Positions 1-64,000 of a stretch of DNA of 64,000 nucleotides are shown piece after piece; position 1 is the first letter of the stretch, and the number at the start of each line of letters is the position of its first letter. The position numbers were made by a program, and so were the translations under genes. This DNA is from an uncultured Chloroflexia bacterium (lineage in GTDB: Bacteria > Chloroflexota > Limnocylindria > Limnocylindrales > CSP1-4), in the NCBI GenBank assembly GCA_963798955.1, contig CAWCVO010000002.1, positions 157,599-221,598 of the forward strand. The letters are read 5' to 3'. The notes under the pieces were generated by a model. That model was not told where the DNA came from, did no database searches, and saw only the letters and a list, made by a program, of their open reading frames with translations.

Positions 1-1
1 G

Positions 2-1282
2 CAGCCGGAGGCAGACCGCATCAACGCCGTCGCGCGCGAGCGAGGTGAGGCGTGGCTGCCACGCTATGGCGGCAGGATCTCGTCCGAGTGGTTCTACTCG
101 AAGAGCCTGCAGATTCTCAATGAGGACCCTGAGCTCTATCGCGCCGCAGATCGCCTGATCGAGGCCGCGGACTGGGTCGTCTGGCAACTGACGGGGGTCG
201 AGACGCGCAACAGCTGCACTGCCGGCTACAAGGCGATCTGGTCCAAGGCGGAGGGTTTCCCTTCGACCGACTATTTCGCCGGCCTGGACCCAAGGTTCGC
301 CGACGTCGTCGATGACAAGATGCAGCGCAGCGTTGCGGCGATCGGCCAGCGTGCGGGCGAGTTAACGGCTGAAGCGGCGGTCTGGACCGGCCTGCGTCCA
401 GGCACGGCCGTCGCGGTCGCGAACGTCGATGCGCACGTGTCGGTGCCGGCCGTGACCGTAACCGAACCCGGCCGCATGGTCGCGGTGATGGGTACGAGCA
501 TCTGCCACCTGGTCCTGGGCAACCAGTCCGCGCTCGCCGAGGGCATGTGCGGCGTGGTCGAGGACGGCATCCTGCCGGGCATGTTCGGCTTCGAGGCCGG
601 CCAATCGGCCGTGGGCGACATATTCGCGTGGTTCGTGGAGCACGGCGTCCCGCCGGCGTACCACCAGGCGGCCGCCAAGGCTGGTACCGACGTCCACGCC
701 ATCCTCGCCGCCGAGGCGGCGCAGCTGCGCCCCGGCGAATCGGGCCTGCTTGCGCTCGATTGGTGGAACGGCAACCGCTCGATCCTGGTCGATGTCGACC
801 TGACCGGCTTGCTGCTGGGCGCCACGCTCGCGACGCGCGCTCCCGAGATCTATCGCGCTCTCATCGAGGCCACCGCCTTCGGCACGCGCATGATCGTCGA
901 GTCGTTCGAGGCGGCCGGCGTACCCATCAACGAGATCGTCGCGTGCGGCGGCCTACCCGAGCGCAACCCGTTGCTCATGCAGATCTATGCCGACGTCACG
1001 GGGCTCGAGCTGAAGGTCGGCGAGTCACTCCAGGCGCCGGCGCTGGGATCGGCCATGTTCGGCGCTGTTGCCGCAGGTGCCGCGGCGGGCGGCCATGACT
1101 CGATCGTGGAAGCGGTGGCGTGCATGGCCCGGCTCAAGCCGATCACCTACCGGCCCAACCCCGCGCACGCCGCCACGTACGACGCCCTGTTCGCGGAGTA
1201 CCGGGCCCTGCACGACTACTTCGGCCGCGGTGTGAACGACGTGATGAAACGCCTCAAGAGGATCCGCGCCGGCGTCGCCTGA
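2..1282 (+). CDS. araB: L-ribulokinase (FGGY carbohydrate kinase), 5'-truncated by window start
   Basis: Frame continuous from nt 2 with no stop. The translation (…SSEWFYSKSLQILNEDPELY… GTSICHLVLG… IVACGGLPERNPLLMQIYADVTG) matches FGGY/ribulokinase motifs. It sits in an ara cluster with araD and araA. Confidence 0.85.
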   Translation, partial: QPEADRINAVARERGEAWLPRYGGRISSEWFYSKSLQILNEDPELYRAADRLIEAADWVVWQLTGVETRNSCTAGYKAIWSKAEGFPSTDYFAGLDPRFADVVDDKMQRSVAAIGQRAGELTAEAAVWTGLRPGTAVAVANVDAHVSVPAVTVTEPGRMVAVMGTSICHLVLGNQSALAEGMCGVVEDGILPGMFGFEAGQSAVGDIFAWFVEHGVPPAYHQAAAKAGTDVHAILAAEAAQLRPGESGLLALDWWNGNRSILVDVDLTGLLLGATLATRAPEIYRALIEATAFGTRMIVESFEAAGVPINEIVACGGLPERNPLLMQIYADVTGLELKVGESLQAPALGSAMFGAVAAGAAAGGHDSIVEAVACMARLKPITYRPNPAHAATYDALFAEYRALHDYFGRGVNDVMKRLKRIRAGVA

Positions 1283-1375
1283 CCCTGATCGCGCGGCCCG
1301 GCGGACCGCCTCGGCGAGCCCGTCCATCTGTGGGGTGCAGCGACGGCAGGTTCGATCCCGCCGGCGCCGGAGGGC

Positions 1376-2376
1376 CTAGCGTTCGAAGCGGCGCTGCAGC
1401 AGGGCGTGGATGGAGATCGAGATCAGGATGATCGCGCCGTAGATGAACTGTGACCAGTAGCTGGTCAGGCCTGCGGCAACGATCCCGGCTCCAATGGCGC
1501 CGATCATGAATGCACCGATGAACGTGCCGTAGATGCTGCCGCGTCCGCCGAAGACGGATGTCCCGCCGACGAAAACGGCGGCCAGGCCGGGCAGGAAGAA
1601 CCCATCACCCAGGTTGCCCGGATAGAAGTTGACGACGCGCAGGGCGTTGAGCATGCCGGCGAAGGCCGCGGCCATACCGACAAGTACGAACAGCAGGATG
1701 CGCGTAAAACGGATCGGGATGCCCATCAACTGCGCCGCCTGGCGGTTGTCGCCGATGACGTATGCATTCTGTCCGACGCGGTGCCGGTTGAGGAGGATCC
1801 AGCTCACGATCGTGACCAGGATCAGCCAGTAGAACTCGCTGGGGATCCCGAAGATCTTGCCCGCCAAAAGGTTGTAGATATCTGAATCGCGCGTCGCCAC
1901 GAGCGCGGTCGTCTTGCCGTTCACGAGCGCCAGGGTCAGGCCGCGGTAGAGGAACTGGGTGCCGATCGTGACCACCAGTGCAGGCAACCCGATGAGCGTC
2001 ACGACCAGGCCGTTGAAGAGTCCCGCGAGTGCCCCCGTTCCCAGCGCGGCCACAACCCCCAGCTCGACGCTGCCCGTCGCGTTCCAGGCCCACAGGAAAC
2101 CGACCATGCCGAGCGCCATGATCGAAGGGAAGGAGAGGTCGATATCGCCGGCGATGATCAGCAACGTCAGAAGCATCGCCACGATTGCGAAGTAGGGCGT
2201 CGTCTGGGCGAACGAGAGGTATATCGCGCTGGACAGGAAGGTTCGCGGAGCGGCCACGATGAACACCGCCCAGAGCAGCAGGAAGGCGACGGTGATGCCG
2301 ATCTGCGATGCTGACGACGCCGCAACGGCGAGCGCGCCCGTACGGCGGCCAGAGTCGCGGGCGGCTGCTGCCGTGG

Positions 2377-2380
<4 letters not shown>
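1376..2380 (-). CDS. sugar ABC transporter permease (RbsC/AraH-like)
   Basis: 334-aa polytopic membrane protein typical of ribose/arabinose-family ABC permeases. Its start overlaps the stop of the ATPase gene (2377-2380). Confidence 0.85.
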
Positions 2381-3264
<884 letters not shown>

Positions 3265-3326
3265 GAGTTGCGGTCGGCGACCCGGAGGTCGCCGACCGCG
3301 ATCACCTTGACCTTCAGTCGCGCTGG

Positions 3327-4544
3327 CTAGCGAATCTGCTGCTCGACCAGCGGAGCGATCACATCGACGTTGTTCTTGTCGACGAAGCCACCACCGGTAT
3401 TGATGAACAGGCCACTGAAGCCGTAGGTGTGAGTCAGGCAGAGCTGTTCGACGGCCTCGAAGCCCTGCAGGTACTGCTGCTGGTCGATGACCAGGCTGAC
3501 GTACCCGTCCTTGATGCCCTGGATCGTCGCGGGCGAGAGGTCGAAGCCTGCCGCGTAGACGCTACCGGGATCCATGTTGGCCGCCTGCATGTAGGTCGGG
3601 ATGGTGGATGTCAGGTTGCCGTGGTCGATGAAGATCGCCTTCAGGTCGGGATTGGCCGAGGCCATGCCGGTGAAGGTCGGAACGCCCGCCGACGGGTCGG
3701 CGTTTGTCGCGTCGTCGATCTCGAGATAGACCACGTTCATCCCCGCCGCGGTAAGCGCGTCGGTGATGCCCTTGGTGCGCTCACCACGACCGGGCTGCGC
3801 TGCGAGGCCCCACACGAACACCTTGTCGCCCGCCTGCAGGTTGCCGCGCTTGATCGCCTCGTTGGCCAGCGCCGCGCCGGCGTCGTGCAGGACGGCACCC
3901 ACGTAGCCCATGCCCGCACTGGCGTACTTGGCTTCCGCAGTGGGCAGCTCGGTGTTCATGACCGTGACCAGGATGCCCTGGCTTTCGGCCTGATCGATAA
4001 GCGGATCGAAAGCATCGTCACCGGGGTGACCCATGACCGCGATGCCATCAGGATGGGTGGCCATGGCCTCCTGGAACTGGCTGATCATCTTGGCCGGATC
4101 CCAGTCGGACCACTGGTAGGTCACGGTTGGGCCGAAGGCCGCCTCGGCCGCCTTGGCACCGTTGTAGACGACCGTCTCGAAGCCACCGCCCTGGGTTCCA
4201 CCGGGGAAGAACACGATGTTCATGCCCGAGCAGAAATTGGCACCCTGTGGGCTGCTACCGGCTGAAGAGGACGTCTCCACCGCGCTTGGCACGGTGGTCG
4301 GCGCGTTCTCGGTCGGGGTGGCCTGCGTCGTGGCGTTTGCGGTTGGATTGGCCGCCGTCGGCGACGGCGTTGGTGAGGTCGACGAGCATGCACCGAGTGG
4401 CAGCACGATCGCCACCAGGAGCGCCAGCGGCGCCCATCGCGAGCGCGCCCGGGTGCTCCCAAAGGATCCCATGGTCATGACAACGACTCCTTTGCCCTTG
4501 CGGGCGACGCGCGTCCAATTGCCGGGCGCGTTCGGCCCGATCAT
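3327..4544 (-). CDS. sugar ABC transporter substrate-binding lipoprotein
   Basis: Signal peptide with lipobox (LPLGACSS), a Thr/Pro/Ser-rich linker, then a periplasmic-binding-protein fold. The true start is probably an internal ATG (MTMGSFG…). Confidence 0.8.
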   Translation of the reverse strand: MIGPNAPGNWTRVARKGKGVVVMTMGSFGSTRARSRWAPLALLVAIVLPLGACSSTSPTPSPTAANPTANATTQATPTENAPTTVPSAVETSSSAGSSPQGANFCSGMNIVFFPGGTQGGGFETVVYNGAKAAEAAFGPTVTYQWSDWDPAKMISQFQEAMATHPDGIAVMGHPGDDAFDPLIDQAESQGILVTVMNTELPTAEAKYASAGMGYVGAVLHDAGAALANEAIKRGNLQAGDKVFVWGLAAQPGRGERTKGITDALTAAGMNVVYLEIDDATNADPSAGVPTFTGMASANPDLKAIFIDHGNLTSTIPTYMQAANMDPGSVYAAGFDLSPATIQGIKDGYVSLVIDQQQYLQGFEAVEQLCLTHTYGFSGLFINTGGGFVDKNNVDVIAPLVEQQIR

Positions 4545-4689
4545 GCCCGTGACGGGTTTACCGCCGTCTCCTCCTCCTGGCAGCGGAACACTGCCGAGAG
4601 TCTATGCAAACGAGTGTATGCACACGATTGCTGCAGTGTCAAGGCGTATACTCGGGCGGTCTCGCACGCCCACCTGACGAGGACCAAAG

Positions 4690-5400
4690 ATGCAGCTCGC
4701 CAATCTTCGCCAAGAGGTGCTCGCGGCGAACCAGAGGCTGGTCAGCGCCGGCCTCGTGACGCTGTCGTGGGGCAACGCCAGCGGAGTTGATCGCGCGGCG
4801 GGCGTGATGGTCATCAAGCCGAGCGGCGTGCCGTACGATCAGCTCACGCCCGACAACCTGGTGGTCGTGGCCCTCGCTGACGGCGCCGTGCTGGACGGTT
4901 CCCTGCGCCCTTCGTCGGACACGCCAACGCATCTCGTTCTCTATCGCCGGCTGCCTGCGATCGGCGGCGTCGTGCACACGCATTCGACGGTCGCCGCCGC
5001 ATGGGCACAGGCTCGCCGGCCGATTCCCTGCCTGGGGACGACCCATGCCGACCATTTCCACGGCGCCGTGCCGGTCACCCGGATGCTGACGGAAGAGGAG
5101 ATCGGTGGTGAATACGAGGCAGCGACCGGCGAGGTGATCGTCGAGGTTTTGGCGAAGCTTGGTCATGACCCACTCGCCATGCCGGCGACACTCGTCGCTG
5201 CGCACGGCCCATTCACGTGGGGGCGTTCGGCCAGCGACGCGGTGGACAACGCCATCGCCCTCGAGACGATTGCGGCGATGGCCTACCACACGCTGGCATT
5301 GGAGACGGGCGCTGAGGAGATCACCGACGCGCTGCGGCGGCGACACTTCGAACGCAAACACGGACCACACGCCTACTACGGCCAACCCAAGGTCGGGTGA
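4690..5400 (+). CDS. araD: L-ribulose-5-phosphate 4-epimerase (class II aldolase/adducin family)
   Basis: GNASGVDRAAGVMVIKPSGVPYDQL… HTHSTVAAAW… typical AraD motifs; 236 aa. Confidence 0.9.
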   Translation: MQLANLRQEVLAANQRLVSAGLVTLSWGNASGVDRAAGVMVIKPSGVPYDQLTPDNLVVVALADGAVLDGSLRPSSDTPTHLVLYRRLPAIGGVVHTHSTVAAAWAQARRPIPCLGTTHADHFHGAVPVTRMLTEEEIGGEYEAATGEVIVEVLAKLGHDPLAMPATLVAAHGPFTWGRSASDAVDNAIALETIAAMAYHTLALETGAEEITDALRRRHFERKHGPHAYYGQPKVG

Positions 5401-6368
5401 AGACCGCCAGGCTCCACGCGCCGGGCGATATCCGGCTGCACGACGAACCGGATCCCACACCGACAGACGGCGAAGAACTGGTGCGCGTGACCGCAGTCGG
5501 CCTGTGCGGTTCGGACCGGCACTGGTTCATCGAAGGGAGCATCGGCGACGCCGTGCTGGCCCGCCCCCTGGTGCTCGGTCACGAAGTCGCCGGAGTTATC
5601 GAGAACGGGCCCCGCAGGGGCATACGGGTGGCAATCGACCCCGCCGATCCATGCGGCCGGTGCATGCTGTGTGCGACGGGTCGCGAGCACCTGTGCCGCG
5701 AGCTGCGCTTTGCCGGTCACGGCGACATTGACGGCGGCCTGCGCACGCTCGCCGCCTGGCCCGGGCGGCTGCTGGCACCGCTACCGGACAACATCTCCGA
5801 CGACGAGGGAGCGCTGCTCGAGCCACTCGGCGTAGCCCTCCATGCGCTCGAACTGGGCATGGTCGAGCCGGGCATGAGCGCCGGCGTCATCGGCTGCGGA
5901 CCAATCGGCCTGATGCTGGTCCAACTCTTGCGCCGTGCGGGCGTGCAGCCCGTCCTGGCAAGCGACCCCCTGAGGCACCGCCTCGCGGCCGCGCAAGATT
6001 TCGGCGCCAGGTTGCCGGCACGCTCGGAGCAGGTCGACGTCGCGTTCGAGGCGGCTGGCGACGACGGCGCGGTCGACGATGCAATCGCCGTCGTGCGGCC
6101 AGATGGGCGCGTCGTCCTGGTCGGCATTCCCGACTCGGATCAGACCGCCTTCCGCGCCTCGATCGCGCGGCGCAAGGGCCTGACCCTGGCGCTCACCCGG
6201 CGCATGCGTGCCCATCATCTTCGGCTCGCGATCGCCGCCGTGACCGCCGGCGGGATGGATCTGCGCTCGCTGGTCACGGCCCACTACCCCTTGGCCGGAG
6301 TCGCCGATGCATTCGCCGATCTCGTCGAGCGCCGCGGTCTGAAGACGATCGTTCGGCCCAACAGCTGA
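5397..6368 (+). CDS. Zn-dependent alcohol/polyol dehydrogenase (MDR family)
   Basis: GLCGSDRHW…GHEVAG zinc-ADH signature and a Rossmann GCGPIGL motif. ATGA overlap with the araD stop. It may act on arabinitol or xylitol. Confidence 0.8.
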   Translation: MKTARLHAPGDIRLHDEPDPTPTDGEELVRVTAVGLCGSDRHWFIEGSIGDAVLARPLVLGHEVAGVIENGPRRGIRVAIDPADPCGRCMLCATGREHLCRELRFAGHGDIDGGLRTLAAWPGRLLAPLPDNISDDEGALLEPLGVALHALELGMVEPGMSAGVIGCGPIGLMLVQLLRRAGVQPVLASDPLRHRLAAAQDFGARLPARSEQVDVAFEAAGDDGAVDDAIAVVRPDGRVVLVGIPDSDQTAFRASIARRKGLTLALTRRMRAHHLRLAIAAVTAGGMDLRSLVTAHYPLAGVADAFADLVERRGLKTIVRPNS

Positions 6369-6486
6369 GCCTGTGGGGCGCCTGGCGACCCACTCACCAG
6401 TAGTGCAAACGGTTGCGGGCAATCGTTGTAGGTGCTAGCCTCGCCCTCGTGCGCGGGCGATTCGTCCTGAGCCAAGGGAGACCGTC

Positions 6487-7992
6487 ATGAAGCCGTTCGC
6501 GGACCTCGAAGCGTGGCTTGTCACCGGCAGCCAGGAGATGTACGGGGATACCGTCCTCGAGCAAGTCCGCCAACACGCGGGCCTGGTCGCCGAGGGGCTC
6601 GACGCTGCTGCTGCGATGCCGGTACGGATCGTCAGCAAGCCCGTGGTCAAGTCGCCCGAGAGCATCAGAGCGGTGTGCCTCGAGGCCAGTGCCAGTGACG
6701 CGTGCGTCGCCGTGATCGCGTGGATGCACACCTTCTCGCCGGCACGCATGTGGATCGCCGGGCTCCAGGCGCTCGACAAGCCTCTGCTCCATCTACATAC
6801 GCAGTTCAATCGCGACCTGCCGTGGTCGGCCATCGACATGGACTTCATGAACCTGAACCAGTCGGCGCACGGAGATCGCGAGTTTGCCCATCTGGCCACA
6901 CGCCTGGGTCGCGCGCGAAAGACAGTTGCCGGCCACTGGCAAGACCCGCAGGTGGTCGCGCACATCAGCACCTGGGCGCGCGCTGCCACCGCCTGGCACG
7001 AGGCGCAGCAACTTCGTGTGGCGCGCTTTGGCGACAACATGCGCCAGGTCGCGGTGACCGAAGGTGACAAGGTTGCCGCCCAAATCGCGCTAGGTGTAGC
7101 GGTCAACGGCTATGGCGTCAGCGAGCTGGCCGCGGCCGTGGAGTCCGTTCCGGAACGCGCTGTCGACGACCTGGCGCATACGTACGACCGTGACTACTCG
7201 GTCGTGCCGGTGCTCGGCCCGAACGGCGCGCGACGCGAAGAGCTCCGGATGGCGGCACGAATCGAGGCCGGCTTGCGCAAGTTGATCGGCGATGGCGGTT
7301 TTGGTGCCTTCACGGACACCTTCGAGGACCTGGACGGCCTGGCCCAGCTGCCCGGCATAGGCGTCCAGCGACTGATGGCCGACGGCGTGGGATTCGGTGC
7401 CGAAGGCGACTGGAAGACGGCAGTGATGGTCCGTCTCGTGAAGGTCATGGCGCGCGGACTGCCGGGCGGCACCAGCTTCATGGAGGACTACACCTATCAC
7501 CTCGATCCGGTGGCGCCCAAGATCCTGGGGGCACACATGCTCGAGGTATGCCCGACCATCGCGGCTGAACGGCCCTCGTGCGAGATCCACCCCCTGTCGA
7601 TCGGCGGCAAGTCGGATCCCGTGCGACTCGTTTTCACGGCCGCGCCCGGACCTGCAATCGTCGCTTCACTCGTGGATTTGGGCGACAGGCTGCGCATCGT
7701 GGCCAACGAGGTCGAGGTCGTAGCGCCCGACGAACCACTGCCGCGTCTGCCCGTTGCGCGGGCGGTATGGCAACCACGACCCGATCTGACGACCGCCGCG
7801 ACGGCCTGGCTGATGGCCGGCGGCTCGCATCACACAGTGCTCACCCAGGCGCTTGGAAGCGAGGCATTGGCGGACTTTGCCGAAATGGCGGGCATCGAGT
7901 TCCTGCTGATCGACTCGACGACGACACTCCACTCGTTCGCGAATGAAGTCCGCTGGAACGAGGCCTATTACCGCCTGGCACACCTGCGCTAG
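6487..7992 (+). CDS. araA: L-arabinose isomerase
   Basis: 501 aa, with N-terminal [21 protein letters not shown]… and [15 protein letters not shown] motifs typical of AraA. AGGGAG ribosome-binding site upstream. Confidence 0.9.
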
Positions 7993-9143
7993 GCGGCGGC
8001 CGAACTGGGCAGCAGCCCGGCACCGTTCACGGCCTCGACAACCAGGCAGCTGCCCTGGCGGCCCGTGCGTGGAGGGTAATCGGACGCGACGGCCTGGCGC
8101 AGCGACTCAACCGCGTCGTACCGCACAAGGTTGACGGTGCACCCGCCGAAGCCGGCGCCGGTCATTCGCGCTCCGACGACGCCCGGCACGGAGGTCGCGA
8201 TGTCGACCAGTGCATCGAGCTCGGCCGAACTTACGTCGTAGAGATCGCGCAGCGAGGCGTGCGACTCGGCAAACAGCCGGCCCAATGCGTCGAGATCCTC
8301 GGTTTCGAGCGCAGCCACGGCGCGAAGTACCCGTTCGTTCTCCTCGACGACGTGGCGGCACCGCCGTAGCGTCTGCTCGTCGAGCAGGTCGGATGCCGCG
8401 CCGAGCATCTCGACGGTCACGTCGCGCAACGAGGAGATGCCCCGATAGCGCGTTGCCAGCAGCCGCACGCCGCGCTCGCAGTCCTCGCGGCGCGCGTTGT
8501 ACTCGGATGTGGCAAGTCGGCGCGGCGCGTTGGTGTCAAGGACGACGATGGCGATGCTGCTTGGCAAGGCGACGGACCGATGCTCCAGGGAGCGGCAGTC
8601 CAGGAGTACCGCGGCACCAGCCTGGCCGTGAACCGCCGCGAATTGGTCCATCAGCCCGCAGGCCACCCCAACGTACTCGTTCTCGGCACGCTGAGCCAGG
8701 CGGGCGAGGTCCATGGGTGCCAACGGTGGCGGGACGGCAGAGCTGAGCGTCCATGCAGCGGCGAGCTCGAGTGCCGCGGAGGACGACAGACCCGAGCCGG
8801 TGGGGATGGTCGAGTCGACCACCGCCGCCACGGCGCGCGATGGCACGCCCGCGCGCGCCAGCCCCAGACCGACGCCGGCGACATAGTCGGTCCAGTCGCC
8901 CCGTCGAGGCCCGGGATCGCCGGCGTCGAACTCGCCGCGCGTCGCCTCCTGCAGCGACGACAGGATGACCCGGCTGTCGGTCGCCGGCCAAGAAGCAATC
9001 CAGGTTTCGAGGCTGATCGCGACCGGCAGCACCCAGCCCAGGTTGTAGTCGGTGTGCTCGCCGATCAGGTTGACCCGGCCGGGCGCGCGCACCAGGCGCA
9101 CCTGTTCCGGGGCGCCCTGCCGCGGCAGGCGCCAAGTCCGCAA
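7989..9143 (-). CDS. galK: galactokinase (GHMP kinase)
   Basis: [13 protein letters not shown] galactokinase signature and [17 protein letters not shown] motif. Confidence 0.85.
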
Positions 9144-9170
9144 CGGCGGCCAACAGCCGCTCCCGGCGAT

Positions 9171-10166
9171 TCACTCCAAAGCCAGTGGGTCAGTCGGCGC
9201 AAGAACCCGGAGCTCTGCTGCCGTTTCCTCCGGCAGGGTGTCATTGATGAACGCGCCCGCTCCGGCCTCCGACCCAGCCAGGAACTTCAGCTTGCTGGCC
9301 GTGCGATTGGGGGGGTAGAACTCGAAGTGGAGGTGGAAGGAGGAATGGTCGGCCATGCTCGTGGGGCGCTGGTGTACGGCCATGATGTACGGCAGCGAGA
9401 AGCCGAACAGCGCGTCGTACTTGAGCAGCACCGTCTTGAGCAGCCGGGCCAGGCCGTCGATTTCGTCTGCGTCGAGCTCGTGCAACCAGCCGACGTGGCG
9501 GCGCGGGGTGAGATGCACCTCGTATGGCCAGTGAGCGAAGAAAGGCACGCCGGCCAACCACGATTGTGTCTGCGCCACGACTCGCCGTCCATCGCCTATC
9601 TCCTGCTCGACGAGGCCACACCACAGGCACGCGCCGTGTTCTGCGAGATGGTCGGCCGCCGCCTGCGCCTCGCGCTCGATGATCGGCGGCAGATACGAGT
9701 AGGCGTAGATCTGGCCGTGAGGGTGGTGCAACGTCACGCCGATCTGCTTGCCTTTGTTCTCGAAGACGTAGACGTAGTCGATCTCCGGCCGGGCGCCCAG
9801 GACCAGGGTGCGGTGGGCCCAGACGCCGATCAGACGCCGCAGCTGCGTGAGACTCAGGTCGCTGGCGGTGGCATCGTGGCGCGGCGTGTACACCACCACT
9901 TCGCATACGCCAACCGACGGCGACACGGGGGTGAGTGGCGTCCCGTCGACTGTCGGCGGGCCTGGGTCAGGACGCAGCGATGGGAAACGGTTCTCAAAGA
10001 CGGCCACATCGAAGGTCGGGCGGTCGATCTCAGTCGGCGAAGCGGCTGAACGGGTGGGGCACAGCGGGCAGACATCCGCAGGCGGCAGGAACGTTCGCTC
10101 CTGGCGGTGGGTCGCGGTTATGACCCACTCGCGCAACTGCGGGTTCCAGCGCAGCTCAGACATCAT
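9171..10166 (-). CDS. galT: galactose-1-phosphate uridylyltransferase
   Basis: MMSELRWNP… CPLCP zinc motif and HPHGQIYAY (HxHxQ active site). The ORF-track N-terminal extension was trimmed to the ATG at 10166. Confidence 0.85.
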   Translation of the reverse strand: MMSELRWNPQLREWVITATHRQERTFLPPADVCPLCPTRSAASPTEIDRPTFDVAVFENRFPSLRPDPGPPTVDGTPLTPVSPSVGVCEVVVYTPRHDATASDLSLTQLRRLIGVWAHRTLVLGARPEIDYVYVFENKGKQIGVTLHHPHGQIYAYSYLPPIIEREAQAAADHLAEHGACLWCGLVEQEIGDGRRVVAQTQSWLAGVPFFAHWPYEVHLTPRRHVGWLHELDADEIDGLARLLKTVLLKYDALFGFSLPYIMAVHQRPTSMADHSSFHLHFEFYPPNRTASKLKFLAGSEAGAGAFINDTLPEETAAELRVLAPTDPLALE

Positions 10167-10360
10167 CCGGCCATGAGTAGTAGATGAGGTAGCGGCCGTC
10201 GGCCATGGCCACCAGCTCGATCGTCGCGTCGCGCAATATCGCGGCCACCGGCCCGTTGCCCTGCCCGCCAAACTCGTCCCGCTTAGGCCGGACGGAACCG
10301 GACGGCGGCGTACCGGCCGCACGCGCCGCCGGCGGTGGGCGACGGGCCTGTCGCGCCACG

Positions 10361-11779
10361 TTATTTGCCCGGTTCCCGGCGGTGGGCGAGGTATTCGAGC
10401 AGATCGAGCTTGGTGACGATGCCAACCGGGCGGTCGGCGTGGACCGCGACCAGCGCCGCGGCGCCGGTCGCCAGCAGGTCGAACGCGTCGTCGATCGAGG
10501 CGCCGGCGGGAATGGTCGGCAGGGAGCGGTCCATCACCTCGCCCGCGGTTCGCTCGACAGTCTCCGGCTTCAGGTACACCCGCTCGAGCAGGCCCTTCTC
10601 GCTGATCGAGCCCACGATGCCCTCGATGTTCTCGTCATCGCGCTCGGTCACCGGCATCTGGCTGATGCCGTAAAGCTGCAGCAGGTCGATCGCCGCGCCC
10701 ACCCGGTCGGTCGTCCGCGCCAGCACGAGCGGTGGCAGCTCGGCCGGCTGATGGCCGTTACGTAGTACGTCGGCCACCGTAACGCGCGGTACCGGCGAGC
10801 CGAGCAGTCCGTGCTGGCGCAGCCATTCGTCGTTGTAGAGCTTGGACAGGTAGTTGCGGCCGCCGTCCGGGAACAGCACGACGATGACCTTGCCCGGCGC
10901 CTGGCCGGCTTCGATCAGTTCTCGCGCGACGGTGAGCGTGGCCACCAGCGCCGTGCCGCTCGACTCCCCGGCGAGGATGCCTTCTTCGCGCGTGATGCGC
11001 CGCGCGGCCGCGAACGAGTCGCGGTCGGACACGCGCACCCAGCGATCGACGACCGACGGATCGTAGGTGCCGGGCAGGAAGTCCTCGCCGATGCCCTCGG
11101 TCAGGTACGGCCGCGCCGTGTCGCCCGACAGGACCGAGCCCTCGGGGTCCGCTCCGACCATCACGATGCCCGGATTTTGTGCCTTGAGGTAGTGCCCGAC
11201 GCCGGTGATCGTGCCACCCGTGCCGGACGCGATCACCACCTGCGTCACGGCACCGTCCGTCTGGCGCCAGATCTCGGGGCCGGTGGTGTTCTCGTGCGCC
11301 AGCGGATTGTTCATGTTCCAGTACTGGTCGGGCTGGAAGGCACCCGGGATGTCGCGCGCCAGGCGCTTGGCAACCGAGTAGTACGACTCGGGCGATTCGG
11401 GCGCCACGTTCGTCGGGCAGAGCACCACGTCGGCACCATAGGCGCGCAGCAGTGCCTGTTTCTCGGGCGATTGCTTGTCGGCCATCACGAACACGCAGCG
11501 GTAACCCTTGAGGGCGGCCGCGATGGCCAGTCCATGTCCGGTATTTCCCGACGTGGGTTCGATGATCGTGCCACCCGGCTTGAGCAGCCCGTCGCGCTCG
11601 GCGGCCTCGATCATGGGCAGGCCGATGCGGTCCTTGACCGAGCCTCCCGGACTGAGCATTTCAAGCTTGGCCAGGATTAGCGGCTGCTGCTCGGAAGGAC
11701 CCAGTTCACGGGTGACGTGCGTAAGGCGCACGAGCGGCGTGTTGCCGATCAGCGCGAGGATGTTCTCGGCGTACTCCAA
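10361..11779 (-). CDS. cystathionine beta-synthase (PLP fold type II plus tandem CBS domains)
   Basis: PGGSVKDRIG PLP-lysine motif and TSGNTGHGLA, with a C-terminal CBS pair. Confidence 0.85.
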   Translation of the reverse strand: MEYAENILALIGNTPLVRLTHVTRELGPSEQQPLILAKLEMLSPGGSVKDRIGLPMIEAAERDGLLKPGGTIIEPTSGNTGHGLAIAAALKGYRCVFVMADKQSPEKQALLRAYGADVVLCPTNVAPESPESYYSVAKRLARDIPGAFQPDQYWNMNNPLAHENTTGPEIWRQTDGAVTQVVIASGTGGTITGVGHYLKAQNPGIVMVGADPEGSVLSGDTARPYLTEGIGEDFLPGTYDPSVVDRWVRVSDRDSFAAARRITREEGILAGESSGTALVATLTVARELIEAGQAPGKVIVVLFPDGGRNYLSKLYNDEWLRQHGLLGSPVPRVTVADVLRNGHQPAELPPLVLARTTDRVGAAIDLLQLYGISQMPVTERDDENIEGIVGSISEKGLLERVYLKPETVERTAGEVMDRSLPTIPAGASIDDAFDLLATGAAALVAVHADRPVGIVTKLDLLEYLAHRREPGK

Positions 11780-12051
11780 TGCCGGCCGAGTATAGGTTGC
11801 GCCTTAGCCAAGCTCGCGCGGGACCACGCTCGCGTCAACGACGACGCTGGACATCCAGACGATCCCATCGACTGTGCGTGGTCGCGGATTGCCCGAACGA
11901 TGCCTTCGGCGGTGTGGGCGGCCGATACGGCTGGGCGCGAACAGGCGCTATCGACGAACGATGGCAACTGTCTTCGTTCTGGAGGCAACGGTCGCGCCCC
12001 GTCGTCGAGCGCTATGCTCCCGTTCACTACCCACAGGAGGGGCGGCGGCCA

Positions 12052-13283
12052 GTGGCGACGACGTTACCTAAGGCTTCTACACGTGCTTCCTCGCGTGCCG
12101 CCCAACTTCAGTCGGAGCTGCGTCAACGCAAAGCGGAACTGGCGATCCTCGAGGAGGTCGGCCAGGCGCTCGGGCGGCATCTGGACCTCGACGCCATCGC
12201 TGAGTTGGTGGGCGAGCGGCTACACCAGACATTCCCGGATGTCGGTCTGTTTGTCGCCCTGTACGACGGCGCCACGAACATGATCAGCTTCCCGTACGAG
12301 ATAAAGGCCAGCGATGGTCAGCGTTACCACTCGGATCCGTTTGCGGCGGAAGCGGGGCTGACCGCGAAGGTGATCAAGTCGCGTCAGCCGCTACTGATCA
12401 GGTCGGCTGGCGAAGCCGAAAACGCAGGCGCGCTGACGTTCGGCGACAAGACCGAGTCCTGGCTGGGGGTCCCGCTGCTTGTCGACGAGGATGTGATTGG
12501 CGCCCTGGCCCTCGAGAGCGGCAGGCCGGGCGAGTTCGACAAGGACGATCTGCGCGTGGTCTCGGCGCTTGGCTCCACTACGGCGGTTGCCCTGCGAAGT
12601 GCGCGCCTGTTCGACGAGACCAAGCGGCTGCTGGCCGAGACCGAGCAGCGCAATGCCGAACTCGCGGTCGTCAACGAAATAGGCGCGGCGCTCGCAAAGC
12701 AGCTCGATTTCCAGGGCGTCATCGATGCCGTCGGCGACAAGGTCGGCGAAGTCTTCGGCTCGCGCGACCTCACCATAGCCATTCTCGACGAGGCGACCAG
12801 CACGGTCACCTTTCCGTACTGGTACGAGTTCGGTGTCCGCAACCGCGACGTGCCTCCGATGGCGCTCGGCGTGGGACTCACCTCGCGAATCATTTCAGAA
12901 GGACGGCCGCTGCGGTTGGGCACGGCTGCCGAGGCAGAGGCATTGGGCGCGGTCTACGTTGGCGACCGCAGCGAGTCGTACCTTGGCGTTCCCATCCGGG
13001 CCGGCCACAGGGTCATCGGCGCGCTGGCTGTATCGCGACACGAGCCCAATTCGTACGACGAGGCCGACGAGCAGCTGGTGATGACGATCGCCTCGAGCAT
13101 GGGCGTCGCCCTCGAGAACGCGCGGCTGTTCGACGAGACCAAACGGCTGCTGGCCGAGACCGAGCAGCGCAACGCCGAGCTGGCGGTCATCAACGAGATC
13201 GGCGAGGCGCTCGCCAGGCAGCTCGACTTCCAGGCAATCATCGACGCCGTCGGCGACAGGATCCGCTCGATCTTCAATGTCGT
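12052..13283 (+). CDS. N-terminal GAF-repeat segment of the giant hybrid sensor kinase, separated from the main ORF by frameshifts (possible pseudogene or sequencing artefact)
   Basis: GTG at 12052 preceded by GGAGG. The translation carries the same approximately 175-aa GAF units and [27 protein letters not shown] linkers as the downstream 1980-aa ORF. The frame is lost near 13283. Confidence 0.5.
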
Positions 13284-13625
13284 GACGGGAGCTGATCTCG
13301 CTGTACGACTCGGCGACGAACACGCTCCGCACGCCGTATCGGCATCGATCAGGGCGTCCGCCAGGAGCATCGAGGAGCAGCCCCTCGGTGGGATTGATGG
13401 CGATCGTGATCAAGGAGCGCCGGGCACTTCGCCTGGGCACCAGCGCAGAGGCAGATGCGCTGGGCGCGCTCGTCTTCGGAGCTGACGATTACGAGTCATG
13501 GCTGGGCGTGCCGATCCTTGCCGGTGACCGCGTTCTCGGTGCCGTCTCTCTCGAGCGTGCCCCGAAGAACGCGTTCAGCGAGTCGGACGAGCGTCTGCTG
13601 GCGACCATCGCCGCGAACCTCGGGC

Positions 13626-19393
<5,768 letters not shown>

Positions 19394-19397
<4 letters not shown>

Positions 19398-19750
19398 GCG
19401 AAGCTCCGATCCTCGATCAGGGAGTCCTCGACGAGCTGCGCGATTCGATCGGCGGCGACGAGTCGTTCATCGCCGACCTCGCCGCCACCTACCTCGCGGA
19501 AGGGCCTGGTCACCTCGAGGCGATGCAGGCGGCGGCAGCGGCAGGCGATGCAGCCGCGATCGTCCGCCCCGCGCACACGCTCAAATCGAGCAGTGCCGCG
19601 CTCGGGGCCATGCGCCTGTCGGAACTGGCCCGCGAGATCGAGTTCGCCGGTCGCAACGGCGAGGTTGCGGACCTTGCGTCTCGGGTGGCCACGGCGAGCT
19701 CGACCTGGGCGGCGACGGTCGAGGAGATGAAACGGGCAGGACTGGCGTGA
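19394..19750 (+). CDS. histidine phosphotransfer (Hpt) domain protein
   Basis: [13 protein letters not shown] is the HxxKG Hpt signature. A TTG start overlaps the kinase stop (cTTGA), and its own stop overlaps the next start (GTGA). Confidence 0.75.
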
Positions 19751-20856
19751 GCGAACCGGTTGCGCTGATCGTCGACGACAGCGCCGTCAACCGGATGCTG
19801 CTCGCCCGCCACTTGATGTCGCTCGGAATCTCTTCGCGCGAGGCAGTCGATGGACGCGCCGCTCTCGATCTCCTGCGCGAGGGCAAGAGTGGCGTGGCAG
19901 TCGTGCTGCTGGACGTCGAGATGCCCGAGATGGACGGCTACGAAACGCTCGCGACGATCAAGTCCGACGAGTCCCTCCGTCATGTGCCGGTGATCATGGT
20001 CTCCGGCGTGGACGAGCTCGATAGCGTGGCGCGCTGCATCGAGCTGGGCGCCGCTGATTTCCTGACCAAGCCGTTCAACCCGGTCATCCTGGGCGCTCGC
20101 GTACGAGCCTCACTGGCAGACAAGCGGATGCGCGACCTCGAGACCGAGCATGCCGCTCGCCAGGCCGAACTGCTCGACACCATCGAGCGCCAGAAAGAGG
20201 AGTTGAGCCGTTTCCTGTCGCCACAGGTGGCGGCGCTGGTGTCGACCGCCGAAGGCCAGCAGCTACTGGCCGGCCATCGGCGCGAGGCGACCGCCGTCTT
20301 CTGCGACCTACGCGGCTTCACGGCGTTCAGCGACTCGGCCGAACCCGAAGAGGTGCTCGGCCTGTTGCGCGAGTACCACGCCATGATGGGCGCGCTCATC
20401 GTCGAGCACGGCGGCACGCTCGAACATTTCGCGGGCGACGGAATGATGGTCTTCTTCAACGATCCGGTGCCGCAGGCCGATCATGTCGAACGTGCCGTGC
20501 GCATGGCGGTGGCCATGCGCGAACGCTTTGGTGAGCTGGCCGCGCGGTGGGCCAAGCTGGGGTTCGAGCTGGGCCTGGGCATCGGCATTGCGACCGGCTA
20601 CGCGACTCTGGGCCGCATCGGTTTCGAGGGCCGCTACGACTACGGCATGGTGGGCGCGGCGGTGATCACCGCTTCGCGCCTCAGCTCGGCGGCCGAAGCA
20701 GGACAGATCCTGCTCAACCCGCGCGCCCACGCGGCAGTCGAGGCGCTGATCGACGGCGAGGACGTCGGCGCGCTGCAGCTCAAGGGCTTCGCTCGCCCGA
20801 TCCCGACCATTAACGTGCTCGGCCTGGTGTCGCAGGGCGAGTCAGTTCCCGCCTGA
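19747..20856 (+). CDS. response regulator with class III adenylate/guanylate cyclase output domain (REC-CYCc)
   Basis: REC motifs (IVDDS…LLDVEMPEMDG…K) followed by a cyclase catalytic domain (AVFCDLRGFTAFSD… FAGDGMMVFFN… GIGIATGYATLGRIG). Confidence 0.85.
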   Translation: MSEPVALIVDDSAVNRMLLARHLMSLGISSREAVDGRAALDLLREGKSGVAVVLLDVEMPEMDGYETLATIKSDESLRHVPVIMVSGVDELDSVARCIELGAADFLTKPFNPVILGARVRASLADKRMRDLETEHAARQAELLDTIERQKEELSRFLSPQVAALVSTAEGQQLLAGHRREATAVFCDLRGFTAFSDSAEPEEVLGLLREYHAMMGALIVEHGGTLEHFAGDGMMVFFNDPVPQADHVERAVRMAVAMRERFGELAARWAKLGFELGLGIGIATGYATLGRIGFEGRYDYGMVGAAVITASRLSSAAEAGQILLNPRAHAAVEALIDGEDVGALQLKGFARPIPTINVLGLVSQGESVPA

Positions 20857-20888
20857 CCTGCGCGCCATCCGTCCTGACCGCGAGCGGC

Positions 20889-21788
20889 CTAGTCGGACGG
20901 CTCGAGCGACGCCTCCGAGTTCGGCGGCGGTTGCTCCTGGAACGGCGCACGGTACTCATAGCCCGGGCGCCCCGGTCGGTGGTTGTAGACGAGCCATCCG
21001 ACACCTACCAGGACGAGGCCGAGGCCGATCCATTGCGCGGTGGGCAGGCCGCCGACGGTCCAGTTCCAGCCGGCCCTGAAGAACTCGAGCAGGCCGCGCA
21101 CGGTGCCGTACCAGATCGCCCAGAACGCGGCCAGGTCGCCGGGGATGAGCCGTGGCAGGAAGCGCCAGGAGATGTACAGCGCAATCAATCCACCGGTGAT
21201 GTCGAGCGCGGATTCGTAGAAGAACAGCGGCTGGAAGCCGGTCGTCGCGGCAGGGTAGAGCGAGCACGGCCACTCGGCCACGCGATGCGCGCAGTCGATC
21301 TGGATGCCCCACGGCAAATTCGTCGGCGGCCCGTACAGCTCCTGGTTGAAGTAGTTGCCCCAGCGGGCAATGCCCTGTGCGAAGAGGGCTCCGGGCACGA
21401 CCACATCGAGGGCGAGGCGCAGCGGCAGGTGCTTCCAGCGCGTGTAGATCACGATGCCGAGGGCGGCGCCAGCCACGCCGCCATACAGGCCCAGGCCCGA
21501 GTAGGGCGGCAGGAAGATGCGCGCCAGGTTCTGGCTGTAGCACGGCTCTCCCAGACCGCAGGCGCCCCACTGGTCGATGACGTGGTACATCCGCCCACCG
21601 ATGAGGGCCAGCGCGCCGACCAGCAGCAGCGCATTCCAGATGTGATTCGGGTCGTAACCGCGGCGGCGGGCCTCGCGCTGCGCGATCAGCAGCAGGACGC
21701 CGACGCCGATTACGTAGCCAACGCCGTACCAGCCGATGTTGACTGGCCCGATCTGGAAGAGGATCGGATTTGACGGGCTGGGGATCAC
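20889..21788 (-). CDS. lgt: prolipoprotein diacylglyceryl transferase
   Basis: IGPVNIGWYGVGYVIG… typical Lgt N-terminus and topology; 299 aa. Confidence 0.9.
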   Translation of the reverse strand: MIPSPSNPILFQIGPVNIGWYGVGYVIGVGVLLLIAQREARRRGYDPNHIWNALLLVGALALIGGRMYHVIDQWGACGLGEPCYSQNLARIFLPPYSGLGLYGGVAGAALGIVIYTRWKHLPLRLALDVVVPGALFAQGIARWGNYFNQELYGPPTNLPWGIQIDCAHRVAEWPCSLYPAATTGFQPLFFYESALDITGGLIALYISWRFLPRLIPGDLAAFWAIWYGTVRGLLEFFRAGWNWTVGGLPTAQWIGLGLVLVGVGWLVYNHRPGRPGYEYRAPFQEQPPPNSEASLEPSD

Positions 21789-21814
21789 CCGGCCAGCATA
21801 CCTATACTCGCCGC

Positions 21815-22066
21815 GTGACCGAACAATTCATCGGCTGGTACGTGCTGCTCGGCCTGGCCGTGGGCGGCGCGCTGGTGTGGTTCGCCATCGGCCGGCTACC
21901 GCGCAGCAGCGAGGATGTCACGTCCGACGAACGGTTGGCCGAGGCGGCCTGGATCAGCGGCATCATCAACGGCCGCGGCGGCGTTGCGCCCGAAGATCTC
22001 GTCGAAGAGGTGCTCGAGCTGCACGCCGAGTACCTGGAGCACCAGGTCCAGGAACCGGCCCAGTAG
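21815..22066 (+). CDS. hypothetical small membrane protein
   Basis: ORF with one predicted TM helix (FIGWYVLLGLAVGGALVWFAI). No homology recognised. Confidence 0.3.
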   Translation: MTEQFIGWYVLLGLAVGGALVWFAIGRLPRSSEDVTSDERLAEAAWISGIINGRGGVAPEDLVEEVLELHAEYLEHQVQEPAQ

Positions 22067-22072
22067 CCGGCC

Positions 22073-22399
22073 CTACCAGTCGGTCACGTGGCACGGCCCG
22101 GCGTCCAGCGTGCCGGCCGGCAGATGAGCCTCGAGACAGCGAACACCGGCGCCACCGACGGTCGCCGCGTGCAGCGTGCCGGCCGGCAGGTCCAGCCGCT
22201 CCCCCGCTTTCAGATCCACGTCACGGGCCAGTTCGACGAGGTGGAACGTGATCGACCCGTGCTCCGCCGCCAGGACCTTGTCATAGCCGTGCCGGTGGGC
22301 GGCATACGTGTCGCCCGGCGCGTTGCCCCACGCGCTGGCGTCGAGGCCTTCAGCTGCGAGGCGAGCACGGAGGTCGCCGCCGACCTTGCCGACGCTCAC
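22073..22399 (-). CDS. cupin domain protein
   Basis: About 109 aa with a cupin-like G(x)5HxH…E…H arrangement (HRHGYDKVL…EHGSITFH). The GTG start overlaps the upstream TGA (GTGA). Confidence 0.6.
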   Translation of the reverse strand: MSVGKVGGDLRARLAAEGLDASAWGNAPGDTYAAHRHGYDKVLAAEHGSITFHLVELARDVDLKAGERLDLPAGTLHAATVGGAGVRCLEAHLPAGTLDAGPCHVTDW

Positions 22400-23571
22400 G
22401 AGACGCTGGCACCGATAAGCGTGCCCACGGCGTAGGTCACCGTGGCCGCCAGGGCACCGATGACCACCTGCCGCGCACCGCCGAAGAAAACGCCCCGGCC
22501 GGTAACCAGGCTGACCGCCGCACCTATCGCGAACAGGCCGACTGCCGAGACGATCAGCGAGGCGAAAAATGCCGTCGAGCCGGTCGCCACGAGGAACGCC
22601 ACGAGCGGTAGGAAGGCGCCGACCGCAAAGGTGACGAACGACGATGAGGCGGCGCCCCACGGTGAGCCGAGCTCGTCCGGGTCAAGGCCCAGTTCCTCGC
22701 GCAGCTTCGTGTCGAGGGCGATGTCCGGATCGGCCATCAGGTGGTTCGCGATCCGTTCCGCGTCGGCGCGCGGTACACCCTTGCTGCGGTAGATGGCCGC
22801 GAGTTCGGCGGCTTCGACATCGGGCATCACGCGCATCTCTTCGCGCTCGATGGCGATCTGATGCTGGAACAGCTCACGCTGGCTCTGCATGCTGATGTAC
22901 TCGCCGGCGGCCATCGAAAAGGCCCCGGCAAGCAGGCCAGCGATGCCGGCGAGGACGATGAAGTGGTTGTCTGTCGTGGCGCCGGCCACGCCCATGACCA
23001 GCGAAAGATTGCTGACCAGCCCGTCACTCGCGCCGAAAACGGCGGCGCGCAAAGTGCCCGAGCGGCTGCTGCGGTGCCACGATTCCTGGCGCGGCTCGTC
23101 CTTGGCGCCGCCCTGCAGCCGCTGCCAGATCGCCGCGTGCTCGCGCTCGTCGGCGGCAATCGACGCCGTTTCGGGCGTCATCTGCTCGGCGTAGGCCTCT
23201 TCCTCGTCGCCCTCGAGCGCGAGGACGAGATCGGCCACCCGGCGTGTCCCGAACAGGCGCGCGAGGGTGATGATCAACCGGACGCGCACGCGCGGTGCGC
23301 CCGGCGGAGGCACGCTGACGCCCGCCTTCTCGAGCCGCTCGGCCCAGATGCCCGCATGGCGCCGCTCGTTGCGTGCGATGCGCTCAAATGCCGCGGAGCG
23401 TTCGGGATCCTTCTCCATCGCGGCCAGGCGGTCGTAAAGCACGATCGCGTCACGCTCGAGCTTCAGGTTCGCGAGGCTGCGCGCGCGCTCGTCGTCGTTC
23501 AGCTGCAGCTGCGCCTGTGCCATGTTCTGAAGGTTAGCGAGGACCGTGCCGACCCGCCCTTGCGGGCGCAT
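22396..23571 (-). CDS. VIT1/CCC1-family iron/manganese transporter with N-terminal ferritin-like (rubrerythrin-type) domain
   Basis: N-terminal ExxH-containing four-helix segment (NERRHAGIW… DEREHAAIW). C-terminal VIT core (FGASDGLVSNLSLVMGVAG… GEYISMQSQRE). Confidence 0.8.
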   Translation of the reverse strand: MRPQGRVGTVLANLQNMAQAQLQLNDDERARSLANLKLERDAIVLYDRLAAMEKDPERSAAFERIARNERRHAGIWAERLEKAGVSVPPPGAPRVRVRLIITLARLFGTRRVADLVLALEGDEEEAYAEQMTPETASIAADEREHAAIWQRLQGGAKDEPRQESWHRSSRSGTLRAAVFGASDGLVSNLSLVMGVAGATTDNHFIVLAGIAGLLAGAFSMAAGEYISMQSQRELFQHQIAIEREEMRVMPDVEAAELAAIYRSKGVPRADAERIANHLMADPDIALDTKLREELGLDPDELGSPWGAASSSFVTFAVGAFLPLVAFLVATGSTAFFASLIVSAVGLFAIGAAVSLVTGRGVFFGGARQVVIGALAATVTYAVGTLIGASVS

Positions 23572-23719
23572 TTGCAGCGATAGCCTTACTGCACATGGCT
23601 GGAGATGAGGTCAGCCCGGTCGAGGTCGCGCGACCCCTTGGAGGCGGTCGTTCCCGTTTGGCTGTACTCCTGACTGTCAGCGTGCTCGGCGTTGTCGTGT
23701 TCGTGGGCGCCTCGGGCAG

Positions 23720-24643
23720 GTGGAACACTCCGGCACCGTCGCTCGGGCCGGCTACGCAGCCGCCGTTGCCACCACGACAGCCCGTCCGGGCGGGGCCGGG
23801 TTCGAGCTTTACGTCCCCGTCCGTTACCGGGACTACCGGGCAGGCGGCTATGGCATCGTCGTCAGCTGGCCCGTGAACGGCGGCGTGGCATCGGTGTCGG
23901 CGTCTCTGGAGCAGGTCGACCTTGGCGTCCTGTCGGCGCTGTACGAAGTGGCTATGCCAGATGGCCCGGCGTCAGTGACGATCAAGCTCGTGCAATTCGG
24001 CTCGGCGACCCCGCAGGACGATCTGACCATCGGTACATGGAAGACCGAAATTGCGTTCGACCAGGCCGCGCCGTTGATCGACTACACCGCCGCCCCAGCC
24101 ATCGATGCCTTCGAACTGCCTCGTCTGGTGAGGGCGGGCTACCACCTTGAGGCCAAGCTGACCGGCGAGAGTGGGCTGGTTACTCTCGGATTTACGGTCA
24201 ACGCCGGCCGAGTAGATGTCCTGAATCCGGGCGAGATCTATGAGATGCGCATGACCGGCGAGGGCTACGACATCGGCGGCCGGATGATCCAGCTCGACTT
24301 TGGGCATGTGCGCGGATCTCAAACCTGGCCGGCCGACCTGCCACGGCAGACACAACTCGAGCTGGACCTGGTCGACACAGCAACGACGGACCTCGCCGCG
24401 CCTGAGGTTGTCGCCACATGGCCGGTCCATGTGCTGGCCGCCAGGCACGTACCCCTTTCGGGCATCGTCATCCTCGACGAGACGGTCGCACCCCATCCGG
24501 GGATTTCCGAGCTCGTCGCGGGCGGCTACCACCTGATGGTGACCGAAACAATCGATGCGAACGGGATCCGATTGACGTGCGATGTCTACGCCAGTTCGAC
24601 CAGCCGAAGCACCAATCCGATCACGACGCAGCCTATTCGTTGA
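23720..24643 (+). CDS. hypothetical protein
   Basis: 307-aa ORF with non-repetitive composition. A possible upstream signal-anchor lies in another frame (23595-23876). Confidence 0.5.
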   Translation: MEHSGTVARAGYAAAVATTTARPGGAGFELYVPVRYRDYRAGGYGIVVSWPVNGGVASVSASLEQVDLGVLSALYEVAMPDGPASVTIKLVQFGSATPQDDLTIGTWKTEIAFDQAAPLIDYTAAPAIDAFELPRLVRAGYHLEAKLTGESGLVTLGFTVNAGRVDVLNPGEIYEMRMTGEGYDIGGRMIQLDFGHVRGSQTWPADLPRQTQLELDLVDTATTDLAAPEVVATWPVHVLAARHVPLSGIVILDETVAPHPGISELVAGGYHLMVTETIDANGIRLTCDVYASSTSRSTNPITTQPIR

Positions 24644-24968
24644 CGGGGATGGGACCTTCCGGCAGTTCGAGCACGATCTGCCCGTCTGCCTCGACCACCA
24701 CCGCGTAGATGGCCAGCGGCAGCTCGGCCGGGGGGTCGAGCGCTTCACCAGTGTCAAGATCGAAGCGCGACAGGTGCAGCGCACAGGTCAGCGTGTTGCC
24801 GGTCAGGAAGCCCTTGTCCAGCTCGAAGTACTCGTGCGAGCAGATGCCCTGCGTGGCGTGGATCTCGCCGTCGATGTTGACCAGCACGATCTGGGTCGCG
24901 TCGACATCGACCATCTGCATCGTGCCGGGCGGCAGGTCGGCCAGGCTGCCGACCGGCACGCGGCGCAT
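24633..24968 (-). CDS. Rieske [2Fe-2S] domain protein (suf-associated)
   Basis: CSHEYFEL… CALHLSRFDL (CxH…CxxH). Immediately downstream of sufD. Confidence 0.8.
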   Translation of the reverse strand: MRRVPVGSLADLPPGTMQMVDVDATQIVLVNIDGEIHATQGICSHEYFELDKGFLTGNTLTCALHLSRFDLDTGEALDPPAELPLAIYAVVVEADGQIVLELPEGPIPVNE

Positions 24969-24973
24969 GTTGC

Positions 24974-26302
24974 TCAGGCCGCGGCCTCGCTCGCCTGTGG
25001 CCACTTCGCATTCAGCAGCGCACGCAGGCGATCCTGCGCCTCCGGCAGCGGGATGCGCGCGACGACCGGCTCGAGGAAGCCGAGGACGATGAACTTGCGC
25101 GCCACCTCGCGTGATATGCCGCGGCTCATCAGGTAGAAGATCTCGGTCTCGTCGATGGGCCCGACAGAGCTCGAGTGGGCCGCGCGCCGGACGTCGGGCT
25201 GGTCGATCTCGAGGCTGGGAATGGTCACCGAGCGCGCCTGTTTGGTCAGCAGCATGGCGAACTCGCCCAGGAAGCTGTCGGTGCCGTGGGCCGAGCGCTC
25301 GATCGTGATCATGCCCTTGTAGTAACCGCGCGAGCGATCCAGGAAAACGCCCTTCGACAGCAGGTCGCCGGTCGTGTCCGCGCCGATGTGGCGGGTGTAG
25401 CTCGTGGCATCGAACAGCTGCCGGCCATCACCAAAGCCGATCTCGACCTGGCGCACGCTCGAGCCGCGACCAACGAGCCGGTTGTCGATGCGGCTCTTGG
25501 ACAGTTGCCCACCGACGCTCGCCAGTGCCCAGGTCAGCTGCGCATCGCGCTCCAGCGTCGCGTGGCGATTGACGATCGACAGCGTGTTGGAGCCGAAATC
25601 CTGCTGGCCGGCAAAGCCAAGCTGGGCGCCGGGCGCCAGCGCCACCTCGGTCGTGCCCCACCACAGGCTCTGACCTTCGTCGGCGTGCGCGGCCGACGGC
25701 ACTTGTTCCTCGAGCACCTGTGCAGCCGCGTTTTCGCCGAGGCTGAGCAAGGTGCGCGTGATCAGGCCGCGCCCTGCCGCGCCGACACTCCAGCGCACCA
25801 CGATCGGCTTGTCCAGCGTGACCCCATCGGGGACGTGGATCACCAGGCCAAGCGTCGCGTGGCTGCGCGCGAACTGCGCGAACTTGTCATCCTGCGGCAG
25901 CGTCGTGCCGCCTTCGAGTGCCCTGCGCAGCAGCTCAGGCTGCGTGCGCAGCACGTTCGCGAACGTGTCGACAATCACCCCGGCGGCACGCGCCTGTGCA
26001 CTCATCGCGCGCGCCACGACACGATCCTCGGCGATCTCGATCAGCGCGGCTGCCCCCTCCGGCACTGTCTGGTCGATTTCCCCGCCATCGCCGCTCACGC
26101 GGTAGGGAGTGATGTCATTCCAGTGCGCCGCGCGCAGGTCGACGTACAGCGTGAACAGGTTGTTTGTCTCTATCGGCAGGTCCTGGTAGCGGTGAAGTGC
26201 GTCCAGACGTTCATCGAGGAGCCACTGCGGCTCCTCGAGATCGGCAGATATGGCGCGGACGAACTCCTCGCCCGCGAAGGGCAGTTTCAGTGCATCGGCC
26301 AT
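24974..26302 (-). CDS. sufD: Fe-S cluster assembly protein SufD
   Basis: 442 aa with SufB/SufD-family beta-helix sequence. Follows sufB. Confidence 0.9.
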   Translation of the reverse strand: MADALKLPFAGEEFVRAISADLEEPQWLLDERLDALHRYQDLPIETNNLFTLYVDLRAAHWNDITPYRVSGDGGEIDQTVPEGAAALIEIAEDRVVARAMSAQARAAGVIVDTFANVLRTQPELLRRALEGGTTLPQDDKFAQFARSHATLGLVIHVPDGVTLDKPIVVRWSVGAAGRGLITRTLLSLGENAAAQVLEEQVPSAAHADEGQSLWWGTTEVALAPGAQLGFAGQQDFGSNTLSIVNRHATLERDAQLTWALASVGGQLSKSRIDNRLVGRGSSVRQVEIGFGDGRQLFDATSYTRHIGADTTGDLLSKGVFLDRSRGYYKGMITIERSAHGTDSFLGEFAMLLTKQARSVTIPSLEIDQPDVRRAAHSSSVGPIDETEIFYLMSRGISREVARKFIVLGFLEPVVARIPLPEAQDRLRALLNAKWPQASEAAA

Positions 26303-26320
26303 GTGTGACTCATCGGCCTG

Positions 26321-27727
26321 TCAGCCGAGCGCGCCCTCCATCTCCAGCTTCACCAGGCGGTTGAACTCGATGGCGTATTCCATCGGCAATTCCTTGGTGA
26401 ACACCTCGAGGAAGCCCTGCACGATGAGGTTCTGCGCCTCGTTCTCCGACAGGCCACGGCTCATCAGGTAGAAGATCTGGTCCTGGCTGATCTTCCCGAC
26501 GGTGGCCTCGTGCGTCATCGTCGTGTCGTCTTCACCGATGTCGATGTAGGGGTAGGTGTCGCTACGGCTCTCGTCGTCGAGCATCAGCGCGTCGCAGCGA
26601 ACGCTGGCGACGACCCCCGTTGCGCCGGGCGCGACCTTGAGCTGGCCGCGATAGGTGGCCCGGCCGCCGTCCTTGCTTACGCTCTTGCTGACGATGCGGC
26701 TCCTGGTGTCGGGTGCCAGGTGGATGGCCTTGGCGCCGGTGTCCTGGTGCTGGCCCTTGCCGGCCACGGCAACGCTGATGATGTCGGCCGTCGCGCCGCG
26801 CCCGCGCAGGTAGATGCTGGGGTACTTGTACGTCGCCCGCGCACCGGTGTTGGCATCGATCCACTCGACCCTCGAGTTCTCGTATGCATGGGCGCGCTTG
26901 GTGACCAGGTTGTAGACGTCGTTCGACCAGTTCTGGATGGTCGTGTAGCGCACCTTGCTGTTGGCCAGCGCGATGACCTCGACGACCGCAACGTGCAGCG
27001 AGTCGGTGGCGTAGATGGGTGCCGTGCAGCCCTCGATGTAGTGCACCTTGGCGCCCTCGTCGACGACGATCAGGGTGCGCTCGAACTGGCCCGTGTTCTC
27101 GCCGTTGATGCGGAAGTATGCCTGCAGCGGCAGCGGCACATCGACGCCTTTGGGCACGTAGACGAAGCTGCCGCCCGACCACACGGCACTGTTGAGTGCA
27201 GCGAACTTGTTGTCCTCGGGCGGCACGACCGTGCCGAAGTACTTCTTGAAGATGTCGGGGTATTCCTTGAGCGCCTGGTCGGTGCCCATGAACACGACGC
27301 CGATCTTGGAGAGCTCCTCCTTGACCGAGTGGTAGACGACTTCACTGTCGTACTGTGCCCCGACACCCGAGAGGAACTTGCGCTCTGCCTCCGGAATGCC
27401 CAGCCGCTCGAAGGTAGCCTTGATCTGGTCGGGGACGTCGTCCCACGACTTCTCCTCGCGCTCGGACGGCTTCCGGTAGTACATGATCTTGTCGAAGTCG
27501 ATCCGATCGAGACCCTCCGTCCACACCGGCATTGGGCGCTTCAGGAAGTGGTCGTAGGCACGCAGCCGGAAATCGCGCATCCAATCCGGCTCCTCCTTGA
27601 TCGCGCTGATCTCCTCGACCGTCTCGCGCGTCAGTCCGCGCTTGGTCTCGGTCAGGTAGACGATCTCGTCCTTGAAGTCGAAGCGGGAGCGGTCGTTGTC
27701 GACCATCTGGCGCTGGGAGAGGGTCAT
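26321..27727 (-). CDS. sufB: Fe-S cluster assembly protein SufB
   Basis: 468 aa, strongly conserved SufB sequence (…GGSFVYVPKGV… FYLMSRGLSENEAQNLIVQGF). Confidence 0.95.
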   Translation of the reverse strand: MTLSQRQMVDNDRSRFDFKDEIVYLTETKRGLTRETVEEISAIKEEPDWMRDFRLRAYDHFLKRPMPVWTEGLDRIDFDKIMYYRKPSEREEKSWDDVPDQIKATFERLGIPEAERKFLSGVGAQYDSEVVYHSVKEELSKIGVVFMGTDQALKEYPDIFKKYFGTVVPPEDNKFAALNSAVWSGGSFVYVPKGVDVPLPLQAYFRINGENTGQFERTLIVVDEGAKVHYIEGCTAPIYATDSLHVAVVEVIALANSKVRYTTIQNWSNDVYNLVTKRAHAYENSRVEWIDANTGARATYKYPSIYLRGRGATADIISVAVAGKGQHQDTGAKAIHLAPDTRSRIVSKSVSKDGGRATYRGQLKVAPGATGVVASVRCDALMLDDESRSDTYPYIDIGEDDTTMTHEATVGKISQDQIFYLMSRGLSENEAQNLIVQGFLEVFTKELPMEYAIEFNRLVKLEMEGALG

Positions 27728-27934
27728 ATGTTCTCCGATCCGGGGTTCGTGGCAGATCCCCGTGTGTAATCCTGACCTACATTATCGGAATTCCCCGCCG
27801 AACCGTCAACGGCCTGCCTGGCAGCTGAAGCACAGGCCATGCAGCCCGACTGATCGGTGCCAACAGACCTCGCCCGAACGTCCGATGCGGTCCACTCTCG
27901 CTGGCAGTTGCGTCATGGCATTTGGAGGCTGGCG

Positions 27935-28381
27935 ATGCTTACGGTTCACCTCGCCACCGGGCGGCCCCTCGCGCGGCCGCGCTACGTCTGGCTGGGAGTG
28001 GCGATCGAGTTGCTGACCGCGATCATGGCCGTTCCGGTGGGCGTTGCCCTCGTGCTCGATCCATCCGGCAAGGGCATCGGACTGCCGACGGAGTGGATCC
28101 AGGCCTCGGTCTTCGGCAGCTACTTCGTGCCCGGACTCTACTTGTTCGTCATGAACGGCCTGGGCATGGTCGTGGCCGCTGGACTGACCGCCACCGGCCA
28201 CTGGCTGGCGCCCTGGCTGCAGGGCGTGCTGTCGGTTGGCTTGATCGTCTGGATACTCGTCCAGCTCGCGATCATGCCCGAGGTCATGTGGCTCCAGTGG
28301 GTCTTCCTGGGCGCCGGCCTTGTCCTCGGCTTCATCAACCTGTTCTGGATGCGCCGAACCGGCCAGTTGCGCCTCTGGTAG
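27935..28381 (+). CDS. hypothetical integral membrane protein
   Basis: Four predicted TM helices. ATG preceded by GGAGG with a 6-nt spacer. Confidence 0.5.
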   Translation: MLTVHLATGRPLARPRYVWLGVAIELLTAIMAVPVGVALVLDPSGKGIGLPTEWIQASVFGSYFVPGLYLFVMNGLGMVVAAGLTATGHWLAPWLQGVLSVGLIVWILVQLAIMPEVMWLQWVFLGAGLVLGFINLFWMRRTGQLRLW

Positions 28382-28389
28382 TCGCGCGG

Positions 28390-28647
28390 TCAGGCTGGTT
28401 CCGGCAACGCCTCCAGCTGCGCCACGACAACGCTGGGCTCAAGCAGGGCGGTATCGGCCAGGAGGACACGTGTCCTGGCCTCACCGAACGGTTCGAGCGC
28501 CGCCTTGATCACCTGCCGGGCACTGCAGCCGATGGCGACGCTCTCCCCGACGCGAGCAATCCAGCGCTCACCAACACGAGCCAGCCGAACGGGAAGCCCG
28601 CCCAGCGTGAACTCGATCGATGTCGTATGACTGCCCACGCGAGGCAC
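28390..28647 (-). CDS. hypothetical small protein (possibly a remnant next to the IS insertion)
   Basis: 85-aa ORF only. No motif recognised. Confidence 0.25.
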   Translation of the reverse strand: MPRVGSHTTSIEFTLGGLPVRLARVGERWIARVGESVAIGCSARQVIKAALEPFGEARTRVLLADTALLEPSVVVAQLEALPEPA

Positions 28648-28751
28648 TTTGCGCGCCGCTTGTGACAGCTAGCGTGTCACAACGCTCGCTGGACCTACCC
28701 CGCTTTCGTGGACACCTACCATCGCGGCACCGTCCGCGGGAAGGAGTCCAC

Positions 28752-29045
28752 ATGGGGAGGAGGCACACCCACTACAGCACTGAGTTCCGGGCCGAGGCGG
28801 TGAGGCTGGCCGAGACATCGGGTCAGTCGGTCCGTCAGGTCGCGCTTGATCTGGGGATCGCCAACCAGACCCTCGGGCAGTGGCTCCGTCAGGCCCACGA
28901 GCGGCCGCCGGGAGCGCCGCTCGCGGCCGACGAGCGGGCCGAGCTCGTCGAGCTGCGGCGCCGGGTGAAGGTCCTCGAGACCGAGCGCGAGATCCTGCGA
29001 AAAGCAGCCGCCTTCTTCGCTCAGGAGACCGAGCGGACCCGGTGA
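28752..29045 (+). CDS. IS3-family transposase OrfA (HTH)
   Basis: MGRRHTHYSTEFRAEAV… IS3/IS911-type OrfA with a leucine-zipper end. Confidence 0.85.
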   Translation: MGRRHTHYSTEFRAEAVRLAETSGQSVRQVALDLGIANQTLGQWLRQAHERPPGAPLAADERAELVELRRRVKVLETEREILRKAAAFFAQETERTR

Positions 29046-29926
29046 CCCGGTTCCGCTTCGTCGAGCAGGAGAAGGCGAGCTATCCGGTGCGCATCCTCTG
29101 CCGCGCCCTCGGTGTCTCCCCGAGCGGCTACTACGCCTGGCGATCACGCGCTCCCTGCGCCCGAGAATGCGCGGATGCGGAACTGGCCGCGCAGATCCGC
29201 CGCGCGCATGCCCGGAGCCGCGGGACGTACGGCGTGCCGCGCATCCACGCCGACCTCGCCGATGCCGGCTTCCACGTCTCGCGCAAGCGGGTCGCGCGGC
29301 TGATGCGGCGTGACCATCTCGCGGGCGTCCATCGCCGCCGGTTCGTGCGCACGACGATCCGCGCCGAGCACGCGGCGCCGTTCCCCGATCTCGTCAAGCG
29401 CGACTTCAGCGCCGCGGGGCCCGACCGGCTGTGGGTCGCCGACATCACGGCGCTCCCGACACGCGCCGGAGCCTGCTACCTGGCCTCGATCGTCGACGCC
29501 TGGAGCCGCCGGGTCGTCGGCTGGTCGATGGCGGGACACATGCGCACCGAGCTCGTCAGCGCGGCGCTCGACGCGGCGATCGTCCGCCGCCGACCGGGCA
29601 CCGATCTCATCCATCACTCCGACCACGGCACGCAGTACACGAGCCTCGCGTTCGGACGGCGCCTGCGCGAGTCGGGGATCGCGGCGTCGATGGGCTCGAT
29701 CGGCGACTGCTACGACAACGCGCTGGCCGAGAGCTTCTTCGCCACCTTGGAGACAGAGCTGATCGACCGCTCCGACTGGGCGACCAGGGCGGAGGCCAAG
29801 GCCGCCGTCTTCGACTACATCGAGGTCTTCTACAACCGGATCCGCCGCCACAACAGCCTCGGCAAGCTCAGTCCCGAGCAGTTCGAGGAGCGCTATCGTT
29901 CAAGGCCGGTCATCGCGGCCGGATGA
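28880..29926 (+). CDS. IS3-family transposase OrfB (DDE integrase core), expressed as OrfAB by -1 frameshift
   Basis: rve-type DDE domain (…DITALPT… HSDHGTQYTS… CYDNALAESF). The -1 frame relative to orfA and a candidate slippery site GAAAAG near 29000 are consistent with programmed frameshifting. Confidence 0.85.
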   Translation: MAPSGPRAAAGSAARGRRAGRARRAAAPGEGPRDRARDPAKSSRLLRSGDRADPVTRFRFVEQEKASYPVRILCRALGVSPSGYYAWRSRAPCARECADAELAAQIRRAHARSRGTYGVPRIHADLADAGFHVSRKRVARLMRRDHLAGVHRRRFVRTTIRAEHAAPFPDLVKRDFSAAGPDRLWVADITALPTRAGACYLASIVDAWSRRVVGWSMAGHMRTELVSAALDAAIVRRRPGTDLIHHSDHGTQYTSLAFGRRLRESGIAASMGSIGDCYDNALAESFFATLETELIDRSDWATRAEAKAAVFDYIEVFYNRIRRHNSLGKLSPEQFEERYRSRPVIAAG

Positions 29927-30144
29927 GGCATCACGTCCACGAAACCGGGGCAACTCCACCCAGGCGGCCGACTGGAAGTCGACCAAACTTCGAGACCACC
30001 TACGCACGACGTGCGTCTTAGGTTCGCCGTTTCAGGCGCGGCCGGCCGTCTGCATGCGGGCGTGGGCGTAGAGAGCGCTCAAACGTGCGCCAGTTACGCA
30101 TCTCGGGCGTAAACGGTCGCAGCAGAGTGCCTACCACGCGGCTG

Positions 30145-30310
30145 GTGCGTAAATGGCGCGTGAATCGGGGTGACGCTCGCATTGCACGCGGCCGTGCGTA
30201 GGTGGCGCGTGAATCGGGGTGACGCTCGCATTGCACGCGGGCCGTGCGTAGGTGGCGCGTGAATTGGGGTGACGCTCGCATTGCACGCGGGCCGTGCGTA
30301 GGTGGCGCGT
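30145..30310. repeat. direct tandem repeat of a 50-bp unit (about 3.3 copies plus degenerate flanking copies)
   Basis: Unit GTGCGTAGGTGGCGCGTGAATCGGGGTGACGCTCGCATTGCACGCGGGCC at 30145, 30194 and 30244, with a partial copy at 30294. Each unit contains an imperfect inverted repeat (CGCGTGAAT…ATTGCACGCG). Confidence 0.85.
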
Positions 30311-30375
30311 GAATCGGCGTCAGGCGCGCGTACCACGGGTGACGCGCGCAGCGGGCACCAAGCGCGGGGCTGGCC

Positions 30376-31164
30376 CTAGGTCCGTCGCGCGCGCAGATCC
30401 AGGAAGAGCGGCAGCCGCCGCCAACGCGAACCCGCCGGATCAGTCTCATCGCCAATCTCGAACACGCGGTCGACCGCCAGCCCCACAGTCCCCAGCAACT
30501 CGAAGTAGGTCTGCAGCGGCCGATGTTCGCTGGTGAAGGTCATCGGCAACCCATCACGCTCGATCGTATCGGCGTAGCGCGACACGTCGAGATACGAGCC
30601 GTCGATCACGAATGCAGCGTCGGGCTCGCGCGAGGCGAAGTGGCCGGCCGAGTTGATGGGATGAACGATCGCGATGCATGCCACTCCCCGATCATCCAGC
30701 ACGCGTCCCAGCTCGACGATCGCCCCCGCGAGGTCATCGACATCCTGCAGTGACATGAACGCGGTGGCCAGCGCGACCGACCCGTCGGCGAAGGGCAGCG
30801 CCGAGGCGTCAGCCAGGCGATAGTCACCGGCGGGGTCCGCGGCTCGCGCCGCGTCGAGGAGCGTTGCGGACACGTCAACGCCCACGACGTCGTAGCCCCA
30901 CGACTTCAGGTCGCGCGGCAGCCGTCCCTCGCCGCAGCCGACGTCGACGGTCAGCCCGCGCGGCGGCGGCAACAACTCGCGGAATCGGTCGCGGTGGAAA
31001 CGCCAGTAACTGTCGTGGCCGGGCGTGCGCGCCCAGCGAATCCAGTCGGCGGCCACCTCCTGCCAAGCGTCGCTCAGCCGCCCGCTGAACGGCCTGCTTT
31101 CATCCGAGGCCAAACAGGTCCCAGCAACGTTCGAGCCCGGCCAGCTCGATGTGCGGCCGTTCAC
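30376..31164 (-). CDS. class I SAM-dependent methyltransferase
   Basis: VDVGCGEG SAM-binding motif I and the rest of a methyltransferase type 11-like fold. The start is uncertain (overlaps the upstream gene). Confidence 0.8.
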   Translation of the reverse strand: MNGRTSSWPGSNVAGTCLASDESRPFSGRLSDAWQEVAADWIRWARTPGHDSYWRFHRDRFRELLPPPRGLTVDVGCGEGRLPRDLKSWGYDVVGVDVSATLLDAARAADPAGDYRLADASALPFADGSVALATAFMSLQDVDDLAGAIVELGRVLDDRGVACIAIVHPINSAGHFASREPDAAFVIDGSYLDVSRYADTIERDGLPMTFTSEHRPLQTYFELLGTVGLAVDRVFEIGDETDPAGSRWRRLPLFLDLRARRT

Positions 31165-31747
31165 GTGAGCGCCACTCGTTCGCGGTCATGCGGTAGCGGA
31201 CGATCTCGCGCGGTTCACCGCGCGGGGCCAGGACATCGATGCCGTCCGCGTGATATCCAAGCGAGCGCGACACGGCAGCCGACGCGGGATTGTCGGCAAA
31301 CGCCCCGCTGGTGGCCCACTCCGCGCCGAGTTGGTCGAAGGCAAAGCCGAGCACGGCCGAGCGCATCTCCTTGCCGATCCCCTGGCCCTGGAACTCCTGC
31401 GCCAGCCACGACCCGGTGGAGACCGTCCTGAGCTCGGCGAACTGCCGGGCGCCGATGCCCTGCGTGCCGACCAGGTGGCGGCCGTCCAGCCACACGCCCA
31501 GGTCCAGGTTCCAGTTCTCCGGCGCGAAGGTCGCGCGCGTGCTCCAGTGGTACTGCATGAAGCTGCGCTCGAAAAACGGGCTGGGCTGGTCGGTCCAGGC
31601 GAAGCCGAAGGGCATCTCGGCCGGATCGTGGATGCCGGACATGGCAAGACCGAGCAGCTCGATCAATTCGTCCTCCGTGGGGAGGCGCAGCTCGAGCCGC
31701 TCGGTCCAAATCCGCAGGTCGTAGAGCGGCCAGGGATGCCCGTCCAT
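31100..31747 (-). CDS. GNAT family N-acetyltransferase (RimJ/RimL-like)
   Basis: Acetyl-CoA binding motif QGQGIGKEM…; 215 aa. Confidence 0.8.
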   Translation of the reverse strand: MDGHPWPLYDLRIWTERLELRLPTEDELIELLGLAMSGIHDPAEMPFGFAWTDQPSPFFERSFMQYHWSTRATFAPENWNLDLGVWLDGRHLVGTQGIGARQFAELRTVSTGSWLAQEFQGQGIGKEMRSAVLGFAFDQLGAEWATSGAFADNPASAAVSRSLGYHADGIDVLAPRGEPREIVRYRMTANEWRSRERPHIELAGLERCWDLFGLG

Positions 31748-31787
31748 CGCCGCCGGAGATTACTCCGACCGACGGACGGGCCCAGGC

Positions 31788-32531
31788 TTACTGGAGCGCC
31801 CCGATGATCGCCGCGGCCTCGTCGTCAGTCGCACTGTCGAAGAACACCAGCGTGTCGCCCAACGGGACGGCATACGACTTGGCGCCGTCGGCGTCGGTGT
31901 AGACGTAGACGTTCTTGCCACCGACATTCTGCTGGCTGACGTTGCCCGTGAGCGCGCTCTGGTCGGGGCTCAGGGCCGCCAGCTGGGCCAGGTACTGGAT
32001 CACGTTGCCGGCGTCCTGGTTGGGCGTGCGCAGCGCGCTCAGGCTGATGCTATCGGAGTTGATGACGACGTCGGCGCTGCCGAAGCTCATCGTTGCCAGC
32101 GGCAGATTGCCGAACTGACCCGCGCTGCCTTCAAGCACCGTCTGGCCACCGAAGGTGCACATCAGGTCAAGCCAGCTCTGCGAACTGACATTGGTGACCG
32201 GGTTGCCATTGACGTCCGCGGGGAAGTGGGCCTCCAGCTGCGGGTCGGGCGCGAAGCTCGGCTCGGGATTGTCGATGCTGAAGGTCGGCACGGAGTCACA
32301 TTCGTGGCCCGTCAGGCCGGCAACGCTGCTGGCCGGCTGGCTGGCCGCCGGCTGCGAGGCCGCCGGCTGCGAGGCCGCCGGCTGCGAGGCGACCGGCTGC
32401 TGCGTCGCGCCCGTAGTGTTTCCGGGAGCCTGGCTGGTGCCGGGCGACTCACTCGCGCCGGGCGACGAGCTGCACGCGGATATGACAAACAGCGCTACGG
32501 CGGCCAATACCGCCATCCTCGATCGAGACAT
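31788..32531 (-). CDS. hypothetical secreted lipoprotein with (QPAAS)n repeats
   Basis: Signal peptide plus lipobox (LFVISACSS), then a low-complexity QPAASQPAASQPAAS stretch. The ATG at 32531 was chosen over 32552. Confidence 0.6.
   Translation of the reverse strand: MSRSRMAVLAAVALFVISACSSSPGASESPGTSQAPGNTTGATQQPVASQPAASQPAASQPAASQPASSVAGLTGHECDSVPTFSIDNPEPSFAPDPQLEAHFPADVNGNPVTNVSSQSWLDLMCTFGGQTVLEGSAGQFGNLPLATMSFGSADVVINSDSISLSALRTPNQDAGNVIQYLAQLAALSPDQSALTGNVSQQNVGGKNVYVYTDADGAKSYAVPLGDTLVFFDSATDDEAAAIIGALQ
32344..32400. repeat. 15-nt tandem repeat (gccgccggctgcgag, 3 copies plus a partial copy) inside the lipoprotein gene
   Basis: Direct reading of 32341-32400. Confidence 0.6.
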
Positions 32532-32565
32532 GGGTTCCTCCTTGTGGTTCACGGCTGTTTCAGCG

Positions 32566-33111
32566 GTGCATAGTACGACGCCCGGATTGGAAACCGTGTC
32601 GAAGCGGCGACTCGGTGCACCACCACTCGGCTATAACACCATCGTGCGCTCCGCCATCCGCACCGAACTGGCGCGTACTTTCGACCGCGAAGAGCTGCGT
32701 GCCATCAAGCGCCTCTGGGTGCGCCATTCGATTGCCGAAGATGCGCGCGACATCGACGGGCTGTTGGCGACCCTGGCTGACGACTGCCTCTACGAAATCG
32801 TGCCCACCGGTCAGCGCTGGGTGGGCCGTGACGGCGTCCGCGCCTTCTACACCGAGCTGTTCGGCGCGTTTCCGGACAATCGTTTCGCGCTGCAACACAT
32901 CGTCGTCGGCCCGCAGGGCGTCTTCGAGGCCGCCCGACTCACCGGCACCAACCACGGTCCATGGGCAGGTGCGCCGCCGTCGGGACTACCGATCGACATG
33001 GACGTCCTGATCCTGTTCCCGTGGGATCCCCGAACGCGCCGCTTCCTGGGCGAGCGAATCTGGTTCGACCGCGCCGCCAGCGGCGCCGCGCGTGACCAAC
33101 GCGGCCGCTAA
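32566..33111 (+). CDS. SnoaL-like / NTF2-like domain protein
   Basis: Approximately 150-180 aa with (ATLADDCLYEIVP… GRDGVRAFYTELFGAFPDNRF) characteristic of the SnoaL-like polyketide-cyclase fold. The start is uncertain (GTG at 32566 or 32641). Confidence 0.55.
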   Translation: MHSTTPGLETVSKRRLGAPPLGYNTIVRSAIRTELARTFDREELRAIKRLWVRHSIAEDARDIDGLLATLADDCLYEIVPTGQRWVGRDGVRAFYTELFGAFPDNRFALQHIVVGPQGVFEAARLTGTNHGPWAGAPPSGLPIDMDVLILFPWDPRTRRFLGERIWFDRAASGAARDQRGR

Positions 33112-34356
33112 CCGCGCGTAGTCGTCGATCGAGTTGTAGACCTGCGCGGAAACGCGTAGCAGGCGCATCGGTGGCCGGTCGGTCGCTGCGGTATGCGGCC
33201 AGGTGTAGACCGGCACCTCGACCCCGAAGCCAGCCAGCAGCGTCTCGCGCAGTGGATCGAGCGGATAGGTCGCCATGGGTTCGTCCCTTGCGTCGGCCGC
33301 CGGACGACGTGGCGGGAGATCGGGCGGCAACGGCACGGCCGCGATGGATCCGATCAGCGCAGCGGGCGCCGGCGGCTCGCTGCCGACTGCCTGCGCGATC
33401 AGGTCGCGCGCAGCCAGGGCCAGCTCGTGGTTGGCGCGCATGACCTCCGCCCAGCCCCCGGGCACGAGCGTGGCCATGAAGTCGAGCGCCGCGGGAATGG
33501 ACAGGTACGCCGTCGGATCGGCGGTCCCCAGCCAGTCGAACTCGTGCCGAAATCGAGATCGGTCGTCGTGCCGTGCGTTCGCGCCATGAGAGATGACGAG
33601 CGGCCGGATGGCCGGTTGCCGGTCGCGGCGCACGTGCAGGAAGCCGGCGCCCTTGGGCGCGCACAGCCATTTGTGCGCGTTGCCGGTGTAGTAAGCGGCG
33701 CCCAGTTGATCGAGCTCGAGTGGCAGCATGCCCGGCGCGTGGGCGCCGTCGACGAGCGTGTCGATGCCACGTTGCGCAAGCGCGGCGACGATCTCGCGTA
33801 CCGGAAAGACAAGCGCCGTGGGACTGCTCACGTGGCTGACGACGGCCAGCCTGGTGCGCTCGCCGGCACGCTCCAGGATCGCGTCCGTGATCTGCTGCGG
33901 GTCGCCGACCGGAAAGCGCACGGCCGCTTCGACCAGCCGCGCGCCTGAGCGCTCCGCCACGAAACGAATCGCGTTCAGGCAGGCGTTGTACTCGTGATCG
34001 GTCGTCAGGATCTCGTCGCCGGCCGCGAACTCCAGCGAACGCAGCACCGTATTGACGCCGGTGGTGGCATTGGGCAGGAGGGCGAGGTCGTCCGGGTCGG
34101 CGCCCATGAAGCCTGCCAGGCGCTCACGTACCGCCTGCAGACGGGTTGGCAGCTCGACGTCGAGGAAGCGCACCGGCTCCCGCTCGAGACGCGCGCGCAA
34201 TTCCGACTGGACAGCCAGTACCGGCAGCGGGCACGCCCCGAAGGCGCCATGGTTGAGATAGGCGATTTCCGGGTCGAGCGCCCAGTAGCGCGCCAGTTCG
34301 CTGTTCACTGGCCGCAGTCTGAACTGTCCGCGCAGCCGCTGTGCGAGGATCGCCAC
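32986..34356 (-). CDS. aminotransferase class V-fold PLP enzyme (isopenicillin-N-epimerase / cysteine desulfurase-like)
   Basis: …YLNHGAFGA… YTGNAHKWLCAPKGAGFLHV (PLP-lysine region) … LLRVSAQVYNS. The start is uncertain (GTG at 34356 abuts the divergent SRAP start). Confidence 0.75.
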   Translation of the reverse strand: MAILAQRLRGQFRLRPVNSELARYWALDPEIAYLNHGAFGACPLPVLAVQSELRARLEREPVRFLDVELPTRLQAVRERLAGFMGADPDDLALLPNATTGVNTVLRSLEFAAGDEILTTDHEYNACLNAIRFVAERSGARLVEAAVRFPVGDPQQITDAILERAGERTRLAVVSHVSSPTALVFPVREIVAALAQRGIDTLVDGAHAPGMLPLELDQLGAAYYTGNAHKWLCAPKGAGFLHVRRDRQPAIRPLVISHGANARHDDRSRFRHEFDWLGTADPTAYLSIPAALDFMATLVPGGWAEVMRANHELALAARDLIAQAVGSEPPAPAALIGSIAAVPLPPDLPPRRPAADARDEPMATYPLDPLRETLLAGFGVEVPVYTWPHTAATDRPPMRLLRVSAQVYNSIDDYARLAAALVTRGAAGGAVEPDSLAQEAARSGIPREQDQDVHVDR

Positions 34357-34359
34357 GCG

Positions 34360-35073
34360 ATGTGTGGACGGATGACGCAGCAGGCCGATCCCGCCGAGAT
34401 CGGGCGCATCTTCGCGGCCGAGGTGCGTGAGCCGGAACTGCAGGCGGGACTGGGGCCGCGCTACAACGTGGCGCCCACGCAACCTGTCCGGGTGGTCGTC
34501 CAACGCGACGAGGCGCGCTACGTCGAACTGCATCGCTGGGGCCTGGTGCCGGCCTATGCGCAGAGCGTCGCGGCGGGCGCTCGGCTGATCAACGCCCGTG
34601 CCGAGACTGCGGCCACGACGCCCGCCTTCCGCACCTCGTTCGCCCGCCGGCGCTGCCTGATCCCGGTCGAGGGCTTCTACGAGTGGCGCCGCGACGGGCG
34701 CCGGCGCCAGCCCTTCCTCTTTCATCCGCGCGACGATCGGACGCTTGTCTTTGCCGGCCTGTGGTCGCCGTGGCGCGATCCGCACGACGACACGTGGCTG
34801 CTGTCCTGCGCGGTGGTCACGACGCGCGCCAACGGGCTGGTGAGTGAGCTTCACGATCGCATGCCGGTGATCCTCGACGACGCCGCCGCGCGCCTGTGGC
34901 TGGACCCGGCAATCACCGATCCCGGCCTGCTGACCGACCTCCTGCGGCCGGCCGACGAGGACCTCCTGCTCATGCGCCCGGTGTCGCCGCTGCTCAACAA
35001 TCCGAACAACGAGGGACCCGGGCTGCTGGAGCCACTGGCGGGTGACTCACCGCCGCTGACGCTCTTCGGCTAG
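34360..35073 (+). CDS. SOS-response-associated peptidase (SRAP/YedK, abasic-site processing protein)
   Basis: Starts MCGR (catalytic Cys2), then …IPVEGFYEW… typical SRAP; 237 aa. Confidence 0.85.
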   Translation: MCGRMTQQADPAEIGRIFAAEVREPELQAGLGPRYNVAPTQPVRVVVQRDEARYVELHRWGLVPAYAQSVAAGARLINARAETAATTPAFRTSFARRRCLIPVEGFYEWRRDGRRRQPFLFHPRDDRTLVFAGLWSPWRDPHDDTWLLSCAVVTTRANGLVSELHDRMPVILDDAAARLWLDPAITDPGLLTDLLRPADEDLLLMRPVSPLLNNPNNEGPGLLEPLAGDSPPLTLFG

Positions 35074-35492
35074 TCGGCCGGCTCCCGTTGCCACGGCACC
35101 CAGCGGCTGCCGTCCCACCAGCGGTGCCACAGGAAGCCGTCGCGGCCGGCGCAGAACACGTCAATCCGATCGGCGCCCGAAGAGGAGCACGCCGGTTGAC
35201 CGACCAGTTCGCCACCGAGCGTTTCCCATGGATGCCACGCGCTGCCGTCCCAGTAGCGGTCCCATAGCTGCCCGTCATCGAAGACGGCGAAGACCTCCAT
35301 CTCTCCTCTGGCCCAGGTGGTCACGGTCGGCCCCGAAGCGAGTCGGCCGCCCAGTCCTTCGTCCTCCGACCAGTCGTCACCGTCCCACCAGCGATGCCAC
35401 AGCTCGCCCGCCGTGCCTGCCCAGAAAAGGTCGATGCGATCGTGGCCCCAGGAGATCGCGGCAAGGTCCTCCACGCCCCGATTGTCGCCCAA
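35070..35492 (-). CDS. RSL/AAL-type fucose-lectin-like beta-propeller repeat protein (3 blades)
   Basis: Three approximately 40-aa repeats (DRIDLFWAGTAGELWHRWWDGDDW, EMEVFAVFDDGQLWDRYWDGSAW, DRIDVFCAGRDGFLWHRWWDGSRW) resembling the (I/V)RVY…W(C)WDGxGW blades of Ralstonia RSL and Aleuria AAL lectins. The start is uncertain. Confidence 0.55.
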   Translation of the reverse strand: MGDNRGVEDLAAISWGHDRIDLFWAGTAGELWHRWWDGDDWSEDEGLGGRLASGPTVTTWARGEMEVFAVFDDGQLWDRYWDGSAWHPWETLGGELVGQPACSSSGADRIDVFCAGRDGFLWHRWWDGSRWVPWQREPAD

Positions 35493-35494
35493 AC

Positions 35495-36106
35495 TCAGCG
35501 CGCGCCGGCCAGGCGTCGGGCAACGAAGATGGTCGCGAAGGCTGCCAGCGTCCAGCTCATCTCGGCCAGGAACGGCGAGACGAAGGTGACGGGGATCGAC
35601 AGCAGGAACACGAGCGGCACGGTCAGCTGGCGGAACCGGGTCACGCGCACGAAGCGGGGATCCAGGTCGCTCGTCAGGAGTCCGCGCCGAAGTGCGTACT
35701 CCCACATCCCAGCCGAGGTGAAGCCCAGCGCGGCCAGGCCGGCGGCGTAGAGCGCGGCCGGGGCAGCCAGGCCGCCATGAGCGCCGAGCGTGCCGGTGAC
35801 AAACGGCAGCTGCACCACGAAGAACAGGAACAGCGTGTTGAGGAACAGCAGACCGCTTGTCCAGCGCACGACGAAGCGGAACATGCGGTGGTGCGCGGCC
35901 CAGTACGCGGCGATGACGGCAAAGCTGAGCACGAACGCGAAGTAGTTCGGTACGAGCCCGGCCAGCAGGTCCACGAACTCGCCGTTGGTCAGGTCACCAA
36001 CGTCGGGCAGGCGCAGATCGATGGCGAGCAGCGTGAGCGCGATGGCCATTACGGCGTCGCTGAAGAAGATGATTCGTTCGAGCGGCAGTTCGTCGCGATC
36101 GATCAC
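35495..36106 (-). CDS. TMEM175/DUF1211-family K+ channel homologue
   Basis: RxxxFSDAVMAIALTLL signature on TM1 and six predicted TM helices; 203 aa. Confidence 0.7.
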   Translation of the reverse strand: MIDRDELPLERIIFFSDAVMAIALTLLAIDLRLPDVGDLTNGEFVDLLAGLVPNYFAFVLSFAVIAAYWAAHHRMFRFVVRWTSGLLFLNTLFLFFVVQLPFVTGTLGAHGGLAAPAALYAAGLAALGFTSAGMWEYALRRGLLTSDLDPRFVRVTRFRQLTVPLVFLLSIPVTFVSPFLAEMSWTLAAFATIFVARRLAGAR

Positions 36107-36114
36107 GGAGGCCG

Positions 36115-36363
36115 TCAGGCAGGTACGCGGCGTCCACCCTGGCCGGCGGGTGCCTCACCGGACGAGTCATCCGGGTGGGCGGCGGTCACGCGCTGATATT
36201 CGGCGCGCAGGGTGGCGATCTCTGCTTCCAGGGCGTCGTAGTCGTCGCTGAGCGGCTCAACTTCGGCCAAGCGTCGCTCGAGTTCTCGCCACGCATCAAG
36301 GACCTCGCGTGCGGCGCGGTCGCTCACGTCTCCCTCCACGGCAGTGCGCGAACCCGTGTACAC
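36115..36363 (-). CDS. hypothetical small coiled-coil protein
   Basis: 82-aa ORF, charged and helical, immediately upstream of the TMEM175 gene. Confidence 0.35.
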   Translation of the reverse strand: MYTGSRTAVEGDVSDRAAREVLDAWRELERRLAEVEPLSDDYDALEAEIATLRAEYQRVTAAHPDDSSGEAPAGQGGRRVPA

Positions 36364-36421
36364 ATGCAGCAGGACCTATATAGCGCAGGCGGTCACGGCG
36401 ATCAAGCAGCCAGGCGGCGGA

Positions 36422-37216
36422 TCACATGGTCTGGTTGGCGATCGCCAATTCACGCTTCGTCCAGGACTGCAGTGCGCTCAATTGGCGTTCGTCGAGCACG
36501 TCACAAGCCCAGTCCCAGTGAATTGAGACGACGTCACCGGGCGCGACCTGCGCCACGAACCCCAGCCCATCGCGAAATCCGCTGATGCGTTCGGCTCGCG
36601 GCGGACCCACCTGCAGCCTGCCTTCGACCATCGCCAGCGGCACCGCATTGACGACCAATTCATCGCCGATGCGCTCGCTTACGCGTCCCCAACGAATGCG
36701 GCACGAATCCATCACCTTGAGCACGTTGTCGGTCGCGCCCGAGCGCATCAGCCCCACGCGCGGGAAGACGTCCAGCACGTGGAAGGCGTGCACCGGCAAG
36801 CCGCCGACGTTCGGCTTGTCGCTCAGCCAGCGCCAGCCGTCGCCGCGCAGCCGCCGCCGAAAGCGCTCGTCGAGCGAGCGCCCGAACATGCGCGGGTCCA
36901 CCCTGTCGAGCAGCTCGTTGCCCAGCCAGTACGCCTCCACCACGCGCGCATCGAGCGGATCGGAGATGCCGTTGGCGGTGGCGATCAGGCGCAGGTAGGG
37001 GAAGGCGCCCTCGAACTGCTCGGCTTCATGGCGCAGTGCGCCGAGGTCATGGCCAACCGTGGCCTGGGCGAACAGCTCATCGGCACTGGCAGGTCCGCAG
37101 TAGCCCAGGCGGTTGGGACCAAACGCGTAGCGCGCAAAGAGGATCGGCCCGGGCACCCGGGCTGGCCGCGATCGAAGTATGGAAGGCAGCCGCGCGGGCG
37201 AAACCATGAGGCTCAC
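36422..37216 (-). CDS. hypothetical protein, last gene of the hydrogenase maturation operon
   Basis: 264-aa ORF with no motif recognised. The ATGA overlap with the hypC stop implies co-translation. Confidence 0.55.
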   Translation of the reverse strand: MSLMVSPARLPSILRSRPARVPGPILFARYAFGPNRLGYCGPASADELFAQATVGHDLGALRHEAEQFEGAFPYLRLIATANGISDPLDARVVEAYWLGNELLDRVDPRMFGRSLDERFRRRLRGDGWRWLSDKPNVGGLPVHAFHVLDVFPRVGLMRSGATDNVLKVMDSCRIRWGRVSERIGDELVVNAVPLAMVEGRLQVGPPRAERISGFRDGLGFVAQVAPGDVVSIHWDWACDVLDERQLSALQSWTKRELAIANQTM

Positions 37217-37434
37217 GATGCGCCGCGCTGCGCCGCGCGCAGTTCCTCGTTGATCGCAGCTGCCTCAACGGCGTCGAGGCGCTCCAGGACGGTGCCCAGC
37301 GCGACGCGCACCCAGTCGCCGGGAGCCGTGTCGGGCATCAGCAGGGTCGATGCCTGCCAGCGCCTGCCCTCACTCTCGACGACCGCGAGGTCGCCTTCCC
37401 GGCCGATGACCTGGGCCACGAAATCGAGGCACAT
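37213..37434 (-). CDS. hypC: hydrogenase maturation factor HypC/HybG
   Basis: 73 aa starting MCL (essential Cys2) plus an OB-fold-like sequence (MCLDFVAQVIGREGDLAVVE…). Confidence 0.8.
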   Translation of the reverse strand: MCLDFVAQVIGREGDLAVVESEGRRWQASTLLMPDTAPGDWVRVALGTVLERLDAVEAAAINEELRAAQRGAS

Positions 37435-37435
37435 G

Positions 37436-37945
37436 TCAACGCCTGCCGGCCGCTGCCGGCCGCCGGCCCAAGCGCTCGATGCCGTGCCCGATGGCGGCCA
37501 CGAATACCGGCAGCGCGTGCTCAACCTCGGGCGACAGCTCGTCGCCCAATCCGAACTCGGCGCCACCCATGCCCACGAACATGCCCTCGACCGGGGCGTC
37601 CCCGAGGACACTCGCGATGCCCAGCACCTGCGCTATGGGCAGCGCGTGCGAGCTGCGCGGGGCAGGCACTCGCGCGTCGGCGAGCAACTCGTGCAGTTCG
37701 AGCGTGACGACCTGGCCGGCGGGCACGCCCGCCGCGGCATCGACGATCAGCACCGGCGTGCCCGCCGGTACATCGAGCAGATGGTCGACATCGAGCTGGC
37801 CGCAGTAGCGCACGTCCACGTCCATGTGGCTTTGCTCGCGCAGGCTGGGCAGCAAGCGCCCTATGGCGTGCAGGGCCACGCCGTCATCGGCGCGATCAGG
37901 CGTACCGCACACCAGAACGCGAACGGCGCCGGCATCACTGATCAT
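37436..37945 (-). CDS. [NiFe] hydrogenase maturation endopeptidase (HyaD/HycI family)
   Basis: VRVLVCGTPDRADDGVALHAIGRL… typical of the Ni-dependent C-terminal protease; about 170 aa from an internal ATG. Confidence 0.8.
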   Translation of the reverse strand: MISDAGAVRVLVCGTPDRADDGVALHAIGRLLPSLREQSHMDVDVRYCGQLDVDHLLDVPAGTPVLIVDAAAGVPAGQVVTLELHELLADARVPAPRSSHALPIAQVLGIASVLGDAPVEGMFVGMGGAEFGLGDELSPEVEHALPVFVAAIGHGIERLGRRPAAAGRR

Positions 37946-39266
37946 CGCGTGCTTCCTCCACATGCACCTCGAGGAAGTGCGTGGCGCACGAGATGCACGG
38001 GTCGTATGCGCGCACCAGTTGCTCAAGCCGGCGCGTCGCCTCGGCCTCGGGCAGTCCCAACACGGCCGGCGCAAAACCCGTCAGGTCGGCCTCGATGGCG
38101 GCCTGGTTCTGGCTGGTGGGCGGCACGATGCGTGCCCTGCTGATAAGGCCCTGCTCGTCGATGTGGTAGGCATGGAAGAGCAGGCCGCGCGGCGCCTCGG
38201 TGGCCCAGCCGGTCGTGCCCGGGCGCGTGGTCCAGGCCGTCGAGGGTGTCTCAGGTCGTGAGTACGCCTCGACGATGTCCAGGGCTTCGGCGGTCGCGTG
38301 CACGAGTTCCACGGCGCGCGCGGCGATCGACCAGAACGGGTTGCGCCTGATCTCGCGCGCGAGCCCGAGCGAGCCGAGCGCCTCCCGAGCGAGCGGATGC
38401 AGCTTCTCGGCATTGAGCGTCAGGCGCGCCGAGGGCCCGAGCAGATAGACCTCGCCGGCGCGCGTACGCGCCTGCAGCGCGTGCGACCAACCGACCTGGT
38501 CCTCCTCGAAGGCGTCCTCCCAGCGGTCGATCGCGACGTCGAGCCCGTCGGTCGAGACGATCCGGCCGTCGTTCATGGGGTACTCGGTCGGATGACGCAG
38601 CGAGACGAGTCGCGGTTCGCGCTCGAAGGGCGGCGCCGACAGCGTGGCGACGAAGTCGACCGTCGCCTGGGCCAGGCTCAACGCCTCCTCGAGCCGGGGT
38701 CGCAGCGCGCGCAGCTCCTCGACGCGCGGCACGCGGCTGAAGCCGCCGACGCGCACCGTCAGTGGGTGGATCGGTCGCGCGCCGAGCAGCGTGACCAGGT
38801 CGTTGCCGATCTTCTTGAGGGTCAGGCCCTGCTGGACCACGGCGCGGTGATCGGCAGCCAACTCGATCGCGCTCTCGTAGCCGAGGAAGTCGGGCGCGTG
38901 AAGAAGGTAGACGTGCAGTGCATGGCTCTCGATCCACTCGCCGCAATAGAACAGCCGGCGCAGTGCCCGGATCTGCGGATCGACGGCGACCTCGAAGAGC
39001 TTCTCGAACGCGTGCACGGCGCTCATCTGATAGGCAATCGGGCAGATGCCGCAGATGCGCGAAACGATGTCGATCACCTCGTCGGGCGTGCGCCCGACAA
39101 CGAGCCGTTCGAAGTAGCGTGGTGCCTCGAAGATACCCAGTTGCGCCTCGACCACCTGGCCGTCGGCGACGCGCAGGGTGAGCGAGCCCTCGCCCTCCAC
39201 GCGCGTCAGCTGGCCGATGTCGAAGTGCCGCTCACCGGTGACGGGCGGCGTGAGCGTGTGAGTCAT
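37935..39266 (-). CDS. [NiFe] hydrogenase large (catalytic) subunit, group 3-type
   Basis: N-terminal RICGICPIAY (L1 CxxC) and C-terminal DPCISCATH (L2 CxxC plus His cleavage site). GGAAGG ribosome-binding site. Confidence 0.9.
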   Translation of the reverse strand: MTHTLTPPVTGERHFDIGQLTRVEGEGSLTLRVADGQVVEAQLGIFEAPRYFERLVVGRTPDEVIDIVSRICGICPIAYQMSAVHAFEKLFEVAVDPQIRALRRLFYCGEWIESHALHVYLLHAPDFLGYESAIELAADHRAVVQQGLTLKKIGNDLVTLLGARPIHPLTVRVGGFSRVPRVEELRALRPRLEEALSLAQATVDFVATLSAPPFEREPRLVSLRHPTEYPMNDGRIVSTDGLDVAIDRWEDAFEEDQVGWSHALQARTRAGEVYLLGPSARLTLNAEKLHPLAREALGSLGLAREIRRNPFWSIAARAVELVHATAEALDIVEAYSRPETPSTAWTTRPGTTGWATEAPRGLLFHAYHIDEQGLISRARIVPPTSQNQAAIEADLTGFAPAVLGLPEAEATRRLEQLVRAYDPCISCATHFLEVHVEEARDDQ

Positions 39267-40093
39267 GACCTGTCCTTCCCCTCGGCTATCGCGCGGAAGG
39301 CCGGCGCGTAGACGGTGAAACCAGAGAACAGGCGGACCACTTCGGCGCGCGAGCGCCCGTCTGCTTCGAGGTAGTCGGCCAGCGCGTGCGTGTTGGCCGC
39401 TTCCTTGGGACCGAAGCAGCCATAGCAGCCACGGTCGAACGAAGGGCATAGCGCGCCACAGCCGGTGCGCGTGACCGGGCCCAGGCAGGCAACGCCCTGG
39501 GCCACGAGGATGCACGGATTACCGCGCCGCTTGCATTCAAGGCAAACGGCCTCGTCGGGTAACTGTGGACGCCGGCCGGTGCTCAGCGCGGTCAGCAGCT
39601 CGAGCAGCTGCGCGCCTGAGATGGGGCAGCCGTACAACTCGGCATCAACAGCGACGTGATCCGACACGGGCGTGGACGTCGCCAGCGACTCGACCAGCTC
39701 GGGCCGTGGATAGACGGCGTTGCGAAAGGCGTCGTGATCGCCCAGGTTGCGCAGCGCCTGGATGCCACCGCTCGTCGCGCAGGCGCCGATGGTGACCAGG
39801 GTGGCCGCCTCGCGGCGCAGCCGGACGATCTCCTCGGCCTGTTCGGGCGTGCTGATCGAGCCCTCGACGAGTAGGACATCGAAGGGGCCCTGCGACCGCC
39901 GCGAGGTGGCCTCGGCGAACTCGACGATCTCGAAGTGCTCAGTGACCGCGAGCAGCTCGTCCTCGAGGTCGAGCAGCGTCAGTTGGCAGCCGTCGCACGA
40001 CGCGAACTTGACGATGCCCACGCGCGGCCGGCGGACGGCGGCCGCGCGGCCGGCGGCGGGCCGCGGCAGCGGGTTGACGATCGCCGACATCAC
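39263..40093 (-). CDS. [NiFe] hydrogenase small subunit (group 3 delta subunit, NuoB-like)
   Basis: IVKFASCDGCQLTLL… GACATSGGIQ… plus C-terminal [4Fe-4S] cysteines. Confidence 0.85.
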   Translation of the reverse strand: MMSAIVNPLPRPAAGRAAAVRRPRVGIVKFASCDGCQLTLLDLEDELLAVTEHFEIVEFAEATSRRSQGPFDVLLVEGSISTPEQAEEIVRLRREAATLVTIGACATSGGIQALRNLGDHDAFRNAVYPRPELVESLATSTPVSDHVAVDAELYGCPISGAQLLELLTALSTGRRPQLPDEAVCLECKRRGNPCILVAQGVACLGPVTRTGCGALCPSFDRGCYGCFGPKEAANTHALADYLEADGRSRAEVVRLFSGFTVYAPAFRAIAEGKDRS

Positions 40094-42129
40094 AGTCCCT
40101 CCGTTTCGAAGGCCGGGCCGAGCTCGGCCAGCGACAGCACGGGACCGTCACGGCAGACGAAGAACTTGCCCAGCTGGCAGTGGCCGCACAGGCCGACGCC
40201 GCAGTCCATGTGCCGTTCGAGAGTCACGAAGATCCGCTCGTCGGTCAGGCCACGCTCGCGAAGGACCTCCGCCGTCGCGCGCATCATGCGTTCCGGCCCG
40301 CACACGAACGCAACCGTGCGATCGCACGAGCACAGCGCCCGGTCGATCACCTGGGTTACGACGCCCACCCGACCGAGCCACTCGGGCCCGGCGCGATCGA
40401 CCGTCTGGGCCACTTCGATGATGCCGCTTGCACCGAGCGCGTTCAGTTCGTCGACGTACAGGCGGTCACTCGGTGTCCGCGCCCCGTAGGCGAGGTGGAT
40501 GACACCGATGCGCTCGCGACGCGCGATCAGGGCGTCGATCAGCGGGCGCAGCGGCGCGAGGCCGATGCCGCCGGTGATGATCATCACGTCACGCCGGTCA
40601 GCCTCCTCGACCGGCCAGCCGCGTCCGAACGGCCCGCGCAGGCTGAGCGTGTCGCCGCGCTCCAGTGCGCAGATCTTCGTGGTCGCGGGACCGGCGGCAC
40701 GGATCGTCAGCTCCAGCCCGTCAGGCCGGAAACGCGATACGGAGATGGGTGGCGCGGCAACCGCCGGCAGGGCGGCCATGACGAACTGACCGGGGCGCCC
40801 GGCCAGTAGGTCTGGATCGCCGGTGGCGAGGCGCAGGGTGACGGTATCGGCCGTCTCGCGGCGCTTCTCGACAACCTGCGCCAGCGACGGATGTGCGCGG
40901 TGCCGGCCAAAGGTTGGCGGCTCACCGTCCGGTTCTGCCTGGTGGAGGACGTTCGGTGGCGCCGGCGTCTCGGGCAGCGGCGCGGTCGCAGTGACCTTGA
41001 CCAGTTCCTCACGAACGTCGATGCCGACCGGGCACCAGGTGATGCACCGGCCGCAGCCCACGCAGCCCGAACTGCCGAACTGGTCCCACCAGGTCCCGAA
41101 CTTGTGCGTCAGCCACTGTCGGTAGCGGTCCTCGGGGCGCGTGCGGAAGTTGCCGCCCGCGACGCGCGCGAAGTCGAGCGTGAAACAGCTGTCCCAACGT
41201 CGCTCGCTGGTCGCCGAATCGCCGTCCAGGTCGGAGGTCTGGCCGACGCTCGTGCAGAAGCAGGTCGGGCAGACCAGCGTGCAGTTGGCACATGCCAGGC
41301 AGCGCTCTGCGATCTCCGCCCAGCGTGGCGAACTGGCCGCCGCGACCAACTTGCCGGCCAGCCCTTCGGTACTGAAGGGAGCGCTCATTCCGGCGCGCAC
41401 GGCAGCCACGCTGGCGCGTGCGGCGGCGACCTGGTCGGGGCCGGCAGGACCCAGCCCCAGCTCGGCGATGACGCCCGCGCCAGCCGCGGAGCCGACACGC
41501 AACACGAAACCCTCGTCAAGCTCCGAGAGGGCGAGGTCAAAACCGTTCGTAACCTCGGGCCCGGTGTTCATCGTCGAGCAGAAACAAGTCCCGCCGGCCA
41601 CGGCACACTCGACGGCCACGATCAGGTTGTCGGCACGCCGCGCCCCGTAGTCACCGTCTGCCACCGGGCCATCGCGCAGCACCCGGTCATGGACGCGCAG
41701 CGCGGCTATCTCGCACGCGCGCACGCCCACGAAGGCGCGCGGCGGAACGGGCTGGCGCGGCGGAACAGGTCGCACGGCGCCGTCGGTCGGCTCCCATTCG
41801 ACCTGGGTCACGCGCGGAGGAAATGTGAAGCGCTTCCACGACATTGGCCCGACCGGCTGGTCGAAGACCCGCTCGTCGTCGCGCTTGACGAGACGAGACT
41901 TGCCGGGAGCATTGTCCAGGCCGATGCCGATGGGCAGCTGCGCCGCGGAGGTCAACTCGGACAGAACGACGGTGCCCTCCGCCACCGTCGGCCCGATTAC
42001 CTCGCGGCCGCCGGCGTGCAACGCGGCGATGAAGCGGTCGAGTTCCTGCCGCGGCAGGAACAGCGCACCCGGCTCGGCACCCTCCGGCGCTGCCTCGGCC
42101 GGCGCGTGGCGTGGTCCCGAGGTCACCAT
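40090..42129 (-). CDS. fused hydrogenase beta-gamma diaphorase subunit: N-terminal 4Fe-4S ferredoxin-like (HydB-like), C-terminal FAD/NAD(P)-binding plus [2Fe-2S] (HydG-like)
   Basis: CLACANCTLVCPTCFC… CVGCGRCITWCP (two 4Fe-4S motifs), then an FNR-like oxidoreductase domain ending CGVGLCGHCQLG. Confidence 0.85.
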   Translation of the reverse strand: MVTSGPRHAPAEAAPEGAEPGALFLPRQELDRFIAALHAGGREVIGPTVAEGTVVLSELTSAAQLPIGIGLDNAPGKSRLVKRDDERVFDQPVGPMSWKRFTFPPRVTQVEWEPTDGAVRPVPPRQPVPPRAFVGVRACEIAALRVHDRVLRDGPVADGDYGARRADNLIVAVECAVAGGTCFCSTMNTGPEVTNGFDLALSELDEGFVLRVGSAAGAGVIAELGLGPAGPDQVAAARASVAAVRAGMSAPFSTEGLAGKLVAAASSPRWAEIAERCLACANCTLVCPTCFCTSVGQTSDLDGDSATSERRWDSCFTLDFARVAGGNFRTRPEDRYRQWLTHKFGTWWDQFGSSGCVGCGRCITWCPVGIDVREELVKVTATAPLPETPAPPNVLHQAEPDGEPPTFGRHRAHPSLAQVVEKRRETADTVTLRLATGDPDLLAGRPGQFVMAALPAVAAPPISVSRFRPDGLELTIRAAGPATTKICALERGDTLSLRGPFGRGWPVEEADRRDVMIITGGIGLAPLRPLIDALIARRERIGVIHLAYGARTPSDRLYVDELNALGASGIIEVAQTVDRAGPEWLGRVGVVTQVIDRALCSCDRTVAFVCGPERMMRATAEVLRERGLTDERIFVTLERHMDCGVGLCGHCQLGKFFVCRDGPVLSLAELGPAFETEGL

Positions 42130-42620
42130 GGTTCGACCCAGCGCTGACTGAACAGATCGAGCAGTTGCAGGCGGGTGCCCTCGAGCCGACGGGCCACGGC
42201 GTTCAGCAGCAGCGGGTAGATCTCCGCGGCGAGCTGCTGGTCACGCCCAAGCGCCTCGCGCAGGGCCGCGCCGTCGAAGAGCGCCAGCTCGGTCGGCACC
42301 AGGGCGACGGCTGTCGAGCTGGCGCGGTGGGGTGGCACCAGCGCCGACCAGCCGACGACATCGCCCGGCTCCACGGTCAGGATGGTGACGTTGCCGCGTT
42401 CCGGCACGCGCAGCCGCAGCGCGATGCGCCCACTGAGCACGATACCCACGTTGTCGTTGGGCTCTCCCTCGCGGGTCAGCCCGTCGCCCGCCTCGATCGC
42501 GGCGAGCCGGCCGAGGTCGGCCAGGGCGAGGCGCGTTTCGGGGCGCAGCCCCGTCGTCAGCCAGGCAGCGGCGAGGCTGTCGGCGATGGCGTGGCGACTG
42601 TTGGTGTTGGTTCCTGTCAC
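42123..42620 (-). CDS. cyclic-nucleotide-binding domain protein (Crp-type cNMP-binding fold, no HTH)
   Basis: Beta-roll sequence …DNVGIVLSGRIALRL…GDVVGWSAL…RASSTAVAL. The GTG start at 42620 was chosen; its stop overlaps the hydrogenase beta-gamma start. Confidence 0.7.
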   Translation of the reverse strand: MTGTNTNSRHAIADSLAAAWLTTGLRPETRLALADLGRLAAIEAGDGLTREGEPNDNVGIVLSGRIALRLRVPERGNVTILTVEPGDVVGWSALVPPHRASSTAVALVPTELALFDGAALREALGRDQQLAAEIYPLLLNAVARRLEGTRLQLLDLFSQRWVEPW

Positions 42621-42727
42621 GCTCGAGCGGCTCCTTCCTGCGGGAATCGTCGCGCCGCACGGGTGGTCACGGAGCGTGCCGTTTGGCACGAACGGGCAAC
42701 CCAGTCGTCACCGCACTGGGTGACCGT

Positions 42728-43462
42728 TCAGTGGACGTTGACGCCGATGGCCTGGCCGACGATGAACGTAACCGCCGCGGCCGCGCCGCCGAGCAGCATC
42801 TGGCGCAGCGCGCCGGGCACCACTGCCCGGCGAGTCAGGACGGCAATGCCGACACCGAGCACCGCCAGGGCGGCGAGGCTGACCAGCAGGCTGCCGGCAA
42901 AGGCTGAGCTACCCTCGAGCAACAGATAGGGAACGAGCGGCACCAGCGCGCCGAGCGTGAAGGCGACGAACGAACTGGCGCCAGCAGCCCACGGCGAGCC
43001 GATCGAGCGCTCGTCGAGGCCGACCTCCTCGAAGATGAGCAGGCGCACGGCGTGATCCGGGTCGGCGAAGACGGCGTCGGCAAAGCGTGCCGCCTCAGCA
43101 GGGTCGAAGCCACGCTCAACGTAGCTGCGGATCAGGATGCGCCGCTCCTGCTCGGGCGCCTCGCGCAGTTGCTTGCGCTGGAAGGCGATCTGAAAATCGA
43201 GCAGCTCGCGCTGGCTCTGGACGGAGATGTACTCGCCGACGCCCATGCTGAAGGCGCCTGCGAGCAACCCGGCCACGCCGGCGAGCACGATGATCCAGGT
43301 CTCCGGCGCGGCGCCGGCGACGCCCATCACCAGCGCCAGGTTGGAGACCAGCCCGTCGTTCGCGCCGAATACGACTGGCCGCAGCACGCTGTTGGCACGT
43401 GTCTCGTGCGGCGCGGTCGCTGCCGGCAGCGCCGGCCGGCCAAAGGCAAGTATCCCGGGCAT
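42728..43462 (-). CDS. VIT1/CCC1-family iron/manganese transporter (no ferritin domain)
   Basis: FGANDGLVSNLALVMGVAG… GEYISVQSQRE. Paralogue of the 22396-23571 gene. Confidence 0.8.
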   Translation of the reverse strand: MPGILAFGRPALPAATAPHETRANSVLRPVVFGANDGLVSNLALVMGVAGAAPETWIIVLAGVAGLLAGAFSMGVGEYISVQSQRELLDFQIAFQRKQLREAPEQERRILIRSYVERGFDPAEAARFADAVFADPDHAVRLLIFEEVGLDERSIGSPWAAGASSFVAFTLGALVPLVPYLLLEGSSAFAGSLLVSLAALAVLGVGIAVLTRRAVVPGALRQMLLGGAAAAVTFIVGQAIGVNVH

Positions 43463-43547
43463 GCGCGGACGCTAACCACGCCACGCGCCAGCACGAAGGG
43501 CCATCCGGCCCGAAAGCGTCAACCGGTAGTGACTGGCGCGGCCTCGC

Positions 43548-45482
43548 TCAGCCGGCGGAGCTCAGGTCGTACAGGCGACCCCCGACCTCGGTGACCAGGG
43601 TGCCGTGCTCGGTGACCCAGGCCGCCAGGTCAGTACTGCCGCCGCCCAGGCTGCGCAAGCCGCCCGGCCCAGCGAAGCCACCCGGGCCGCCAAAACCGCC
43701 ATCCGACAGCAGGAAGTAGCGCAGCTGGCCGCTGGCCACGTACTGCTTTAGCTGATCCACCGTCAGGGCGTTGTCGGATCCGTTGAAGCCGCCCACGGCC
43801 ATGACCGCATCACCCGTCGCGAGCTGGATCGGTGCCGCCTCGTTCGAGGAGGCCACGGCGACCAGCCAGGTCGCGTCGCCCTTGTTGGCTTCCAGGTAGG
43901 CGATCAGCTGATCGTCGGCCTGTCCACGGCCGCGCGCGAAAGGGGCACCCCCCGGGACGCCACCGGGACCGCCGCGCAAGCCGGCGTTCGTCGCCGGGCC
44001 AGGCTGCGGATCGCCAGCCGAATAGGCCGTGTTCATCGTCGCCGCGGCGTAGGCAGCGGGCCCGGCGAGCATCGCCACCAGGCCGAGCGTTGCCGCCGCT
44101 ACGGCCAGCCGGGGCGTGACGCCTGGCAGCAGCAGGCCCGCGTCGGCGATCGCCGCCGCGAGGAGCACGAGCGGGATCAGCCACGGCGCGAAGTCGGGCG
44201 TCCGGGCAAGCATGACCGCGGCGAGCAGCGCGGTGGCGGTCAGCGCGCCGGCCATGGTCAGCGTCGCGGCCATGCCCGCCGTGCCACCGGCGCGCCGCAG
44301 CTTCCACAACTCGCCGGCGCCGGCGCCGACGAGGGCACCGATTGCGGGCGCCAATACGACCGCGTAGTAGCTGTGGACGATGCCGCCCATGAACGAGAAG
44401 ACCAGGCCGGTAACGAGAAGCCAGCCACCCCACATCAGGAACGCGGCGCGGCGCAGGTCGGTACGGGGCGCTCGCGCGCGGACCACGAGGCCCACGCCGA
44501 GGGCGATCAGCGCCGCCGGTAGCAGCCAGGCCACCTGGCCACCGAACTCTGAATTGAACAGGCGCAGCAGCCCCGGATCGCCCGAGAAACCGGCGCCTGG
44601 TCCACCGCCACCGCCCGCTGCGCCCGGGCGACCATCGAGTCCGAAGAAGCCGAAGATCCGCTGCAGCCCGTCATAGCCGAACACCAGCTCGAGTGCCGAG
44701 TTGGTCGTGCTGCCACCGATGAACGGCCGCGCAGCGGCGGGAGTGAGCTCGACCGCGGCGATCCAAGCGAAGCTGCTGACGAGGACCGTGGCCAGCGCCG
44801 CCAGCAGGTGCGCCACGCGTCGTGCGACGCCTCCGGGCGCGGCGACGAAGTAGGTCAGCGCAAACGCGGGCAGGACGAGATATGCCTGCAGGAACTTGGT
44901 GTTGAAGGCGAGCCCGACCAGCAACGCCGCGCCCATGACCCAGCGCAGTCGGCCTTCCTCGAGCCCACGCATGAAGCAGTACGCCGAAGCCACCAGCAGC
45001 AGCGTGAGCAGCGCGTCGGGATTGTTGTAGCGAAAGATCAGCACCGCCGCCGGAGTCAATGCGGCGACGGTCGCGGCGATGGTCGCGGCGAGCGTCCCGA
45101 AGTAGCGCCGCACGGCAATGAACAGCAGCACGACCGTCGCGACACCGGCCACGGCCTGCGGCAACAGGACGCTCCACGACGAGAGGCCGAACACCCGCAC
45201 CGACAGGCCCATGAGCATGGTCGAGAGCGGCGGCTTGTCGACGGTGATGAAGTTCGCCGGGTCGAGCGATCCGAAGAACCACGCCGTCCAATCCAGGCTG
45301 GCCGCCTGGGCGGCCATCGAGTAGTAGGCGTTGGCGTAGCCGCTGACGGTCAGGTTGAACAGGTACACGAAGGCTGCCAGGGCGCCAACGGCGGGTAGCG
45401 CGATGGCCTTGATCAGCGAGCGCGCCGAAACCGCCGAGCTTTCGCGCACAGCGCGATTTGCCGCTGCGACGCGGTCGAGCAT
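43548..45482 (-). CDS. GT39/ArnT-like polytopic membrane glycosyltransferase with C-terminal soluble domain
   Basis: About 12 predicted TM helices with PMT/ArnT-like N-terminal loops (…DKPPLSTMLMGLSVRVFG…), Gly-rich linkers and a C-terminal domain. The ATG at 45482 was chosen to avoid overlap with the divergent gene. Confidence 0.6.
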   Translation of the reverse strand: MLDRVAAANRAVRESSAVSARSLIKAIALPAVGALAAFVYLFNLTVSGYANAYYSMAAQAASLDWTAWFFGSLDPANFITVDKPPLSTMLMGLSVRVFGLSSWSVLLPQAVAGVATVVLLFIAVRRYFGTLAATIAATVAALTPAAVLIFRYNNPDALLTLLLVASAYCFMRGLEEGRLRWVMGAALLVGLAFNTKFLQAYLVLPAFALTYFVAAPGGVARRVAHLLAALATVLVSSFAWIAAVELTPAAARPFIGGSTTNSALELVFGYDGLQRIFGFFGLDGRPGAAGGGGGPGAGFSGDPGLLRLFNSEFGGQVAWLLPAALIALGVGLVVRARAPRTDLRRAAFLMWGGWLLVTGLVFSFMGGIVHSYYAVVLAPAIGALVGAGAGELWKLRRAGGTAGMAATLTMAGALTATALLAAVMLARTPDFAPWLIPLVLLAAAIADAGLLLPGVTPRLAVAAATLGLVAMLAGPAAYAAATMNTAYSAGDPQPGPATNAGLRGGPGGVPGGAPFARGRGQADDQLIAYLEANKGDATWLVAVASSNEAAPIQLATGDAVMAVGGFNGSDNALTVDQLKQYVASGQLRYFLLSDGGFGGPGGFAGPGGLRSLGGGSTDLAAWVTEHGTLVTEVGGRLYDLSSAG

Positions 45483-45584
45483 GGCCGGCGTATCCACGCC
45501 CTCGACTCTCGCCGGCGCGCATGTGAGGGTCCCGCGCAGTAGCTGTGAGGTCGATGTGGATGTGGCGCTGCTAGCCTCGCGCAG

Positions 45585-46694
45585 ATGCTGCCTCAACCCG
45601 TCGCTCCTCGGCTGCCCGCCGGCATCGACAGCCCGGCGCTGGTCATCGACGTTGGCATCGTCCAACGCAACGCGCGGCGGATGGCTGGCGCGGTGAGTGG
45701 GCGCGGCGTGGCTCTCAGGCCACATGTCAAGACGCACAAGAGCGTGGCCATTGCCCAAATGCAGCTCGAGGCCGGCTCGACGGGTATCACCGTCGGCACG
45801 CTGGGCGAGGCGGAGGTGATGGCCGAAGGCGGTATCGCCGACATCTTCGTGGCGTACCCCGTCTGGGCGGATGCGGCCAAGGCCAGGCGGCTGCGGGCGC
45901 TGCACGAGCGGTCCGAGCTGGCCCTGAGCGTCGGGCTCGATTCGGTGGCCGGCGTCCAGTCACTGGCCGCTGCCGTGGCGGGCACCGCGCGACCGCTGGC
46001 CGTGTTGATCGAACTCGATTCCGGCCAGCACCGCACCGGCGTCGATCCGGCGCGCGCCGTCGAGATCGCTCGCGCCGCACAGACCGCCGGGCTGGCCGTG
46101 CGCGGCCTGTTCACGCATGGTGGCCACGCCTACGGCGGCCTCGATGCCGGAGCAGGCGCGGCGCACGATGAGGTGAGCGCCCTTGCTGCGGGACGTGAGG
46201 CGCTCCGCGCCGCGGGAATCGACGTGCAGCTACTCAGCGCCGGTTCGTCGCCGACCGCGTTGCGCTCGGCAAGCGCACCGGTAACCGAAGTGCGACCCGG
46301 CACTTACGTCGTCGGCGATCGCCAGCAGGTGGCGCTCGGCGCCAGTCCACCCGACGGCGTGGCGATCGCCGTCGCGGCGACCGTGGTGAGCGACGGCTCC
46401 GACCGGGTCGTGACCAACGCCGGCGCCAAGACGCTGACCAAGGACGTGCCGCCGTATCTTGCCGGCTACGGCTGCCTGCCCCGGTACCCCGATGGCGTAA
46501 TCGAACGCGTATCCGACTACCACGGCGTGATCGTCTTCCCCGCCGGCAGTGCCCGGCCGCAGCTGGGCGAAGTGGTCGCGGTGGTGCCCAACCATGCCTG
46601 TCCGGTGATCGACCTGTTCGACACGTTCTTGGCCACGCGCGACGGCGAGCTGGTCGGGGTTTGGCCGGTCGACGCGCGGGGCCGCTCCGGCTAG
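45585..46694 (+). CDS. alanine-racemase-fold PLP enzyme (D-threonine aldolase / D-serine deaminase DSD1-like)
   Basis: RPHVKTHKS PLP-lysine motif at the N-terminus and a C-terminal D-serine-dehydratase-like domain. Confidence 0.8.
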   Translation: MLPQPVAPRLPAGIDSPALVIDVGIVQRNARRMAGAVSGRGVALRPHVKTHKSVAIAQMQLEAGSTGITVGTLGEAEVMAEGGIADIFVAYPVWADAAKARRLRALHERSELALSVGLDSVAGVQSLAAAVAGTARPLAVLIELDSGQHRTGVDPARAVEIARAAQTAGLAVRGLFTHGGHAYGGLDAGAGAAHDEVSALAAGREALRAAGIDVQLLSAGSSPTALRSASAPVTEVRPGTYVVGDRQQVALGASPPDGVAIAVAATVVSDGSDRVVTNAGAKTLTKDVPPYLAGYGCLPRYPDGVIERVSDYHGVIVFPAGSARPQLGEVVAVVPNHACPVIDLFDTFLATRDGELVGVWPVDARGRSG

Positions 46695-46696
46695 CG

Positions 46697-47992
46697 CTAG
46701 CTGACGAAGGATGTCGCGACGAGAACGAGCGACATGACCACGAGGATCACGGTCACCAGCCAACCCAGGGTCAGGTTGATGCGCCCGCTCGCCAGCTCGC
46801 CCATCAAGCGCCGATCACCGGCGAGGAGCATGACGAAGACGAGGATGATGGGCAGCAGCAGCCCGTTGAGGACCTGCGCGCTGAACATGACCTGGATGAG
46901 CGGCAGGCCGGGGATGAGCATGAACAAGGCGGCGAAGCCGATGAAGAAGGCCAGCAGGCCGTAGAAGGCGGGCGCCTCGCGCCAGCGCCAGTCGACGCCG
47001 AGCTCCCAGCCGAAGGCTTCGCACGCGGTGTACGCGCTGGCCAGGGGAACCACGCCCAGGCCGAGCAGCGACGCCGCCAGGATGCCCACTGCAAACACCG
47101 CCGAGGCGACGTTACCCGCCAGCGGTCCTAGGGCGTTGGCGGCGTCGGCGGCGCTGGTGATGTCGGTCTGGCCGGCGGCCCACAGGGTCGCCGCGCAGGC
47201 AACCAGGATGAACGCCGCGATGACGTTGGTGATGAACACACCGATGAGGACGTCCAGCCGCTCGGCGGCCAGGTCTTCCGAGCGCAATCGCTTGTCGACC
47301 ACGTAGGCCTGGATGAAAGACTGCCCCCAGGGGGTGATCGTCGTGCCCACGGTGCCCACGACAGCCAGCATGTACACGCCGTCGAAGCTGCCGTGCGGGA
47401 TGACCAGTGAATTGAGCGCCTGGCCCCAATCCGGCCGGGCCAGGATGGCCGACACGATGTAGGCACCCGATACGATCACGCCGATGCCCACGAAGGCGTA
47501 CTGCACGCGGTTGAAGCTGCCCCGGCCGATGAGCGTGATGACCGCGATCGCGGCCAGCAGCGCGCTGAGCGGAACCGGCACGTTGAACAGCGACAGGGCG
47601 GCGCTGATGCCGGCGAACTCGGACACCGTCGAACCCAGGTTGGCAATGATCATGGTCAGCGCCGCAAACGCCGCCCAGCGGACCCCGAAGCGCTCGCGGA
47701 TCAGGCCCGTCAAACCCTGGCCGGTGGCAAGGCCGATCCGGGCACCGATCTCCTGGGTGACGAACAACGCGATCTGCGTCGCGAGGAGGACCCACAGCAG
47801 CTCGTAACCGAAGCGCGCACCCGCCAGCGAGTAGGTCGTGATGCCGCCCGCGTCGTTGTCGGCGAAGCCGCTGACGATGCCCGGCCCGAGCACGGCGAGC
47901 ACCGCGGCGAAGCGTGTGCGCCGGCCCAGGTGGCGGCGGATCGCGGGCGCCAGCGCCGCGGCAGGCGTCGGCGGCCTGGTCGAGTCGGTCAC
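46697..47992 (-). CDS. mntH: NRAMP-family divalent metal (Mn2+/Fe2+) transporter
   Basis: GPGIVSGFADNDAGGITTYSLAGARFGYELLWV matches the Nramp TM1 consensus; 11 predicted TM helices. Confidence 0.85.
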   Translation of the reverse strand: MTDSTRPPTPAAALAPAIRRHLGRRTRFAAVLAVLGPGIVSGFADNDAGGITTYSLAGARFGYELLWVLLATQIALFVTQEIGARIGLATGQGLTGLIRERFGVRWAAFAALTMIIANLGSTVSEFAGISAALSLFNVPVPLSALLAAIAVITLIGRGSFNRVQYAFVGIGVIVSGAYIVSAILARPDWGQALNSLVIPHGSFDGVYMLAVVGTVGTTITPWGQSFIQAYVVDKRLRSEDLAAERLDVLIGVFITNVIAAFILVACAATLWAAGQTDITSAADAANALGPLAGNVASAVFAVGILAASLLGLGVVPLASAYTACEAFGWELGVDWRWREAPAFYGLLAFFIGFAALFMLIPGLPLIQVMFSAQVLNGLLLPIILVFVMLLAGDRRLMGELASGRINLTLGWLVTVILVVMSLVLVATSFVS

Positions 47993-48001
47993 GGCGGGGC
48001 G

Positions 48002-49339
48002 TCAGCGCGCATTGCGCGCGAACAGGCGCGGCAGGCGCTTCTTCCAGGCGGTCGGCAGGATTGCGTCCATCGCGTCGTCGACGGTCACGATCCCTTCGAG
48101 CTTGCCGTCGTCATCGACAACCGGCACGGCGAGCAGGTTGTAGCGCGCCACCACCGCGGCCACGTCATCCTGGTTGGAAAGCACGCCCACGGCAACCGGC
48201 TCCTTGATCATCACCTGCGCGATCTTCGTGTCCGGAGGGGCGACGATCAGGTCGCGCAACGAGAGCACGCCCACCAGGCGCCCGTCGTCGTCGACGACGT
48301 AGACGTAGTAGATCGTCTCCGCGTCGGGCTCCAGTTCGCGCAGGCGATCGATCGCCTGGGCCGCGGTGAGCGTCGCGGGAATGGCGATGAACTCGGTGGT
48401 CATGATCGCGCCGGCCGACTCCTCCGGATAGCTCAACAGCTCCTTGACTTCCTCGGCCTCGGTCTTCTGCATCAGGGCGAGGATCTCCTCGCGCGCCTGA
48501 GCGGACAGGTCGGCGACCAGGTCGGCTGCGTCGTCGGGACTCATCTCCTCGAGGATGTCGGCGGCGCGCTCGGGCAGCAGGTCTTCGAGCACCTCGACCT
48601 GCGTGTCGGGCTCCATCTCCTCCATGGCATCGGCGACGGCCTCGTCATCGAGCGAGGCGAGGATGCCGGCACGGTCCTTGGGCGTCAGCTGGTCGATGAT
48701 CGAGGCGAGGTCGGCCGGATGCAGCTCGGCCAGGCCGGCGTGCGGCACGCGCAGCTTGACCGACGCGATGGAGCTCTCGAGCGGATCGACGTCCTCCCAG
48801 TCGATATAGCGCTCCGGCACGCGCCGGCCCACGTTGCGGGCGAGTATCTGGAACGGGCCCTCGATGCCCAGCCGGCGCATCAGCCCGGCGGCACCAACGT
48901 CCACCGCGACGAGGCGCAGCGCGCCCTCGACGATGTCGAGTGACAGGTCGTTGACGCGCACGATCCGGCGCCCGTCGATGTCGACGATCTGCTTGTCCAT
49001 CAGGTCCTGCTTCAGCAGGATCTCGTTGGGGCGCTGGCGGAACTTGCCGATATCGATCGTCCGCGTGCGGATGCGCGCTCCTTCGGCGTCGAGCGACGCG
49101 ACCGACGACCAGGGCAGGAAGATCTTGCGTCCGTCCGTGGAAATGACCAGGCCGGTGACCGGCGGGTAGCGCTCACCGACCGCGACGATCAGGTCGGCGA
49201 CCTTACCGATCGGCTCCCCGTTCTGGTCACGAACGGGCTTGCCGATGGCCTGACTCAGGTACAGCATTTGCCACCTCGGCGGGCGGTACGCCCCGGCCGA
49301 CGTGGCGGTCCCGGACTTCGAGTCCGAGTGCCCGGGCAA
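48002..49339 (-). CDS. soluble PRC-barrel / MgtE-N / tandem-CBS protein (MgtE cytoplasmic sensor module without a pore domain)
   Basis: Two PRC-barrel-like segments, an MgtE_N acidic helical domain (EVLEDLLPERAADILEEMSPDDAADLV) and two CBS motifs. There are no TM helices. It ends 9 nt before the NRAMP gene. Confidence 0.75.
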   Translation of the reverse strand: MPGHSDSKSGTATSAGAYRPPRWQMLYLSQAIGKPVRDQNGEPIGKVADLIVAVGERYPPVTGLVISTDGRKIFLPWSSVASLDAEGARIRTRTIDIGKFRQRPNEILLKQDLMDKQIVDIDGRRIVRVNDLSLDIVEGALRLVAVDVGAAGLMRRLGIEGPFQILARNVGRRVPERYIDWEDVDPLESSIASVKLRVPHAGLAELHPADLASIIDQLTPKDRAGILASLDDEAVADAMEEMEPDTQVEVLEDLLPERAADILEEMSPDDAADLVADLSAQAREEILALMQKTEAEEVKELLSYPEESAGAIMTTEFIAIPATLTAAQAIDRLRELEPDAETIYYVYVVDDDGRLVGVLSLRDLIVAPPDTKIAQVMIKEPVAVGVLSNQDDVAAVVARYNLLAVPVVDDDGKLEGIVTVDDAMDAILPTAWKKRLPRLFARNAR

Positions 49340-49540
49340 CGTCCCGGGCAGACCGCTCAGCGGATGAGGCGGACCGTAGATGTGGTCACGACGCCCGAAG
49401 CGCCGTGGGTTCTGGGTCCGGTATCCACGAAGGAAGCGGTTCCTCCAAAGTGCGTGCTACGCGCCGAGCGATCAGGACCGCGGGGCCCCAACCGAGCGGC
49501 GGCGCACATCTTAGCGCGCGGACTGCTGGGCGACACGAAG

Positions 49541-49567
49541 GAGCGCGCCGCTTTATGCGGCGCGCTC
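49541..49567 (-). terminator. perfect 11-bp stem / 5-nt loop hairpin downstream of the Ala-rich protein gene (no U-tract)
   Basis: GAGCGCGCCGC-TTTAT-GCGGCGCGCTC read directly from the sequence. Confidence 0.45.
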
Positions 49568-49581
49568 AAACTTGATCAACG

Positions 49582-50214
49582 TCAGTGCGATGCGCCGACG
49601 GCCGACTTGGCGACCACCTTGACACCGCTGATGGTGCCCTCGAGGGCCTTGCGCACGCGCGTTCCGGCGGCTTCGCCGATGTCGCTCGCAGCATCGATCG
49701 CGCCCACCGCAGCGGCGCTGGCCGCCTGTTCGGCGCTGATGCTGGTTCCCTTGGCGACCTCGATGGCACCTTCGACGGCGCCCACCGCAGCAGTCGTGAT
49801 GTCGGCGCCCACCGCCGATGCCTCACTTACGGCACTGCGACTTGCCTGGCCGATGGCCTCGACCGTCGCCACGCCGGCGTCCGATGTGCCGCGCACGGCG
49901 CCAATGACACCCGCGCGCGCTGCGTTGCCAATCGAGGCAGCGGCGCTCCCGGCTGATGAGGCGGCCGTGGTGACGGATTGGGCAGCCGTCTGGGCGGTCA
50001 GGCCCAGCACGTCGCCGGTAGCGAGGATGGTGCCCTTGACCGCGCCCATGGCGAGATCGCCGGCTGCGGCGCCGGTGGAACCGATCTCCTTGATCGTCTT
50101 CTGTACGGCCGACGAGAGCGTGCCGACGGTCGCCTCGGTTATCTCGCCAGTGCCCTTGATCGTGCCGATGATGCTGTCGCGCACGCGGCGCCCGACGTCC
50201 TGTTCGATAGGCAT
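49582..50214 (-). CDS. hypothetical Ala/Gly/Thr-rich repetitive protein
   Basis: 211 aa of degenerate G(A/T)(I/V)xGTxxxA-type repeats. AGGAGG with a 5-nt spacer before the ATG at 50214. Confidence 0.5.
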   Translation of the reverse strand: MPIEQDVGRRVRDSIIGTIKGTGEITEATVGTLSSAVQKTIKEIGSTGAAAGDLAMGAVKGTILATGDVLGLTAQTAAQSVTTAASSAGSAAASIGNAARAGVIGAVRGTSDAGVATVEAIGQASRSAVSEASAVGADITTAAVGAVEGAIEVAKGTSISAEQAASAAAVGAIDAASDIGEAAGTRVRKALEGTISGVKVVAKSAVGASH

Positions 50215-50337
50215 ACGTTCCTCCTGCGGTGGCGTTGAACCCCCAGTGGGCAAACCCACCTTTCACTGTAACTACCGTGACAACCGGAAGGTCGGAGGGC
50301 CGCGGCAAGCGCTCCGGAATCCACTGTCGTCAGTGTT

Positions 50338-51531
50338 TCAGTCGGGCTCCAAATCCCCGGCCGCAGGCGCGGCTGACGGTTCGCCGCTGCCGTGCGCGGC
50401 GGCCTCGCCCGACGCAAACCAGCCGCGCAGGCTGCCGCGCCACAGAGCTCGTTCATGGAACTTCCCGGTCGGGTTGATGCCGTCCAGACCGCCGGCCGTG
50501 ACCAGCGTCTCGAGCAACGGTGCCAGTTGCGACCCGTACACGTGCATGCACGGCTCGGGGCGCACGCCGGGCCACGAGTAGCAGGACACGACGGTCCGCC
50601 GTTCGCCGGTTGGAATTTCGGGCGGCAGGCTGTCCCAGGCGGGGTCGTCGGGTGCGAACTCCCATTGGTCGAGGTTACCCTGCGGGATGCCCTCGACGCC
50701 GCGAACCACCGGGGGCTCGGCGTCGAGCAGGTACGGGTCCACGGCCAGGTCGCAGATCACTGCGTGCTGCGGCAGCAGCGCGAGAAAGGCGTTCGGGATG
50801 ATGGGCTGTGTGGGATCGCGTCGAGCGGTGGCATCGACGAGCACGTCGGTCATCAGCAAGCGTGCCTTCAGATACTCCGGATCGCTCGTCAGGTTGCGGC
50901 CGGCGGTCACCACCTCGACCCCCGGCAACCCGGTCCGCGAATAGGCCTCGTTGCGGGCGTCGTCGCCGTACTTGGTCGCGAACTCGACCGCGTGTGTGCC
51001 TACGCGCCCGGCGCCCATGATCAATACCTTGACCGTCGAGTGGCGGGGGCCGCCGAGCTGTGGCCAGGTCCGCTCCAGCGCTGCGAAAGCAGCCGAGATT
51101 CCGTTCCAGGCAACGCTGCGCAGGTTCTCGACCAGTCGGCGCCCGTCATCGTTGCGGATGAGGTCGAGACTGATCGCGTCGATCCCCTTGTCGGCGAGCA
51201 TCCGGACCCGCGCCGGGCGGGTGGCGAAGTGGAGCATGGACACAAGCACGGCGCCCTTGCGCAGCCGATCGTACTTGCCGGCCGGCGCCCGGAGCACGAC
51301 CACGACGTCCTGCTTGTAGCAGTCGCCCTCGTCGGAGACCACGAGGTCCTGGGATAGGGCGCTGTAATCGGTGTCGTGGTAGCCCATGGCCGAGCCGATG
51401 CCGCTTTCCACGTGCACCTCGGCGCCACTCGCCAGGAGCAGGCCAACGAGTGGCGGCAGGAAGTCGCGCCGCTCGTTCGGCTCGCGATGCATCCGCGGGA
51501 ATCCAACGGTCAGCCGGCGGCCGCCCGCCAT
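50338..51531 (-). CDS. alanine dehydrogenase/PNT-domain NAD(P) oxidoreductase (saccharopine dehydrogenase / N5-(carboxyethyl)ornithine synthase-like)
   Basis: VLIMGAGRVGTHAVEFA Rossmann motif in an AlaDH/PNT-type architecture. GAGGAGG ribosome-binding site. The ORF-track N-terminal extension is rejected because it overlaps the tRNA. Confidence 0.75.
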   Translation of the reverse strand: MAGGRRLTVGFPRMHREPNERRDFLPPLVGLLLASGAEVHVESGIGSAMGYHDTDYSALSQDLVVSDEGDCYKQDVVVVLRAPAGKYDRLRKGAVLVSMLHFATRPARVRMLADKGIDAISLDLIRNDDGRRLVENLRSVAWNGISAAFAALERTWPQLGGPRHSTVKVLIMGAGRVGTHAVEFATKYGDDARNEAYSRTGLPGVEVVTAGRNLTSDPEYLKARLLMTDVLVDATARRDPTQPIIPNAFLALLPQHAVICDLAVDPYLLDAEPPVVRGVEGIPQGNLDQWEFAPDDPAWDSLPPEIPTGERRTVVSCYSWPGVRPEPCMHVYGSQLAPLLETLVTAGGLDGINPTGKFHERALWRGSLRGWFASGEAAAHGSGEPSAAPAAGDLEPD

Positions 51532-51618
51532 CACCACCTCCTCACTCAGGCCTCGCGGACGCGCGCACCTGGTCACCTCTTGGATCGGCCGCACGATAGC
51601 GGTCCACCCAAAGGGAGA

Positions 51619-51694
51619 TGGAGCGGGAGACGGGATTCGAACCCGCGACATCTTGCTTGGGAAGCAAGCACTCTGCCAACTGAGTTACTCCCGC
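51619..51694 (-). tRNA. tRNA-Gly (anticodon CCC), CCA encoded
   Basis: The reverse complement GCGGGAGTAACTCAGTTGGCAGAGTGCTTGCTTCCCAAGCAAGATGTCGCGGGTTCGAATCCCGTCTCCCGCTCCA folds as a cloverleaf: 7-bp acceptor stem, anticodon stem CTTGC/GCAAG with loop TTCCCAA, and T-loop TTCGAAT. Confidence 0.9.
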
Positions 51695-51756
51695 TCAGCA
51701 GGCCGATTCTAGCGCCGGGGAGCAGTGCCACCTGCGGAACTAGACTGACCCGCGGG

Positions 51757-52917
51757 ATGCCTCGTACGAGCTCGCATACGGCCGATCGGTCGTCTCCGCC
51801 GGCAGCGCAGCCGACGGCAGGTGCAACTCTGCCCGCAGCGGCAGATGCCCTCGAGCACCGCCTCGTCCACATCTGGGAGAAAACTCTGGCGCGGCGTCCC
51901 ATTGGCGTCGACGACAACTTCTTTGCACTGAACGGGAATTCGCTCAAGGCGGTGCGACTGTGTGACCGAGTCTGGCGAGAGACGGGTCATCGGGTACCGC
52001 CCGCGATCCTCCTGGAGAGTCCCACAATCGCGACCTTCGCGGTGCGGCTGCGCCAACCCGACGCGACGCGTTCCGGGCTCATCGCCGTTCGAACCTCGGG
52101 AACGAAGCGCCCTTTGTTCGTCGCCCCGGGAGCCGGGCCGCGCGCCCTGTATATGCGCAACCTGGCCGAACACCTTGGCGCCGAACAGCCGCTCTACCTT
52201 CTGCAGGAGCCCCCCGGCGCTGCCCCGAGCGGAGCCGACCGGAGCGTCGAAGGCCTCGCGCAACGCTTCATCGTGGGCATGCGCCGCGTCCAGCCTCGCG
52301 GACCGTACGACGTGGTGGGCATCTCATTTGGCGGCCTGCTCGCCTACGAGGTCGCCCGGCAGCTCGTCGCCGGCGGCGAACAGGTCGGACTGCTCGGCCT
52401 GCTGGACACCCGCCACCCCGCATATTCCCGCCGCCGGCCAAGCGTTGCCCCAGGCGCCTTCGCTCGCCGCTTGGCCAACCAGGTCGTAATCGTGCGCCGC
52501 GTGGGGCGGCGGCGTGGTGGCCGGTATCTGCGCAATCGCGTTCGGATAGGTTGGAGTCGTTTCCTAGAGGGCTTGCGCGAAGGTTTCGCGTCCCGCTTAC
52601 CGGCGGACCTGGCGTCATTCATTCGCGACGGCACTCTGGAGTGGGAGCGCGCGTGGCAGGCTGCTGACGCTCAAGCGTCGGCACGCTACCGGCCGCTGCC
52701 CTACCCCGGCCGTCTCACATTTTTGTGGGCAGAGCACAGTCCCACGCCGGCCGATCGGAGTGCCTGGGCGGAGCTGGCCGCCGGGGGATTCGATGCGCGG
52801 CCAGTGCCGGGCGGCCACTTCACGCTGCTCGTCGAGCCCCTCGCCGGCATTACCGCCAGCATCCTCGCAAACGTCCTCGACGCAGCCCGGGCGGCGACCG
52901 GCTCGATGGCGAAGTGA
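51757..52917 (+). CDS. stand-alone peptidyl-carrier-protein plus thioesterase didomain protein (PCP-TE)
   Basis: PCP core DDNFFALNGNSLKAV (phosphopantetheine serine). The TE domain has GISFGG (GxSxG) and a C-terminal catalytic His region. It is paralogous to the C-terminus of the 57530-60319 synthetase. Confidence 0.75.
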   Translation: MPRTSSHTADRSSPPAAQPTAGATLPAAADALEHRLVHIWEKTLARRPIGVDDNFFALNGNSLKAVRLCDRVWRETGHRVPPAILLESPTIATFAVRLRQPDATRSGLIAVRTSGTKRPLFVAPGAGPRALYMRNLAEHLGAEQPLYLLQEPPGAAPSGADRSVEGLAQRFIVGMRRVQPRGPYDVVGISFGGLLAYEVARQLVAGGEQVGLLGLLDTRHPAYSRRRPSVAPGAFARRLANQVVIVRRVGRRRGGRYLRNRVRIGWSRFLEGLREGFASRLPADLASFIRDGTLEWERAWQAADAQASARYRPLPYPGRLTFLWAEHSPTPADRSAWAELAAGGFDARPVPGGHFTLLVEPLAGITASILANVLDAARAATGSMAK

Positions 52918-53008
52918 CGCCCCAGCCGGGGCTCTGGCGGGCCTGCGCGACGCTGCGACCCTACAGTCGCCCCTTCTGCGAAGTCGAATAGTGCGGATTG
53001 GCGCCTGT

Positions 53009-53629
53009 TCACCTGCGTATGCGAGGGTCGCCGGCCCAGTCGTCCCCCACCTCGACTTGCTCAATGAACACGGGCAAGCTCAACAACCGCGCCGCTACAT
53101 CGCGATTGAGATCCGCCAGCCCGTTGCCGTCGAGCTTGGCACGCGCCTCGAGCTCGGTCCACAGCTCGATCCACAGCCGCGGCCTGGCTGCAGCCGGCGC
53201 CTGCCGGATGGCCGCCACGTCTGGAGGTGGCAGAAAGCCTTCGGCGATCGCTTCGACCTCGGTCGCCGCGGACAACGGCTCGATGTCGATGCCGATCGCC
53301 CGGCGGCGACCGACCGCGACCAGGCCTCGGTCGTCGGCATGGGCGGCGCTGAAGGTCAGCCCGCTCGATCCGTGCAGCGTGGGCCGGCCGAGTGGTTCGT
53401 AGTCGAACACGAGCTCGCGTGGTGGGCAATGGGCATAGCGCGCGAGGATCGCGCGCAGGCAAGCGCGCGCCACCTGGTAGCGCCGGCGGTCCTCGGGCGA
53501 ACGCATCCGTCGGGCGCGGAACCGCTCGTCGGCCGAGAGGGTGGCGCGCAGAACTTCCGCTCCTTCGGGTGGCTGATCGAGCCGCAACCGCCAGACATCG
53601 ACGGCGTCGGCGGCCAGCTCGAAATTCAC
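53009..53629 (-). CDS. 4'-phosphopantetheinyl transferase (Sfp type)
   Basis: GIDIEP and WTELEARAK (W/FxxKEA) PPTase motifs. The GTG start overlaps the upstream TGA. Confidence 0.75.
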   Translation of the reverse strand: MNFELAADAVDVWRLRLDQPPEGAEVLRATLSADERFRARRMRSPEDRRRYQVARACLRAILARYAHCPPRELVFDYEPLGRPTLHGSSGLTFSAAHADDRGLVAVGRRRAIGIDIEPLSAATEVEAIAEGFLPPPDVAAIRQAPAAARPRLWIELWTELEARAKLDGNGLADLNRDVAARLLSLPVFIEQVEVGDDWAGDPRIRR

Positions 53630-54612
53630 ACGCGCACGAATTTCTGGATGCTCCGACTTCCACGATCGAGTCCGATCCACGATTCGGACGCGTCGGCGAC
53701 GTAGAAGCTGCCCGCCGAGTCGACGGCGATGCCGTGCGGCGCACAGAACATCCCCGCCCCCGGGTCGTTGTGAACCTTGCCGCGGATCATCGGGTTCCGT
53801 GACGGGGCGTCGGGGAGTGCCAGCTCTACCCCGCCGACCGCTGCATCGTCGACCTCGACGCCGTCACCCCAGCGAGCCAGCACGGTGCCCGACCTGTCGA
53901 GCACGGTCAGGCGATGGGCCAGTTCGGCGACGTAGAAATTGCCGTCGGGCCCCTTACGCACGCTCTGGGGCAGCCGGAGGTTGCTCCACTGACCCAGAAA
54001 TTCACCCGACGGCGTGAAGAATTGGACTCGGTTGTTGTACCGGTCGGCCGCGTAGACCGTGTCGTTGTCGTCGTGGTCGATGAACACGTTGTGCACCGTG
54101 TTGAACTCTCCCGGACCGTGGCCCGGGGAGCCCCAAGAAAGGAGCAACTCGCCCTGCTGGTTGAAGCAGTGGATCTGGGCGTTGCCGTACCCATCGCTCA
54201 CGTAGATGTTGCCGTTCGACGCCTCGGCCGCGTGAGTGGGCCGGTTGAAGGGCTTGCCACTGAAGGCCGGCGCGTTCTGGTGGGGCTTGCCCAGCACCAA
54301 CAGCAGCTTGCCGTCGCTGGTCCACTTGCGCACCGAGTGATCGCGGCTATCCGCGGTGTAAATAGAGCCGTCCGGGGCGACGCTCAGGCCGTGCGGGAAG
54401 GTGAAATAGAGCTCGCTCTTTTCACCCCAGGCGTCGAGGAAGTTGCCCTCCTTGTCGAAGATCATCACCGGGTGGTTGCCGCGACAGAACACGTACACGT
54501 TGTCGTCGCGGTCGATGCCCACATCGGCGCCCTCGACGAATGTCCAACCCTTGGGTCGTTTGAAGAAGCCGTCGACGACCTCGTACCGGTTGCGCCCGAT
54601 GGCAGCGTCCAT
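53626..54612 (-). CDS. NHL-repeat six-bladed beta-propeller protein (peptidyl-alpha-hydroxyglycine amidating-lyase-like)
   Basis: Repeated Y(V/T)ADxxNxR(V/I)Q(F/K) NHL signatures (YAADRYNNRVQFF, YVSDGYGNAQIHCF, YTADSRDHSVRKW). GGGAGGA ribosome-binding site before the ATG at 54612. Confidence 0.75.
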   Translation of the reverse strand: MDAAIGRNRYEVVDGFFKRPKGWTFVEGADVGIDRDDNVYVFCRGNHPVMIFDKEGNFLDAWGEKSELYFTFPHGLSVAPDGSIYTADSRDHSVRKWTSDGKLLLVLGKPHQNAPAFSGKPFNRPTHAAEASNGNIYVSDGYGNAQIHCFNQQGELLLSWGSPGHGPGEFNTVHNVFIDHDDNDTVYAADRYNNRVQFFTPSGEFLGQWSNLRLPQSVRKGPDGNFYVAELAHRLTVLDRSGTVLARWGDGVEVDDAAVGGVELALPDAPSRNPMIRGKVHNDPGAGMFCAPHGIAVDSAGSFYVADASESWIGLDRGSRSIQKFVRV

Positions 54613-54681
54613 GCCGTCCTCCCTAACGTCGGAAGTCGAATATTCGCGGCTTATGACTGGTGCAGATGACCCAAAAGTACC

Positions 54682-56463
54682 TTGTGTTGCGGGCGGGCAC
54701 CGAAAGCATTGACACCGCCGGGAGTCCTGCAAACATGGGTTTCCGAAGCCGACAGAGGGGACACGGCCATTACTACCGCAGCACGGGCAGTGGCACTCGA
54801 GCTACGCGCCCTGGGCGCCGAGTGCTTCTTCATGATGACGGGGCGCGACAACCTCCTGTGGATCGCCCTGCAGGAGACCGAGATCCGCCAGATCCTGGCG
54901 CGCAGCGAGGCCGCTGCCGTGTACATGGCGGACGCGTACGCGCGCCTGAACGGTCGGCCGACCTTCGTGTACGGCGCCTATGGGCCGGGCGCGGCGAACG
55001 TCGCTGGGGCACTGGCCGAACCGTACTGGTCGTCAAGTCCGGTGGTGGCGCTGACCTCGACGATGCGCCGCTCAGAGCGCTTCCGCAAGGAATACCAGGA
55101 AATCGACCAGGTGGGCATGTTTGCGCCTGTAACGAGGTGGGCCGTCGAGGCGTCGGCAGCAAACCAGGTGCCGCGGCTCATCCGCGAGGCCGCGCGACAC
55201 ACCATCATCGGCACACCCGGACCCGTATACCTGGGCATCCCCGGTGACGCGTTCGAGGAGGAGATCCCGAACTACCAGGAACCGGCGCCGCGCGATCCGC
55301 TCCGGATGCCCCTGGCGCGCCCCACGGTGACCAGCGCCGACGCGGACAAGGTCGTGGAGCTTCTCGCCGGCGCCAGCCGGCCCGTCATCCTGGCCGGCAA
55401 CGGCGTCCACCAGTCACGCGCCTACGAGTCGCTGCGCACGGTCGCCGAGCGGCTGGGCGTTCCCGTGGCAACGAGCAGCGCGGGCAAGGGCAGCATCTCC
55501 GAGGCGCACCAACTGGCCCTCGGGACGGTTGGGCGCTACTCGCGCAACTATGCCAACGCTGCGGTGCGCGACGCGGACGTGGTCCTCGCCATCGGCACCG
55601 CGTTGGGCGGACTCGTCACCGATTCGTACAAGTTGATCAGGCCCGAGGCCAAGCTGATCCACGTGACGATGGATCCGGAGGTCATCGGCCTGAACTTCCC
55701 AACCAAACTCGGCCTGGTGGCCGATGCGCGCGCCTTCCTCGACGCTCTCGTCGAAGCCTGCGACCGACTCAATGTCGATCGATCCGGCAGCTCGACTGCG
55801 TACCTCGACGGGCTGGCGCATGCGCGTCGAGCGTGGCGCGATCGGCGCGCCGGCCTGGCTGCCAGCGATGGCGCCGATGGCCGGCCGATGCGACCCGAGG
55901 CAATCATGGCGGTGATCGAGGAGCAGATGGCCGACGATGCCATCCTGGTCGCAGACACCGGTTACTCGGCGGCGTGGGCCGGCGCCCTGGCCGAGACCAG
56001 GACGGCGGGTCGCAACTTCCTGCGCTCCGACGGCTCACTGGGCTTTGCCTTCCCCGGCGCGCTCGGGGCCCAGATCGCGGAACCGGACCGGCAGGTGATC
56101 TGCGTCACCGGCGACGGTGGCTTCGGCTACAACATCGGCGAGCTGGAGACGGCCCTGCGCTTCGACCTGCCCGTCGTGGTCGTCATCCTCAACAACCAGA
56201 CGCTGGCCTTCGAGGCCCATGTGCAGACGTTGCTGTACGGCCACCTGGTGCCCGAGGTGAACGACTTCCGCGACGTCGATTACGGCCAGATCGCATGTGC
56301 CTTCGGCGTGCGCGGCTACCGCGTGCGGAGTGCCAGGGAGTTCAGCGAGGCGTTCGCCATCGCGCTCGAACGACGCGGTCCGACGATCATCGACGCGGTC
56401 ATCGACCGCGAGGCGCTGGGGCCGGTGACACGCTACGACCGTGTTCGTGTGCGTGAGCTATGA
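54682..56463 (+). CDS. thiamine-diphosphate-dependent enzyme (acetolactate synthase / benzoylformate decarboxylase family)
   Basis: N-terminal Pyr domain and C-terminal PP domain with the ThDP-binding motif GDGGFGYNIGELETA…NN. The start is uncertain. Confidence 0.8.
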   Translation: MCCGRAPKALTPPGVLQTWVSEADRGDTAITTAARAVALELRALGAECFFMMTGRDNLLWIALQETEIRQILARSEAAAVYMADAYARLNGRPTFVYGAYGPGAANVAGALAEPYWSSSPVVALTSTMRRSERFRKEYQEIDQVGMFAPVTRWAVEASAANQVPRLIREAARHTIIGTPGPVYLGIPGDAFEEEIPNYQEPAPRDPLRMPLARPTVTSADADKVVELLAGASRPVILAGNGVHQSRAYESLRTVAERLGVPVATSSAGKGSISEAHQLALGTVGRYSRNYANAAVRDADVVLAIGTALGGLVTDSYKLIRPEAKLIHVTMDPEVIGLNFPTKLGLVADARAFLDALVEACDRLNVDRSGSSTAYLDGLAHARRAWRDRRAGLAASDGADGRPMRPEAIMAVIEEQMADDAILVADTGYSAAWAGALAETRTAGRNFLRSDGSLGFAFPGALGAQIAEPDRQVICVTGDGGFGYNIGELETALRFDLPVVVVILNNQTLAFEAHVQTLLYGHLVPEVNDFRDVDYGQIACAFGVRGYRVRSAREFSEAFAIALERRGPTIIDAVIDREALGPVTRYDRVRVREL

Positions 56464-57458
56464 CGACCCTCGCCCCAGATATCCATGTAGCCCCAGCACC
56501 TGACATCGAGACGGTCAGGGCGCTGGCCGCCCGCTGTACCAACTGGGGAAGGTGGGGCGCCGACGACGAACTCGGGACGCTCAATCACATTCGACCCGAG
56601 GATGTCGCGGCGGCTGCCGGCCTCGTGAAGTCGGGGCGCACCTTCTCGCTGTCGATCCCGCTCGACGAGAACGGGCCGCAGACCGGCGGCTTCGGTCGCT
56701 TCAATCCCATCCACCTGATGATCCGCGACGGCAACGCAGCCGCCACCGGCACTGTCGTGCGCGACTTTTACGGTGGCCGCGACCGATGGATCCGCGGCAC
56801 GGACGACCTGCTGATCCTGCCCCTCCAGTCAGGCACCCAGTGGGACTCGCTCGCGCACATCGTCTTCGAGAATCACATCTACAACGGCTACGACGCGACC
56901 ACCGTCGGCGGCAAGGGGGCGCTGCGCAACGACATCGCCAAGGCCGGCGACAAGGTCGTCGGCCGCGGCGTCCTGCTGGACGTGCCGCGCAGCCTTGGTC
57001 GTGAATGGCTGGACCCGGGCGAGCAGATCCACGCGGCGGACCTCGAGGCATGCGCGCGCGCTCAGAACGTCTCGGTCGGGCGTGGCGACATCGTGCTCGT
57101 GCGCACCGGGCAGATGGCCCAATGCCGCAGCGCCGGAAGCTGGGGCAGCTATGCGGGGGGAGCCGCGCCTGGGCTCGCGCTTGATACCGCGCCGTGGATC
57201 TTCGAACGAGAGCTCGCCGCAGTCGCGACCGATACCTGGGGCCTCGAGGTGCTGCCCAACGAGACTGCAGACGTGTTCCAGCCCCTGCACATCATCCTGA
57301 TCGTCCACATGGGCCTGCTCCTGGGTGAGATATTCGACCTGGAGGCGCTCGCCGCCGACTGTGCGGCGGACAGTCGTTACGAATTCCTGATCAGCGCGGC
57401 ACCGCTGCCAATTACCGGGGGGGTTGGCTCGCCGGTGAACCCGCTGGCGATCAAGTAG
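56460..57458 (+). CDS. cyclase-family protein (kynurenine formamidase-like metal hydrolase fold)
   Basis: …HIVFENHIYNGYD… GRGDIVLVRTG… typical of Pfam Cyclase proteins. Confidence 0.8.
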   Translation: MTTLAPDIHVAPAPDIETVRALAARCTNWGRWGADDELGTLNHIRPEDVAAAAGLVKSGRTFSLSIPLDENGPQTGGFGRFNPIHLMIRDGNAAATGTVVRDFYGGRDRWIRGTDDLLILPLQSGTQWDSLAHIVFENHIYNGYDATTVGGKGALRNDIAKAGDKVVGRGVLLDVPRSLGREWLDPGEQIHAADLEACARAQNVSVGRGDIVLVRTGQMAQCRSAGSWGSYAGGAAPGLALDTAPWIFERELAAVATDTWGLEVLPNETADVFQPLHIILIVHMGLLLGEIFDLEALAADCAADSRYEFLISAAPLPITGGVGSPVNPLAIK

Positions 57459-57529
57459 TCGAGGGTGCGCGACGCGAGGGTGCTGGCGTCGCGGTCGTAG
57501 AACCAGGAATTGGCGATGGTGATCGAACG

Positions 57530-60319
57530 GTGACGGCAGAGCTGACCGAGACCCGCGAGCTGGCGGAGTTCGAGCGCTTCACGCCGGATCAGGTCGAGCA
57601 GACCATCCCTGAACGTTTCGGCCGCCAGGTTGCGAAGTTCGCCGGGCGACCGGCGGTCATCGATGGCGGCAAGACATGGACGTACGGTGAACTCGCGGCG
57701 TCCGCGGCAAAGGTGGCCGGGGCGATCGCAAGCACGCGCGCCGGAGAGCAGGCCCGGATCGGTCTGCTCGGACTGCCCGGCGCCCAGTTGGTGGCCGCCA
57801 CCCTGGGCATTCTGCAGGCGGGCGGCACCGTCGTGCCGCTGGATCCATTGTTCCCCGCCCAGCGCCTGGCATCGATCGCAATGGACGCTGAGCTCGCCCT
57901 GGTCGTGGCCGGTGATGGCCTGACCGACATGGCCCGTGGGGCGCTCGGCCAGGATCTTGAGATCCTCGACCTGGCCGGCATCCTGTCCGCCCCCGGCGCA
58001 ATGAGTGCGTCGGATGGGAGCTCACTGAAATGTGCGACGGCTCGTGATCCGGCGTACCTGCTGTACACCTCGGGTTCTACGGGCGAGCCGAAGGGCACTC
58101 TGCACAGCCATCGCCAGGTGCTGCACCGCATCCGTGTCTACACCAACGCCGTGAGCCTCGATCCCCACGACCGCGTGCTGCTGATCGCCAAGCCCACGTT
58201 CGTGGCCTGGGTCACGGTCCTCTTCGGGGCGCTGCTGAACGGCGCCGCGGCATGCATCGTCGATCTTGCGGAGGTCGGCTTTGTGGGCCTGCGCGACCTC
58301 ATCGGCGAGGAGAACGTGACCGTCACCCACTCCACACCGACCGTCTACCGTGAGTTGGTGGCGACGCTCGCGGCCGACGAACGGCTGAGCGGCGTGCGGG
58401 CTGTGGCCCTCGGTGGCGAGGAAGTACGGGTGGCCGACTTCGATGCATTCCGGCAGCACTTCGCGACGGATGCCATTTTCGTCAACGTCATGGCCTCGAC
58501 CGAATCCTCGATCGGCCTGGTGTTCGTGGCCAACGCGACGAGCACCATCGCGGGCGCTTCAATTCCAGCCGGCTTTCCGGCCGAGGCAACCGAAGTCCTG
58601 TTGCTCGATGCCAGCGGAGAGCCGGCTGAATCCGTGGGCGAAATCGCCTTCCGCAGCCGCTTCATTCCCGCCGGCTACTGGAAGCGTCCCGAGCTGACCG
58701 CCGCCACGTTCCGTCACGACGCGGCCGATCCGGACCTGGTGACCTATCGCACGGGCGACCTGGGACGGCGTCGTGACGATGGTGCGTTCGAGTTCGCCGG
58801 GCGGCGCGACCGCCAGGTCAAGGTGCGCGGCATTCGCGTCGAGATTGCCGAGGTCGAGCAGGCCCTCGCGGCCCTGCCGCAGGTGCGCCAGGTCGCGGTT
58901 GAGGCGCACGTCATGAACGGTGAGACCGAACTCGTCGCGTACCTCGAACCGTCGGGGGCTGAATGCCCAGCGCAGCACGAGCTGTCACAGGCGCTGCGCA
59001 ACCGGCTGCCCGAATACATGCTTCCGAGCGCTGCCGTGTGGCTCGATCGGCTGCCACGGACCAGCTCCAACAAGATCGACCGCCGTGCGCTGCCCGACCC
59101 GCCCGTGCCCGGCGACCCAGCGCCGGCAGCGCAGGCGCGCGATGACGTTGAGCGCCAGCTCCTCGAAATATGGGAACGCGTGCTGGCGCGCCCGGTCGGT
59201 CTCGACGACAACTTCTTCGACATCGGCGGCAACTCGCTCAAGGCGGTCCGCCTGTGCGATCGGATATGGCGCGAGATGGGCCACCGCCTGGCGCCCTCTG
59301 TTCTGCTGGGCAGTGCCAACATCGGCCTGCTGGCCGAGCAACTGCGGCAAGGCGACGGGGTCGGGCCAAACGACCTCGTGCCCGTGCAACCGGCCGGGAC
59401 ACAGCGTCCGCTGTTCATCGTGCCCGGCGCGGGGTCGCGCATCCTGTACGTGCGCAACCTGGCTGTCCACCTGGGTCTCGACCAGCCGATCTATGCCCTG
59501 CACCAGCCCCCGAGCGGCCGGGACGGCCATGTCGAGCGACGCGTCGAGGACCTCGCCGCACATTACGTCACGGCGTTGCGCAAGGTTCAGCCGCACGGGC
59601 CGTACGATCTGGTGGGCATCTCATTTGGTGGCGTGGTGGCCTTTGAGGTCGCCCAGCAGCTGCTTGCCGCGGGGCAACAGGTCGGACTGCTGGCGCTGAT
59701 CGACAGCCGCCACCCCGCGCAACCGCAGAGGCACCGGAGCCTCCGGCCGCGGGCGCTGGCGCGTCGCGTCGGCAACCAGGCCGGCATCGTCCGCCGGTTA
59801 GGCCCGCGACGCGGCGCTGCATACCTGAGTGGTCGTTTGCGAATTCAGTGGACCAACTCGCTCGAAGCCGTACGGGAGAGGCTTGGGTCGCGCCTGCCCG
59901 GTTGGCTGGGCGGCGTGGTCCGTGACCCGTCACTGCAGTCCGAGCGCGACTGGCTCGAGGCCGATGGACGGGCGTTTGACCGCTATCAAACCGCGTCCTA
60001 CCCGGGCCGGATCACCTTCTTGTGGGCCGAACACAGCCCAACGCCGCCCGAGCATCGCTACTGGGCCGAGTTGGCGGCCGGCGGCTTCGATCCGCGAGGG
60101 GTGCCGGGTGGCCACTTCACCGCATTGGTCGAGCCGCTGGTCGGTATCACCGCCGGGGTGCTGAGAGATGCACTCGCCGAGGCGAGATCGACCGGTGCGC
60201 ACGGCAATGCCCTGGATCGGCCCGTCAATCAGCGAACGACGACGAGCGGGGCGCCGTACGCAATGGCGGCGAGCGCGCAGATCGGCAGCGGCCCGGACAC
60301 GCGCTCACCTGTACTGTAG
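57530..60319 (+). CDS. NRPS-like tridomain synthetase: adenylation, PCP, thioesterase (A-T-TE, no condensation domain)
   Basis: A3 LLYTSGSTGEPKG, A7 YRTGDLG, A8 GRRDRQVKVRGIRVEIAEVE, A10 SSNKIDRRAL, PCP FFDIGGNSLKAV, TE GISFGG. Confidence 0.85.
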   Translation: MTAELTETRELAEFERFTPDQVEQTIPERFGRQVAKFAGRPAVIDGGKTWTYGELAASAAKVAGAIASTRAGEQARIGLLGLPGAQLVAATLGILQAGGTVVPLDPLFPAQRLASIAMDAELALVVAGDGLTDMARGALGQDLEILDLAGILSAPGAMSASDGSSLKCATARDPAYLLYTSGSTGEPKGTLHSHRQVLHRIRVYTNAVSLDPHDRVLLIAKPTFVAWVTVLFGALLNGAAACIVDLAEVGFVGLRDLIGEENVTVTHSTPTVYRELVATLAADERLSGVRAVALGGEEVRVADFDAFRQHFATDAIFVNVMASTESSIGLVFVANATSTIAGASIPAGFPAEATEVLLLDASGEPAESVGEIAFRSRFIPAGYWKRPELTAATFRHDAADPDLVTYRTGDLGRRRDDGAFEFAGRRDRQVKVRGIRVEIAEVEQALAALPQVRQVAVEAHVMNGETELVAYLEPSGAECPAQHELSQALRNRLPEYMLPSAAVWLDRLPRTSSNKIDRRALPDPPVPGDPAPAAQARDDVERQLLEIWERVLARPVGLDDNFFDIGGNSLKAVRLCDRIWREMGHRLAPSVLLGSANIGLLAEQLRQGDGVGPNDLVPVQPAGTQRPLFIVPGAGSRILYVRNLAVHLGLDQPIYALHQPPSGRDGHVERRVEDLAAHYVTALRKVQPHGPYDLVGISFGGVVAFEVAQQLLAAGQQVGLLALIDSRHPAQPQRHRSLRPRALARRVGNQAGIVRRLGPRRGAAYLSGRLRIQWTNSLEAVRERLGSRLPGWLGGVVRDPSLQSERDWLEADGRAFDRYQTASYPGRITFLWAEHSPTPPEHRYWAELAAGGFDPRGVPGGHFTALVEPLVGITAGVLRDALAEARSTGAHGNALDRPVNQRTTTSGAPYAMAASAQIGSGPDTRSPVL

Positions 60320-60358
60320 CCAGCGGCCGGCAAGATCGGCCTGGCTCATTGCGGCGGG

Positions 60359-62698
60359 TCAGCAGGTCTGCACTGTGAACGCGGTCACGGCCGACGACGT
60401 GCTGACGTTGCCGTGCACGTCCGTGGCCCTGACACTCAGGCTCACGACGTAGGACGCGGTCCCCGGGATCGGCAGCCAGGCGATGGTATCCGTGGCAGTG
60501 CTCAGTGTGACCCGGTAGACGCCCGCGGACAGGGCCATCGCAACGCTGACGAGCGGTGTGCTGTTTTGGCGTTGATAGCGCAGCACGACGTTCTTCACGC
60601 CGGATGGGTCGACGACCCGCACCGAGACGACCACCGACTGGCCGAGTCCGGTGGTCGGGTCGCAGGTGGGCGCCGCGGTTACCCCGATCGTGTCCGGGTT
60701 CCATGACAGGCGGGTCACCCTGGGGCCGCTGGTATCGGGCGTCGGCGTCGGTGTCGGTGTGGGCGTGGGGGTGGGTCGCGCAGTCGGCCTGGGCGACGGT
60801 CGCGGCGTTGGTCTGGCCGTCGGCGGCGCCGTCGGAGTGGGCGTGGCGGTCGGAGGTACGCCAGGCGTGGCGGTGGGGAGCGTGGTCGGTGTTCCGCAAA
60901 CAGCGCCGATCGCACAGGGCGTTACGCCGGGCGAGCCGACCGGCTCACTCGCCCGCGGCGACTCACAGGACACCCCGGCGGGACATGGGGAGACCGCGAG
61001 ACCCTGGCTCTGGTCCGGACAACCCGTGACGACAGCGATGCCCGATGGGCAGTTCGGGGTCGGCGCCGGAGAAAGCATCGCGGACGCAGACGGATAAGGG
61101 CACGACGTCTGCTGGCCGGCCGCGTTAGCCGTGACACAAGGCTCGAATGCAGACGGCCCTTGACTGGCCGACGGCGTAGGCGTTCTCGGCAAGCCGCCCC
61201 ACACGACCACGGTGGTGAGCGCGATGGCCAGCCCAACGAGGAGGATCGGCCGGCGCAACCGCGGCCGGGACAGGGTCACCCGCGATGCCGGAGGTACCAC
61301 CCGCGCGATAGGGCGAGACAGTGGCGGCGGGAGCGCCCGCCGCTTGGGCTTCGAGCGGCGTGGTGGTTCGCCCTTGCCGGTCTCCATTCGCGCCGCGGCA
61401 TCTGCTGGTGCCTCCACCTCATCGAACAAGCCGGCCGCCGGCTCATCGAGAGTGGCGACGGCGCCGGTCGCTCGCCTGCCTGCGAACGCATTGAGCGGAG
61501 CGTCAAGGGCACCACTCGTCCATAGCCGCTCGAGCCGCCGCGCCGCCGAGCGAGGAACGCGTAGGAAGAACGAGCGGACGGGATGGGCGACGCGCAGGAC
61601 GGCCAGGTCCCACGTCACGTATTGAGGAGTCAGGCGGAGTGCTCCCCGCTCGCGTGTGACAAGCAGTGGCCGGGCGGCATTGCGCGCGCTCGTGGCCAAT
61701 CGCTCGCGAGGCACGAACGGATCCTCAGGTGCTTGCCGCTCGAGGGGTGTCGGCACGTCGCCCGCCACCACCGCGTCGACCAGCGTTAGCTCGGCGGGCA
61801 GGCCAAACCGTGCGGCGATCGGCCGAAGATGCGCCCACGTTGCCCGGAGGCGGTCGCCGCCCGTCTCCCAGGATCCGTCCGCGAGCTGCAAGCGCGCTGT
61901 CCGTCCGAGCGTGTACAGGTCGTCCCCGAAGGCGTCCCGAGCCACGAAGAGACCGGGCCGTTGCCAGGTGAAGCGCAGTCCGTGGCCGTCGAGCGGGACC
62001 GGCCCAGGGCTGGCCACGGACACCGGACCTGTGCCGTCGCCATCTCTGCCGTCTGCAGCCTTGCATGCATGCCACGCCGCGATGACACCGGCAAGCACGA
62101 ACAGGCTCGCGACCACCAGATCGGCCTGTGTCTCGAGGAACTCGGTGCCGATCTCGAGCCGCCGGTATCTTGGTCGCACGAGCAGGCCCGGGGAACTGCG
62201 CCGCTCGGCGACCAGCATGACCGCCGGCGCATACGTGACCGCGAACCGGCGCGCCAGGGCCCAGCCGTCGAGACCATCCGCGAATGCGTTGACATGAGTC
62301 GAATACCCGCGCAGCTCGGCACCGGTGGGCAGCCGGCGGCGCAGAGCCGACCGTTCAGCGAGGGCGTCCCGTGCGAGCCGGGTGGCGATGCCGGCCTGAA
62401 GCCTGCGCGGCGGCGTAGCGACTTCGGCGTGCGGACTGTCGACCGTCCAGACGGCCCCCGAGGCGACGATCCGCGCGTTCTCGTCGAAGGCGAAGCGTCG
62501 CAGTGCCCGGGTGGGAACGACGCGATCGATCAGGTCCTGGAAGTCGACTGTACCGCCGCGCAGCCAGACCGCGTACTCCTGCTCCAGGCCGGCGATCGCG
62601 GCCGGCCGCCTGGGTTGGCCCGCAGCGGACGCGAAGAAGCCACGGAAGACGGCATCGGGATCGTGCCGGAGGCGCCGGGCTGCCGGCGCAATAGCCAT
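60359..62698 (-). CDS. large membrane-anchored hypothetical protein: cytoplasmic N-terminal domain (~470 aa), one TM helix, Cys-rich segment, Pro/Thr linker, C-terminal Ig-like beta domain
   Basis: TM helix PILLVGLAIALTTVVVWGG, (TP)n linker and a beta-rich C-terminus. The N-domain has a GLEQEYAVW motif faintly resembling carboxylate-amine ligases, which is not confirmed. Confidence 0.6.
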   Translation of the reverse strand: MAIAPAARRLRHDPDAVFRGFFASAAGQPRRPAAIAGLEQEYAVWLRGGTVDFQDLIDRVVPTRALRRFAFDENARIVASGAVWTVDSPHAEVATPPRRLQAGIATRLARDALAERSALRRRLPTGAELRGYSTHVNAFADGLDGWALARRFAVTYAPAVMLVAERRSSPGLLVRPRYRRLEIGTEFLETQADLVVASLFVLAGVIAAWHACKAADGRDGDGTGPVSVASPGPVPLDGHGLRFTWQRPGLFVARDAFGDDLYTLGRTARLQLADGSWETGGDRLRATWAHLRPIAARFGLPAELTLVDAVVAGDVPTPLERQAPEDPFVPRERLATSARNAARPLLVTRERGALRLTPQYVTWDLAVLRVAHPVRSFFLRVPRSAARRLERLWTSGALDAPLNAFAGRRATGAVATLDEPAAGLFDEVEAPADAAARMETGKGEPPRRSKPKRRALPPPLSRPIARVVPPASRVTLSRPRLRRPILLVGLAIALTTVVVWGGLPRTPTPSASQGPSAFEPCVTANAAGQQTSCPYPSASAMLSPAPTPNCPSGIAVVTGCPDQSQGLAVSPCPAGVSCESPRASEPVGSPGVTPCAIGAVCGTPTTLPTATPGVPPTATPTPTAPPTARPTPRPSPRPTARPTPTPTPTPTPTPDTSGPRVTRLSWNPDTIGVTAAPTCDPTTGLGQSVVVSVRVVDPSGVKNVVLRYQRQNSTPLVSVAMALSAGVYRVTLSTATDTIAWLPIPGTASYVVSLSVRATDVHGNVSTSSAVTAFTVQTC
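60715..60900. repeat. GT-rich microsatellite-like low-complexity DNA, (GGYGTS)n, encoding the Pro/Thr linker on the minus strand
   Basis: ggcgtcggcgtcggtgtcggtgtgggcgtgggggtgggt… read directly from the sequence. Confidence 0.5.
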
Positions 62699-62734
62699 GC
62701 TGGTTCGGGAGCGGGGACCGGAGCTCCCGGCTGG

Positions 62735-62944
62735 CTAGGGCTTGGGGGGCTCCTTGCGACTGATCAGGTCCTCGGCAGTCCGAAGCGGTGCCCCGCCACC
62801 GGCTTGCGACGTGCCGCCCGTGAGGGCGCTGTCGGACGCGGTGGCCGCCGCGCTGGCCACACTGGGAGCACGCGTGAGGACATCATTGGGCACCGCTCTG
62901 GTGACTGGCGACGGCGCCTGCAATTCCATGCCCTTCTCACCCAT
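62735..62944 (-). CDS. small protein (69 aa), MGEKGME… paralogue 2
   Basis: GGAGGT ribosome-binding site with a 6-nt spacer. The first 30 nt are near-identical to the neighbouring small ORF. Confidence 0.5.
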   Translation of the reverse strand: MGEKGMELQAPSPVTRAVPNDVLTRAPSVASAAATASDSALTGGTSQAGGGAPLRTAEDLISRKEPPKP

Positions 62945-62957
62945 CTCGTGACCTCCC

Positions 62958-63167
62958 TCAGCCGAACAGTTTGTGGATGCCCAACGGATCGAGGACATCC
63001 TCGACGATCTCGCCCACGTCCGGCCCAGATGAGGGCGGCTGCGGCTGGTTGGGCGGCCCGCTGTTTGCGAGCGGCGTGCCCATCGCCGCCAGATCAGCCT
63101 CGTGCTGAGCTGGCGCCACAGCCACGTGTTCGCTCGACCCGCCGGTGTCCATTCCCTTCTCGCCCAT
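62958..63167 (-). CDS. small protein (69 aa), MGEKGMD… paralogue 1
   Basis: GGAGGT ribosome-binding site with a 5-nt spacer. It shares the start motif and is exactly the same length as paralogue 2. Confidence 0.5.
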   Translation of the reverse strand: MGEKGMDTGGSSEHVAVAPAQHEADLAAMGTPLANSGPPNQPQPPSSGPDVGEIVEDVLDPLGIHKLFG

Positions 63168-63276
63168 CACGGACCTCCACACCAAGGCGCCGAGTGCATC
63201 GGATCTGGAACCCGGCACGATCATACCAATGCGTGATTCGCCTACCTGCACGCCGACGGCGTGCGCGGCCGTCGGG

Positions 63277-64000
63277 TCACAGAGGGAGGGTGAAGCGAAC
63301 GACGGTCTCCGCACTGGGTTGACTCTCGGCGGTGATCGTACCGCCATGCGCATTCACGAGATCCTGGGCGATCGGCAACCCGAGACCCGTGCCCGAGGAG
63401 CCAGGCCCCTTGGCGAACCGCTCGAACACGTGCGGCAGCAGGTCAGGCGGAATGCCGCTGCCGTCATCGCTCACGGCGACCTCGACGGCCGACGGCGGGC
63501 TGCCGGCAACCGACGCGCCCACCTGCACGTGCCCTCCGGCGGGCGTGTGGCGAAGCGCGTTACTGATCAGGTTGGCCAACACCTGGCGAATGCGCGAGGC
63601 GTCGAGGGTGACCACCGGCAGCCCCTCCGGCAGGGCGCTTACGAGCGACACCTGGGCAGTCTTGGCGCGCGGCTCGAACGAGGCGACCGAGTCGCGGATG
63701 AGGCCGGCCAGGTCGGTCGGCTGGCGGTCGAGCGTCAAGCTGCCGGCGTCGGCCAGCGCGACGGTGCGTACGTCGTCGATGAGCTGCTCGAGCGCTCGGG
63801 TCTGTTCGTGGATCGGCGCCAGGTGCTCCCGGTCGGCCGGGTAGACGCCGTCCTCGATCGCCTCCAGCTGAGCCTCGATGACCGAGAGCGGCGTGCGCAG
63901 CTCGTGGGCGACGTCGGCGAGGAACGTGCGGCGCCGTTCATCCTGCTGGGCAAGGCGCGAGCTCATGCGGTTGAAGGCACGTCCCAGCGTGCGCATCGGC
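63277..64000 (-). CDS. sensor histidine kinase, C-terminal part (HAMP end, HisKA, HATPase_c); the 5' end lies beyond the window
   Basis: H-box LADVAHELRTPLSVI; N/G boxes LISNALRHT… DDGSGIP… GTGLGLPIAQ. Confidence 0.8.
   Translation of the reverse strand, partial: PMRTLGRAFNRMSSRLAQQDERRRTFLADVAHELRTPLSVIEAQLEAIEDGVYPADREHLAPIHEQTRALEQLIDDVRTVALADAGSLTLDRQPTDLAGLIRDSVASFEPRAKTAQVSLVSALPEGLPVVTLDASRIRQVLANLISNALRHTPAGGHVQVGASVAGSPPSAVEVAVSDDGSGIPPDLLPHVFERFAKGPGSSGTGLGLPIAQDLVNAHGGTITAESQPSAETVVRFTLPL

Follow-up and report, generated by a model that had tools for sequence, protein, structure and literature searches.

Clustered frame changes in the GAF repeat array of a giant hybrid histidine kinase gene probably reflect consensus errors in a metagenome assembly

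Introduction

When the reading frame of a giant sensor kinase gene hops repeatedly within a few hundred nucleotides, has the gene been inactivated, is the region genuinely variable, or is the assembled sequence at fault? This question is raised by a 64-kb stretch of DNA (hereafter the window; G+C ~68%), in which a hybrid sensor histidine kinase gene is interrupted inside its array of GAF repeats. An original prediction, made from the letters of the sequence, described four frame changes here and attributed them either to a recently inactivated sensor or to indel errors in near-identical tandem repeats. We placed the frame changes by alignment, compared the window with its closest relatives and weighed the competing explanations.

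Materials & Methods

The window was compared with two ENA assemblies in a three-way MAFFT alignment. These were L010 (ERZ25039495 contig_94960), which shares 96.0% identity with the window over 24 kb, and L011 (ERZ25039533 contig_51236), which is 99.3% identical over 21 kb; the contig names of both are Flye-style. Frame shifts were placed by frameshift-aware dynamic-programming alignment; the query was the intact allele of the close relative L010. GAF sequence was followed through the array by three-frame translation and tblastn with the sister repeats, and protein domains were assigned using Pfam. All coordinates are positions in the window unless stated otherwise.

Results

The features of the locus are listed in Table 1. 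The kinase gene starts with the GTG at 12052, with AGGAGG ~13 nt 5′ of it, and the deposited sequence divides the gene into two ORFs. GAF hits above the Pfam thresholds, together with a catalytic core and receivers, identify the product as a multi-GAF hybrid sensor histidine kinase: after its GAF domains, ORF2 encodes HisKA (78.1 bits), then HATPase_c (90.3 bits) and then two receiver domains (Response_reg, 153.7 bits in two stretches). Its relatives usually encode such a protein in a single continuous ORF; the deposited kinase does not, and is represented by public calls of 477 aa (P0019, the upstream half) and 1,980 aa (P0245, the downstream half). The first of these ends in an out-of-frame tail of ~65 aa and the second begins with an out-of-frame head of ~56 aa, which bears out the earlier warning that ORF boundaries are unreliable here. 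The contig on which P0019 sits is 1.13 Mb long, and the call is present in both NCBI and ENA.

Table 1. Features of the kinase locus and of the interrupted GAF repeat, with coordinates in the window.
Feature	Coordinates	Strand	Remarks
Hybrid sensor histidine kinase, whole gene	12052..19397	+	start GTG 12052, stop 19395–19397
ORF1, upstream half of kinase	11779/12052..13485	+	frame 1; Pfam: 2 GAF domains
ORF2, downstream half of kinase	13455..19397	+	frame 0; Pfam: 8 GAF domains
GAF repeat 2, interrupted unit	13117..13637	+	521 nt; 516 nt in intact L010 allele
Divergent island, GAF 2 core	13282..13650	+	differences among the three assemblies within the kinase gene confined to this stretch
Shift 1, frame 1 to 2	13288..13291	+	window gacGGGAGctg, relatives gacAGGGctg
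Shift 2, frame 2 to 0	13340..13343	+	window gtatCGGCatc, both relatives gtatTCGatc
Shift 3, frame 0 to 1	13371..13371	+	window gcatCgagg, extra C; both relatives gcatGTGgag
Shift 4, frame 1 to 2	13389..13397	+	one surplus base in ggtGGGATTGAtgg; both relatives 1 nt shorter
Shift 5, frame 2 to 0	13621..13625	+	window ctCGGGCgtc; L010 ctcGGG-gtc; L011 ct-GGGCgtg
Out-of-frame tail of called ORF1 (P0019)	13292..13485	+	no real protein sequence
Out-of-frame head of called ORF2 (P0245)	13455..13622	+	no real protein sequence
Hpt phosphotransfer gene, downstream of kinase	19295..19750	+	coordinates of the longest ORF
Receiver domain fused to adenylate/guanylate cyclase	19747..20856	+	Pfam domains

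Removal of five bases from the kinase gene produces a 2,446-aa ORF with no stops, encoding 11 GAF domains, HisKA, HATPase_c and two receiver domains. The gene is most likely one intact hybrid kinase of ~2,446 aa with 11 GAF domains. Downstream, the true start of the Hpt gene probably lies near 19394, given a 118-aa homologue in L010. On domain content, the receiver-cyclase is probably the output of a phosphorelay that would run from the kinase through Hpt to the receiver-cyclase.

A conserved linker, ...ENARLFDET..., connects successive GAF units at a spacing of 498–528 nt. Its copies at 12598 and 13117 read in frame 1 and the one at 13638, like every later copy, in frame 0; the distance from the linker at 13117 to that at 13638 is not divisible by 3. 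Three-frame translation and tblastn with the sister repeats showed that the GAF sequence exits frame 1 after ...IRSIFNVV, goes on in frame 2 (...LISLYDSATNTLRTPY) and ends in frame 0 from GVALENARL. A GC3 frame plot drawn over the entire window proved too noisy for strand calls and revealed no more than a muddled coding signal in 13321–13636. The frame hopping that had been predicted is thus present in the sequence, as seen in the linker frames, the 521-nt unit and the frameshift-aware alignment, and the frame-1 N-terminal part and the frame-0 body do belong to one repeat family, with GAF domains in both ORFs and a common linker. The proposal that near-identical 525-bp tandem repeats were the cause fared less well, as the units are only 57–73% identical to one another at the DNA level, and the core of repeat 2 reaches no more than 63% identity with its nearest sisters. 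Tandem Repeats Finder reported nothing in the 11–20 kb region, with a maximum period (500) below the unit length (519–528 nt) that makes this result uninformative.

Aligned with the intact allele, the kinase gene switches frame five times, each time by +1, at ~13291, 13340, 13371, 13390 and 13622, all in the core of repeat 2. The alignment kept all five shifts with penalties of up to 20 BLOSUM units for each. Those at 13291 and 13622, the outermost, were needed with any sister repeat as the query; the inner three rest on the L010 allele and are partly supported by the sisters R4, R5 and R9, which as queries also find the excursion into frame 0. The L010 product (P0122) crosses repeat 2 in one frame and matches successive window segments in frames 1, 2, 0, 1 and 2. 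At shift 5, the inserted base is the third codon base of the alternative allele. Among the repaired junctions of the gene is ...FNVVTGLISLYD... The sequence contexts of the five sites contain no homopolymer or short-repeat tract. Under uniform decay, the chance of five shifts falling inside one 335-nt span of this 7.3-kb gene is P ~2e-5.

Once repaired, repeat 2 scores 62.6 bits across the full Pfam GAF_2 model, compared with 49.7–65.2 bits for its intact sisters. Pfam is blind to the number of shifts repaired: five-shift and two-shift repairs both score 62.6 bits, because the inner shifts fall in a variable loop.

These placements alter the original prediction in several details. It counted four shifts, where alignment to the intact allele gives five. 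Its changes from frame 1 to 2 at ~13390 and from frame 2 to 0 at ~13622 were recovered, but the step that it described from frame 2 to 1 at ~13330 is really a change from 2 to 0 at 13340 followed by one from 0 to 1 at 13371. The TGA at 13283–13285, which it assigned to frame 1, is actually in frame 2; the first stop to close frame 1 is the TGA at 13483–13485. The sister sequence given for 13622 was also mistaken: the sisters read ATGGGCGTCGC, and the orthologous alleles read CTCGGGGTCGC and CTGGGCGTGGC.

Only three assemblies, the window included, carry the kinase gene at an identity of at least 90%, and the 90%-identity clusters of both kinase halves have three members each (the window and the two ENA assemblies). 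A full-length protein query found no fourth near-identical assembly; a 231-aa repeat 2 protein query found no close allele among the matches listed, all of them at most 405 aa long; and a 30-mer from the sequence flanking the patch on its 5′ side had no exact match in JGI metagenome contigs. The relatives found in a one-genome-per-species scan all show at most 65% identity and come from MAGs of Chloroflexota / ‘Candidatus Limnocylindrales’, several of which are Microflora Danica (MFD) MAGs. Relatives in this kinase family are normally single ORFs of 2,100–3,300 aa. Orthologous genes are multiply frameshifted in the MFD MAGs L001, L002 and L009 and lie in a single frame in L003, L004, L008 and the SPAdes MAG L006.

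The original prediction had proposed a comparison with orthologues. L010 proved to be in frame through repeat 2; in L011 the patch is interrupted as well, by indels other than those of the window (+G, −A and −T, affecting the L011 product P0121). In the three-way alignment, the indels private to the window are all insertions, five in number. Those at 13343, 13371, 13397 and 13621 are missing from L010 and L011 alike, so that four of the five window-private insertion columns of the 21.3-kb alignment fall in a 369-nt patch (P ~4e-7). The first shift is ambiguous: within 13282–13301, L011 has, like the window, a net +1 relative to L010. Beyond the patch, the window carries an extra C at 9115, at the 5′ end of galK, and probably lacks a G at 23764, where it was compared with L010 only; repairing either site yields a longer, sensible ORF.

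Two ORF overlaps elsewhere in the window (35070/35495 and 37436/37935) were also considered as candidate frameshifts and rejected, as Pfam assigns the ORFs to distinct genes (DUF346 and TMEM175; HycI and NiFe hydrogenase).

The other two assemblies have private indels of their own. L011 has 19 private insertion columns and three deletions (22 columns), with the same bias towards insertion as the window; 17 of its private events lie at window coordinates 18131–21165, where the C-terminus of the kinase, Hpt and the cyclase are shattered. L010 has ~10 private indel events, and its PALP-CBS gene, kinase (at window 16206) and receiver-cyclase are split. So many frameshifts in housekeeping genes are not credible between genomes this close; the assemblies therefore contain consensus errors.

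Outside the divergent island, the three assemblies show 0–3 differences per 300 nt across the kinase gene (~12.0–20.3 kb), and the remaining 5.7 kb downstream contains no indel and almost no substitution compared with the relatives. The genes flanking the kinase in L010 are 2–17% different, and the window shows zero differences from L011 over ~6 kb of flank (2,100–8,000). The kinase block was evidently exchanged recently between the two lineages.

Inside the island, the window differs from L011 by 34 substitutions and six gap columns and from L010 by 36 substitutions and five gap columns, and L011 differs from L010 by 21 substitutions and three gap columns. A pairwise alignment of L011 with L010 gives 19 substitutions, of which 15 are synonymous third-position changes (P=6e-5), and a divergence of 4.9%, equal to the genome-wide level between both lineages. 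By these measures, the L011/L010 differences are real allelic divergence. The window-private substitutions relative to L010 look like noise: they are distributed 7/4/8 over the codon positions and concentrated in 13282–13413 alongside the insertions. The island of the window is a mosaic, its 5′ half grouping with L011 and its 3′ half with L010. Its GGGC at 13622–13625 is the union of GGG in L010 and GGC in L011, and ATCCTCGCTG in L011 is the union of ATCCTC-CTG in L010 and ATC-TCGCTG in the window. Three codons of the island show three residues each (T/A/V, G/R/Q and V/A/M).

Discussion

We consider it probable that the frame changes are errors of consensus building or polishing, made where two haplotypes piled up in a metagenome assembly of the Nanopore type. 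Two co-existing lineages, 96% identical elsewhere, would be nearly identical over the kinase block, where reads from both might stack on one contig. The island would then be the only place where the alleles of the two lineages disagree, by ~5%, and a polisher that met two haplotypes there could produce a chimeric sequence carrying extra bases. Errors would cluster in this way because the kinase block is near-identical between the lineages save for the island. The window assembly was probably generated from long reads (Nanopore, with Flye and one round of Medaka, as for the MFD MAGs), which would fit the Flye-style contig names of L010 and L011 and the MFD MAGs among the relatives; we infer this platform, the coverage and the mixed-haplotype mechanism. 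Four of the insertions are private to the window, and private indels recur outside the patch in the window, in L011 and in L010. Several observations pull against an artefact. The inserted bases are outside long homopolymers, which are the classical context of Nanopore errors. The first shift could be a real change shared by the window and L011, as both have a net +1 in 13282–13301. The patch is broken in two assemblies out of three, as would also be expected of a real lineage-specific lesion. Finally, L005, an Illumina-based relative, has a frame change in its GAF array too, and true frameshifts are thus possible in this family.

Of the two causes put forward originally, indel error is supported by the intact L010 allele, the private indels and the undecayed repaired domain. 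The other, by which real frameshifts have inactivated the kinase or split it into a 2-GAF fragment and an 8-GAF kinase, leaving repeat 2 as a decaying remnant, we judge unlikely. The interruptions do stand in the deposited sequence, L011, the closest relative, has interruptions in this patch too and the same net +1, and the window-private substitutions in 13282–13413 are spread evenly over codon positions, as under relaxed selection. Once the first shift had truncated the protein, however, further lesions would have had no reason to cluster, yet all five are confined to 335 nt, and the 5.7 kb left downstream is free of indels and almost free of substitutions compared with the relatives. The island differences from L011, set against none in the ~6 kb flank, have accumulated too fast for neutral decay, and the repaired domain scores as its intact sisters do. 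Relatives do not carry the same lesions, four of the five insertions being missing from both, and private indels are plain to see in housekeeping genes of the same assemblies.

Mis-assembly or collapse of near-identical tandem repeats might be suspected, as the lesions sit in a tandem array of 10–11 units of ~520 nt and the orthologous arrays of other long-read MAGs are fragmented too. It is nevertheless very unlikely: collapse needs an identity above ~95%, far from that between repeat 2 and any sister; the number, order and length of units are colinear with L010 and L011; the repeat length is correct within 5 nt; and the largest error cluster in L011 (18.1–21.2 kb) is outside the repeats. It is hardly credible that the patch is a hypervariable cassette, resembling a diversity-generating retroelement target or arising from gene conversion or phase variation, whose indels are real population variation. 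The island does differ in all three assemblies, with three residues at each of three codons, and variants are shared among assemblies in a mosaic pattern. The 64-kb window, though, holds no copy of the patch above 82% identity and so no template repeat; the best non-self match there is a sister repeat (67–82% identity), and the donor is not another repeat of the kinase gene. The changes involve all bases and are not adenine-specific, the shift sites have no homopolymer or short-repeat tract, and the predominance of synonymous changes (15/19) between L011 and L010 speaks for purifying selection and against diversification. Programmed ribosomal frameshifting or transcriptional slippage would fit the common +1 direction of the five shifts, and its likelihood is still close to nil: no slippery motif is evident in the sequence contexts of the five sites, and the closest relatives do not share the sites, L010 repeat 2 being in a single frame. 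We know of no precedent for five consecutive recoding events in 335 nt.

If the frame changes are consensus errors, the frame hopping suggests no new biology, and its value is mainly practical. The 477-aa and 1,980-aa calls belong together as the two halves of a single 2,446-aa kinase, each contributing ~55–65 out-of-frame residues to public protein databases. A cluster of 1-nt insertions in the same direction, confined to a short strain-divergent island of an otherwise identical, recently recombined gene, may serve as a signature of mixed-haplotype polishing, and recognising it could prevent loci in long-read MAGs from being counted as pseudogenes or split genes. There is an outside chance that the ligand-binding core of GAF 2 is a truly hypervariable sensor cassette, of which at least three alleles persist while the rest of the kinase has been homogenised between lineages of 96% overall identity. 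If so, real frameshifts in some strains might turn the N-terminal GAFs off, and an intracellular sensor would then vary by allelic cassettes at the level of a single domain or undergo phase-like inactivation.

Among known systems, the variable regions of diversity-generating retroelements likewise form a short patch that varies between otherwise identical genomes. The island differs from them in lacking a template repeat in 64 kb and adenine specificity, in its mostly synonymous differences and in its position, as the target here is an internal GAF core and not a C-terminal lectin-type fold. In bacterial frameshift pseudogenes, as here, neighbouring ORFs in different frames are parts of one protein; unlike those, the window has clustered lesions that are mostly absent from a 99.3% identical relative, an undecayed domain and a pristine 5.7 kb downstream. 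The gene itself belongs with the giant multi-GAF hybrid histidine kinases known from Chloroflexota / ‘Candidatus Limnocylindrales’ and other soil bacteria, which have the same domain order and ...ENARLFDET... linkers. One of these (P0249; 2,453 aa, 64% identity, 99% coverage) is close in length to the repaired 2,446 aa, and another is P0248 (2,837 aa); these relatives are single ORFs, whereas the copy in the window has five 1-nt insertions in GAF 2. Residual indel errors are known to split genes into adjacent ORFs in Nanopore-only assemblies (Sereika et al. 2022, PMC9262707; MFD MAG pipeline, PMC12313526). The window insertions resemble such errors in being private single-base changes that break conserved genes, differ between assemblies of the same organism and can be fixed with the help of a relative. 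They depart from them in lying outside long homopolymers, in being clustered and insertion-biased and in coinciding with a strain-variable island, a combination that points to mixed-haplotype polishing rather than to homopolymer miscalling.

Near-identity of the kinase gene between lineages

Outside the repeat 2 island (the core of its second GAF repeat), the hybrid sensor histidine kinase gene at about 12000-20300 differs by ≤0.5% between lineages, and this identity extends to synonymous sites, whereas the flanking genes are 2-17% different between the same lineages (at 5-8 kb, for example, about 15-18%). This pattern indicates that the 8-kb block has recently recombined or swept between lineages sharing 96% ANI.

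The longest-ORF start of the kinase is ATG 11779, which adds about 91 Arg-rich residues (window 11779-12051) in an extension that overlaps the divergently oriented PALP-CBS gene. The true start is more likely GTG 12052, which is supported both by the gene call in public databases and by an AGGAGG motif.

Frame changes in orthologues and indels elsewhere

In orthologous multi-GAF kinase genes, the reading frame between linker motifs switches 3, 7 and about 10 times in the Microflora Danica (MFD) long-read MAGs L001, L002 and L009, in most cases by +1; the orthologues of L003, L004, L006 and L008 keep a single frame throughout, and that of L005 has one change (see table).

Frame changes in kinase orthologues and the galactokinase indel
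Feature	Position	Setting	Basis
Extra C	window 9112-9117	galactokinase gene on minus strand, near 5′ end	comparison with L010 and L011
Frame-switching multi-GAF kinase orthologues	about 9-18 kb in each of L001, L002 and L009		frame between linker motifs
Single +1 change in multi-GAF kinase orthologue	L005 13124-13623	MEGAHIT (k141-named) MAG	

The window has one C too many in the galactokinase gene, reading GCGCCCTG against GCG-CCTG in the related contigs L010 and L011 alike. Without it, the ORF regains its N-terminus and spans 399 codons stop-to-stop; galactokinase is called at 394 aa in relatives, with a 4-nt overlap with galT. The extra base is probably a further consensus indel.

Contig L011, the 99.3% identical relative, carries 17 private indel events, insertions nearly throughout, in the 3 kb corresponding to window 18131-21165. 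This non-repetitive DNA encodes the kinase C-terminus, Hpt and receiver-cyclase, and gives these assemblies a second example of densely clustered errors with a bias towards insertions.

At 23764, the window has one G fewer than the L010 lineage (CAGCCGCC-GTTGCC). Inserting a G lengthens the ORF (307 aa in the window versus 349 aa for the L010 homologue), and its N-terminus turns from Arg-rich to hydrophobic and membrane-like; from this ORF quality we infer, in a two-way comparison of the window with the L010 lineage, that the G is missing from the window rather than added in L010.

Insertion element and neighbouring repeats

At 30195-30372, the window exceeds the L010 lineage by two segments of 49 and 67 nt. 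They hold repeats of GTGCGTAGGTGGCGCGTGAATCGG-like units and lie in seemingly intergenic DNA that adjoins an insertion element. That element is a 1,272-bp stretch (28690-29961) missing from the L010 lineage, and it seems to have been inserted recently as a mobile element. Its transposase-like ORF has two parts, a helix-turn-helix part followed in a different frame by an integrase-like part, and resembles IS3-family elements.

Follow-up and report, generated by a model that had tools for sequence, protein, structure and literature searches.

A probable 50-bp minisatellite of strain-variable copy number in a lineage-specific spacer of an uncultured Chloroflexota bacterium

Here we describe a tandem array of period 50 at positions 30145-30317 of a 64,000-nt stretch of DNA from an uncultured Chloroflexota bacterium (the whole stretch is hereafter called the window). 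We think it likely that the array is a local, strain-variable minisatellite (VNTR), one that would have arisen in a lineage-specific spacer under weak constraint, through slippage or unequal recombination, and that is unrelated to the IS3-family element beside it. Such an array probably has little or no function, and none that depends on its sequence; at most, it would alter the length of the DNA upstream of a conserved 85-codon ORF. As an instance of a well-known kind of feature it matters little beyond its own locus.

Structure and copy number of the array

The array lies in a non-coding spacer of 417 bp (29959-30375) between an IS3-family insertion sequence and a methyltransferase gene, as the initial annotation had placed it. 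The insertion sequence occupies 28690-29958 on the plus strand (orfA/orfB, 1269 bp, TG...CA ends), and the stop codon of the methyltransferase gene (class I, SAM-dependent; 30376-31164, minus strand) marks the other boundary of the spacer, with a GNAT acetyltransferase gene (31100-31747, minus strand) beyond it. On the far side of the insertion sequence are a perfect palindrome, TTGTGACA-N7-TGTCACAA (28660-28682), which stands 13 nt upstream of the 85-codon ORF (28390-28647, minus strand), then a membrane protein gene (27857-28381, plus strand; 148-174 aa), sufB (26321-27727, minus strand) and sufD (24974-26302, minus strand). Searches of Pfam and NCBIfam with the ORFs of the array, the 85-codon ORF and the membrane protein returned no family for any of them. 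The methyltransferase gene, the spacer and the 85-codon ORF, the gene that follows the spacer, are all read on the minus strand, so the array lies downstream of the former gene and upstream of the latter.

The nearest relatives of the methyltransferase come from metagenome-assembled genomes labelled Chloroflexia, Chloroflexota or Limnocylindria, and several related loci could be set beside the window. L001, a 119-kb ENA metagenome contig of the same species, has an identical SufB and matches the window at 98.0-98.6% identity over 21 kb; L085, a 1.7-kb Logan contig, also belongs to this species (flanks 96% identical). L006 represents a sister species with the same gene order and a homologous spacer (methyltransferase 78% and SufB 96.6% identical). 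Further relatives are L087/L005 and the more distant L014 and L088.

Tandem Repeats Finder describes the array as 3.5 copies with 95% matches and no indels (score 318), by far the strongest tandem repeat of the 64-kb window, and none of 100 dinucleotide-preserving shuffles of the window contained a match to the 50-mer unit. Both the program and direct reading bear out three near-perfect direct repeats of 49-50 bp at 30145-30293, as first noted. All units run head to tail in direct orientation, and their start-to-start spacing (49, 50 and 50 nt) equals the unit length. With unit 2 (30194-30243, 50 nt) as the reference copy, unit 1 (30145-30193, 49 nt) reads AAAT where that copy has AGGT and is one G short at the 3' end, while unit 3 (30244-30293, 50 nt) shows a single C-to-T difference at 30265. 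Degenerate copies had been reported on both sides of these three. The downstream one is a true partial unit (30294-30320), of which the first 27 nt match before the sequence diverges (80% identity over 50 nt); it retains CGGCGT, the same form as in the units of other strains, and looks like an older copy. The upstream one is weak, amounting to a 21-nt resemblance of 76% identity at 40-nt spacing. The unit start, that is its first 13-14 nt, recurs inverted at two places in the spacer: as a perfect copy, CCACCTACGCACG, at 29996-30008 within a small palindrome (ACGCACGACGTGCGT), and as a copy of the first 14 nt at 30087-30100, which reads TGCGTAACTGGCGC on the minus strand and has the same position in L001 and L006.

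Other repeats occur in the window. A 15-bp in-frame tandem repeat of 4.6 copies at 32332-32400 (L001 6715-6783) lies inside a hypothetical protein gene (31788-32552, minus strand), and the corresponding place in L006 (4709-4787) has a 21-bp repeat of 3.8 copies; 32332-32400 thus appears to be a second variable repeat near the array, this one coding. At 14725-16285 there are internal repeated segments of ~520 bp (67-71% identity), which correspond to GAF domains arranged in tandem in sensor kinase genes of very large size (18308-21407 in L001).

Comparison of strains for variable-number behaviour, as the initial annotation had proposed, gave a positive result: the array has 3.5 copies in the window and 2.3 in L001, these two being the strains in which the full copy number could be counted. 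L001 is also without ~66 nt found 3' of the array in the window, including a G+C-rich hairpin (30326-30351). In L085 there are at least two units, and the contig ends 3 nt into a third, a break at the array of the kind that short-read assemblies typically show at repeats. Units are 92-98% identical to one another within the window array and 94% within that of L001, as against 82-90% between the strains. Each strain has its own unit junction (GCGGGCC/GTGCG versus GCGCCTG/GTGCG) and its own internal variant (CGGGGT versus CGGCGT). Because the units are more alike within than between strains, and because junctions and variants are strain-specific, the sequences point to concerted evolution by repeated gain, loss or conversion of units and not to one old duplication. 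For this uncultured soil Chloroflexota species, copy number together with presence or absence of the insertion sequence offers a strain marker.

A separate difference between the two strains lies near the 3' end of the methyltransferase gene, where L001 (~8640-8670) has an extra base relative to the window (~30440-30470; gtccgccagc versus gtccccagc), so that the product called there stops early, at 222 aa. This may be either a real frameshift or a long-read homopolymer error.

The insertion sequence has inverted repeats at 28685-28713 and 29935-29963, its transposase matches the IS3 models of Pfam and NCBIfam (NCBIfam transpos_IS3, 5e-102), and it is single-copy within the window. Its insertion point, 7 bp from the palindrome, is 42 nt upstream of the 85-codon ORF, and the ORF has thereby been cut off from its native upstream spacer. 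The triplets that flank it, CGC and CCC, resemble an imperfect 3-bp target duplication. The near-perfect units begin 187 bp from its right end, in agreement with the ~190 bp given earlier, and the suggestion that they form an IS-associated structure had to be abandoned: the array lies outside the IS ends (the element stops at 29958), and both L001 and L085 carry the array while their insertion site is intact and empty (in L001, ...GTCACAACGCTCGC/AGTCGGCCGACTGG...). Passenger sequence borne by the insertion sequence is rejected on the same grounds, as IS-free strains carry the array. We take the element to be a single recent insertion, unrelated to the array.

Divergence of the spacer and origin of the repeat

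Of 178 sites aligned with L001 in the part of the spacer outside the array (29962-30141), 14 are different, and two gaps of one base each add to these, whereas the four-fold degenerate sites of seven flanking genes differ from L001 at 36 of 1294 (2.8%). The spacer has thus diverged about three times faster than these synonymous positions (odds ratio 3.0, Fisher p = 0.0016), and we thus detect no purifying selection on it; it may if anything be a hot spot. Diversifying selection or recombination, as alternatives to neutrality, could also have raised its divergence above the synonymous rate.

Homologues of the spacer (29959-30375) are present in L001, L085 and L006. In L087/L005 a spacer of similar length occupies this position, but it cannot be aligned and has no copy of the motif; in the more distant L014 and L088 it is absent altogether, and the palindrome and the small ORF come no more than about 20-40 bp after the stop codon of the upstream gene. 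From this distribution the spacer appears to be a lineage-specific and dispensable region. Its fast divergence, together with its absence from the distant relatives, speaks against either a conserved RNA or a regulatory region that is essential. Gene content beside the 85-codon ORF varies further in other relatives. The non-homologous spacer of L087/L005 has a small tandem duplication of its own (L087 896-931; GCCGCGCCTGCCACCCGC twice) and several GTGCAGG motifs, and repeats seem to form readily at this position in more than one lineage.

The array is also non-coding. A minus-strand reading frame (30094-30336) does exist across it, and the initial annotation had dismissed this as a repeat artefact, a judgement that we share. 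Three does not divide the period of 50, nor the differences between strains (50 nt and ~66 nt), which would shift the frame; no gene was called at the array in L001; and the 145-codon ORF that spans the array had no homologue among 5.8 billion proteins, a search meant also to catch any such array annotated as a gene in other genomes. We reject a coding reading for these reasons, and a pseudogene remnant was set aside for lack of protein similarity. ORFs predicted over the array should not be called genes in annotation.

The sister species suggests how the array may have begun. L006 has one unit, with 56% identity to the consensus of the window array (random 50-mers drawn from the window give P about 1e-4), and exactly 50 nt further on it has the first 12 nt, and no more, of a second unit (GTGCGCAGGTGG), the remainder being 34% identical, which is background. 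The ancestral spacer may thus have held one segment of ~50 nt bounded by a 12-nt direct repeat (GTGCGYAGGTGG), the two copies lying 50 nt apart. A segment bounded by direct repeats is a classic substrate for slipped misalignment or unequal exchange, and we find it plausible that the 12-nt repeat served as such. Misalignment of the short repeats, by replication slippage or unequal recombination, would have duplicated the segment, and later rounds of expansion, contraction and conversion would have left units that are alike within a strain and copy numbers that are unlike between strains. If so, the array offers a clean example of minisatellite growth from a 12-nt direct repeat with copies 50 nt apart.

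Folding, motif recurrence and the 85-codon ORF

An internal stem-loop had been described in each unit, and with it the prospect of a small RNA or attenuator. The stem-loop is indeed present, formed by CGCGTGAAT and ATTGCACGCG (nine pairs, one bulged C, 15-nt loop), but it folds no better than shuffled sequence. As RNA the unit reaches -18.6 kcal/mol versus a shuffle mean of -18.9 (z +0.1) and as DNA it scores z +0.4; z ranges from -0.1 to +0.5 in other registers and on the other strand, and for the whole array it is -0.09 on one strand and -0.16 on the other. Since the DNA is 68% G+C, a unit hairpin of this kind is what chance gives. About three of its nine pairs are broken without compensation in the L006 unit (a hand count from the sequence). 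A longer stem, which pairs 30087-30100 with 30146-30159, dominates the centroid fold on both strands, and in L001 all 14 of its pairs are kept on the plus strand via two G-U pairs, in a comparison of three near-identical sequences and one diverged sequence that has no statistical power.

Transcriptional signals were sought as well. Scans for sigma-70 promoters and intrinsic terminators gave 0 sites. In Rfam 15, nothing matched the array region at gathering score, and at E up to 10 the one match was a meaningless microRNA hit, mir-1909, at 18.5 bits (gathering score 80). The sole Rfam match in the window at gathering score is a single tRNA gene (51622-51694, minus strand; 69.6 bits). The hairpin at 30326-30351, on the minus strand 25 nt past the methyltransferase stop codon, has 8-bp arms (GCGCGCGT / ACGCGCGC) and is more stable than shuffles (z -2.67, 1/200); it is possibly a terminator, albeit one that has no U tract.

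An array that is transcribed and acts as RNA could be a 3' stabiliser or terminator of the methyltransferase mRNA, a leader of the 85-codon ORF or an antisense small RNA. A hairpin with nine pairs and a bulge is available to each unit, the long stem dominates the centroid folds and keeps its 14 pairs in L001, and the array sits between two genes of the same strand. Set against this are folding energies equal to those of shuffled sequence on both strands, the lack of any Rfam, promoter-like or terminator-like signal in the scans above, a unit hairpin that is not kept in L006 and a spacer that diverges fast. We therefore regard an RNA role as very unlikely, and the proposal of a small RNA or attenuator found no support.

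The main rival to a minisatellite of little or no function is that the array consists of reiterated sites for a putative DNA-binding protein that controls the 85-codon ORF, with copy number as a tuning or phase-variation switch. What recommends it is the recurrence and orientation of one motif, GTGCGTAGGTGGCGCG, which has four direct copies at 50-bp spacing and two inverted copies upstream. A spacing of 50 bp corresponds to roughly five helical turns, so that successive sites would face the same side of the helix. With up to three mismatches allowed, six copies occur in 427 nt against a shuffle mean of 1.0, and within the 64 kb the perfect motif is found in this spacer only; one inverted copy (near spacer position 139) and two direct copies (near 194 and 243) are common to the window, L001 and L006. 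The inverted unit starts at 29996-30008 and 30087-30100, whose positions recur in L001 and in part in L006, could represent a recognised motif and not drift, and a conserved small ORF of the same strand follows the spacer. The excess of motifs, however, comes mostly from the recent duplication itself, and by hand count the window and L006 agree at ~73% of motif positions, which is hardly more than across the remaining spacer. The spacer outpaces synonymous sites, no regulator gene is adjacent, the L087 spacer has no copy of the motif, and L014 and L088 have no spacer upstream of the 85-codon ORF at all, an unrelated palindrome alone being kept there. The lack of constraint weakens the case from recurrence and orientation, and we judge binding sites to be an unlikely explanation.

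The 85-codon ORF, which has 30 invariant columns across six lineages, is clearly under purifying selection; the gene caller overlooked it in L001, and it always adjoins the gene for the 148-aa membrane protein. The palindrome TTGTGACA-N7-TGTCACAA is kept in every lineage examined (L001 9047-9069, L006 7104-7126, L014 5048-5072, L087 ~781-803, L088 ~3709-3733), while the surrounding DNA has changed or been lost. Its likely role is that of an operator or 5' leader hairpin of the ORF. Because its motif and that of the array are unrelated, we rejected the array as an operator of the ORF shared with this palindrome.

A bolder version would make the whole spacer a hypervariable control region of the 85-codon ORF, in which GTGCGTAGGTGGCGCG is recognised by a protein or acts as RNA, and in which gain and loss of units and insertion of the IS3 element switch or tune expression. 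Were this so, an uncultured Chloroflexota lineage would have a contingency locus built on a minisatellite, and tuning of the ORF by the array would make the locus a rare one with long units outside the pathogens. The evidence points away from this, and we hold such a control region to be highly improbable.

Comparison with known repeat systems

The initial annotation had listed REP- or MITE-like elements among the possible identities of the array, and we looked for the unit at other loci. No second locus was found in the 64-kb window, either for the full unit with up to three mismatches or by word-7 blastn, and the 14-nt motif with up to two mismatches had only chance-level matches elsewhere in it; about 0.9 Mb of related loci yielded no further copy of the unit. 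An exact scan with a 19-base core (GTGCGTANNTGGCGCGTGAAT) gave 0 matches in 185,579 GTDB species genomes, that of the sister species included, 0 in viral contigs, and three in JGI metagenomes, all of them on unrelated low-G+C contigs without an array and thus attributable to chance; blastn of the spacer against a plasmid collection gave no match. Within its own genome the search for dispersed copies covered 64 kb, a scope in which a family of ~100 copies per genome would be missed ~1 time in 4. By the available sampling, then, the array does not appear to belong to a dispersed repeat family, and the REP/MITE-like suggestion found no support in the window, the related loci or the public collections scanned. 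The initial annotation had itself named the contrary outcome, a unit that is found only here and is invariant across strains, that is an inert local duplication; the array is indeed at a single locus in the searched scope but varies between strains, and that description holds for the most part.

REPs are imperfect palindromes of 20-40 bp that bear GTAG or CGTC as an unpaired tag at one end (PMC3733652), and REPs and BIMEs occur in high copy number (more than 100 per genome), often in alternating orientation, and are mobilised by RAYT transposases (PMC3733652, PMC2817692). The array resembles them in being extragenic, downstream of a coding region, and in that GTAG stands 5 nt before the nine-pair stem of the unit, the element spanning about 40-50 nt and being no more stable than shuffles; a GTAG a few bases 5' of an imperfect palindrome recalls the GTAG-tagged REPs (PMC3733652). 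It differs in its 50-bp unit and 15-nt loop, which fall outside the REP range of 20-40 bp (PMC3733652), in its contiguous, direct head-to-tail copies that do not alternate in orientation, and in its one locus (64 kb of the genome searched), with the core absent from the species genomes; among the genes annotated around the locus there is no RAYT transposase. Nor does it resemble a MITE, as the units abut one another with no terminal inverted repeats or target duplications around them and no dispersed copies were found. That the unit is a member of a mobile repeat family of REP/BIME or MITE type, clustered here by chance, strikes us as extremely unlikely.

With CRISPR arrays the locus shares regularly spaced direct repeats that are partly palindromic, but it has no unique spacers between its 3.5 copies and no cas genes in the annotated neighbourhood, and the earlier statement that it is not CRISPR stands. 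An iteron or centromere array was also considered and rejected, there being no rep or par gene nearby and a spacing of 50 bp being atypical.

The array has the general character of a VNTR or minisatellite, with head-to-tail units in the 10-100 bp range and a copy number that varies between strains (two strains counted). Among bacterial intergenic minisatellites, the MIRU-VNTR loci of Mycobacterium tuberculosis (PMC3635867) are the closest comparison. MIRUs, which are confined to mycobacteria, form a sequence family spread over many loci of a genome (PMC3635867), whereas the Chloroflexota unit was found at one locus only (64 kb of the genome searched) and shares no sequence with them. What the two have in common is their form and behaviour: intergenic units of tens of bp arranged head to tail in a G+C-rich genome, a copy number that varies between strains, and homogenisation of the units within the locus.

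Follow-up and report, generated by a model that had tools for sequence, protein, structure and literature searches.

The minus-strand genes between positions 36422 and 42620 of the window, i.e., of the whole stretch of 64,000 nucleotides analysed from an uncultured Chloroflexia bacterium, represent an ordinary operon for a soluble NAD(P)-linked [NiFe]-hydrogenase, a kind that is frequent among soil bacteria, and this window shows no departure from the pattern of hundreds of related genomes. The gene heading the operon encodes a small protein with the fold of cyclic nucleotide monophosphate (cNMP)-binding domains and is a widely conserved, unstudied companion of this hydrogenase clade. On balance, we favor the reading that the operon comprises the structural and maturation set of a cytosolic, NAD(P)-coupled and bidirectional group 3b enzyme, with the cNMP-fold protein as a partner resembling HoxI of the Cupriavidus necator hydrogenase.

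Hydrogenases of group 3b rank among the most widespread ones of aerobic bacteria in soil and water. Their presumed role is to enable obligate aerobes to shed reductant as H2 in hypoxia. Models derived from archaeal structures treat them as four-subunit HyhBGSL enzymes. Should the cNMP-fold protein be a fifth subunit, bacterial 3b enzymes would possess an unrecognised regulatory input, which would change the way H2 fluxes are read from the presence of genes. A further consequence would concern the heterologous expression of NADPH-regenerating hydrogenases, for which a partner left out could explain poor activity.

Gene content and hydrogenase class

All seven genes listed for this region in the initial annotation were recovered as open reading frames with Pfam or NCBIfam profile matches, each on the minus strand. 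The cNMP-fold protein (42620..42123, 165 aa) has a GTG start 10 nt downstream of GGAAGGAG and matches Pfam cNMP_binding (PF00027) with 50.2 bits at a cut-off of 27.5; gene callers assign the identical length of 165 aa in relatives, and homologues measure approximately 165 aa. It is followed by the fused diaphorase HyhBG (42129..40090, 679 aa; Pfam Fer4_22, NAD_binding_1 and DHODB_Fe-S_bind), by HyhS (delta), a [NiFe] small subunit of the cytosolic type (40093..39263, 276 aa; Pfam Oxidored_q6, 77.8 bits; NCBIfam ShyD/HydD, 160 and 156 bits), and by the [NiFe] large subunit HyhL (alpha; 39266..37935, 443 aa; Pfam NiFeSe_Hases, 99.9 bits). The remaining genes encode a large-subunit maturation endopeptidase (37945..37436, 169 aa; TIGR00072, 71.9 bits, and Pfam HycI, 28.1 bits), a HypC/HupF-family chaperone with the N-terminus MCL (37434..37213, 73 aa; Pfam HupF_HypC, 48.1 bits) and a DUF6390 protein (37216..36422, 264 aa; Pfam DUF6390, 280 bits).

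The stop of the cNMP-fold gene was correctly described as overlapping the start of the hydrogenase genes, the overlap with HyhBG being 7 nt (ATGGTGA). Further overlaps occur between HyhBG and HyhS (GTGA), HyhS and HyhL (ATGA), HyhL and the endopeptidase (11 nt) and HypC and DUF6390 (GTGA). The description of stops and starts as overlapping throughout thus applies to five of the six junctions and is not literally true, because the endopeptidase and HypC genes are separated by 1 nt. A scan of positions 35900-43700 yielded no sigma-70-like promoter, and the frequency of terminator-like sites did not exceed that in shuffled sequence, both scans being uninformative for a high-GC organism. The nearest named relatives are Limnocylindrales/Chloroflexota metagenome-assembled genomes (MAGs) with 61-69% identity.

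The assignment to group 3b is supported by nearest-neighbour scores, used as a proxy, since 3b enzymes are the closest among the solved ones and HyhL is 49% identical to Rhodococcus HyhL. The HyhL reading frame carries the N-terminal motif RICGICPIAY as well as DPCISCATH, after which a C-terminal extension of 13 aa is predicted to be cleaved off. Against the PDB, the best matches are the 3b enzymes of Thermococcus and Pyrococcus (214-217 bits), compared to 150 bits for group 3d, 141 for 3c, at most 115 for 3a and less than 105 for groups 1 and 2. The NCBIfam models ShyA (271.9 bits) and HydA (225.5) likewise exceed frhA (133) and VhuA (127). All equivalog cut-offs of this collection were missed widely, e.g., with 272 versus 700 bits, and the operon therefore belongs to a distant bacterial branch of 3b. 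The layout of the Rhodococcus operon is that of the R. equi cluster, which has been assigned to hydrogenase 3b (PMC13332983).

The fused diaphorase and the maturation genes

HyhBG consists of a beta-like (AsrA/HydB) Fe-S part (approximately aa 1-397, nt 42129-40939), a variable, proline-rich linker (approximately aa 398-437, nt 40938-40819) and a gamma-like (AsrB/HydG) part for FAD, NAD(P)H and a [2Fe-2S] cluster (approximately aa 438-679, nt 40818-40093). The beta chain of soluble hydrogenase I (SHI; PDB 9nez_B) matches residues 96-397 and the gamma chain (9nez_C) residues 438-667, while the separate halves score 143 bits with HydB/ShyB and 155-163 bits with HydG/PRK08345 of NCBIfam. The fusion is genuine and not the result of a missing stop, as one reading frame covers both SHI chains and recurs in many independent assemblies. 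The 120 best homologues in the database all have a length of 608-837 aa. Among 80 species-level GTDB loci, 26, mostly from Chloroflexota, feature an uninterrupted B-G frame. The rarity implied earlier does not hold, the fused form being the norm within the Chloroflexota-type clade. In an alignment of 32 fused homologues, the Cys clusters and ligands, the FAD and NAD(P) motifs and GGxGLAPL are invariant. The fusion is lineage-typical, and its cofactor sites appear without evident change. No paper describing a beta-gamma fusion was found in the searchable literature. By homology, electrons from NAD(P)H would enter at FAD and the [2Fe-2S] cluster in the gamma half, move on to the [4Fe-4S] clusters in the beta half and reach the [NiFe] site of HyhL via HyhS, or take the reverse route.

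The endopeptidase, HypC and the HypC-like DUF6390 protein would serve the maturation of the large subunit. A tblastn search with C. necator proteins detected none of hypA, B, D, E and F in the window, and HypA, B, D, E and F would have to be encoded elsewhere. The DUF6390 protein combines a helical N-terminal domain with a C-terminal domain of HypC-like OB fold and has the invariant residues Cys40, Cys172 and Cys238. Its C-terminal half resembles HypC in fold, with an OB-fold barrel and a C-terminal helix. It does not carry the essential cysteine that HypC chaperones have as residue 2, the conserved Cys172 being internal. Homology to HypC was not detected by sequence, either as a Pfam HupF_HypC match or by hhalign (probability 12.8%).

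Ligand pocket and genomic context of the cNMP-fold protein

The AlphaFold2 (AF2) model (pLDDT 87.8) comprises a beta-barrel and a long C-helix (residues 128-161 of 165). Best Foldseek matches are Mtb CRP, GlxR and cyclic-nucleotide-binding domains of PKA, with a probability of 1.00 to cAMP-bound CRP and PKA. The description as a stand-alone Crp-type domain without DNA-binding domain is borne out, as neither Pfam nor the model, which ends a few residues past the C-helix, features a helix-turn-helix or other output domain. CRP/FNR transcription factors share the fold of the effector domain and the C-helix with this protein, which differs from them in having no helix-turn-helix. The label given by JGI to these cNMP-fold proteins is that of CRP/FNR transcription factors.

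The canonical phosphate-binding cassette of such domains reads Gly-Glu ... Arg-Ser/Thr (G71-E72 and R82-S83 in CRP). In the family of the cNMP-fold protein, its place is taken by the signature G-W-S...P-P-[HY], i.e., GWS[AW]xxPP[YH], and the C-terminal helix is conserved as RLxxTRLQLLDL[FY]. Judged by these residues, the family lacks a canonical CRP/PKA-type cassette, and binding of cAMP by the protein in the customary manner is improbable. These observations bear on the possibility that it is a true cAMP or cGMP receptor which switches the hydrogenase allosterically, perhaps fed by a cyclase encoded 22 kb away. Such a receptor would agree with the Pfam match above threshold, with the cAMP-bound CRP, GlxR and PKA domains as best structural neighbours, and with Arg99, which lies two residues before the Arg82 column of CRP and is invariant in the close subfamily (41/74 overall). 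Nevertheless, the ribose-contacting Glu of the E72 column occurs in 0 of 74 family sequences (Trp in 63), the phosphate-binding Arg of the R82 column in 5 of 74, and members of all three layout classes of the operon have the signature where the cassette would be. The suggested role of cAMP or cGMP as ligand is not supported by these counts.

The cyclase-output phosphorelay reported at 19747-20856 exists, with the domains Response_reg and Guanylate_cyc, whereas its link to the cNMP-fold gene is only circumstantial. The cyclase is preceded by genes for an Hpt protein and for a hybrid kinase of 1995 aa, in which eight matches to GAF domains occur. A further cyclase is located near the operon in one relative (L089), which would also suit a cyclic-nucleotide receptor, but the cyclase of the window is distant from the hydrogenase operon (22 kb), lies on the other strand and is not syntenic across loci. 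Taken with the pocket, this renders control by cAMP or cGMP unlikely.

The proposed link between the cNMP-fold gene and the hydrogenase is not new in itself. The gene adjoins or sits inside the diaphorase genes at 73 of 81 loci from many bacterial phyla, and it has been mentioned in passing beside the hydrogenase in Frankia (PMC11879354), in R. equi (PMC13332983) and, under the label HoxI, in a methanotroph (PMC12319191). The layouts track taxonomy, with the cNMP-fold gene before a fused BG gene at 21 loci (C-BG), before separate B and G genes at 12 (C-B|G) and between B and G at 38 (B-C-G). Of the eight loci without the gene, four are cut at a contig edge; at four (L026, L070, L071 and L072), it is absent despite ample upstream sequence. 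On annotated plasmids of Rhodococcus and Paraburkholderia, the gene and the B gene overlap; in R. qingshengii, an overlap with the G gene exists as well. Identities on the same contigs amount to 83% and 85% for the cNMP-fold protein where they are 78% and 82% for HyhBG, i.e., it evolves about as slowly as the diaphorase.

The subfamily is not exclusive to hydrogenases, because Streptomyces paralogues with the same signature lie elsewhere. On Streptomyces plasmids, paralogues with the GWSW/PPY signature were found beside ornithine decarboxylase and MFS transporter genes and, in a second context, beside USP, CBS and GAF-kinase genes. Such neighbourhoods away from hydrogenases are in line with a free-standing signalling protein that is co-transcribed with the enzyme, stays outside of it and, in a regulon for hypoxia or redox stress, may sequester a ligand or bind another regulator. 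The hydrogenase loci of relatives, set among USP, CBS and hemerythrin genes, and the 3b loci without a cNMP-fold gene point in the same direction. However, the position inside the B/G pair and the overlapping coding ends are typical of stoichiometric subunits, and this position is kept across many phyla. We regard a free-standing signaller as unlikely.

A genuine fusion of the cNMP-fold protein with the diaphorase was not present among the database candidates examined, the apparent ones being due to frameshifts. An 837-aa protein with cNMP, Fer4_22 and NAD_binding domains (P0057) was rejected as a natural triple fusion and attributed to a single-indel artefact of long-read assembly, because reading the locus (L001) in three frames revealed the true C-terminus of the cNMP-fold protein (...RLNATRMQLLDLFAQHGDEPW*) in another frame. 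Four further long matches of the representative search (P0405, P0487, P0393 and P0373) contain out-of-frame junk rich in Arg and Pro. At one locus (L047), B and the cNMP-fold gene share one frame without a stop, which was not relied upon because it stems from a long-read MAG.

Co-assembly with the hydrogenase, as suggested in the initial annotation, is plausible because of the near-universal synteny and the precedent of HoxI. In the favored reading, the cNMP-fold protein would be a HoxI-like partner that has an accessory or regulatory role at the diaphorase. Probably dimeric via its C-helix, it would attach to the diaphorase and, on the cue of a small ligand, tune this module or activate it reductively. 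This ligand would be bound in a non-canonical manner, a pyridine nucleotide being the most economical guess. Against this reading speak the four loci without the gene despite ample upstream sequence, the Streptomyces paralogues away from hydrogenases, the lack of a genuine fusion with the diaphorase among the candidates, the four-gene annotation of M. smegmatis Hyh and the similarity to HoxI, which does not exceed that to generic CRPs. More tentatively, most bacterial group 3b hydrogenases might be five-component enzymes, in which the CRP-fold subfamily with GWS[AW]xxPP[YH] and the C-helix RLQLLDLY would be built into the AsrAB-type diaphorase as its ligand-sensing subunit. Convergent on the role of HoxI in group 3d, this subunit would gate H2 evolution or uptake in response to a metabolite other than a cNMP, for instance NAD(P)H, and DUF6390 would represent a previously unrecognised HypC-like maturation chaperone.

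Comparison with known hydrogenases

Pyrococcus furiosus SHI and the Thermococcus kodakarensis hydrogenase (PDB 9nez, 9e15 and 5yxy) consist of the same alpha, delta, beta and gamma modules, and their sets of Cys ligands are kept here. The difference lies in beta and gamma, which in the present operon are joined into a single chain by a linker of approximately 40 residues. Among the PDB matches, these nearest solved archaeal 3b enzymes show only alpha, beta and gamma chains and no cNMP-fold chain. This counts against the notion that the protein is an assembly factor of the diaphorase, acting, e.g., on apo-gamma or apo-beta for the insertion of FAD or Fe-S clusters and absent from the mature enzyme. 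Chaperones of cofactor insertion with a cNMP fold are not known. The presence of other maturation genes in the operon (endopeptidase, HypC and HypC-like DUF6390) and the ease with which HoxI is lost from the purified soluble hydrogenase (SH) would fit such a factor, which we nonetheless consider very improbable.

Operons of group 3b from actinobacteria and proteobacteria (Rhodococcus, Frankia synton-4, Paraburkholderia and 'M. acidophilus' 29) contain the same five modules and the endopeptidase, and their cNMP-fold protein is 32% identical to the one described here and carries the same signature. In these operons, B and G are separate genes on either side of the cNMP-fold gene (B - cNMP - G), whereas here the cNMP-fold gene comes first and BG is fused. 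Hyh of Mycobacterium smegmatis, the physiological model for 3b, was compared by its published annotation alone, which lists four structural genes with separate beta and gamma and no cNMP-fold gene (PMC2799521).

The C. necator SH has the composition HoxFUYHI2, with HoxI as a cNMP-fold subunit which detaches at high ionic strength (PMC3189943). HoxI of this group 3d enzyme is a stand-alone cNMP-fold protein of 167 aa encoded in hoxFUYHW-I; likewise, the present operon of group 3 encodes a stand-alone cNMP fold of approximately 165 aa without output domain. Between the two, BLASTP gave 28.9 bits over 61 residues and hhalign 45.9, compared to 41.7 bits against Mtb CRP, and a tblastn search of plasmids including pHG1 with the cNMP-fold protein did not recover HoxI at E<=1e-3. 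Orthology was rejected on the grounds that the similarity is no better than to generic CRPs and no specific sequence affinity exists; as far as sequences tell, HoxI is an analogue of the cNMP-fold protein and not a demonstrated orthologue. HoxI keeps the Gly-Glu of the cassette and is without the GWS/PP signature of the cNMP-fold family. The hoxI gene comes after the protease gene hoxW, whereas the cNMP-fold gene sits at or in the diaphorase genes, and the partner of HoxI is the Complex-I-type HoxFU, whereas the neighbour here is an AsrAB-type diaphorase. Both share the lack of the canonical cassette Arg. HoxI is a loosely bound, dimeric accessory subunit that is thought to bind a pyridine nucleotide and not cAMP. 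Traits of the HoxI type are co-purification with the hydrogenase and NADPH-dependent activation.

Organization and class of the hydrogenase operon

Seven tightly packed minus-strand hydrogenase genes, proposed in the initial annotation for 36422-42620, were confirmed by open reading frames and domain matches. The first gene (42620..42123) encodes a 165-aa cNMP-fold protein (Pfam cNMP_binding, 50.2 bits), with a GTG start 10 nt past GGAAGGAG. It is followed on the same strand by the 679-aa fused beta-gamma diaphorase HyhBG (42129..40090; Fer4_22, NAD_binding_1 and DHODB_Fe-S_bind), the small subunit HyhS (40093..39263; Oxidored_q6), the 443-aa large subunit HyhL (39266..37935), which features the motifs RICGICP and DPCISCATH as well as a 13-residue C-terminal extension, a maturation endopeptidase (37945..37436), HypC (37434..37213) and a DUF6390 protein (37216..36422). 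Overlapping stops and starts, assumed to occur throughout, were found at five of six junctions, while protease and HypC genes lie 1 nt apart. Gene callers revealed the identical seven genes with identical lengths on two related metagenome contigs.

The solved group 3b enzymes, from Thermococcus kodakarensis and Pyrococcus furiosus, gave scores of 214-217 bits with HyhL, compared to 150 bits for the Hydrogenophilus enzyme of group 3d, at most 141 bits for groups 3c and 3a and less than 105 bits for groups 1 and 2. The top NCBIfam ranks were sulfhydrogenase alpha models with 272 and 225 bits, far under the equivalog cut-offs. In addition, HyhL shares 49% identity with its counterpart in a plasmid operon of Rhodococcus qingshengii, the layout of which is that of the R. 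equi cluster described as hydrogenase 3b (PMC13332983). Judged by these proxies, i.e., PDB and NCBIfam scores and Rhodococcus identity, the suggested membership in group 3b is well supported. Among the compared database loci, large subunits were frameshift-fragmented in several from long-read MAGs (L016, L035, L043), and a second, divergent small/large subunit pair is located upstream in one of them (L016:4807-6730).

By homology, NAD(P)H would reduce FAD and a [2Fe-2S] cluster, both located in the gamma half of HyhBG; from there, the beta half with its [4Fe-4S] clusters and then the clusters of the small subunit would relay the electrons to the [NiFe] site, along a path that can also run in reverse. 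M. smegmatis uses the enzyme physiologically to dispose of reductant as H2 under hypoxia.

The presence of beta and gamma parts in one real reading frame was likewise borne out. The single 679-aa frame aligns with beta of the P. furiosus group 3b enzyme SHI at residues 96-397 and with SHI gamma at 438-667. Across 32 aligned fused homologues, all Fe-S motif cysteines, the C-terminal [2Fe-2S] cysteine set and the GGxGLAPL nucleotide-binding motif are invariant, and the parts are connected by a variable, proline-rich linker of about 40 residues. HyhBG is a simple gene fusion with cofactor sites that feature no visible change. An assembly error was rejected, as the best 120 database homologues all comprise 608-837 aa (58-99% identity) and 26 of 80 species-representative genome loci encode both parts in one stop-free frame. 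Since these 26 loci belong nearly all to Chloroflexota MAGs and the two genes are separate in Planctomycetota and most other phyla, the fusion is the ordinary state of this clade. A literature search found no paper describing it. Altogether, this is an ordinary bacterial group 3b hydrogenase operon, correctly read, with a lineage-typical fusion. Other arrangements of the diaphorase genes were a second beta-gamma pair behind the protease gene (L018:12727-14715) and the order small subunit, large subunit, protease and fused diaphorase, lacking the cNMP gene (L070:5297-9938).

Genomic surroundings

Directly upstream, conserved metal and ion transport genes occupy 42728-49339 on the minus strand (VIT1, a PMT_2/YkcB glycosyltransferase, Nramp and a PRC-MgtE_N-CBS protein). 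Their order is the same in the related loci L088 and L089, and TMEM175 is situated downstream of the operon. The neighborhood conserved in relatives is VIT1, operon, TMEM175. Only 107 nt separate VIT1, of an iron/manganese transporter family, from the cNMP gene. This intergenic region (42621-42727, minus) contains two short inverted repeats, GTCACC..GGTGAC and GTGCCaaacGGCAC, which are possible regulator sites; no sigma-70-like promoter was detected in it.

The module of HypC, optionally EamA, and DUF6390 was also found behind a membrane-bound, group-1-type hydrogenase (L090) and in a locus without nearby hydrogenase (L091). DUF6390 is therefore a candidate HypC/HupF-like maturation factor which is not specific for group 3b.

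At 13410-20856 on the plus strand, genes for a hybrid histidine kinase (1995 aa; eight GAF-domain and two receiver-domain matches), a 151-aa Hpt protein and a response regulator/class III nucleotidyl cyclase (19747-20856) lie one after the other and represent a complete phosphorelay with cyclase output. The cyclase noted initially thus exists, but is encoded 22 kb off on the other strand and outside the conserved neighborhood.

The cNMP-fold gene in relatives

Window proteins were used to survey 81 loci (80 from GTDB and L001), of which 73 harbor a cNMP-fold homologue beside or inside the diaphorase genes. The layout of the window, with the cNMP gene preceding a fused diaphorase gene, occurs in 21 loci of Chloroflexota type, and in 12 loci of Planctomycetota it precedes separate beta and gamma genes. 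In 38 loci it is located between these two, comprising Acidobacteriota, Alpha- and Gammaproteobacteria, Verrucomicrobiota, Cyanobacteria, Nitrospinota, Ignavibacteria, Actinomycetota (Gaiellales, Solirubrobacterales, Acidimicrobiia) and others. Annotated Rhodococcus and Paraburkholderia plasmids show this latter order as well, with the cNMP gene overlapping the beta gene and, in R. qingshengii, also the gamma gene. Four of the eight loci without the gene end at a contig edge just upstream of the beta gene, leaving true absence in four of 81 (L026, L070, L071, L072). On shared contigs, the cNMP-fold protein is conserved like HyhBG (83% and 85% versus 78% and 82% identity). The association was already mentioned in passing for R. 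equi (PMC13332983), and the gene of an alphaproteobacterial methanotroph was named HoxI (PMC12319191). Accordingly, the synteny is real and very widespread, and it is not new.

No trustworthy cNMP-diaphorase fusion was found that would support physical association. The 837-aa protein P0057 (L001:8001-8560) was rejected as a natural fusion, as three-frame translation revealed a single frameshift, with the true cNMP C-terminus and stop in a different frame; four further long matches from an exhaustive profile search (P0405, P0487, P0393 and P0373) were out-of-frame artefacts, too. These database fusions arise from frameshifts in error-prone, long-read, high-GC assemblies: as the two genes overlap in ATGGTGA, one indel close to the 3' terminus of the cNMP gene suffices for a false fusion. 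At L047:8950-9650, the beta gene reads into the cNMP gene in frame without a stop, which may be a genuine fusion or one more indel artefact of long reads.

Proposed role of the cNMP-fold protein

The AF2 model (pLDDT 87.8) comprises a beta-barrel and a long helix ending at residue 161 of 165. It contains no DNA-binding domain, in agreement with the stand-alone domain originally proposed, and the label CRP/FNR transcriptional regulator used by some sources was therefore not adopted. According to Foldseek, the nearest structures are cAMP-bound Mtb CRP, GlxR and PKA domains. E. coli CRP was aligned with 74 members of the family: the column of the ribose-contacting Glu (E72) contains Glu in none and Trp in 63, followed by Ser in all 74, and the column of the phosphate-binding Arg (R82) contains Arg in only five. 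R99 of the window protein, near the R82 column, is invariant in the close subfamily and present in 41 of 74 overall. Because of this non-canonical cassette, canonical binding of cAMP or cGMP is unlikely, and the suggested control of the hydrogenase by a true cAMP/cGMP switch is considered quite improbable.

Across the family, the signature reads G-W-S-[AW]-x-x-P-P-[YH], together with a strongly conserved C-helix, RLxxTRLQLLD[LV][YF]. The terminal Trp165 is also invariant, which may partly reflect dual coding, as its codon overlaps the hyhBG ATG (CCATGGTGA). Stand-alone proteins with the same signature (GWSW..PPY) and C-helix are encoded away from any hydrogenase on Streptomyces plasmids, one adjoining ornithine decarboxylase and MFS transporter genes (L084:5031-5486), the other universal stress protein, CBS-domain and GAF-kinase genes (L085:4914-5366). 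The subfamily is thus broader than the hydrogenase context. These paralogues favor a co-expressed but free-standing signalling protein, which is nevertheless regarded as rather unlikely; a function as assembly factor is assigned a very low probability.

As preferred reading, the cNMP-fold protein would dimerize via its C-helix, dock on the diaphorase and regulate or activate it depending on a ligand, the most economical guess for which is a pyridine nucleotide. This docked regulator combined with the group 3b electron path is held with slightly better than even confidence, and the uncertainty concerns almost exclusively what the cNMP-fold protein does; this conserved, uncharacterised partner is already present in the literature and probably not a cAMP receptor. 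Confirmation of a five-subunit model or of the DUF6390 lead would increase the interest in this operon.

HoxI, from the soluble hydrogenase of Cupriavidus necator (group 3d), is the closest functional precedent. Membership in the same family was set aside: the window protein is no nearer to HoxI than to ordinary CRPs by sequence, and HoxI does not feature the GWS/PP signature, so that it is treated as an analogue. HoxI, a 167-aa cNMP-fold protein, is encoded after hoxW. Its binding is preserved at low ionic strength and neutral pH. Two copies are part of the HoxFUYHI2 holoenzyme, and high ionic strength detaches them (PMC3189943).

Follow-up and report, generated by a model that had tools for sequence, protein, structure and literature searches.

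A probable NrmT/NRMT-type Mg2+-uptake operon with a pore-less MgtE-type accessory gene and a conserved upstream ORF in an uncultured Limnocylindria bacterium (Chloroflexota)

Within the window (the whole stretch of 64,000 nucleotides that was analysed), two genes lie on the minus strand, co-oriented, in the same frame and 9 nt apart: a gene for a pore-less MgtE-type protein, called here the accessory gene, and a gene for an Nramp transporter (46697-47992), which confirms the complete NRAMP gene that the earlier note had placed immediately downstream. The coding features are as follows.

48002..49267, minus strand: pore-less MgtE-type protein gene, 421 aa plus stop; the maximal ORF reaches TTG 49339
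49064..49267, minus strand: PRC-barrel 1, residues 1-68 (Pfam PF05239, E 1e-12; AlphaFold strands, pLDDT >90)
48788..49015, minus strand: second PRC-like barrel plus two helices, residues ~85-160 (weak YlmC/YmxH match, homologue P0242, AlphaFold model)
48419..48724, minus strand: MgtE_N helical domain, residues 182-283 (Pfam PF03448, E 5e-27; aligned to 2yvy)
48056..48412, minus strand: tandem CBS pair, residues 286-404 (PF00571 twice; aligned to 2yvy)
48005..48058, minus strand: basic C-terminal tail LPTAWKKRLPRLFARNAR, pI 12, at the position of MgtE's acidic plug helix
46697..47992, minus strand: NRMT-type Nramp transporter, 431 aa, GTG start (Pfam Nramp PF01566, E 5.4e-85; 7QIA, E 2e-100)

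The accessory product had been described as a 445-aa protein, and an ORF of that length (48002-49339, minus strand) is present, but the likely length is 421 aa. The true start is almost certainly ATG 49267 rather than the TTG of the maximal ORF: a GAGGTGG Shine-Dalgarno (SD) sequence lies ahead of it, the 421-aa version is the gene-caller product (P0001, 100% identical), and homologues measure 410-424 aa. Run on the 445-aa ORF, Pfam placed PRC at residues 25-92, MgtE_N at 206-307 and two CBS domains at 310-428, and the proposed order of two PRC-like segments, MgtE_N and a CBS pair was recovered as PRC-PRC-MgtE_N-CBS-CBS, the second PRC being a weak match. Support for this second segment comes from the YlmC/YmxH match (residues 111-146), from a Pfam PRC match at the equivalent place in homologue P0242 (residues 83-170) and from AlphaFold strands at 93-123; its family-invariant residues, taken from alignment columns, are D91, D96, R104, D107, D123 and W157. 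The model of the whole protein has a pLDDT of 88, and the family consensus of the C-terminal tail is LPxxWKKRLPRxF.

No membrane helix was found in the accessory protein by Kyte-Doolittle analysis (maximum 19-residue mean 1.53; no window above 1.6, compared with many such windows in the Nramp), nor was there a match to PF01769, the five-helix pore domain that carries the Mg1 Asp, so that the topology check bears out the absence of a pore. The NCBIfam mgtE model (TIGR00400) is matched at positions 26-252 of 450 only, with a score of 202 under a cut-off of 232.75; the protein therefore stops where the pore would begin, as had been supposed. Proteins of this type are often annotated 'magnesium transporter' in database records despite the missing pore.

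What remains of MgtE is well preserved. Foldseek superimposed the C-terminal 240 aa on the Mg2+-bound cytosolic domain of MgtE from Thermus thermophilus (2YVX/2YVY; match to 2yvy) with a TM score of 0.85, an rmsd of 2.0 A and 40% identity, the N domain and the tandem CBS pair being common to both. With the Mg2+ sites of TtMgtE defined as published (PMC5882242), D213, D245 and D249 of MgtE_N align with E59, D91 and D95, and D398 and D401 of the CBS pair with D247 and D250, while N377 takes the place of D226; the acidic residues of Mg4, Mg6, Mg7 and half of Mg5 are retained. Across the family, the residue is conserved in 38/38 members at D95, 37/38 at D247 and 35/38 at D91, and an Asp or Glu is kept at E59 in 34/38 and at D250 in 35/38. 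Unlike MgtE, the accessory protein lacks the five-helix pore and the plug helix (Mg2 and Mg3 sites; E258, D259), where it has the basic tail instead, and it carries some 180 additional N-terminal residues, which make up the two PRC barrels.

The downstream protein covers positions 1-355 of the 357 of the Pfam Nramp profile. The transporter had been called MntH-like, a label that has to be replaced, since by its sequence the protein is a member of the NRMT (Nramp-related Mg2+ transporter) clade: its best PDB match is EleNRMT of Eggerthella lenta (7QIA, 340 bits, E 2e-100; Ramanadane et al., eLife 2022), compared with 104 bits and E 1e-28 for the best MntH, the score of 143 against the MntH model NF001923 is far under its cut-off of 430, and the NRMT signature is present. 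Genes of this type are easily mislabelled MntH in annotation. The signature residues are D47, G50, E125, T217, T220 and Q373. In TM1, D47-A-G-G50 aligns with D55 and G58 of EleNRMT, the Asn of the DPGN motif having become Gly; T217 corresponds to T224, the Mg2+ ligand by which Thr replaces Ala in TM6, and Q373 to Q379 in TM10. The two proteins have in common Asp and Gly in TM1, Glu in TM3, Thr in TM6 and Gln in TM10, and both are without the proton-pathway histidines; TM6 of the window protein has no Met, and no His follows TM6a. They differ at the canonical Met position of TM6, which is Ala in EleNRMT and Thr here (T220, in GTTITPW), so that the selectivity of the window transporter is uncertain; GTTITPW is the commonest motif among partner-linked Nramp homologues (22, and 18 with GTTIAPW). 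EleNRMT is an H+-uncoupled Mg2+/Mn2+ transporter whose binding-site residues have been assigned roles (PMC8806188). Since the transporter is not MntH-like, the 'domain-swapped arrangement' of the earlier note is only loosely apt: an MgtE-type sensor does stand beside an NRAMP gene, but what is paired is a Mg2+ sensor with a Mg2+-type transporter.

The same gene pair was found in other genomes. Among 74 species-level loci having enough downstream sequence, an NRMT-type Nramp gene lies directly 3' on the same strand in 68 (92%), and the pair is spread over about ten phyla, including Chloroflexota, Dormibacterota, Acidobacteriota, Actinomycetota (Eggerthellaceae and other Coriobacteriia, Thermoleophilia), Firmicutes, Nitrospirota, delta-proteobacteria and one archaeal bin; in many loci the accessory stop and Nramp start codons overlap or abut. 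Orthologues of EleNRMT itself (89, 82 and 75% identity) are preceded by an accessory-type gene, a partner that the structural study of EleNRMT leaves out. The accessory gene has no Nramp nearby in the remaining 6/74 loci and in D. acidiphilus SJ4, and the protein is therefore able to exist alone. Some relatives beside NRMT genes have one hydrophobic helix at the C-terminus (Eggerthellaceae) or a multi-helix membrane domain, so that the family can be placed at the membrane. In L072, L073, P0191 and P0250 the multi-helix C-terminus showed no significant similarity to PF01769-positive C-termini (phmmer full-sequence E 0.03-4). Co-regulation of the pair, also suggested earlier, is seen in other phyla, where M-box riboswitches, which respond to Mg2+, precede both genes (10/13 of the Firmicutes, Thermoleophilia and Clostridia loci scanned; 133-163 bits).

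With ATG 49267 as the start, the untranslated sequence between the preceding stop codon and the gene measures 314 nt (49268-49581) and not the 240 nt given before. Its features are listed here in the direction of transcription.

49541..49567, minus strand: GC-rich hairpin GAGCGCGCCGC-ATAAA-GCGGCGCGCTC (read from the sequence; within the MFE fold)
49508..49536, minus strand: promoter-like element, -10 TAAGAT (49508-49513) and weak -35 GTGTCG (49531-49536), from comparative alignment
49432..49446, minus strand: uORF Shine-Dalgarno GGAGG, which can pair with CUUCC just 5' of the GTG (alignment, folds)
49357..49428, minus strand: upstream ORF (uORF), 23 codons plus stop, MDTGPRTHGASGVVTTSTVRLIR; GTG start; conserved in relatives
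49262..49337, minus strand: structured 3' part of the leader (covariance model R1, covariation), made up of the next four elements among others
49310-49328, minus strand: variable covarying hairpin
49302-49306, minus strand: anti-SD GCCAC
49278-49298, minus strand: conserved hairpin GGCCGGGG.../...CCGCCCGCC
49270-49277, minus strand: main SD GAGGTGGC, paired within the structure

The GC-rich hairpin lies 15 nt past the stop of the upstream 210/225-aa gene and is terminator-like, with no T-run. A sigma-70 and terminator consensus scan of the leader called neither this hairpin nor the promoter-like element, and the latter was recovered solely by comparative alignment, in which it matches a conserved TTGACC-N17-TACACT of 12 Limnocylindria relatives. 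The idea that the leader holds a metal riboswitch was dropped: a permissive Rfam scan of 49200-50400 (E<=10) detected neither M-box (RF00380) nor yybP-ykoY (RF00080), the best match being an unrelated one at E 2.3, and the M-box is missing in all Limnocylindria relatives tested, whereas in Firmicutes and Thermoleophilia the M-box (ykoK) fills the same site ahead of the accessory and NRMT genes. Even so, the leader shows conservation and structure, and within it lies the uORF, which appears to stand in for a riboswitch here.

Because RNAalifold on a whole-leader MAFFT alignment performed poorly, with variable hairpins misaligned, the structure near the main start was drawn by hand, turned into a covariance model and used for re-alignment. 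Model R1 has a single match in the window (49262-49337, 29.2 bits, E 1.5e-4). Over 34 distinct sequences, pairing amounted to 84.7% compared with about 40% in slid controls, and 32 double-change cells were observed against 14.1+-2.7. In this structure the stretch right after the uORF stop pairs with the main AUG. In 30/31 leaders the MFE fold pairs the main SD; 7-89 of 100 shuffles pair it equally well, however, which for a G-rich SD surrounded by C-rich sequence is not beyond chance, and SD pairing is by itself no evidence. A simple model in which the uORF opens the SD also found no support, as masking the uORF in ViennaRNA leaves the main SD paired.

The uORF occurs in 16/18 loci whose partner protein is at least 60% identical (one with the start variant MDAGS, L015) and in at least 19 metagenome contigs; the peptide begins M-D/E-x-G-P, and the GAGG of its Shine-Dalgarno, whose hairpin appears in folds, is invariant across 13 aligned leaders. 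ORFs starting M[DG]SGP were present in 7/7 Firmicutes loci examined. The pattern of SD, start and [DEG][STDNA]GP occurred 22 times in 1.56 Mb, 20 of them within 260 nt ahead of a partner gene, an enrichment in leaders of about 700-fold. In a metagenome scan with the uORF pattern, 19 of the matches listed (at least 120 stretches) were real, all before a partner gene and none before another gene class, and the rest of those listed were chance hits within coding DNA. A parallel is MgtL, the leader ORF of mgtA in Salmonella and E. coli, whose N-terminal EPDP senses Mg2+ by destabilising the ribosome (bioRxiv 10.1101/2021.02.02.429294). Both are short leader ORFs of Mg2+ importer operons with RNA structure after them, and both starts are acidic or Pro-containing with small residues (MEPDPT and M-D/E-x-G-P); the window uORF nonetheless shares no sequence homology with MgtL, the organisms are unrelated, a single Pro and one or two acidic residues, next to small ones, make up M-D/E-x-G-P, M-D-T-G-P is poorer in D/E/P than MEPDP, and no uORF-dependent switch to an alternative RNA structure was found in silico.

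On this comparative footing, translation of the uORF probably reports Mg2+ or ribosome state. That it is instead no sensor, and encodes a small subunit, serves as a translational coupling or ribosome-delivery device, or reflects conservation of an RNA motif rather than of a peptide, seems to us a serious contender falling somewhat short of even odds. The Firmicutes uORF resembles ordinary coupled genes in that its stop lies 12-14 nt ahead of the partner start or overlaps it and the partner SD lies inside it, the T-G-P and V-R codons of Limnocylindria are able to pair mutually, and the thermodynamic test gave no uORF-dependent SD opening; on the other hand, conservation between phyla extends over the first five residues only, an unusual pattern if the product were a folded subunit, the peptide lacks hydrophobic character, and its Gly codon takes all four synonyms (GGA, GGT, GGC or GGG) among relatives with the peptide unchanged. 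A helix of uORF codons 3-5 with the V-R codons was rejected, as it showed no compensatory change and GGA to GGT breaks the pairing, which argues for selection at the level of the peptide.

The gene pairing itself is not new: the two-gene unit that it represents has been known since 2014, when a pore-less MgtE cytoplasmic fragment was reported beside most NrmT genes and feedback regulation in trans was proposed (Shin, Wakeman, ... Winkler, PLoS Genet 2014; PMC4072509). NrmT genes complement Mg2+ uptake (PMC4072509). The accessory ORF described there agrees with ours in its homology to the MgtE cytoplasmic region, its missing pore and its place directly upstream of an NrmT-clade gene; it differs in that many such operons have an M-box ahead of them, which the window copy lacks. 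PRC barrels (a term used 0 times), the basic C-terminal motif, membrane-anchored variants and an upstream ORF find no mention in that paper (PMC4072509), and the uORF appears to be undescribed before.

Taken together, the region is most likely an NrmT/NRMT-type Mg2+-uptake operon of an uncultured member of the Limnocylindria (Chloroflexota). The reading that we favour as a whole, to which we assign a probability of roughly 0.55, is that of such an operon with an accessory Mg2+ sensor restraining the NRMT and a leader structured around the uORF. In the mechanism that we infer as most likely, the conserved acidic residues where the N and CBS domains meet would let the accessory protein bind cytoplasmic Mg2+, perhaps together with ATP, and the Mg2+-bound protein would close in the manner of the cytosolic domain of MgtE; acting at the membrane surface through the conserved basic C-terminal tail, the PRC barrels or both, it would restrain an otherwise ungated, potential-driven NRMT once Mg2+ is sufficient, and expression would be set by the conserved leader (promoter, uORF and an RNA structure that pairs with the RBS and start) in place of an M-box. 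The missing plug-helix sites (E258, D259) and the Asn found for D226 in the window protein speak against this reading, as do the loci in which the accessory gene lacks a neighbouring Nramp, the Thr at the Met position of the window transporter, the published A. capsulatum results described below and, for the leader, the outcomes of uORF masking and SD shuffling. A bolder version must be called tentative, and we doubt that it holds in full: the operon might consist of three reading frames, and the uORF (21-36 codons; start M-D/E/G-x-G-P, shared by Chloroflexota and two Firmicutes classes) might represent a novel kind of sensory leader peptide for Mg2+ transport genes, combined with RBS-hiding RNA in Limnocylindria and placed downstream of the M-box in Firmicutes, and the accessory protein at the same time a detachable Mg2+-sensing gate that docks by its basic tail.

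The accessory protein may alternatively have no gating role: as a Mg2+/nucleotide-responsive regulator it could control another target, for instance a full-length MgtE elsewhere through mixed dimers, or the ribosome or RNA through its PRC domains as RimM does, or it could buffer cytoplasmic Mg2+ or serve as a chaperone to which the NRMT passes the ion. We regard this as unlikely, since the 92% adjacency and the translational coupling over about ten phyla are hard to square with it in the absence of a joint function, membrane-anchored variants adjoin NRMT genes, and what is retained are Mg2+ sites of the gating type, not features of high-capacity binding. It does draw on the loci where the accessory gene stands without an Nramp, on the occurrence of PRC barrels also on pore-bearing relatives, which makes them not specific to the NRMT partnership, on the chaperone role mentioned by Shin et al. 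(PMC4072509), and on the sole published co-expression test, in which the A. capsulatum accessory gene left rescue by the transporter unchanged in B. subtilis (PMC4072509).

Quite unlikely, in our view, is that the pair forms a Mn2+ or mixed divalent uptake system with the MgtE-like module sensing Mn2+. The precedent is A. capsulatum, whose NrmT-clade protein, with an MgtE-like gene ahead and no M-box, rescued Mn2+ uptake in B. subtilis and Mg2+ uptake weakly, being mainly a Mn2+ importer there (PMC4072509); EleNRMT carries Mn2+ as well, the window leader has no M-box, and a VIT1-family gene lies 3.2 kb off. The Thr at the Met position (T220, not Ala) can be added to these points, but Thr is the commonest residue there among partner-linked NRMTs, those preceded by an M-box included, while G50, Q373 and T217 (T224 of EleNRMT, needed for Mg2+) are present, and yybP-ykoY, the Mn2+ riboswitch, was found neither in the window leader nor in the scanned leaders of relatives. 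That the ORF is an MgtE cut short by faulty assembly or a frameshift, or else a decaying pseudogene, is scarcely credible despite the 'magnesium transporter' labels on pore-less proteins and a frame disruption in one relative (L017), given an identical 421-aa protein encoded on a separate, independent contig of 1.88 Mb, over 100 clusters with lengths of 418-424 aa at 79-96% identity, 1,767 representatives at E<1e-30, the conserved C-terminal tail and the confident model (pLDDT 88); a pore hidden by a frameshift, which the earlier note had named as a possible refutation, is excluded by the clean stop, by the intact Nramp gene that comes next, 9 nt on, and by thousands of homologues of equal length.

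The question whether the accessory protein regulates the transporter in trans dates from 2014, and residues can now be named for it (D245, D249, D398, D401 and the WKKRLPR tail); natural membrane-tethered variants of the accessory protein have been identified, and close EleNRMT orthologues (75-89% identity) are shown to have the accessory partner in their native locus. Whereas MgtE and CorA are closed by cytoplasmic Mg2+, NRMTs import Mg2+ in an uncoupled, potential-driven manner and have no gate of their own. If the favoured reading of an accessory Mg2+ sensor restraining the NRMT is true, a gate acting in trans would account for how Mg2+ overload via the NRMT is avoided, and no SLC11/NRAMP transporter would have had a known regulatory subunit before the accessory protein. 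The conserved uORF may provide a second level of Mg2+ sensing, at translation.

The minus-strand operon joins a gene for a pore-less MgtE-type protein, hereafter the partner, to an Nramp-type transporter gene:

49339-48002 (-): maximal partner ORF, from TTG 49339 to the stop at 48002, 445 aa
47992-46697 (-): Nramp-type ORF, from GTG 47992 to 46697, 431 aa, 9 bases after the partner stop and in the same frame

According to Pfam, the partner ORF contains PRC, MgtE_N and two CBS domains, and the downstream ORF a full-length Nramp domain. The pair and its domains were correctly recognized in the earlier note, whereas the start codon, leader length and transporter class have to be revised. Translation very probably begins at ATG 49267, which follows GAGGTGG and gives 421 aa; gene callers return this length (protein P0001 of locus L001), and homologues have 410-424 aa. 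P0001 comes from an independent metagenome contig of 1.88 Mb, where it has the same neighbours. The highest hydrophobicity of any 19-residue window of the partner, 1.53, is below that of a membrane helix, in agreement with the proposed lack of a TM helix, and the NCBIfam mgtE model matches only over positions 26-252 of 450, under its cut-off. Many pore-less family members (P0005, P0098, P0270 and others) are mislabelled as 'magnesium transporter' or 'MgtE' in the source databases. Among the matches listed, the closest relatives come from Candidatus Limnocylindria/Limnocylindrales bins (Chloroflexota), with 73-82% identity, and the G+C content of the window (62-71%, average about 68%) is consistent with such relatives. 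Within 1-4 kb of the operon are genes for a VIT1-family Fe/Mn transporter (42728-43462, minus strand) and a PMT_2/YkcB_C glycosyltransferase-like membrane protein (43548-45905, minus strand), followed on the L001 contig by one for a cNMP-binding protein. A tRNA-Gly(CCC) gene occupies 51619-51694 (minus strand); since it is crossed by the plus-strand ORF 51376-52917, that ORF probably has a spurious N-terminal part.

Judged by its sequence, the downstream gene is an Nramp-related Mg2+ transporter (NRMT) and not MntH. The best solved relative is the Eggerthella lenta NRMT (EleNRMT, 7QIA; E 2e-100, 340 bits), against about 1e-28 for MntH structures, so that the label 'MntH-like' was dropped. In the alignment, D47/G50, E125, T217 and Q373 correspond to D55/G58, E133, T224 and Q379 of EleNRMT, where those residues fit the site to hydrated Mg2+ and proton coupling is absent, the transporter being uncoupled and driven by the membrane potential (Ramanadane et al. 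2022, PMC8806188). TM6 of the window transporter (GTTITPW) has neither Met nor His. It differs from EleNRMT in having Thr220 instead of Ala227, and Thr is at least as frequent as Ala at this position in partner-adjacent NRMT genes (loci from the best 80 of about 600 matches).

At E<=1e-3 the partner family numbers 15,058 representatives; 1,767 remain at E<=1e-30. Loci were sampled from the best 80 of about 600 matches, one genome per species from about ten phyla, and adjacency was counted in the 74 with at least 1.3 kb past the partner stop. The pair recurs elsewhere: an NRMT-type Nramp gene lies directly downstream on the same strand in 68/74 loci (67 within 400 nt, several overlapping), and there is no downstream Nramp in the other six. 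Accessory genes without Nramp in the locus were seen in L022, L032, L042, L050, L060, L065 and L205, the last of which (Desulfosporosinus acidiphilus SJ4, CP003639.1, 2131-3802) nevertheless keeps an M-box and an upstream ORF. The gene order is inverted in L021; one partner gene precedes tandem Nramp genes (6292-7575 and 7646-8944) in an Anaerolineae bin (L049); and a pair at 5001-7499 of L020, on a contig of a bin labelled Methanobacteriaceae archaeon, could reflect horizontal transfer or a binning error. In three Eggerthellaceae loci the NRMT genes show 89, 82 and 75% identity to EleNRMT, the crystallised protein; this indicates that it likewise comes from such a pair. Expression of the pair is Mg2+-linked in phyla other than that of the window, with M-box riboswitches (133-163 bits) ahead of it in 10/13 Firmicutes, Thermoleophilia and Clostridia loci scanned; none was found in the scanned loci of Limnocylindria, Acidobacteriota, Eggerthella and the archaeal bin. 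The Pelosinus operon (L078) is preceded by tandem M-box aptamers (4278-4455 and 4596-4767).

The leader of the window operon was aligned over the 330 nt ahead of the partner gene with those of 12 Limnocylindria loci, and includes the following features, listed with the upstream gene:

49582-50259 (-): upstream gene of 210-225 aa, Ala/Gly/Thr-rich with a repetitive pattern, without Pfam or NCBIfam matches
49541-49567 (-): strong hairpin after the end of the upstream gene at 49582
49508-49536 (-): promoter, conserved in the alignment as TTGACC-N17-TACACT and reading GTGTCG/TAAGAT in the window
49428-49357 (-): upstream ORF (uORF) with a GTG start, MDTGPRTHGASGVVTTSTVRLIR, opening at the GTG of an invariant GTGGA

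An invariant GAGG precedes the GTGGA by about 10 nt, and the 3' region is also conserved. Of the 18 loci with a partner at least 60% identical, among the matches listed, 16 have the uORF (21-33 codons). In Limnocylindria its peptide starts M-D/E-T/D/S/N-G-P and often ends V-R-P/L-x-x, and its Gly codon is GGA, GGT, GGC or GGG, a variation over four synonyms that points to selection on the peptide. In Firmicutes (Desulfosporosinus, Pelosinus, Sporomusa, Lucifera and a metagenome) all seven loci examined have an ORF of 23-36 codons opening M-D/G-S-G-P behind the Shine-Dalgarno (SD) sequence GGAGGTGG, located between the M-box terminator and the partner gene, ending 12-14 nt before the partner start or overlapping it, and with no conservation past the peptide start. 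The M-D/E/G-x-G-P start was found in the window, L002-L019, L068, L078, L081 and L205-L208, and 20 of the 22 occurrences of 'SD + start + [DEG][STDNA]GP' in 1.56 Mb of fetched DNA fall within 260 nt before a partner gene.

Downstream of the Limnocylindria uORF, the main AUG is base-paired to the bases that come after the uORF stop. Next comes a hairpin whose sequence varies, and an anti-SD CCACC pairs with the main-SD GGUGG in a helix that encloses another, conserved hairpin. The covariance model built for this module had one match in the window (49262-49337) and 33 further copies, every one ahead of a partner gene and none in other phyla. In the model-fitted alignment 84.7% of cells are paired (slid controls: about 40%), and double-change cells number 32, where shuffles give 14.1+-2.7; in the unfitted alignment 81.4% are paired and covariation is weaker. 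The SD pairing by itself shows no excess over chance, and the main SD stays paired when the uORF is masked in silico. The closest analogue is MgtL: when Mg2+ is low, its N-terminal EPDP leads ribosomes to abort, thereby controlling mgtA (bioRxiv 10.1101/2021.02.02.429294); the uORF motif is less acidic. By this analogy an MgtL-like sensor is conceivable though unlikely, and an alternative role of the upstream ORF is one of the main rivals to be considered.

An AlphaFold model of the partner (38-sequence alignment, mean pLDDT 88) was divided as follows:

Residues 1-66: PRC barrel
Residues about 82-156: second barrel-like unit and two helices
Residues 163-174: disordered linker
Residues 176-278: helical MgtE_N domain
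Residues 285-403: CBS pair, followed by a short tail

The C-terminal 240 residues superpose on the Mg2+-bound MgtE cytosolic domain (2yvy) with a TM score of 0.85, rmsd 2.0 A and 40% identity; no solved structure spanning the PRC and MgtE-like parts was returned by the structure search. Using the assignments of Maruyama et al. (2018, PMC5882242) and a HMMER alignment to 2yvy, predicted Mg2+-site residues are kept for Mg4 (D91/D247, window D245/D398), Mg6 (D95, window D249), Mg7 (E59, window D213) and half of Mg5 (D250, window D401), all of them conserved across the family (34-38 of 38 diverse members), and the D226 position is Asn in the window (N in 21 members, D in 11). Since a basic tail conserved in the family (consensus LPxxWKKRLPRxF) takes the place of the plug helix of MgtE, its sites Mg2 and Mg3 are missing.

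Variation among relatives is confined to this C-terminal end. Among the 146 representatives that reach 390 aa or more, hydrophobic stretches after residue 380 number none in 114, one in 8 and several in about 24. The longer forms include:

L057 5001-6350, L067 5001-6353 and L071 2221-3582: Eggerthellaceae partners with a single terminal hydrophobic helix (residues ~418-450) in place of the basic tail, each followed by an Nramp gene 75-89% identical to EleNRMT
L072 56-1921, L073 4938-6848, P0191 and P0250: homologues of 615-650 aa with several helices, NRMT genes following the L072 and L073 copies
L203 4001-7259 (GCA_020354555.1) and L204: PRC-MgtE_N-CBS protein with a PF01769 domain, 598 aa, then an NRMT-type Nramp (SGNDAGG)

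The multi-helix domain of Coriobacteriales partners (~200 aa, NRMT gene still next) has no Pfam match. Nor has the ~200-aa multi-helix C-terminus of L072, L073, P0191 and P0250, in which no resemblance to the pore domain of MgtE could be detected. PF01769 is recognisable in P0149, which has an NRMT-type gene next to it; P0139 is not followed by one. The Asp of the TM5 motif (pore Mg1 site) is missing in most of these long forms, as inspected by eye. Arranged as a series, from pore-like domain through degenerate anchor and single helix to basic tail, these ends suggest a cytoplasmic module acting at the membrane next to NRMT.

MgtE and CorA carry a brake in cis. Because EleNRMT is uncoupled and driven by the membrane potential, NRMT would need a brake as well: the partner would bind Mg2+, close as the MgtE cytosolic domain does, and then hold NRMT back. 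As a reading of the operon, the sensor acting in trans put forward in the earlier note is reasonable, but it is not new. Shin et al. (2014, PMC4072509) had already reported the pairing of an MgtE-like ORF with the NrmT gene and speculated that it serves feedback regulation from the cytoplasm or acts as a chaperone, so that the central idea of the note rediscovers a hypothesis already in print. Among the main rivals, the partner may act on another target or be a buffer or chaperone, to be weighed against the adjacency and the membrane-tethered relatives; in the sole test by Shin et al., co-expression of the A. capsulatum gene pair in B. subtilis was without effect (PMC4072509). The pair may also be a Mn2+ system, as the A. 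capsulatum transporter acted chiefly as a Mn2+ importer in B. subtilis (PMC4072509), a reading to be set beside the EleNRMT-like site and the M-boxes ahead of other pairs. That the partner ORF is an artefact is excluded.

The window locus is a further instance of a known operon type, whose partner is undiscussed in the later NRMT and Slc11 papers found by literature search. The papers returned by that search contain no description of PRC barrels, basic tail or upstream ORF, nor of tethered variants; all four provide concrete experimental handles on this family.
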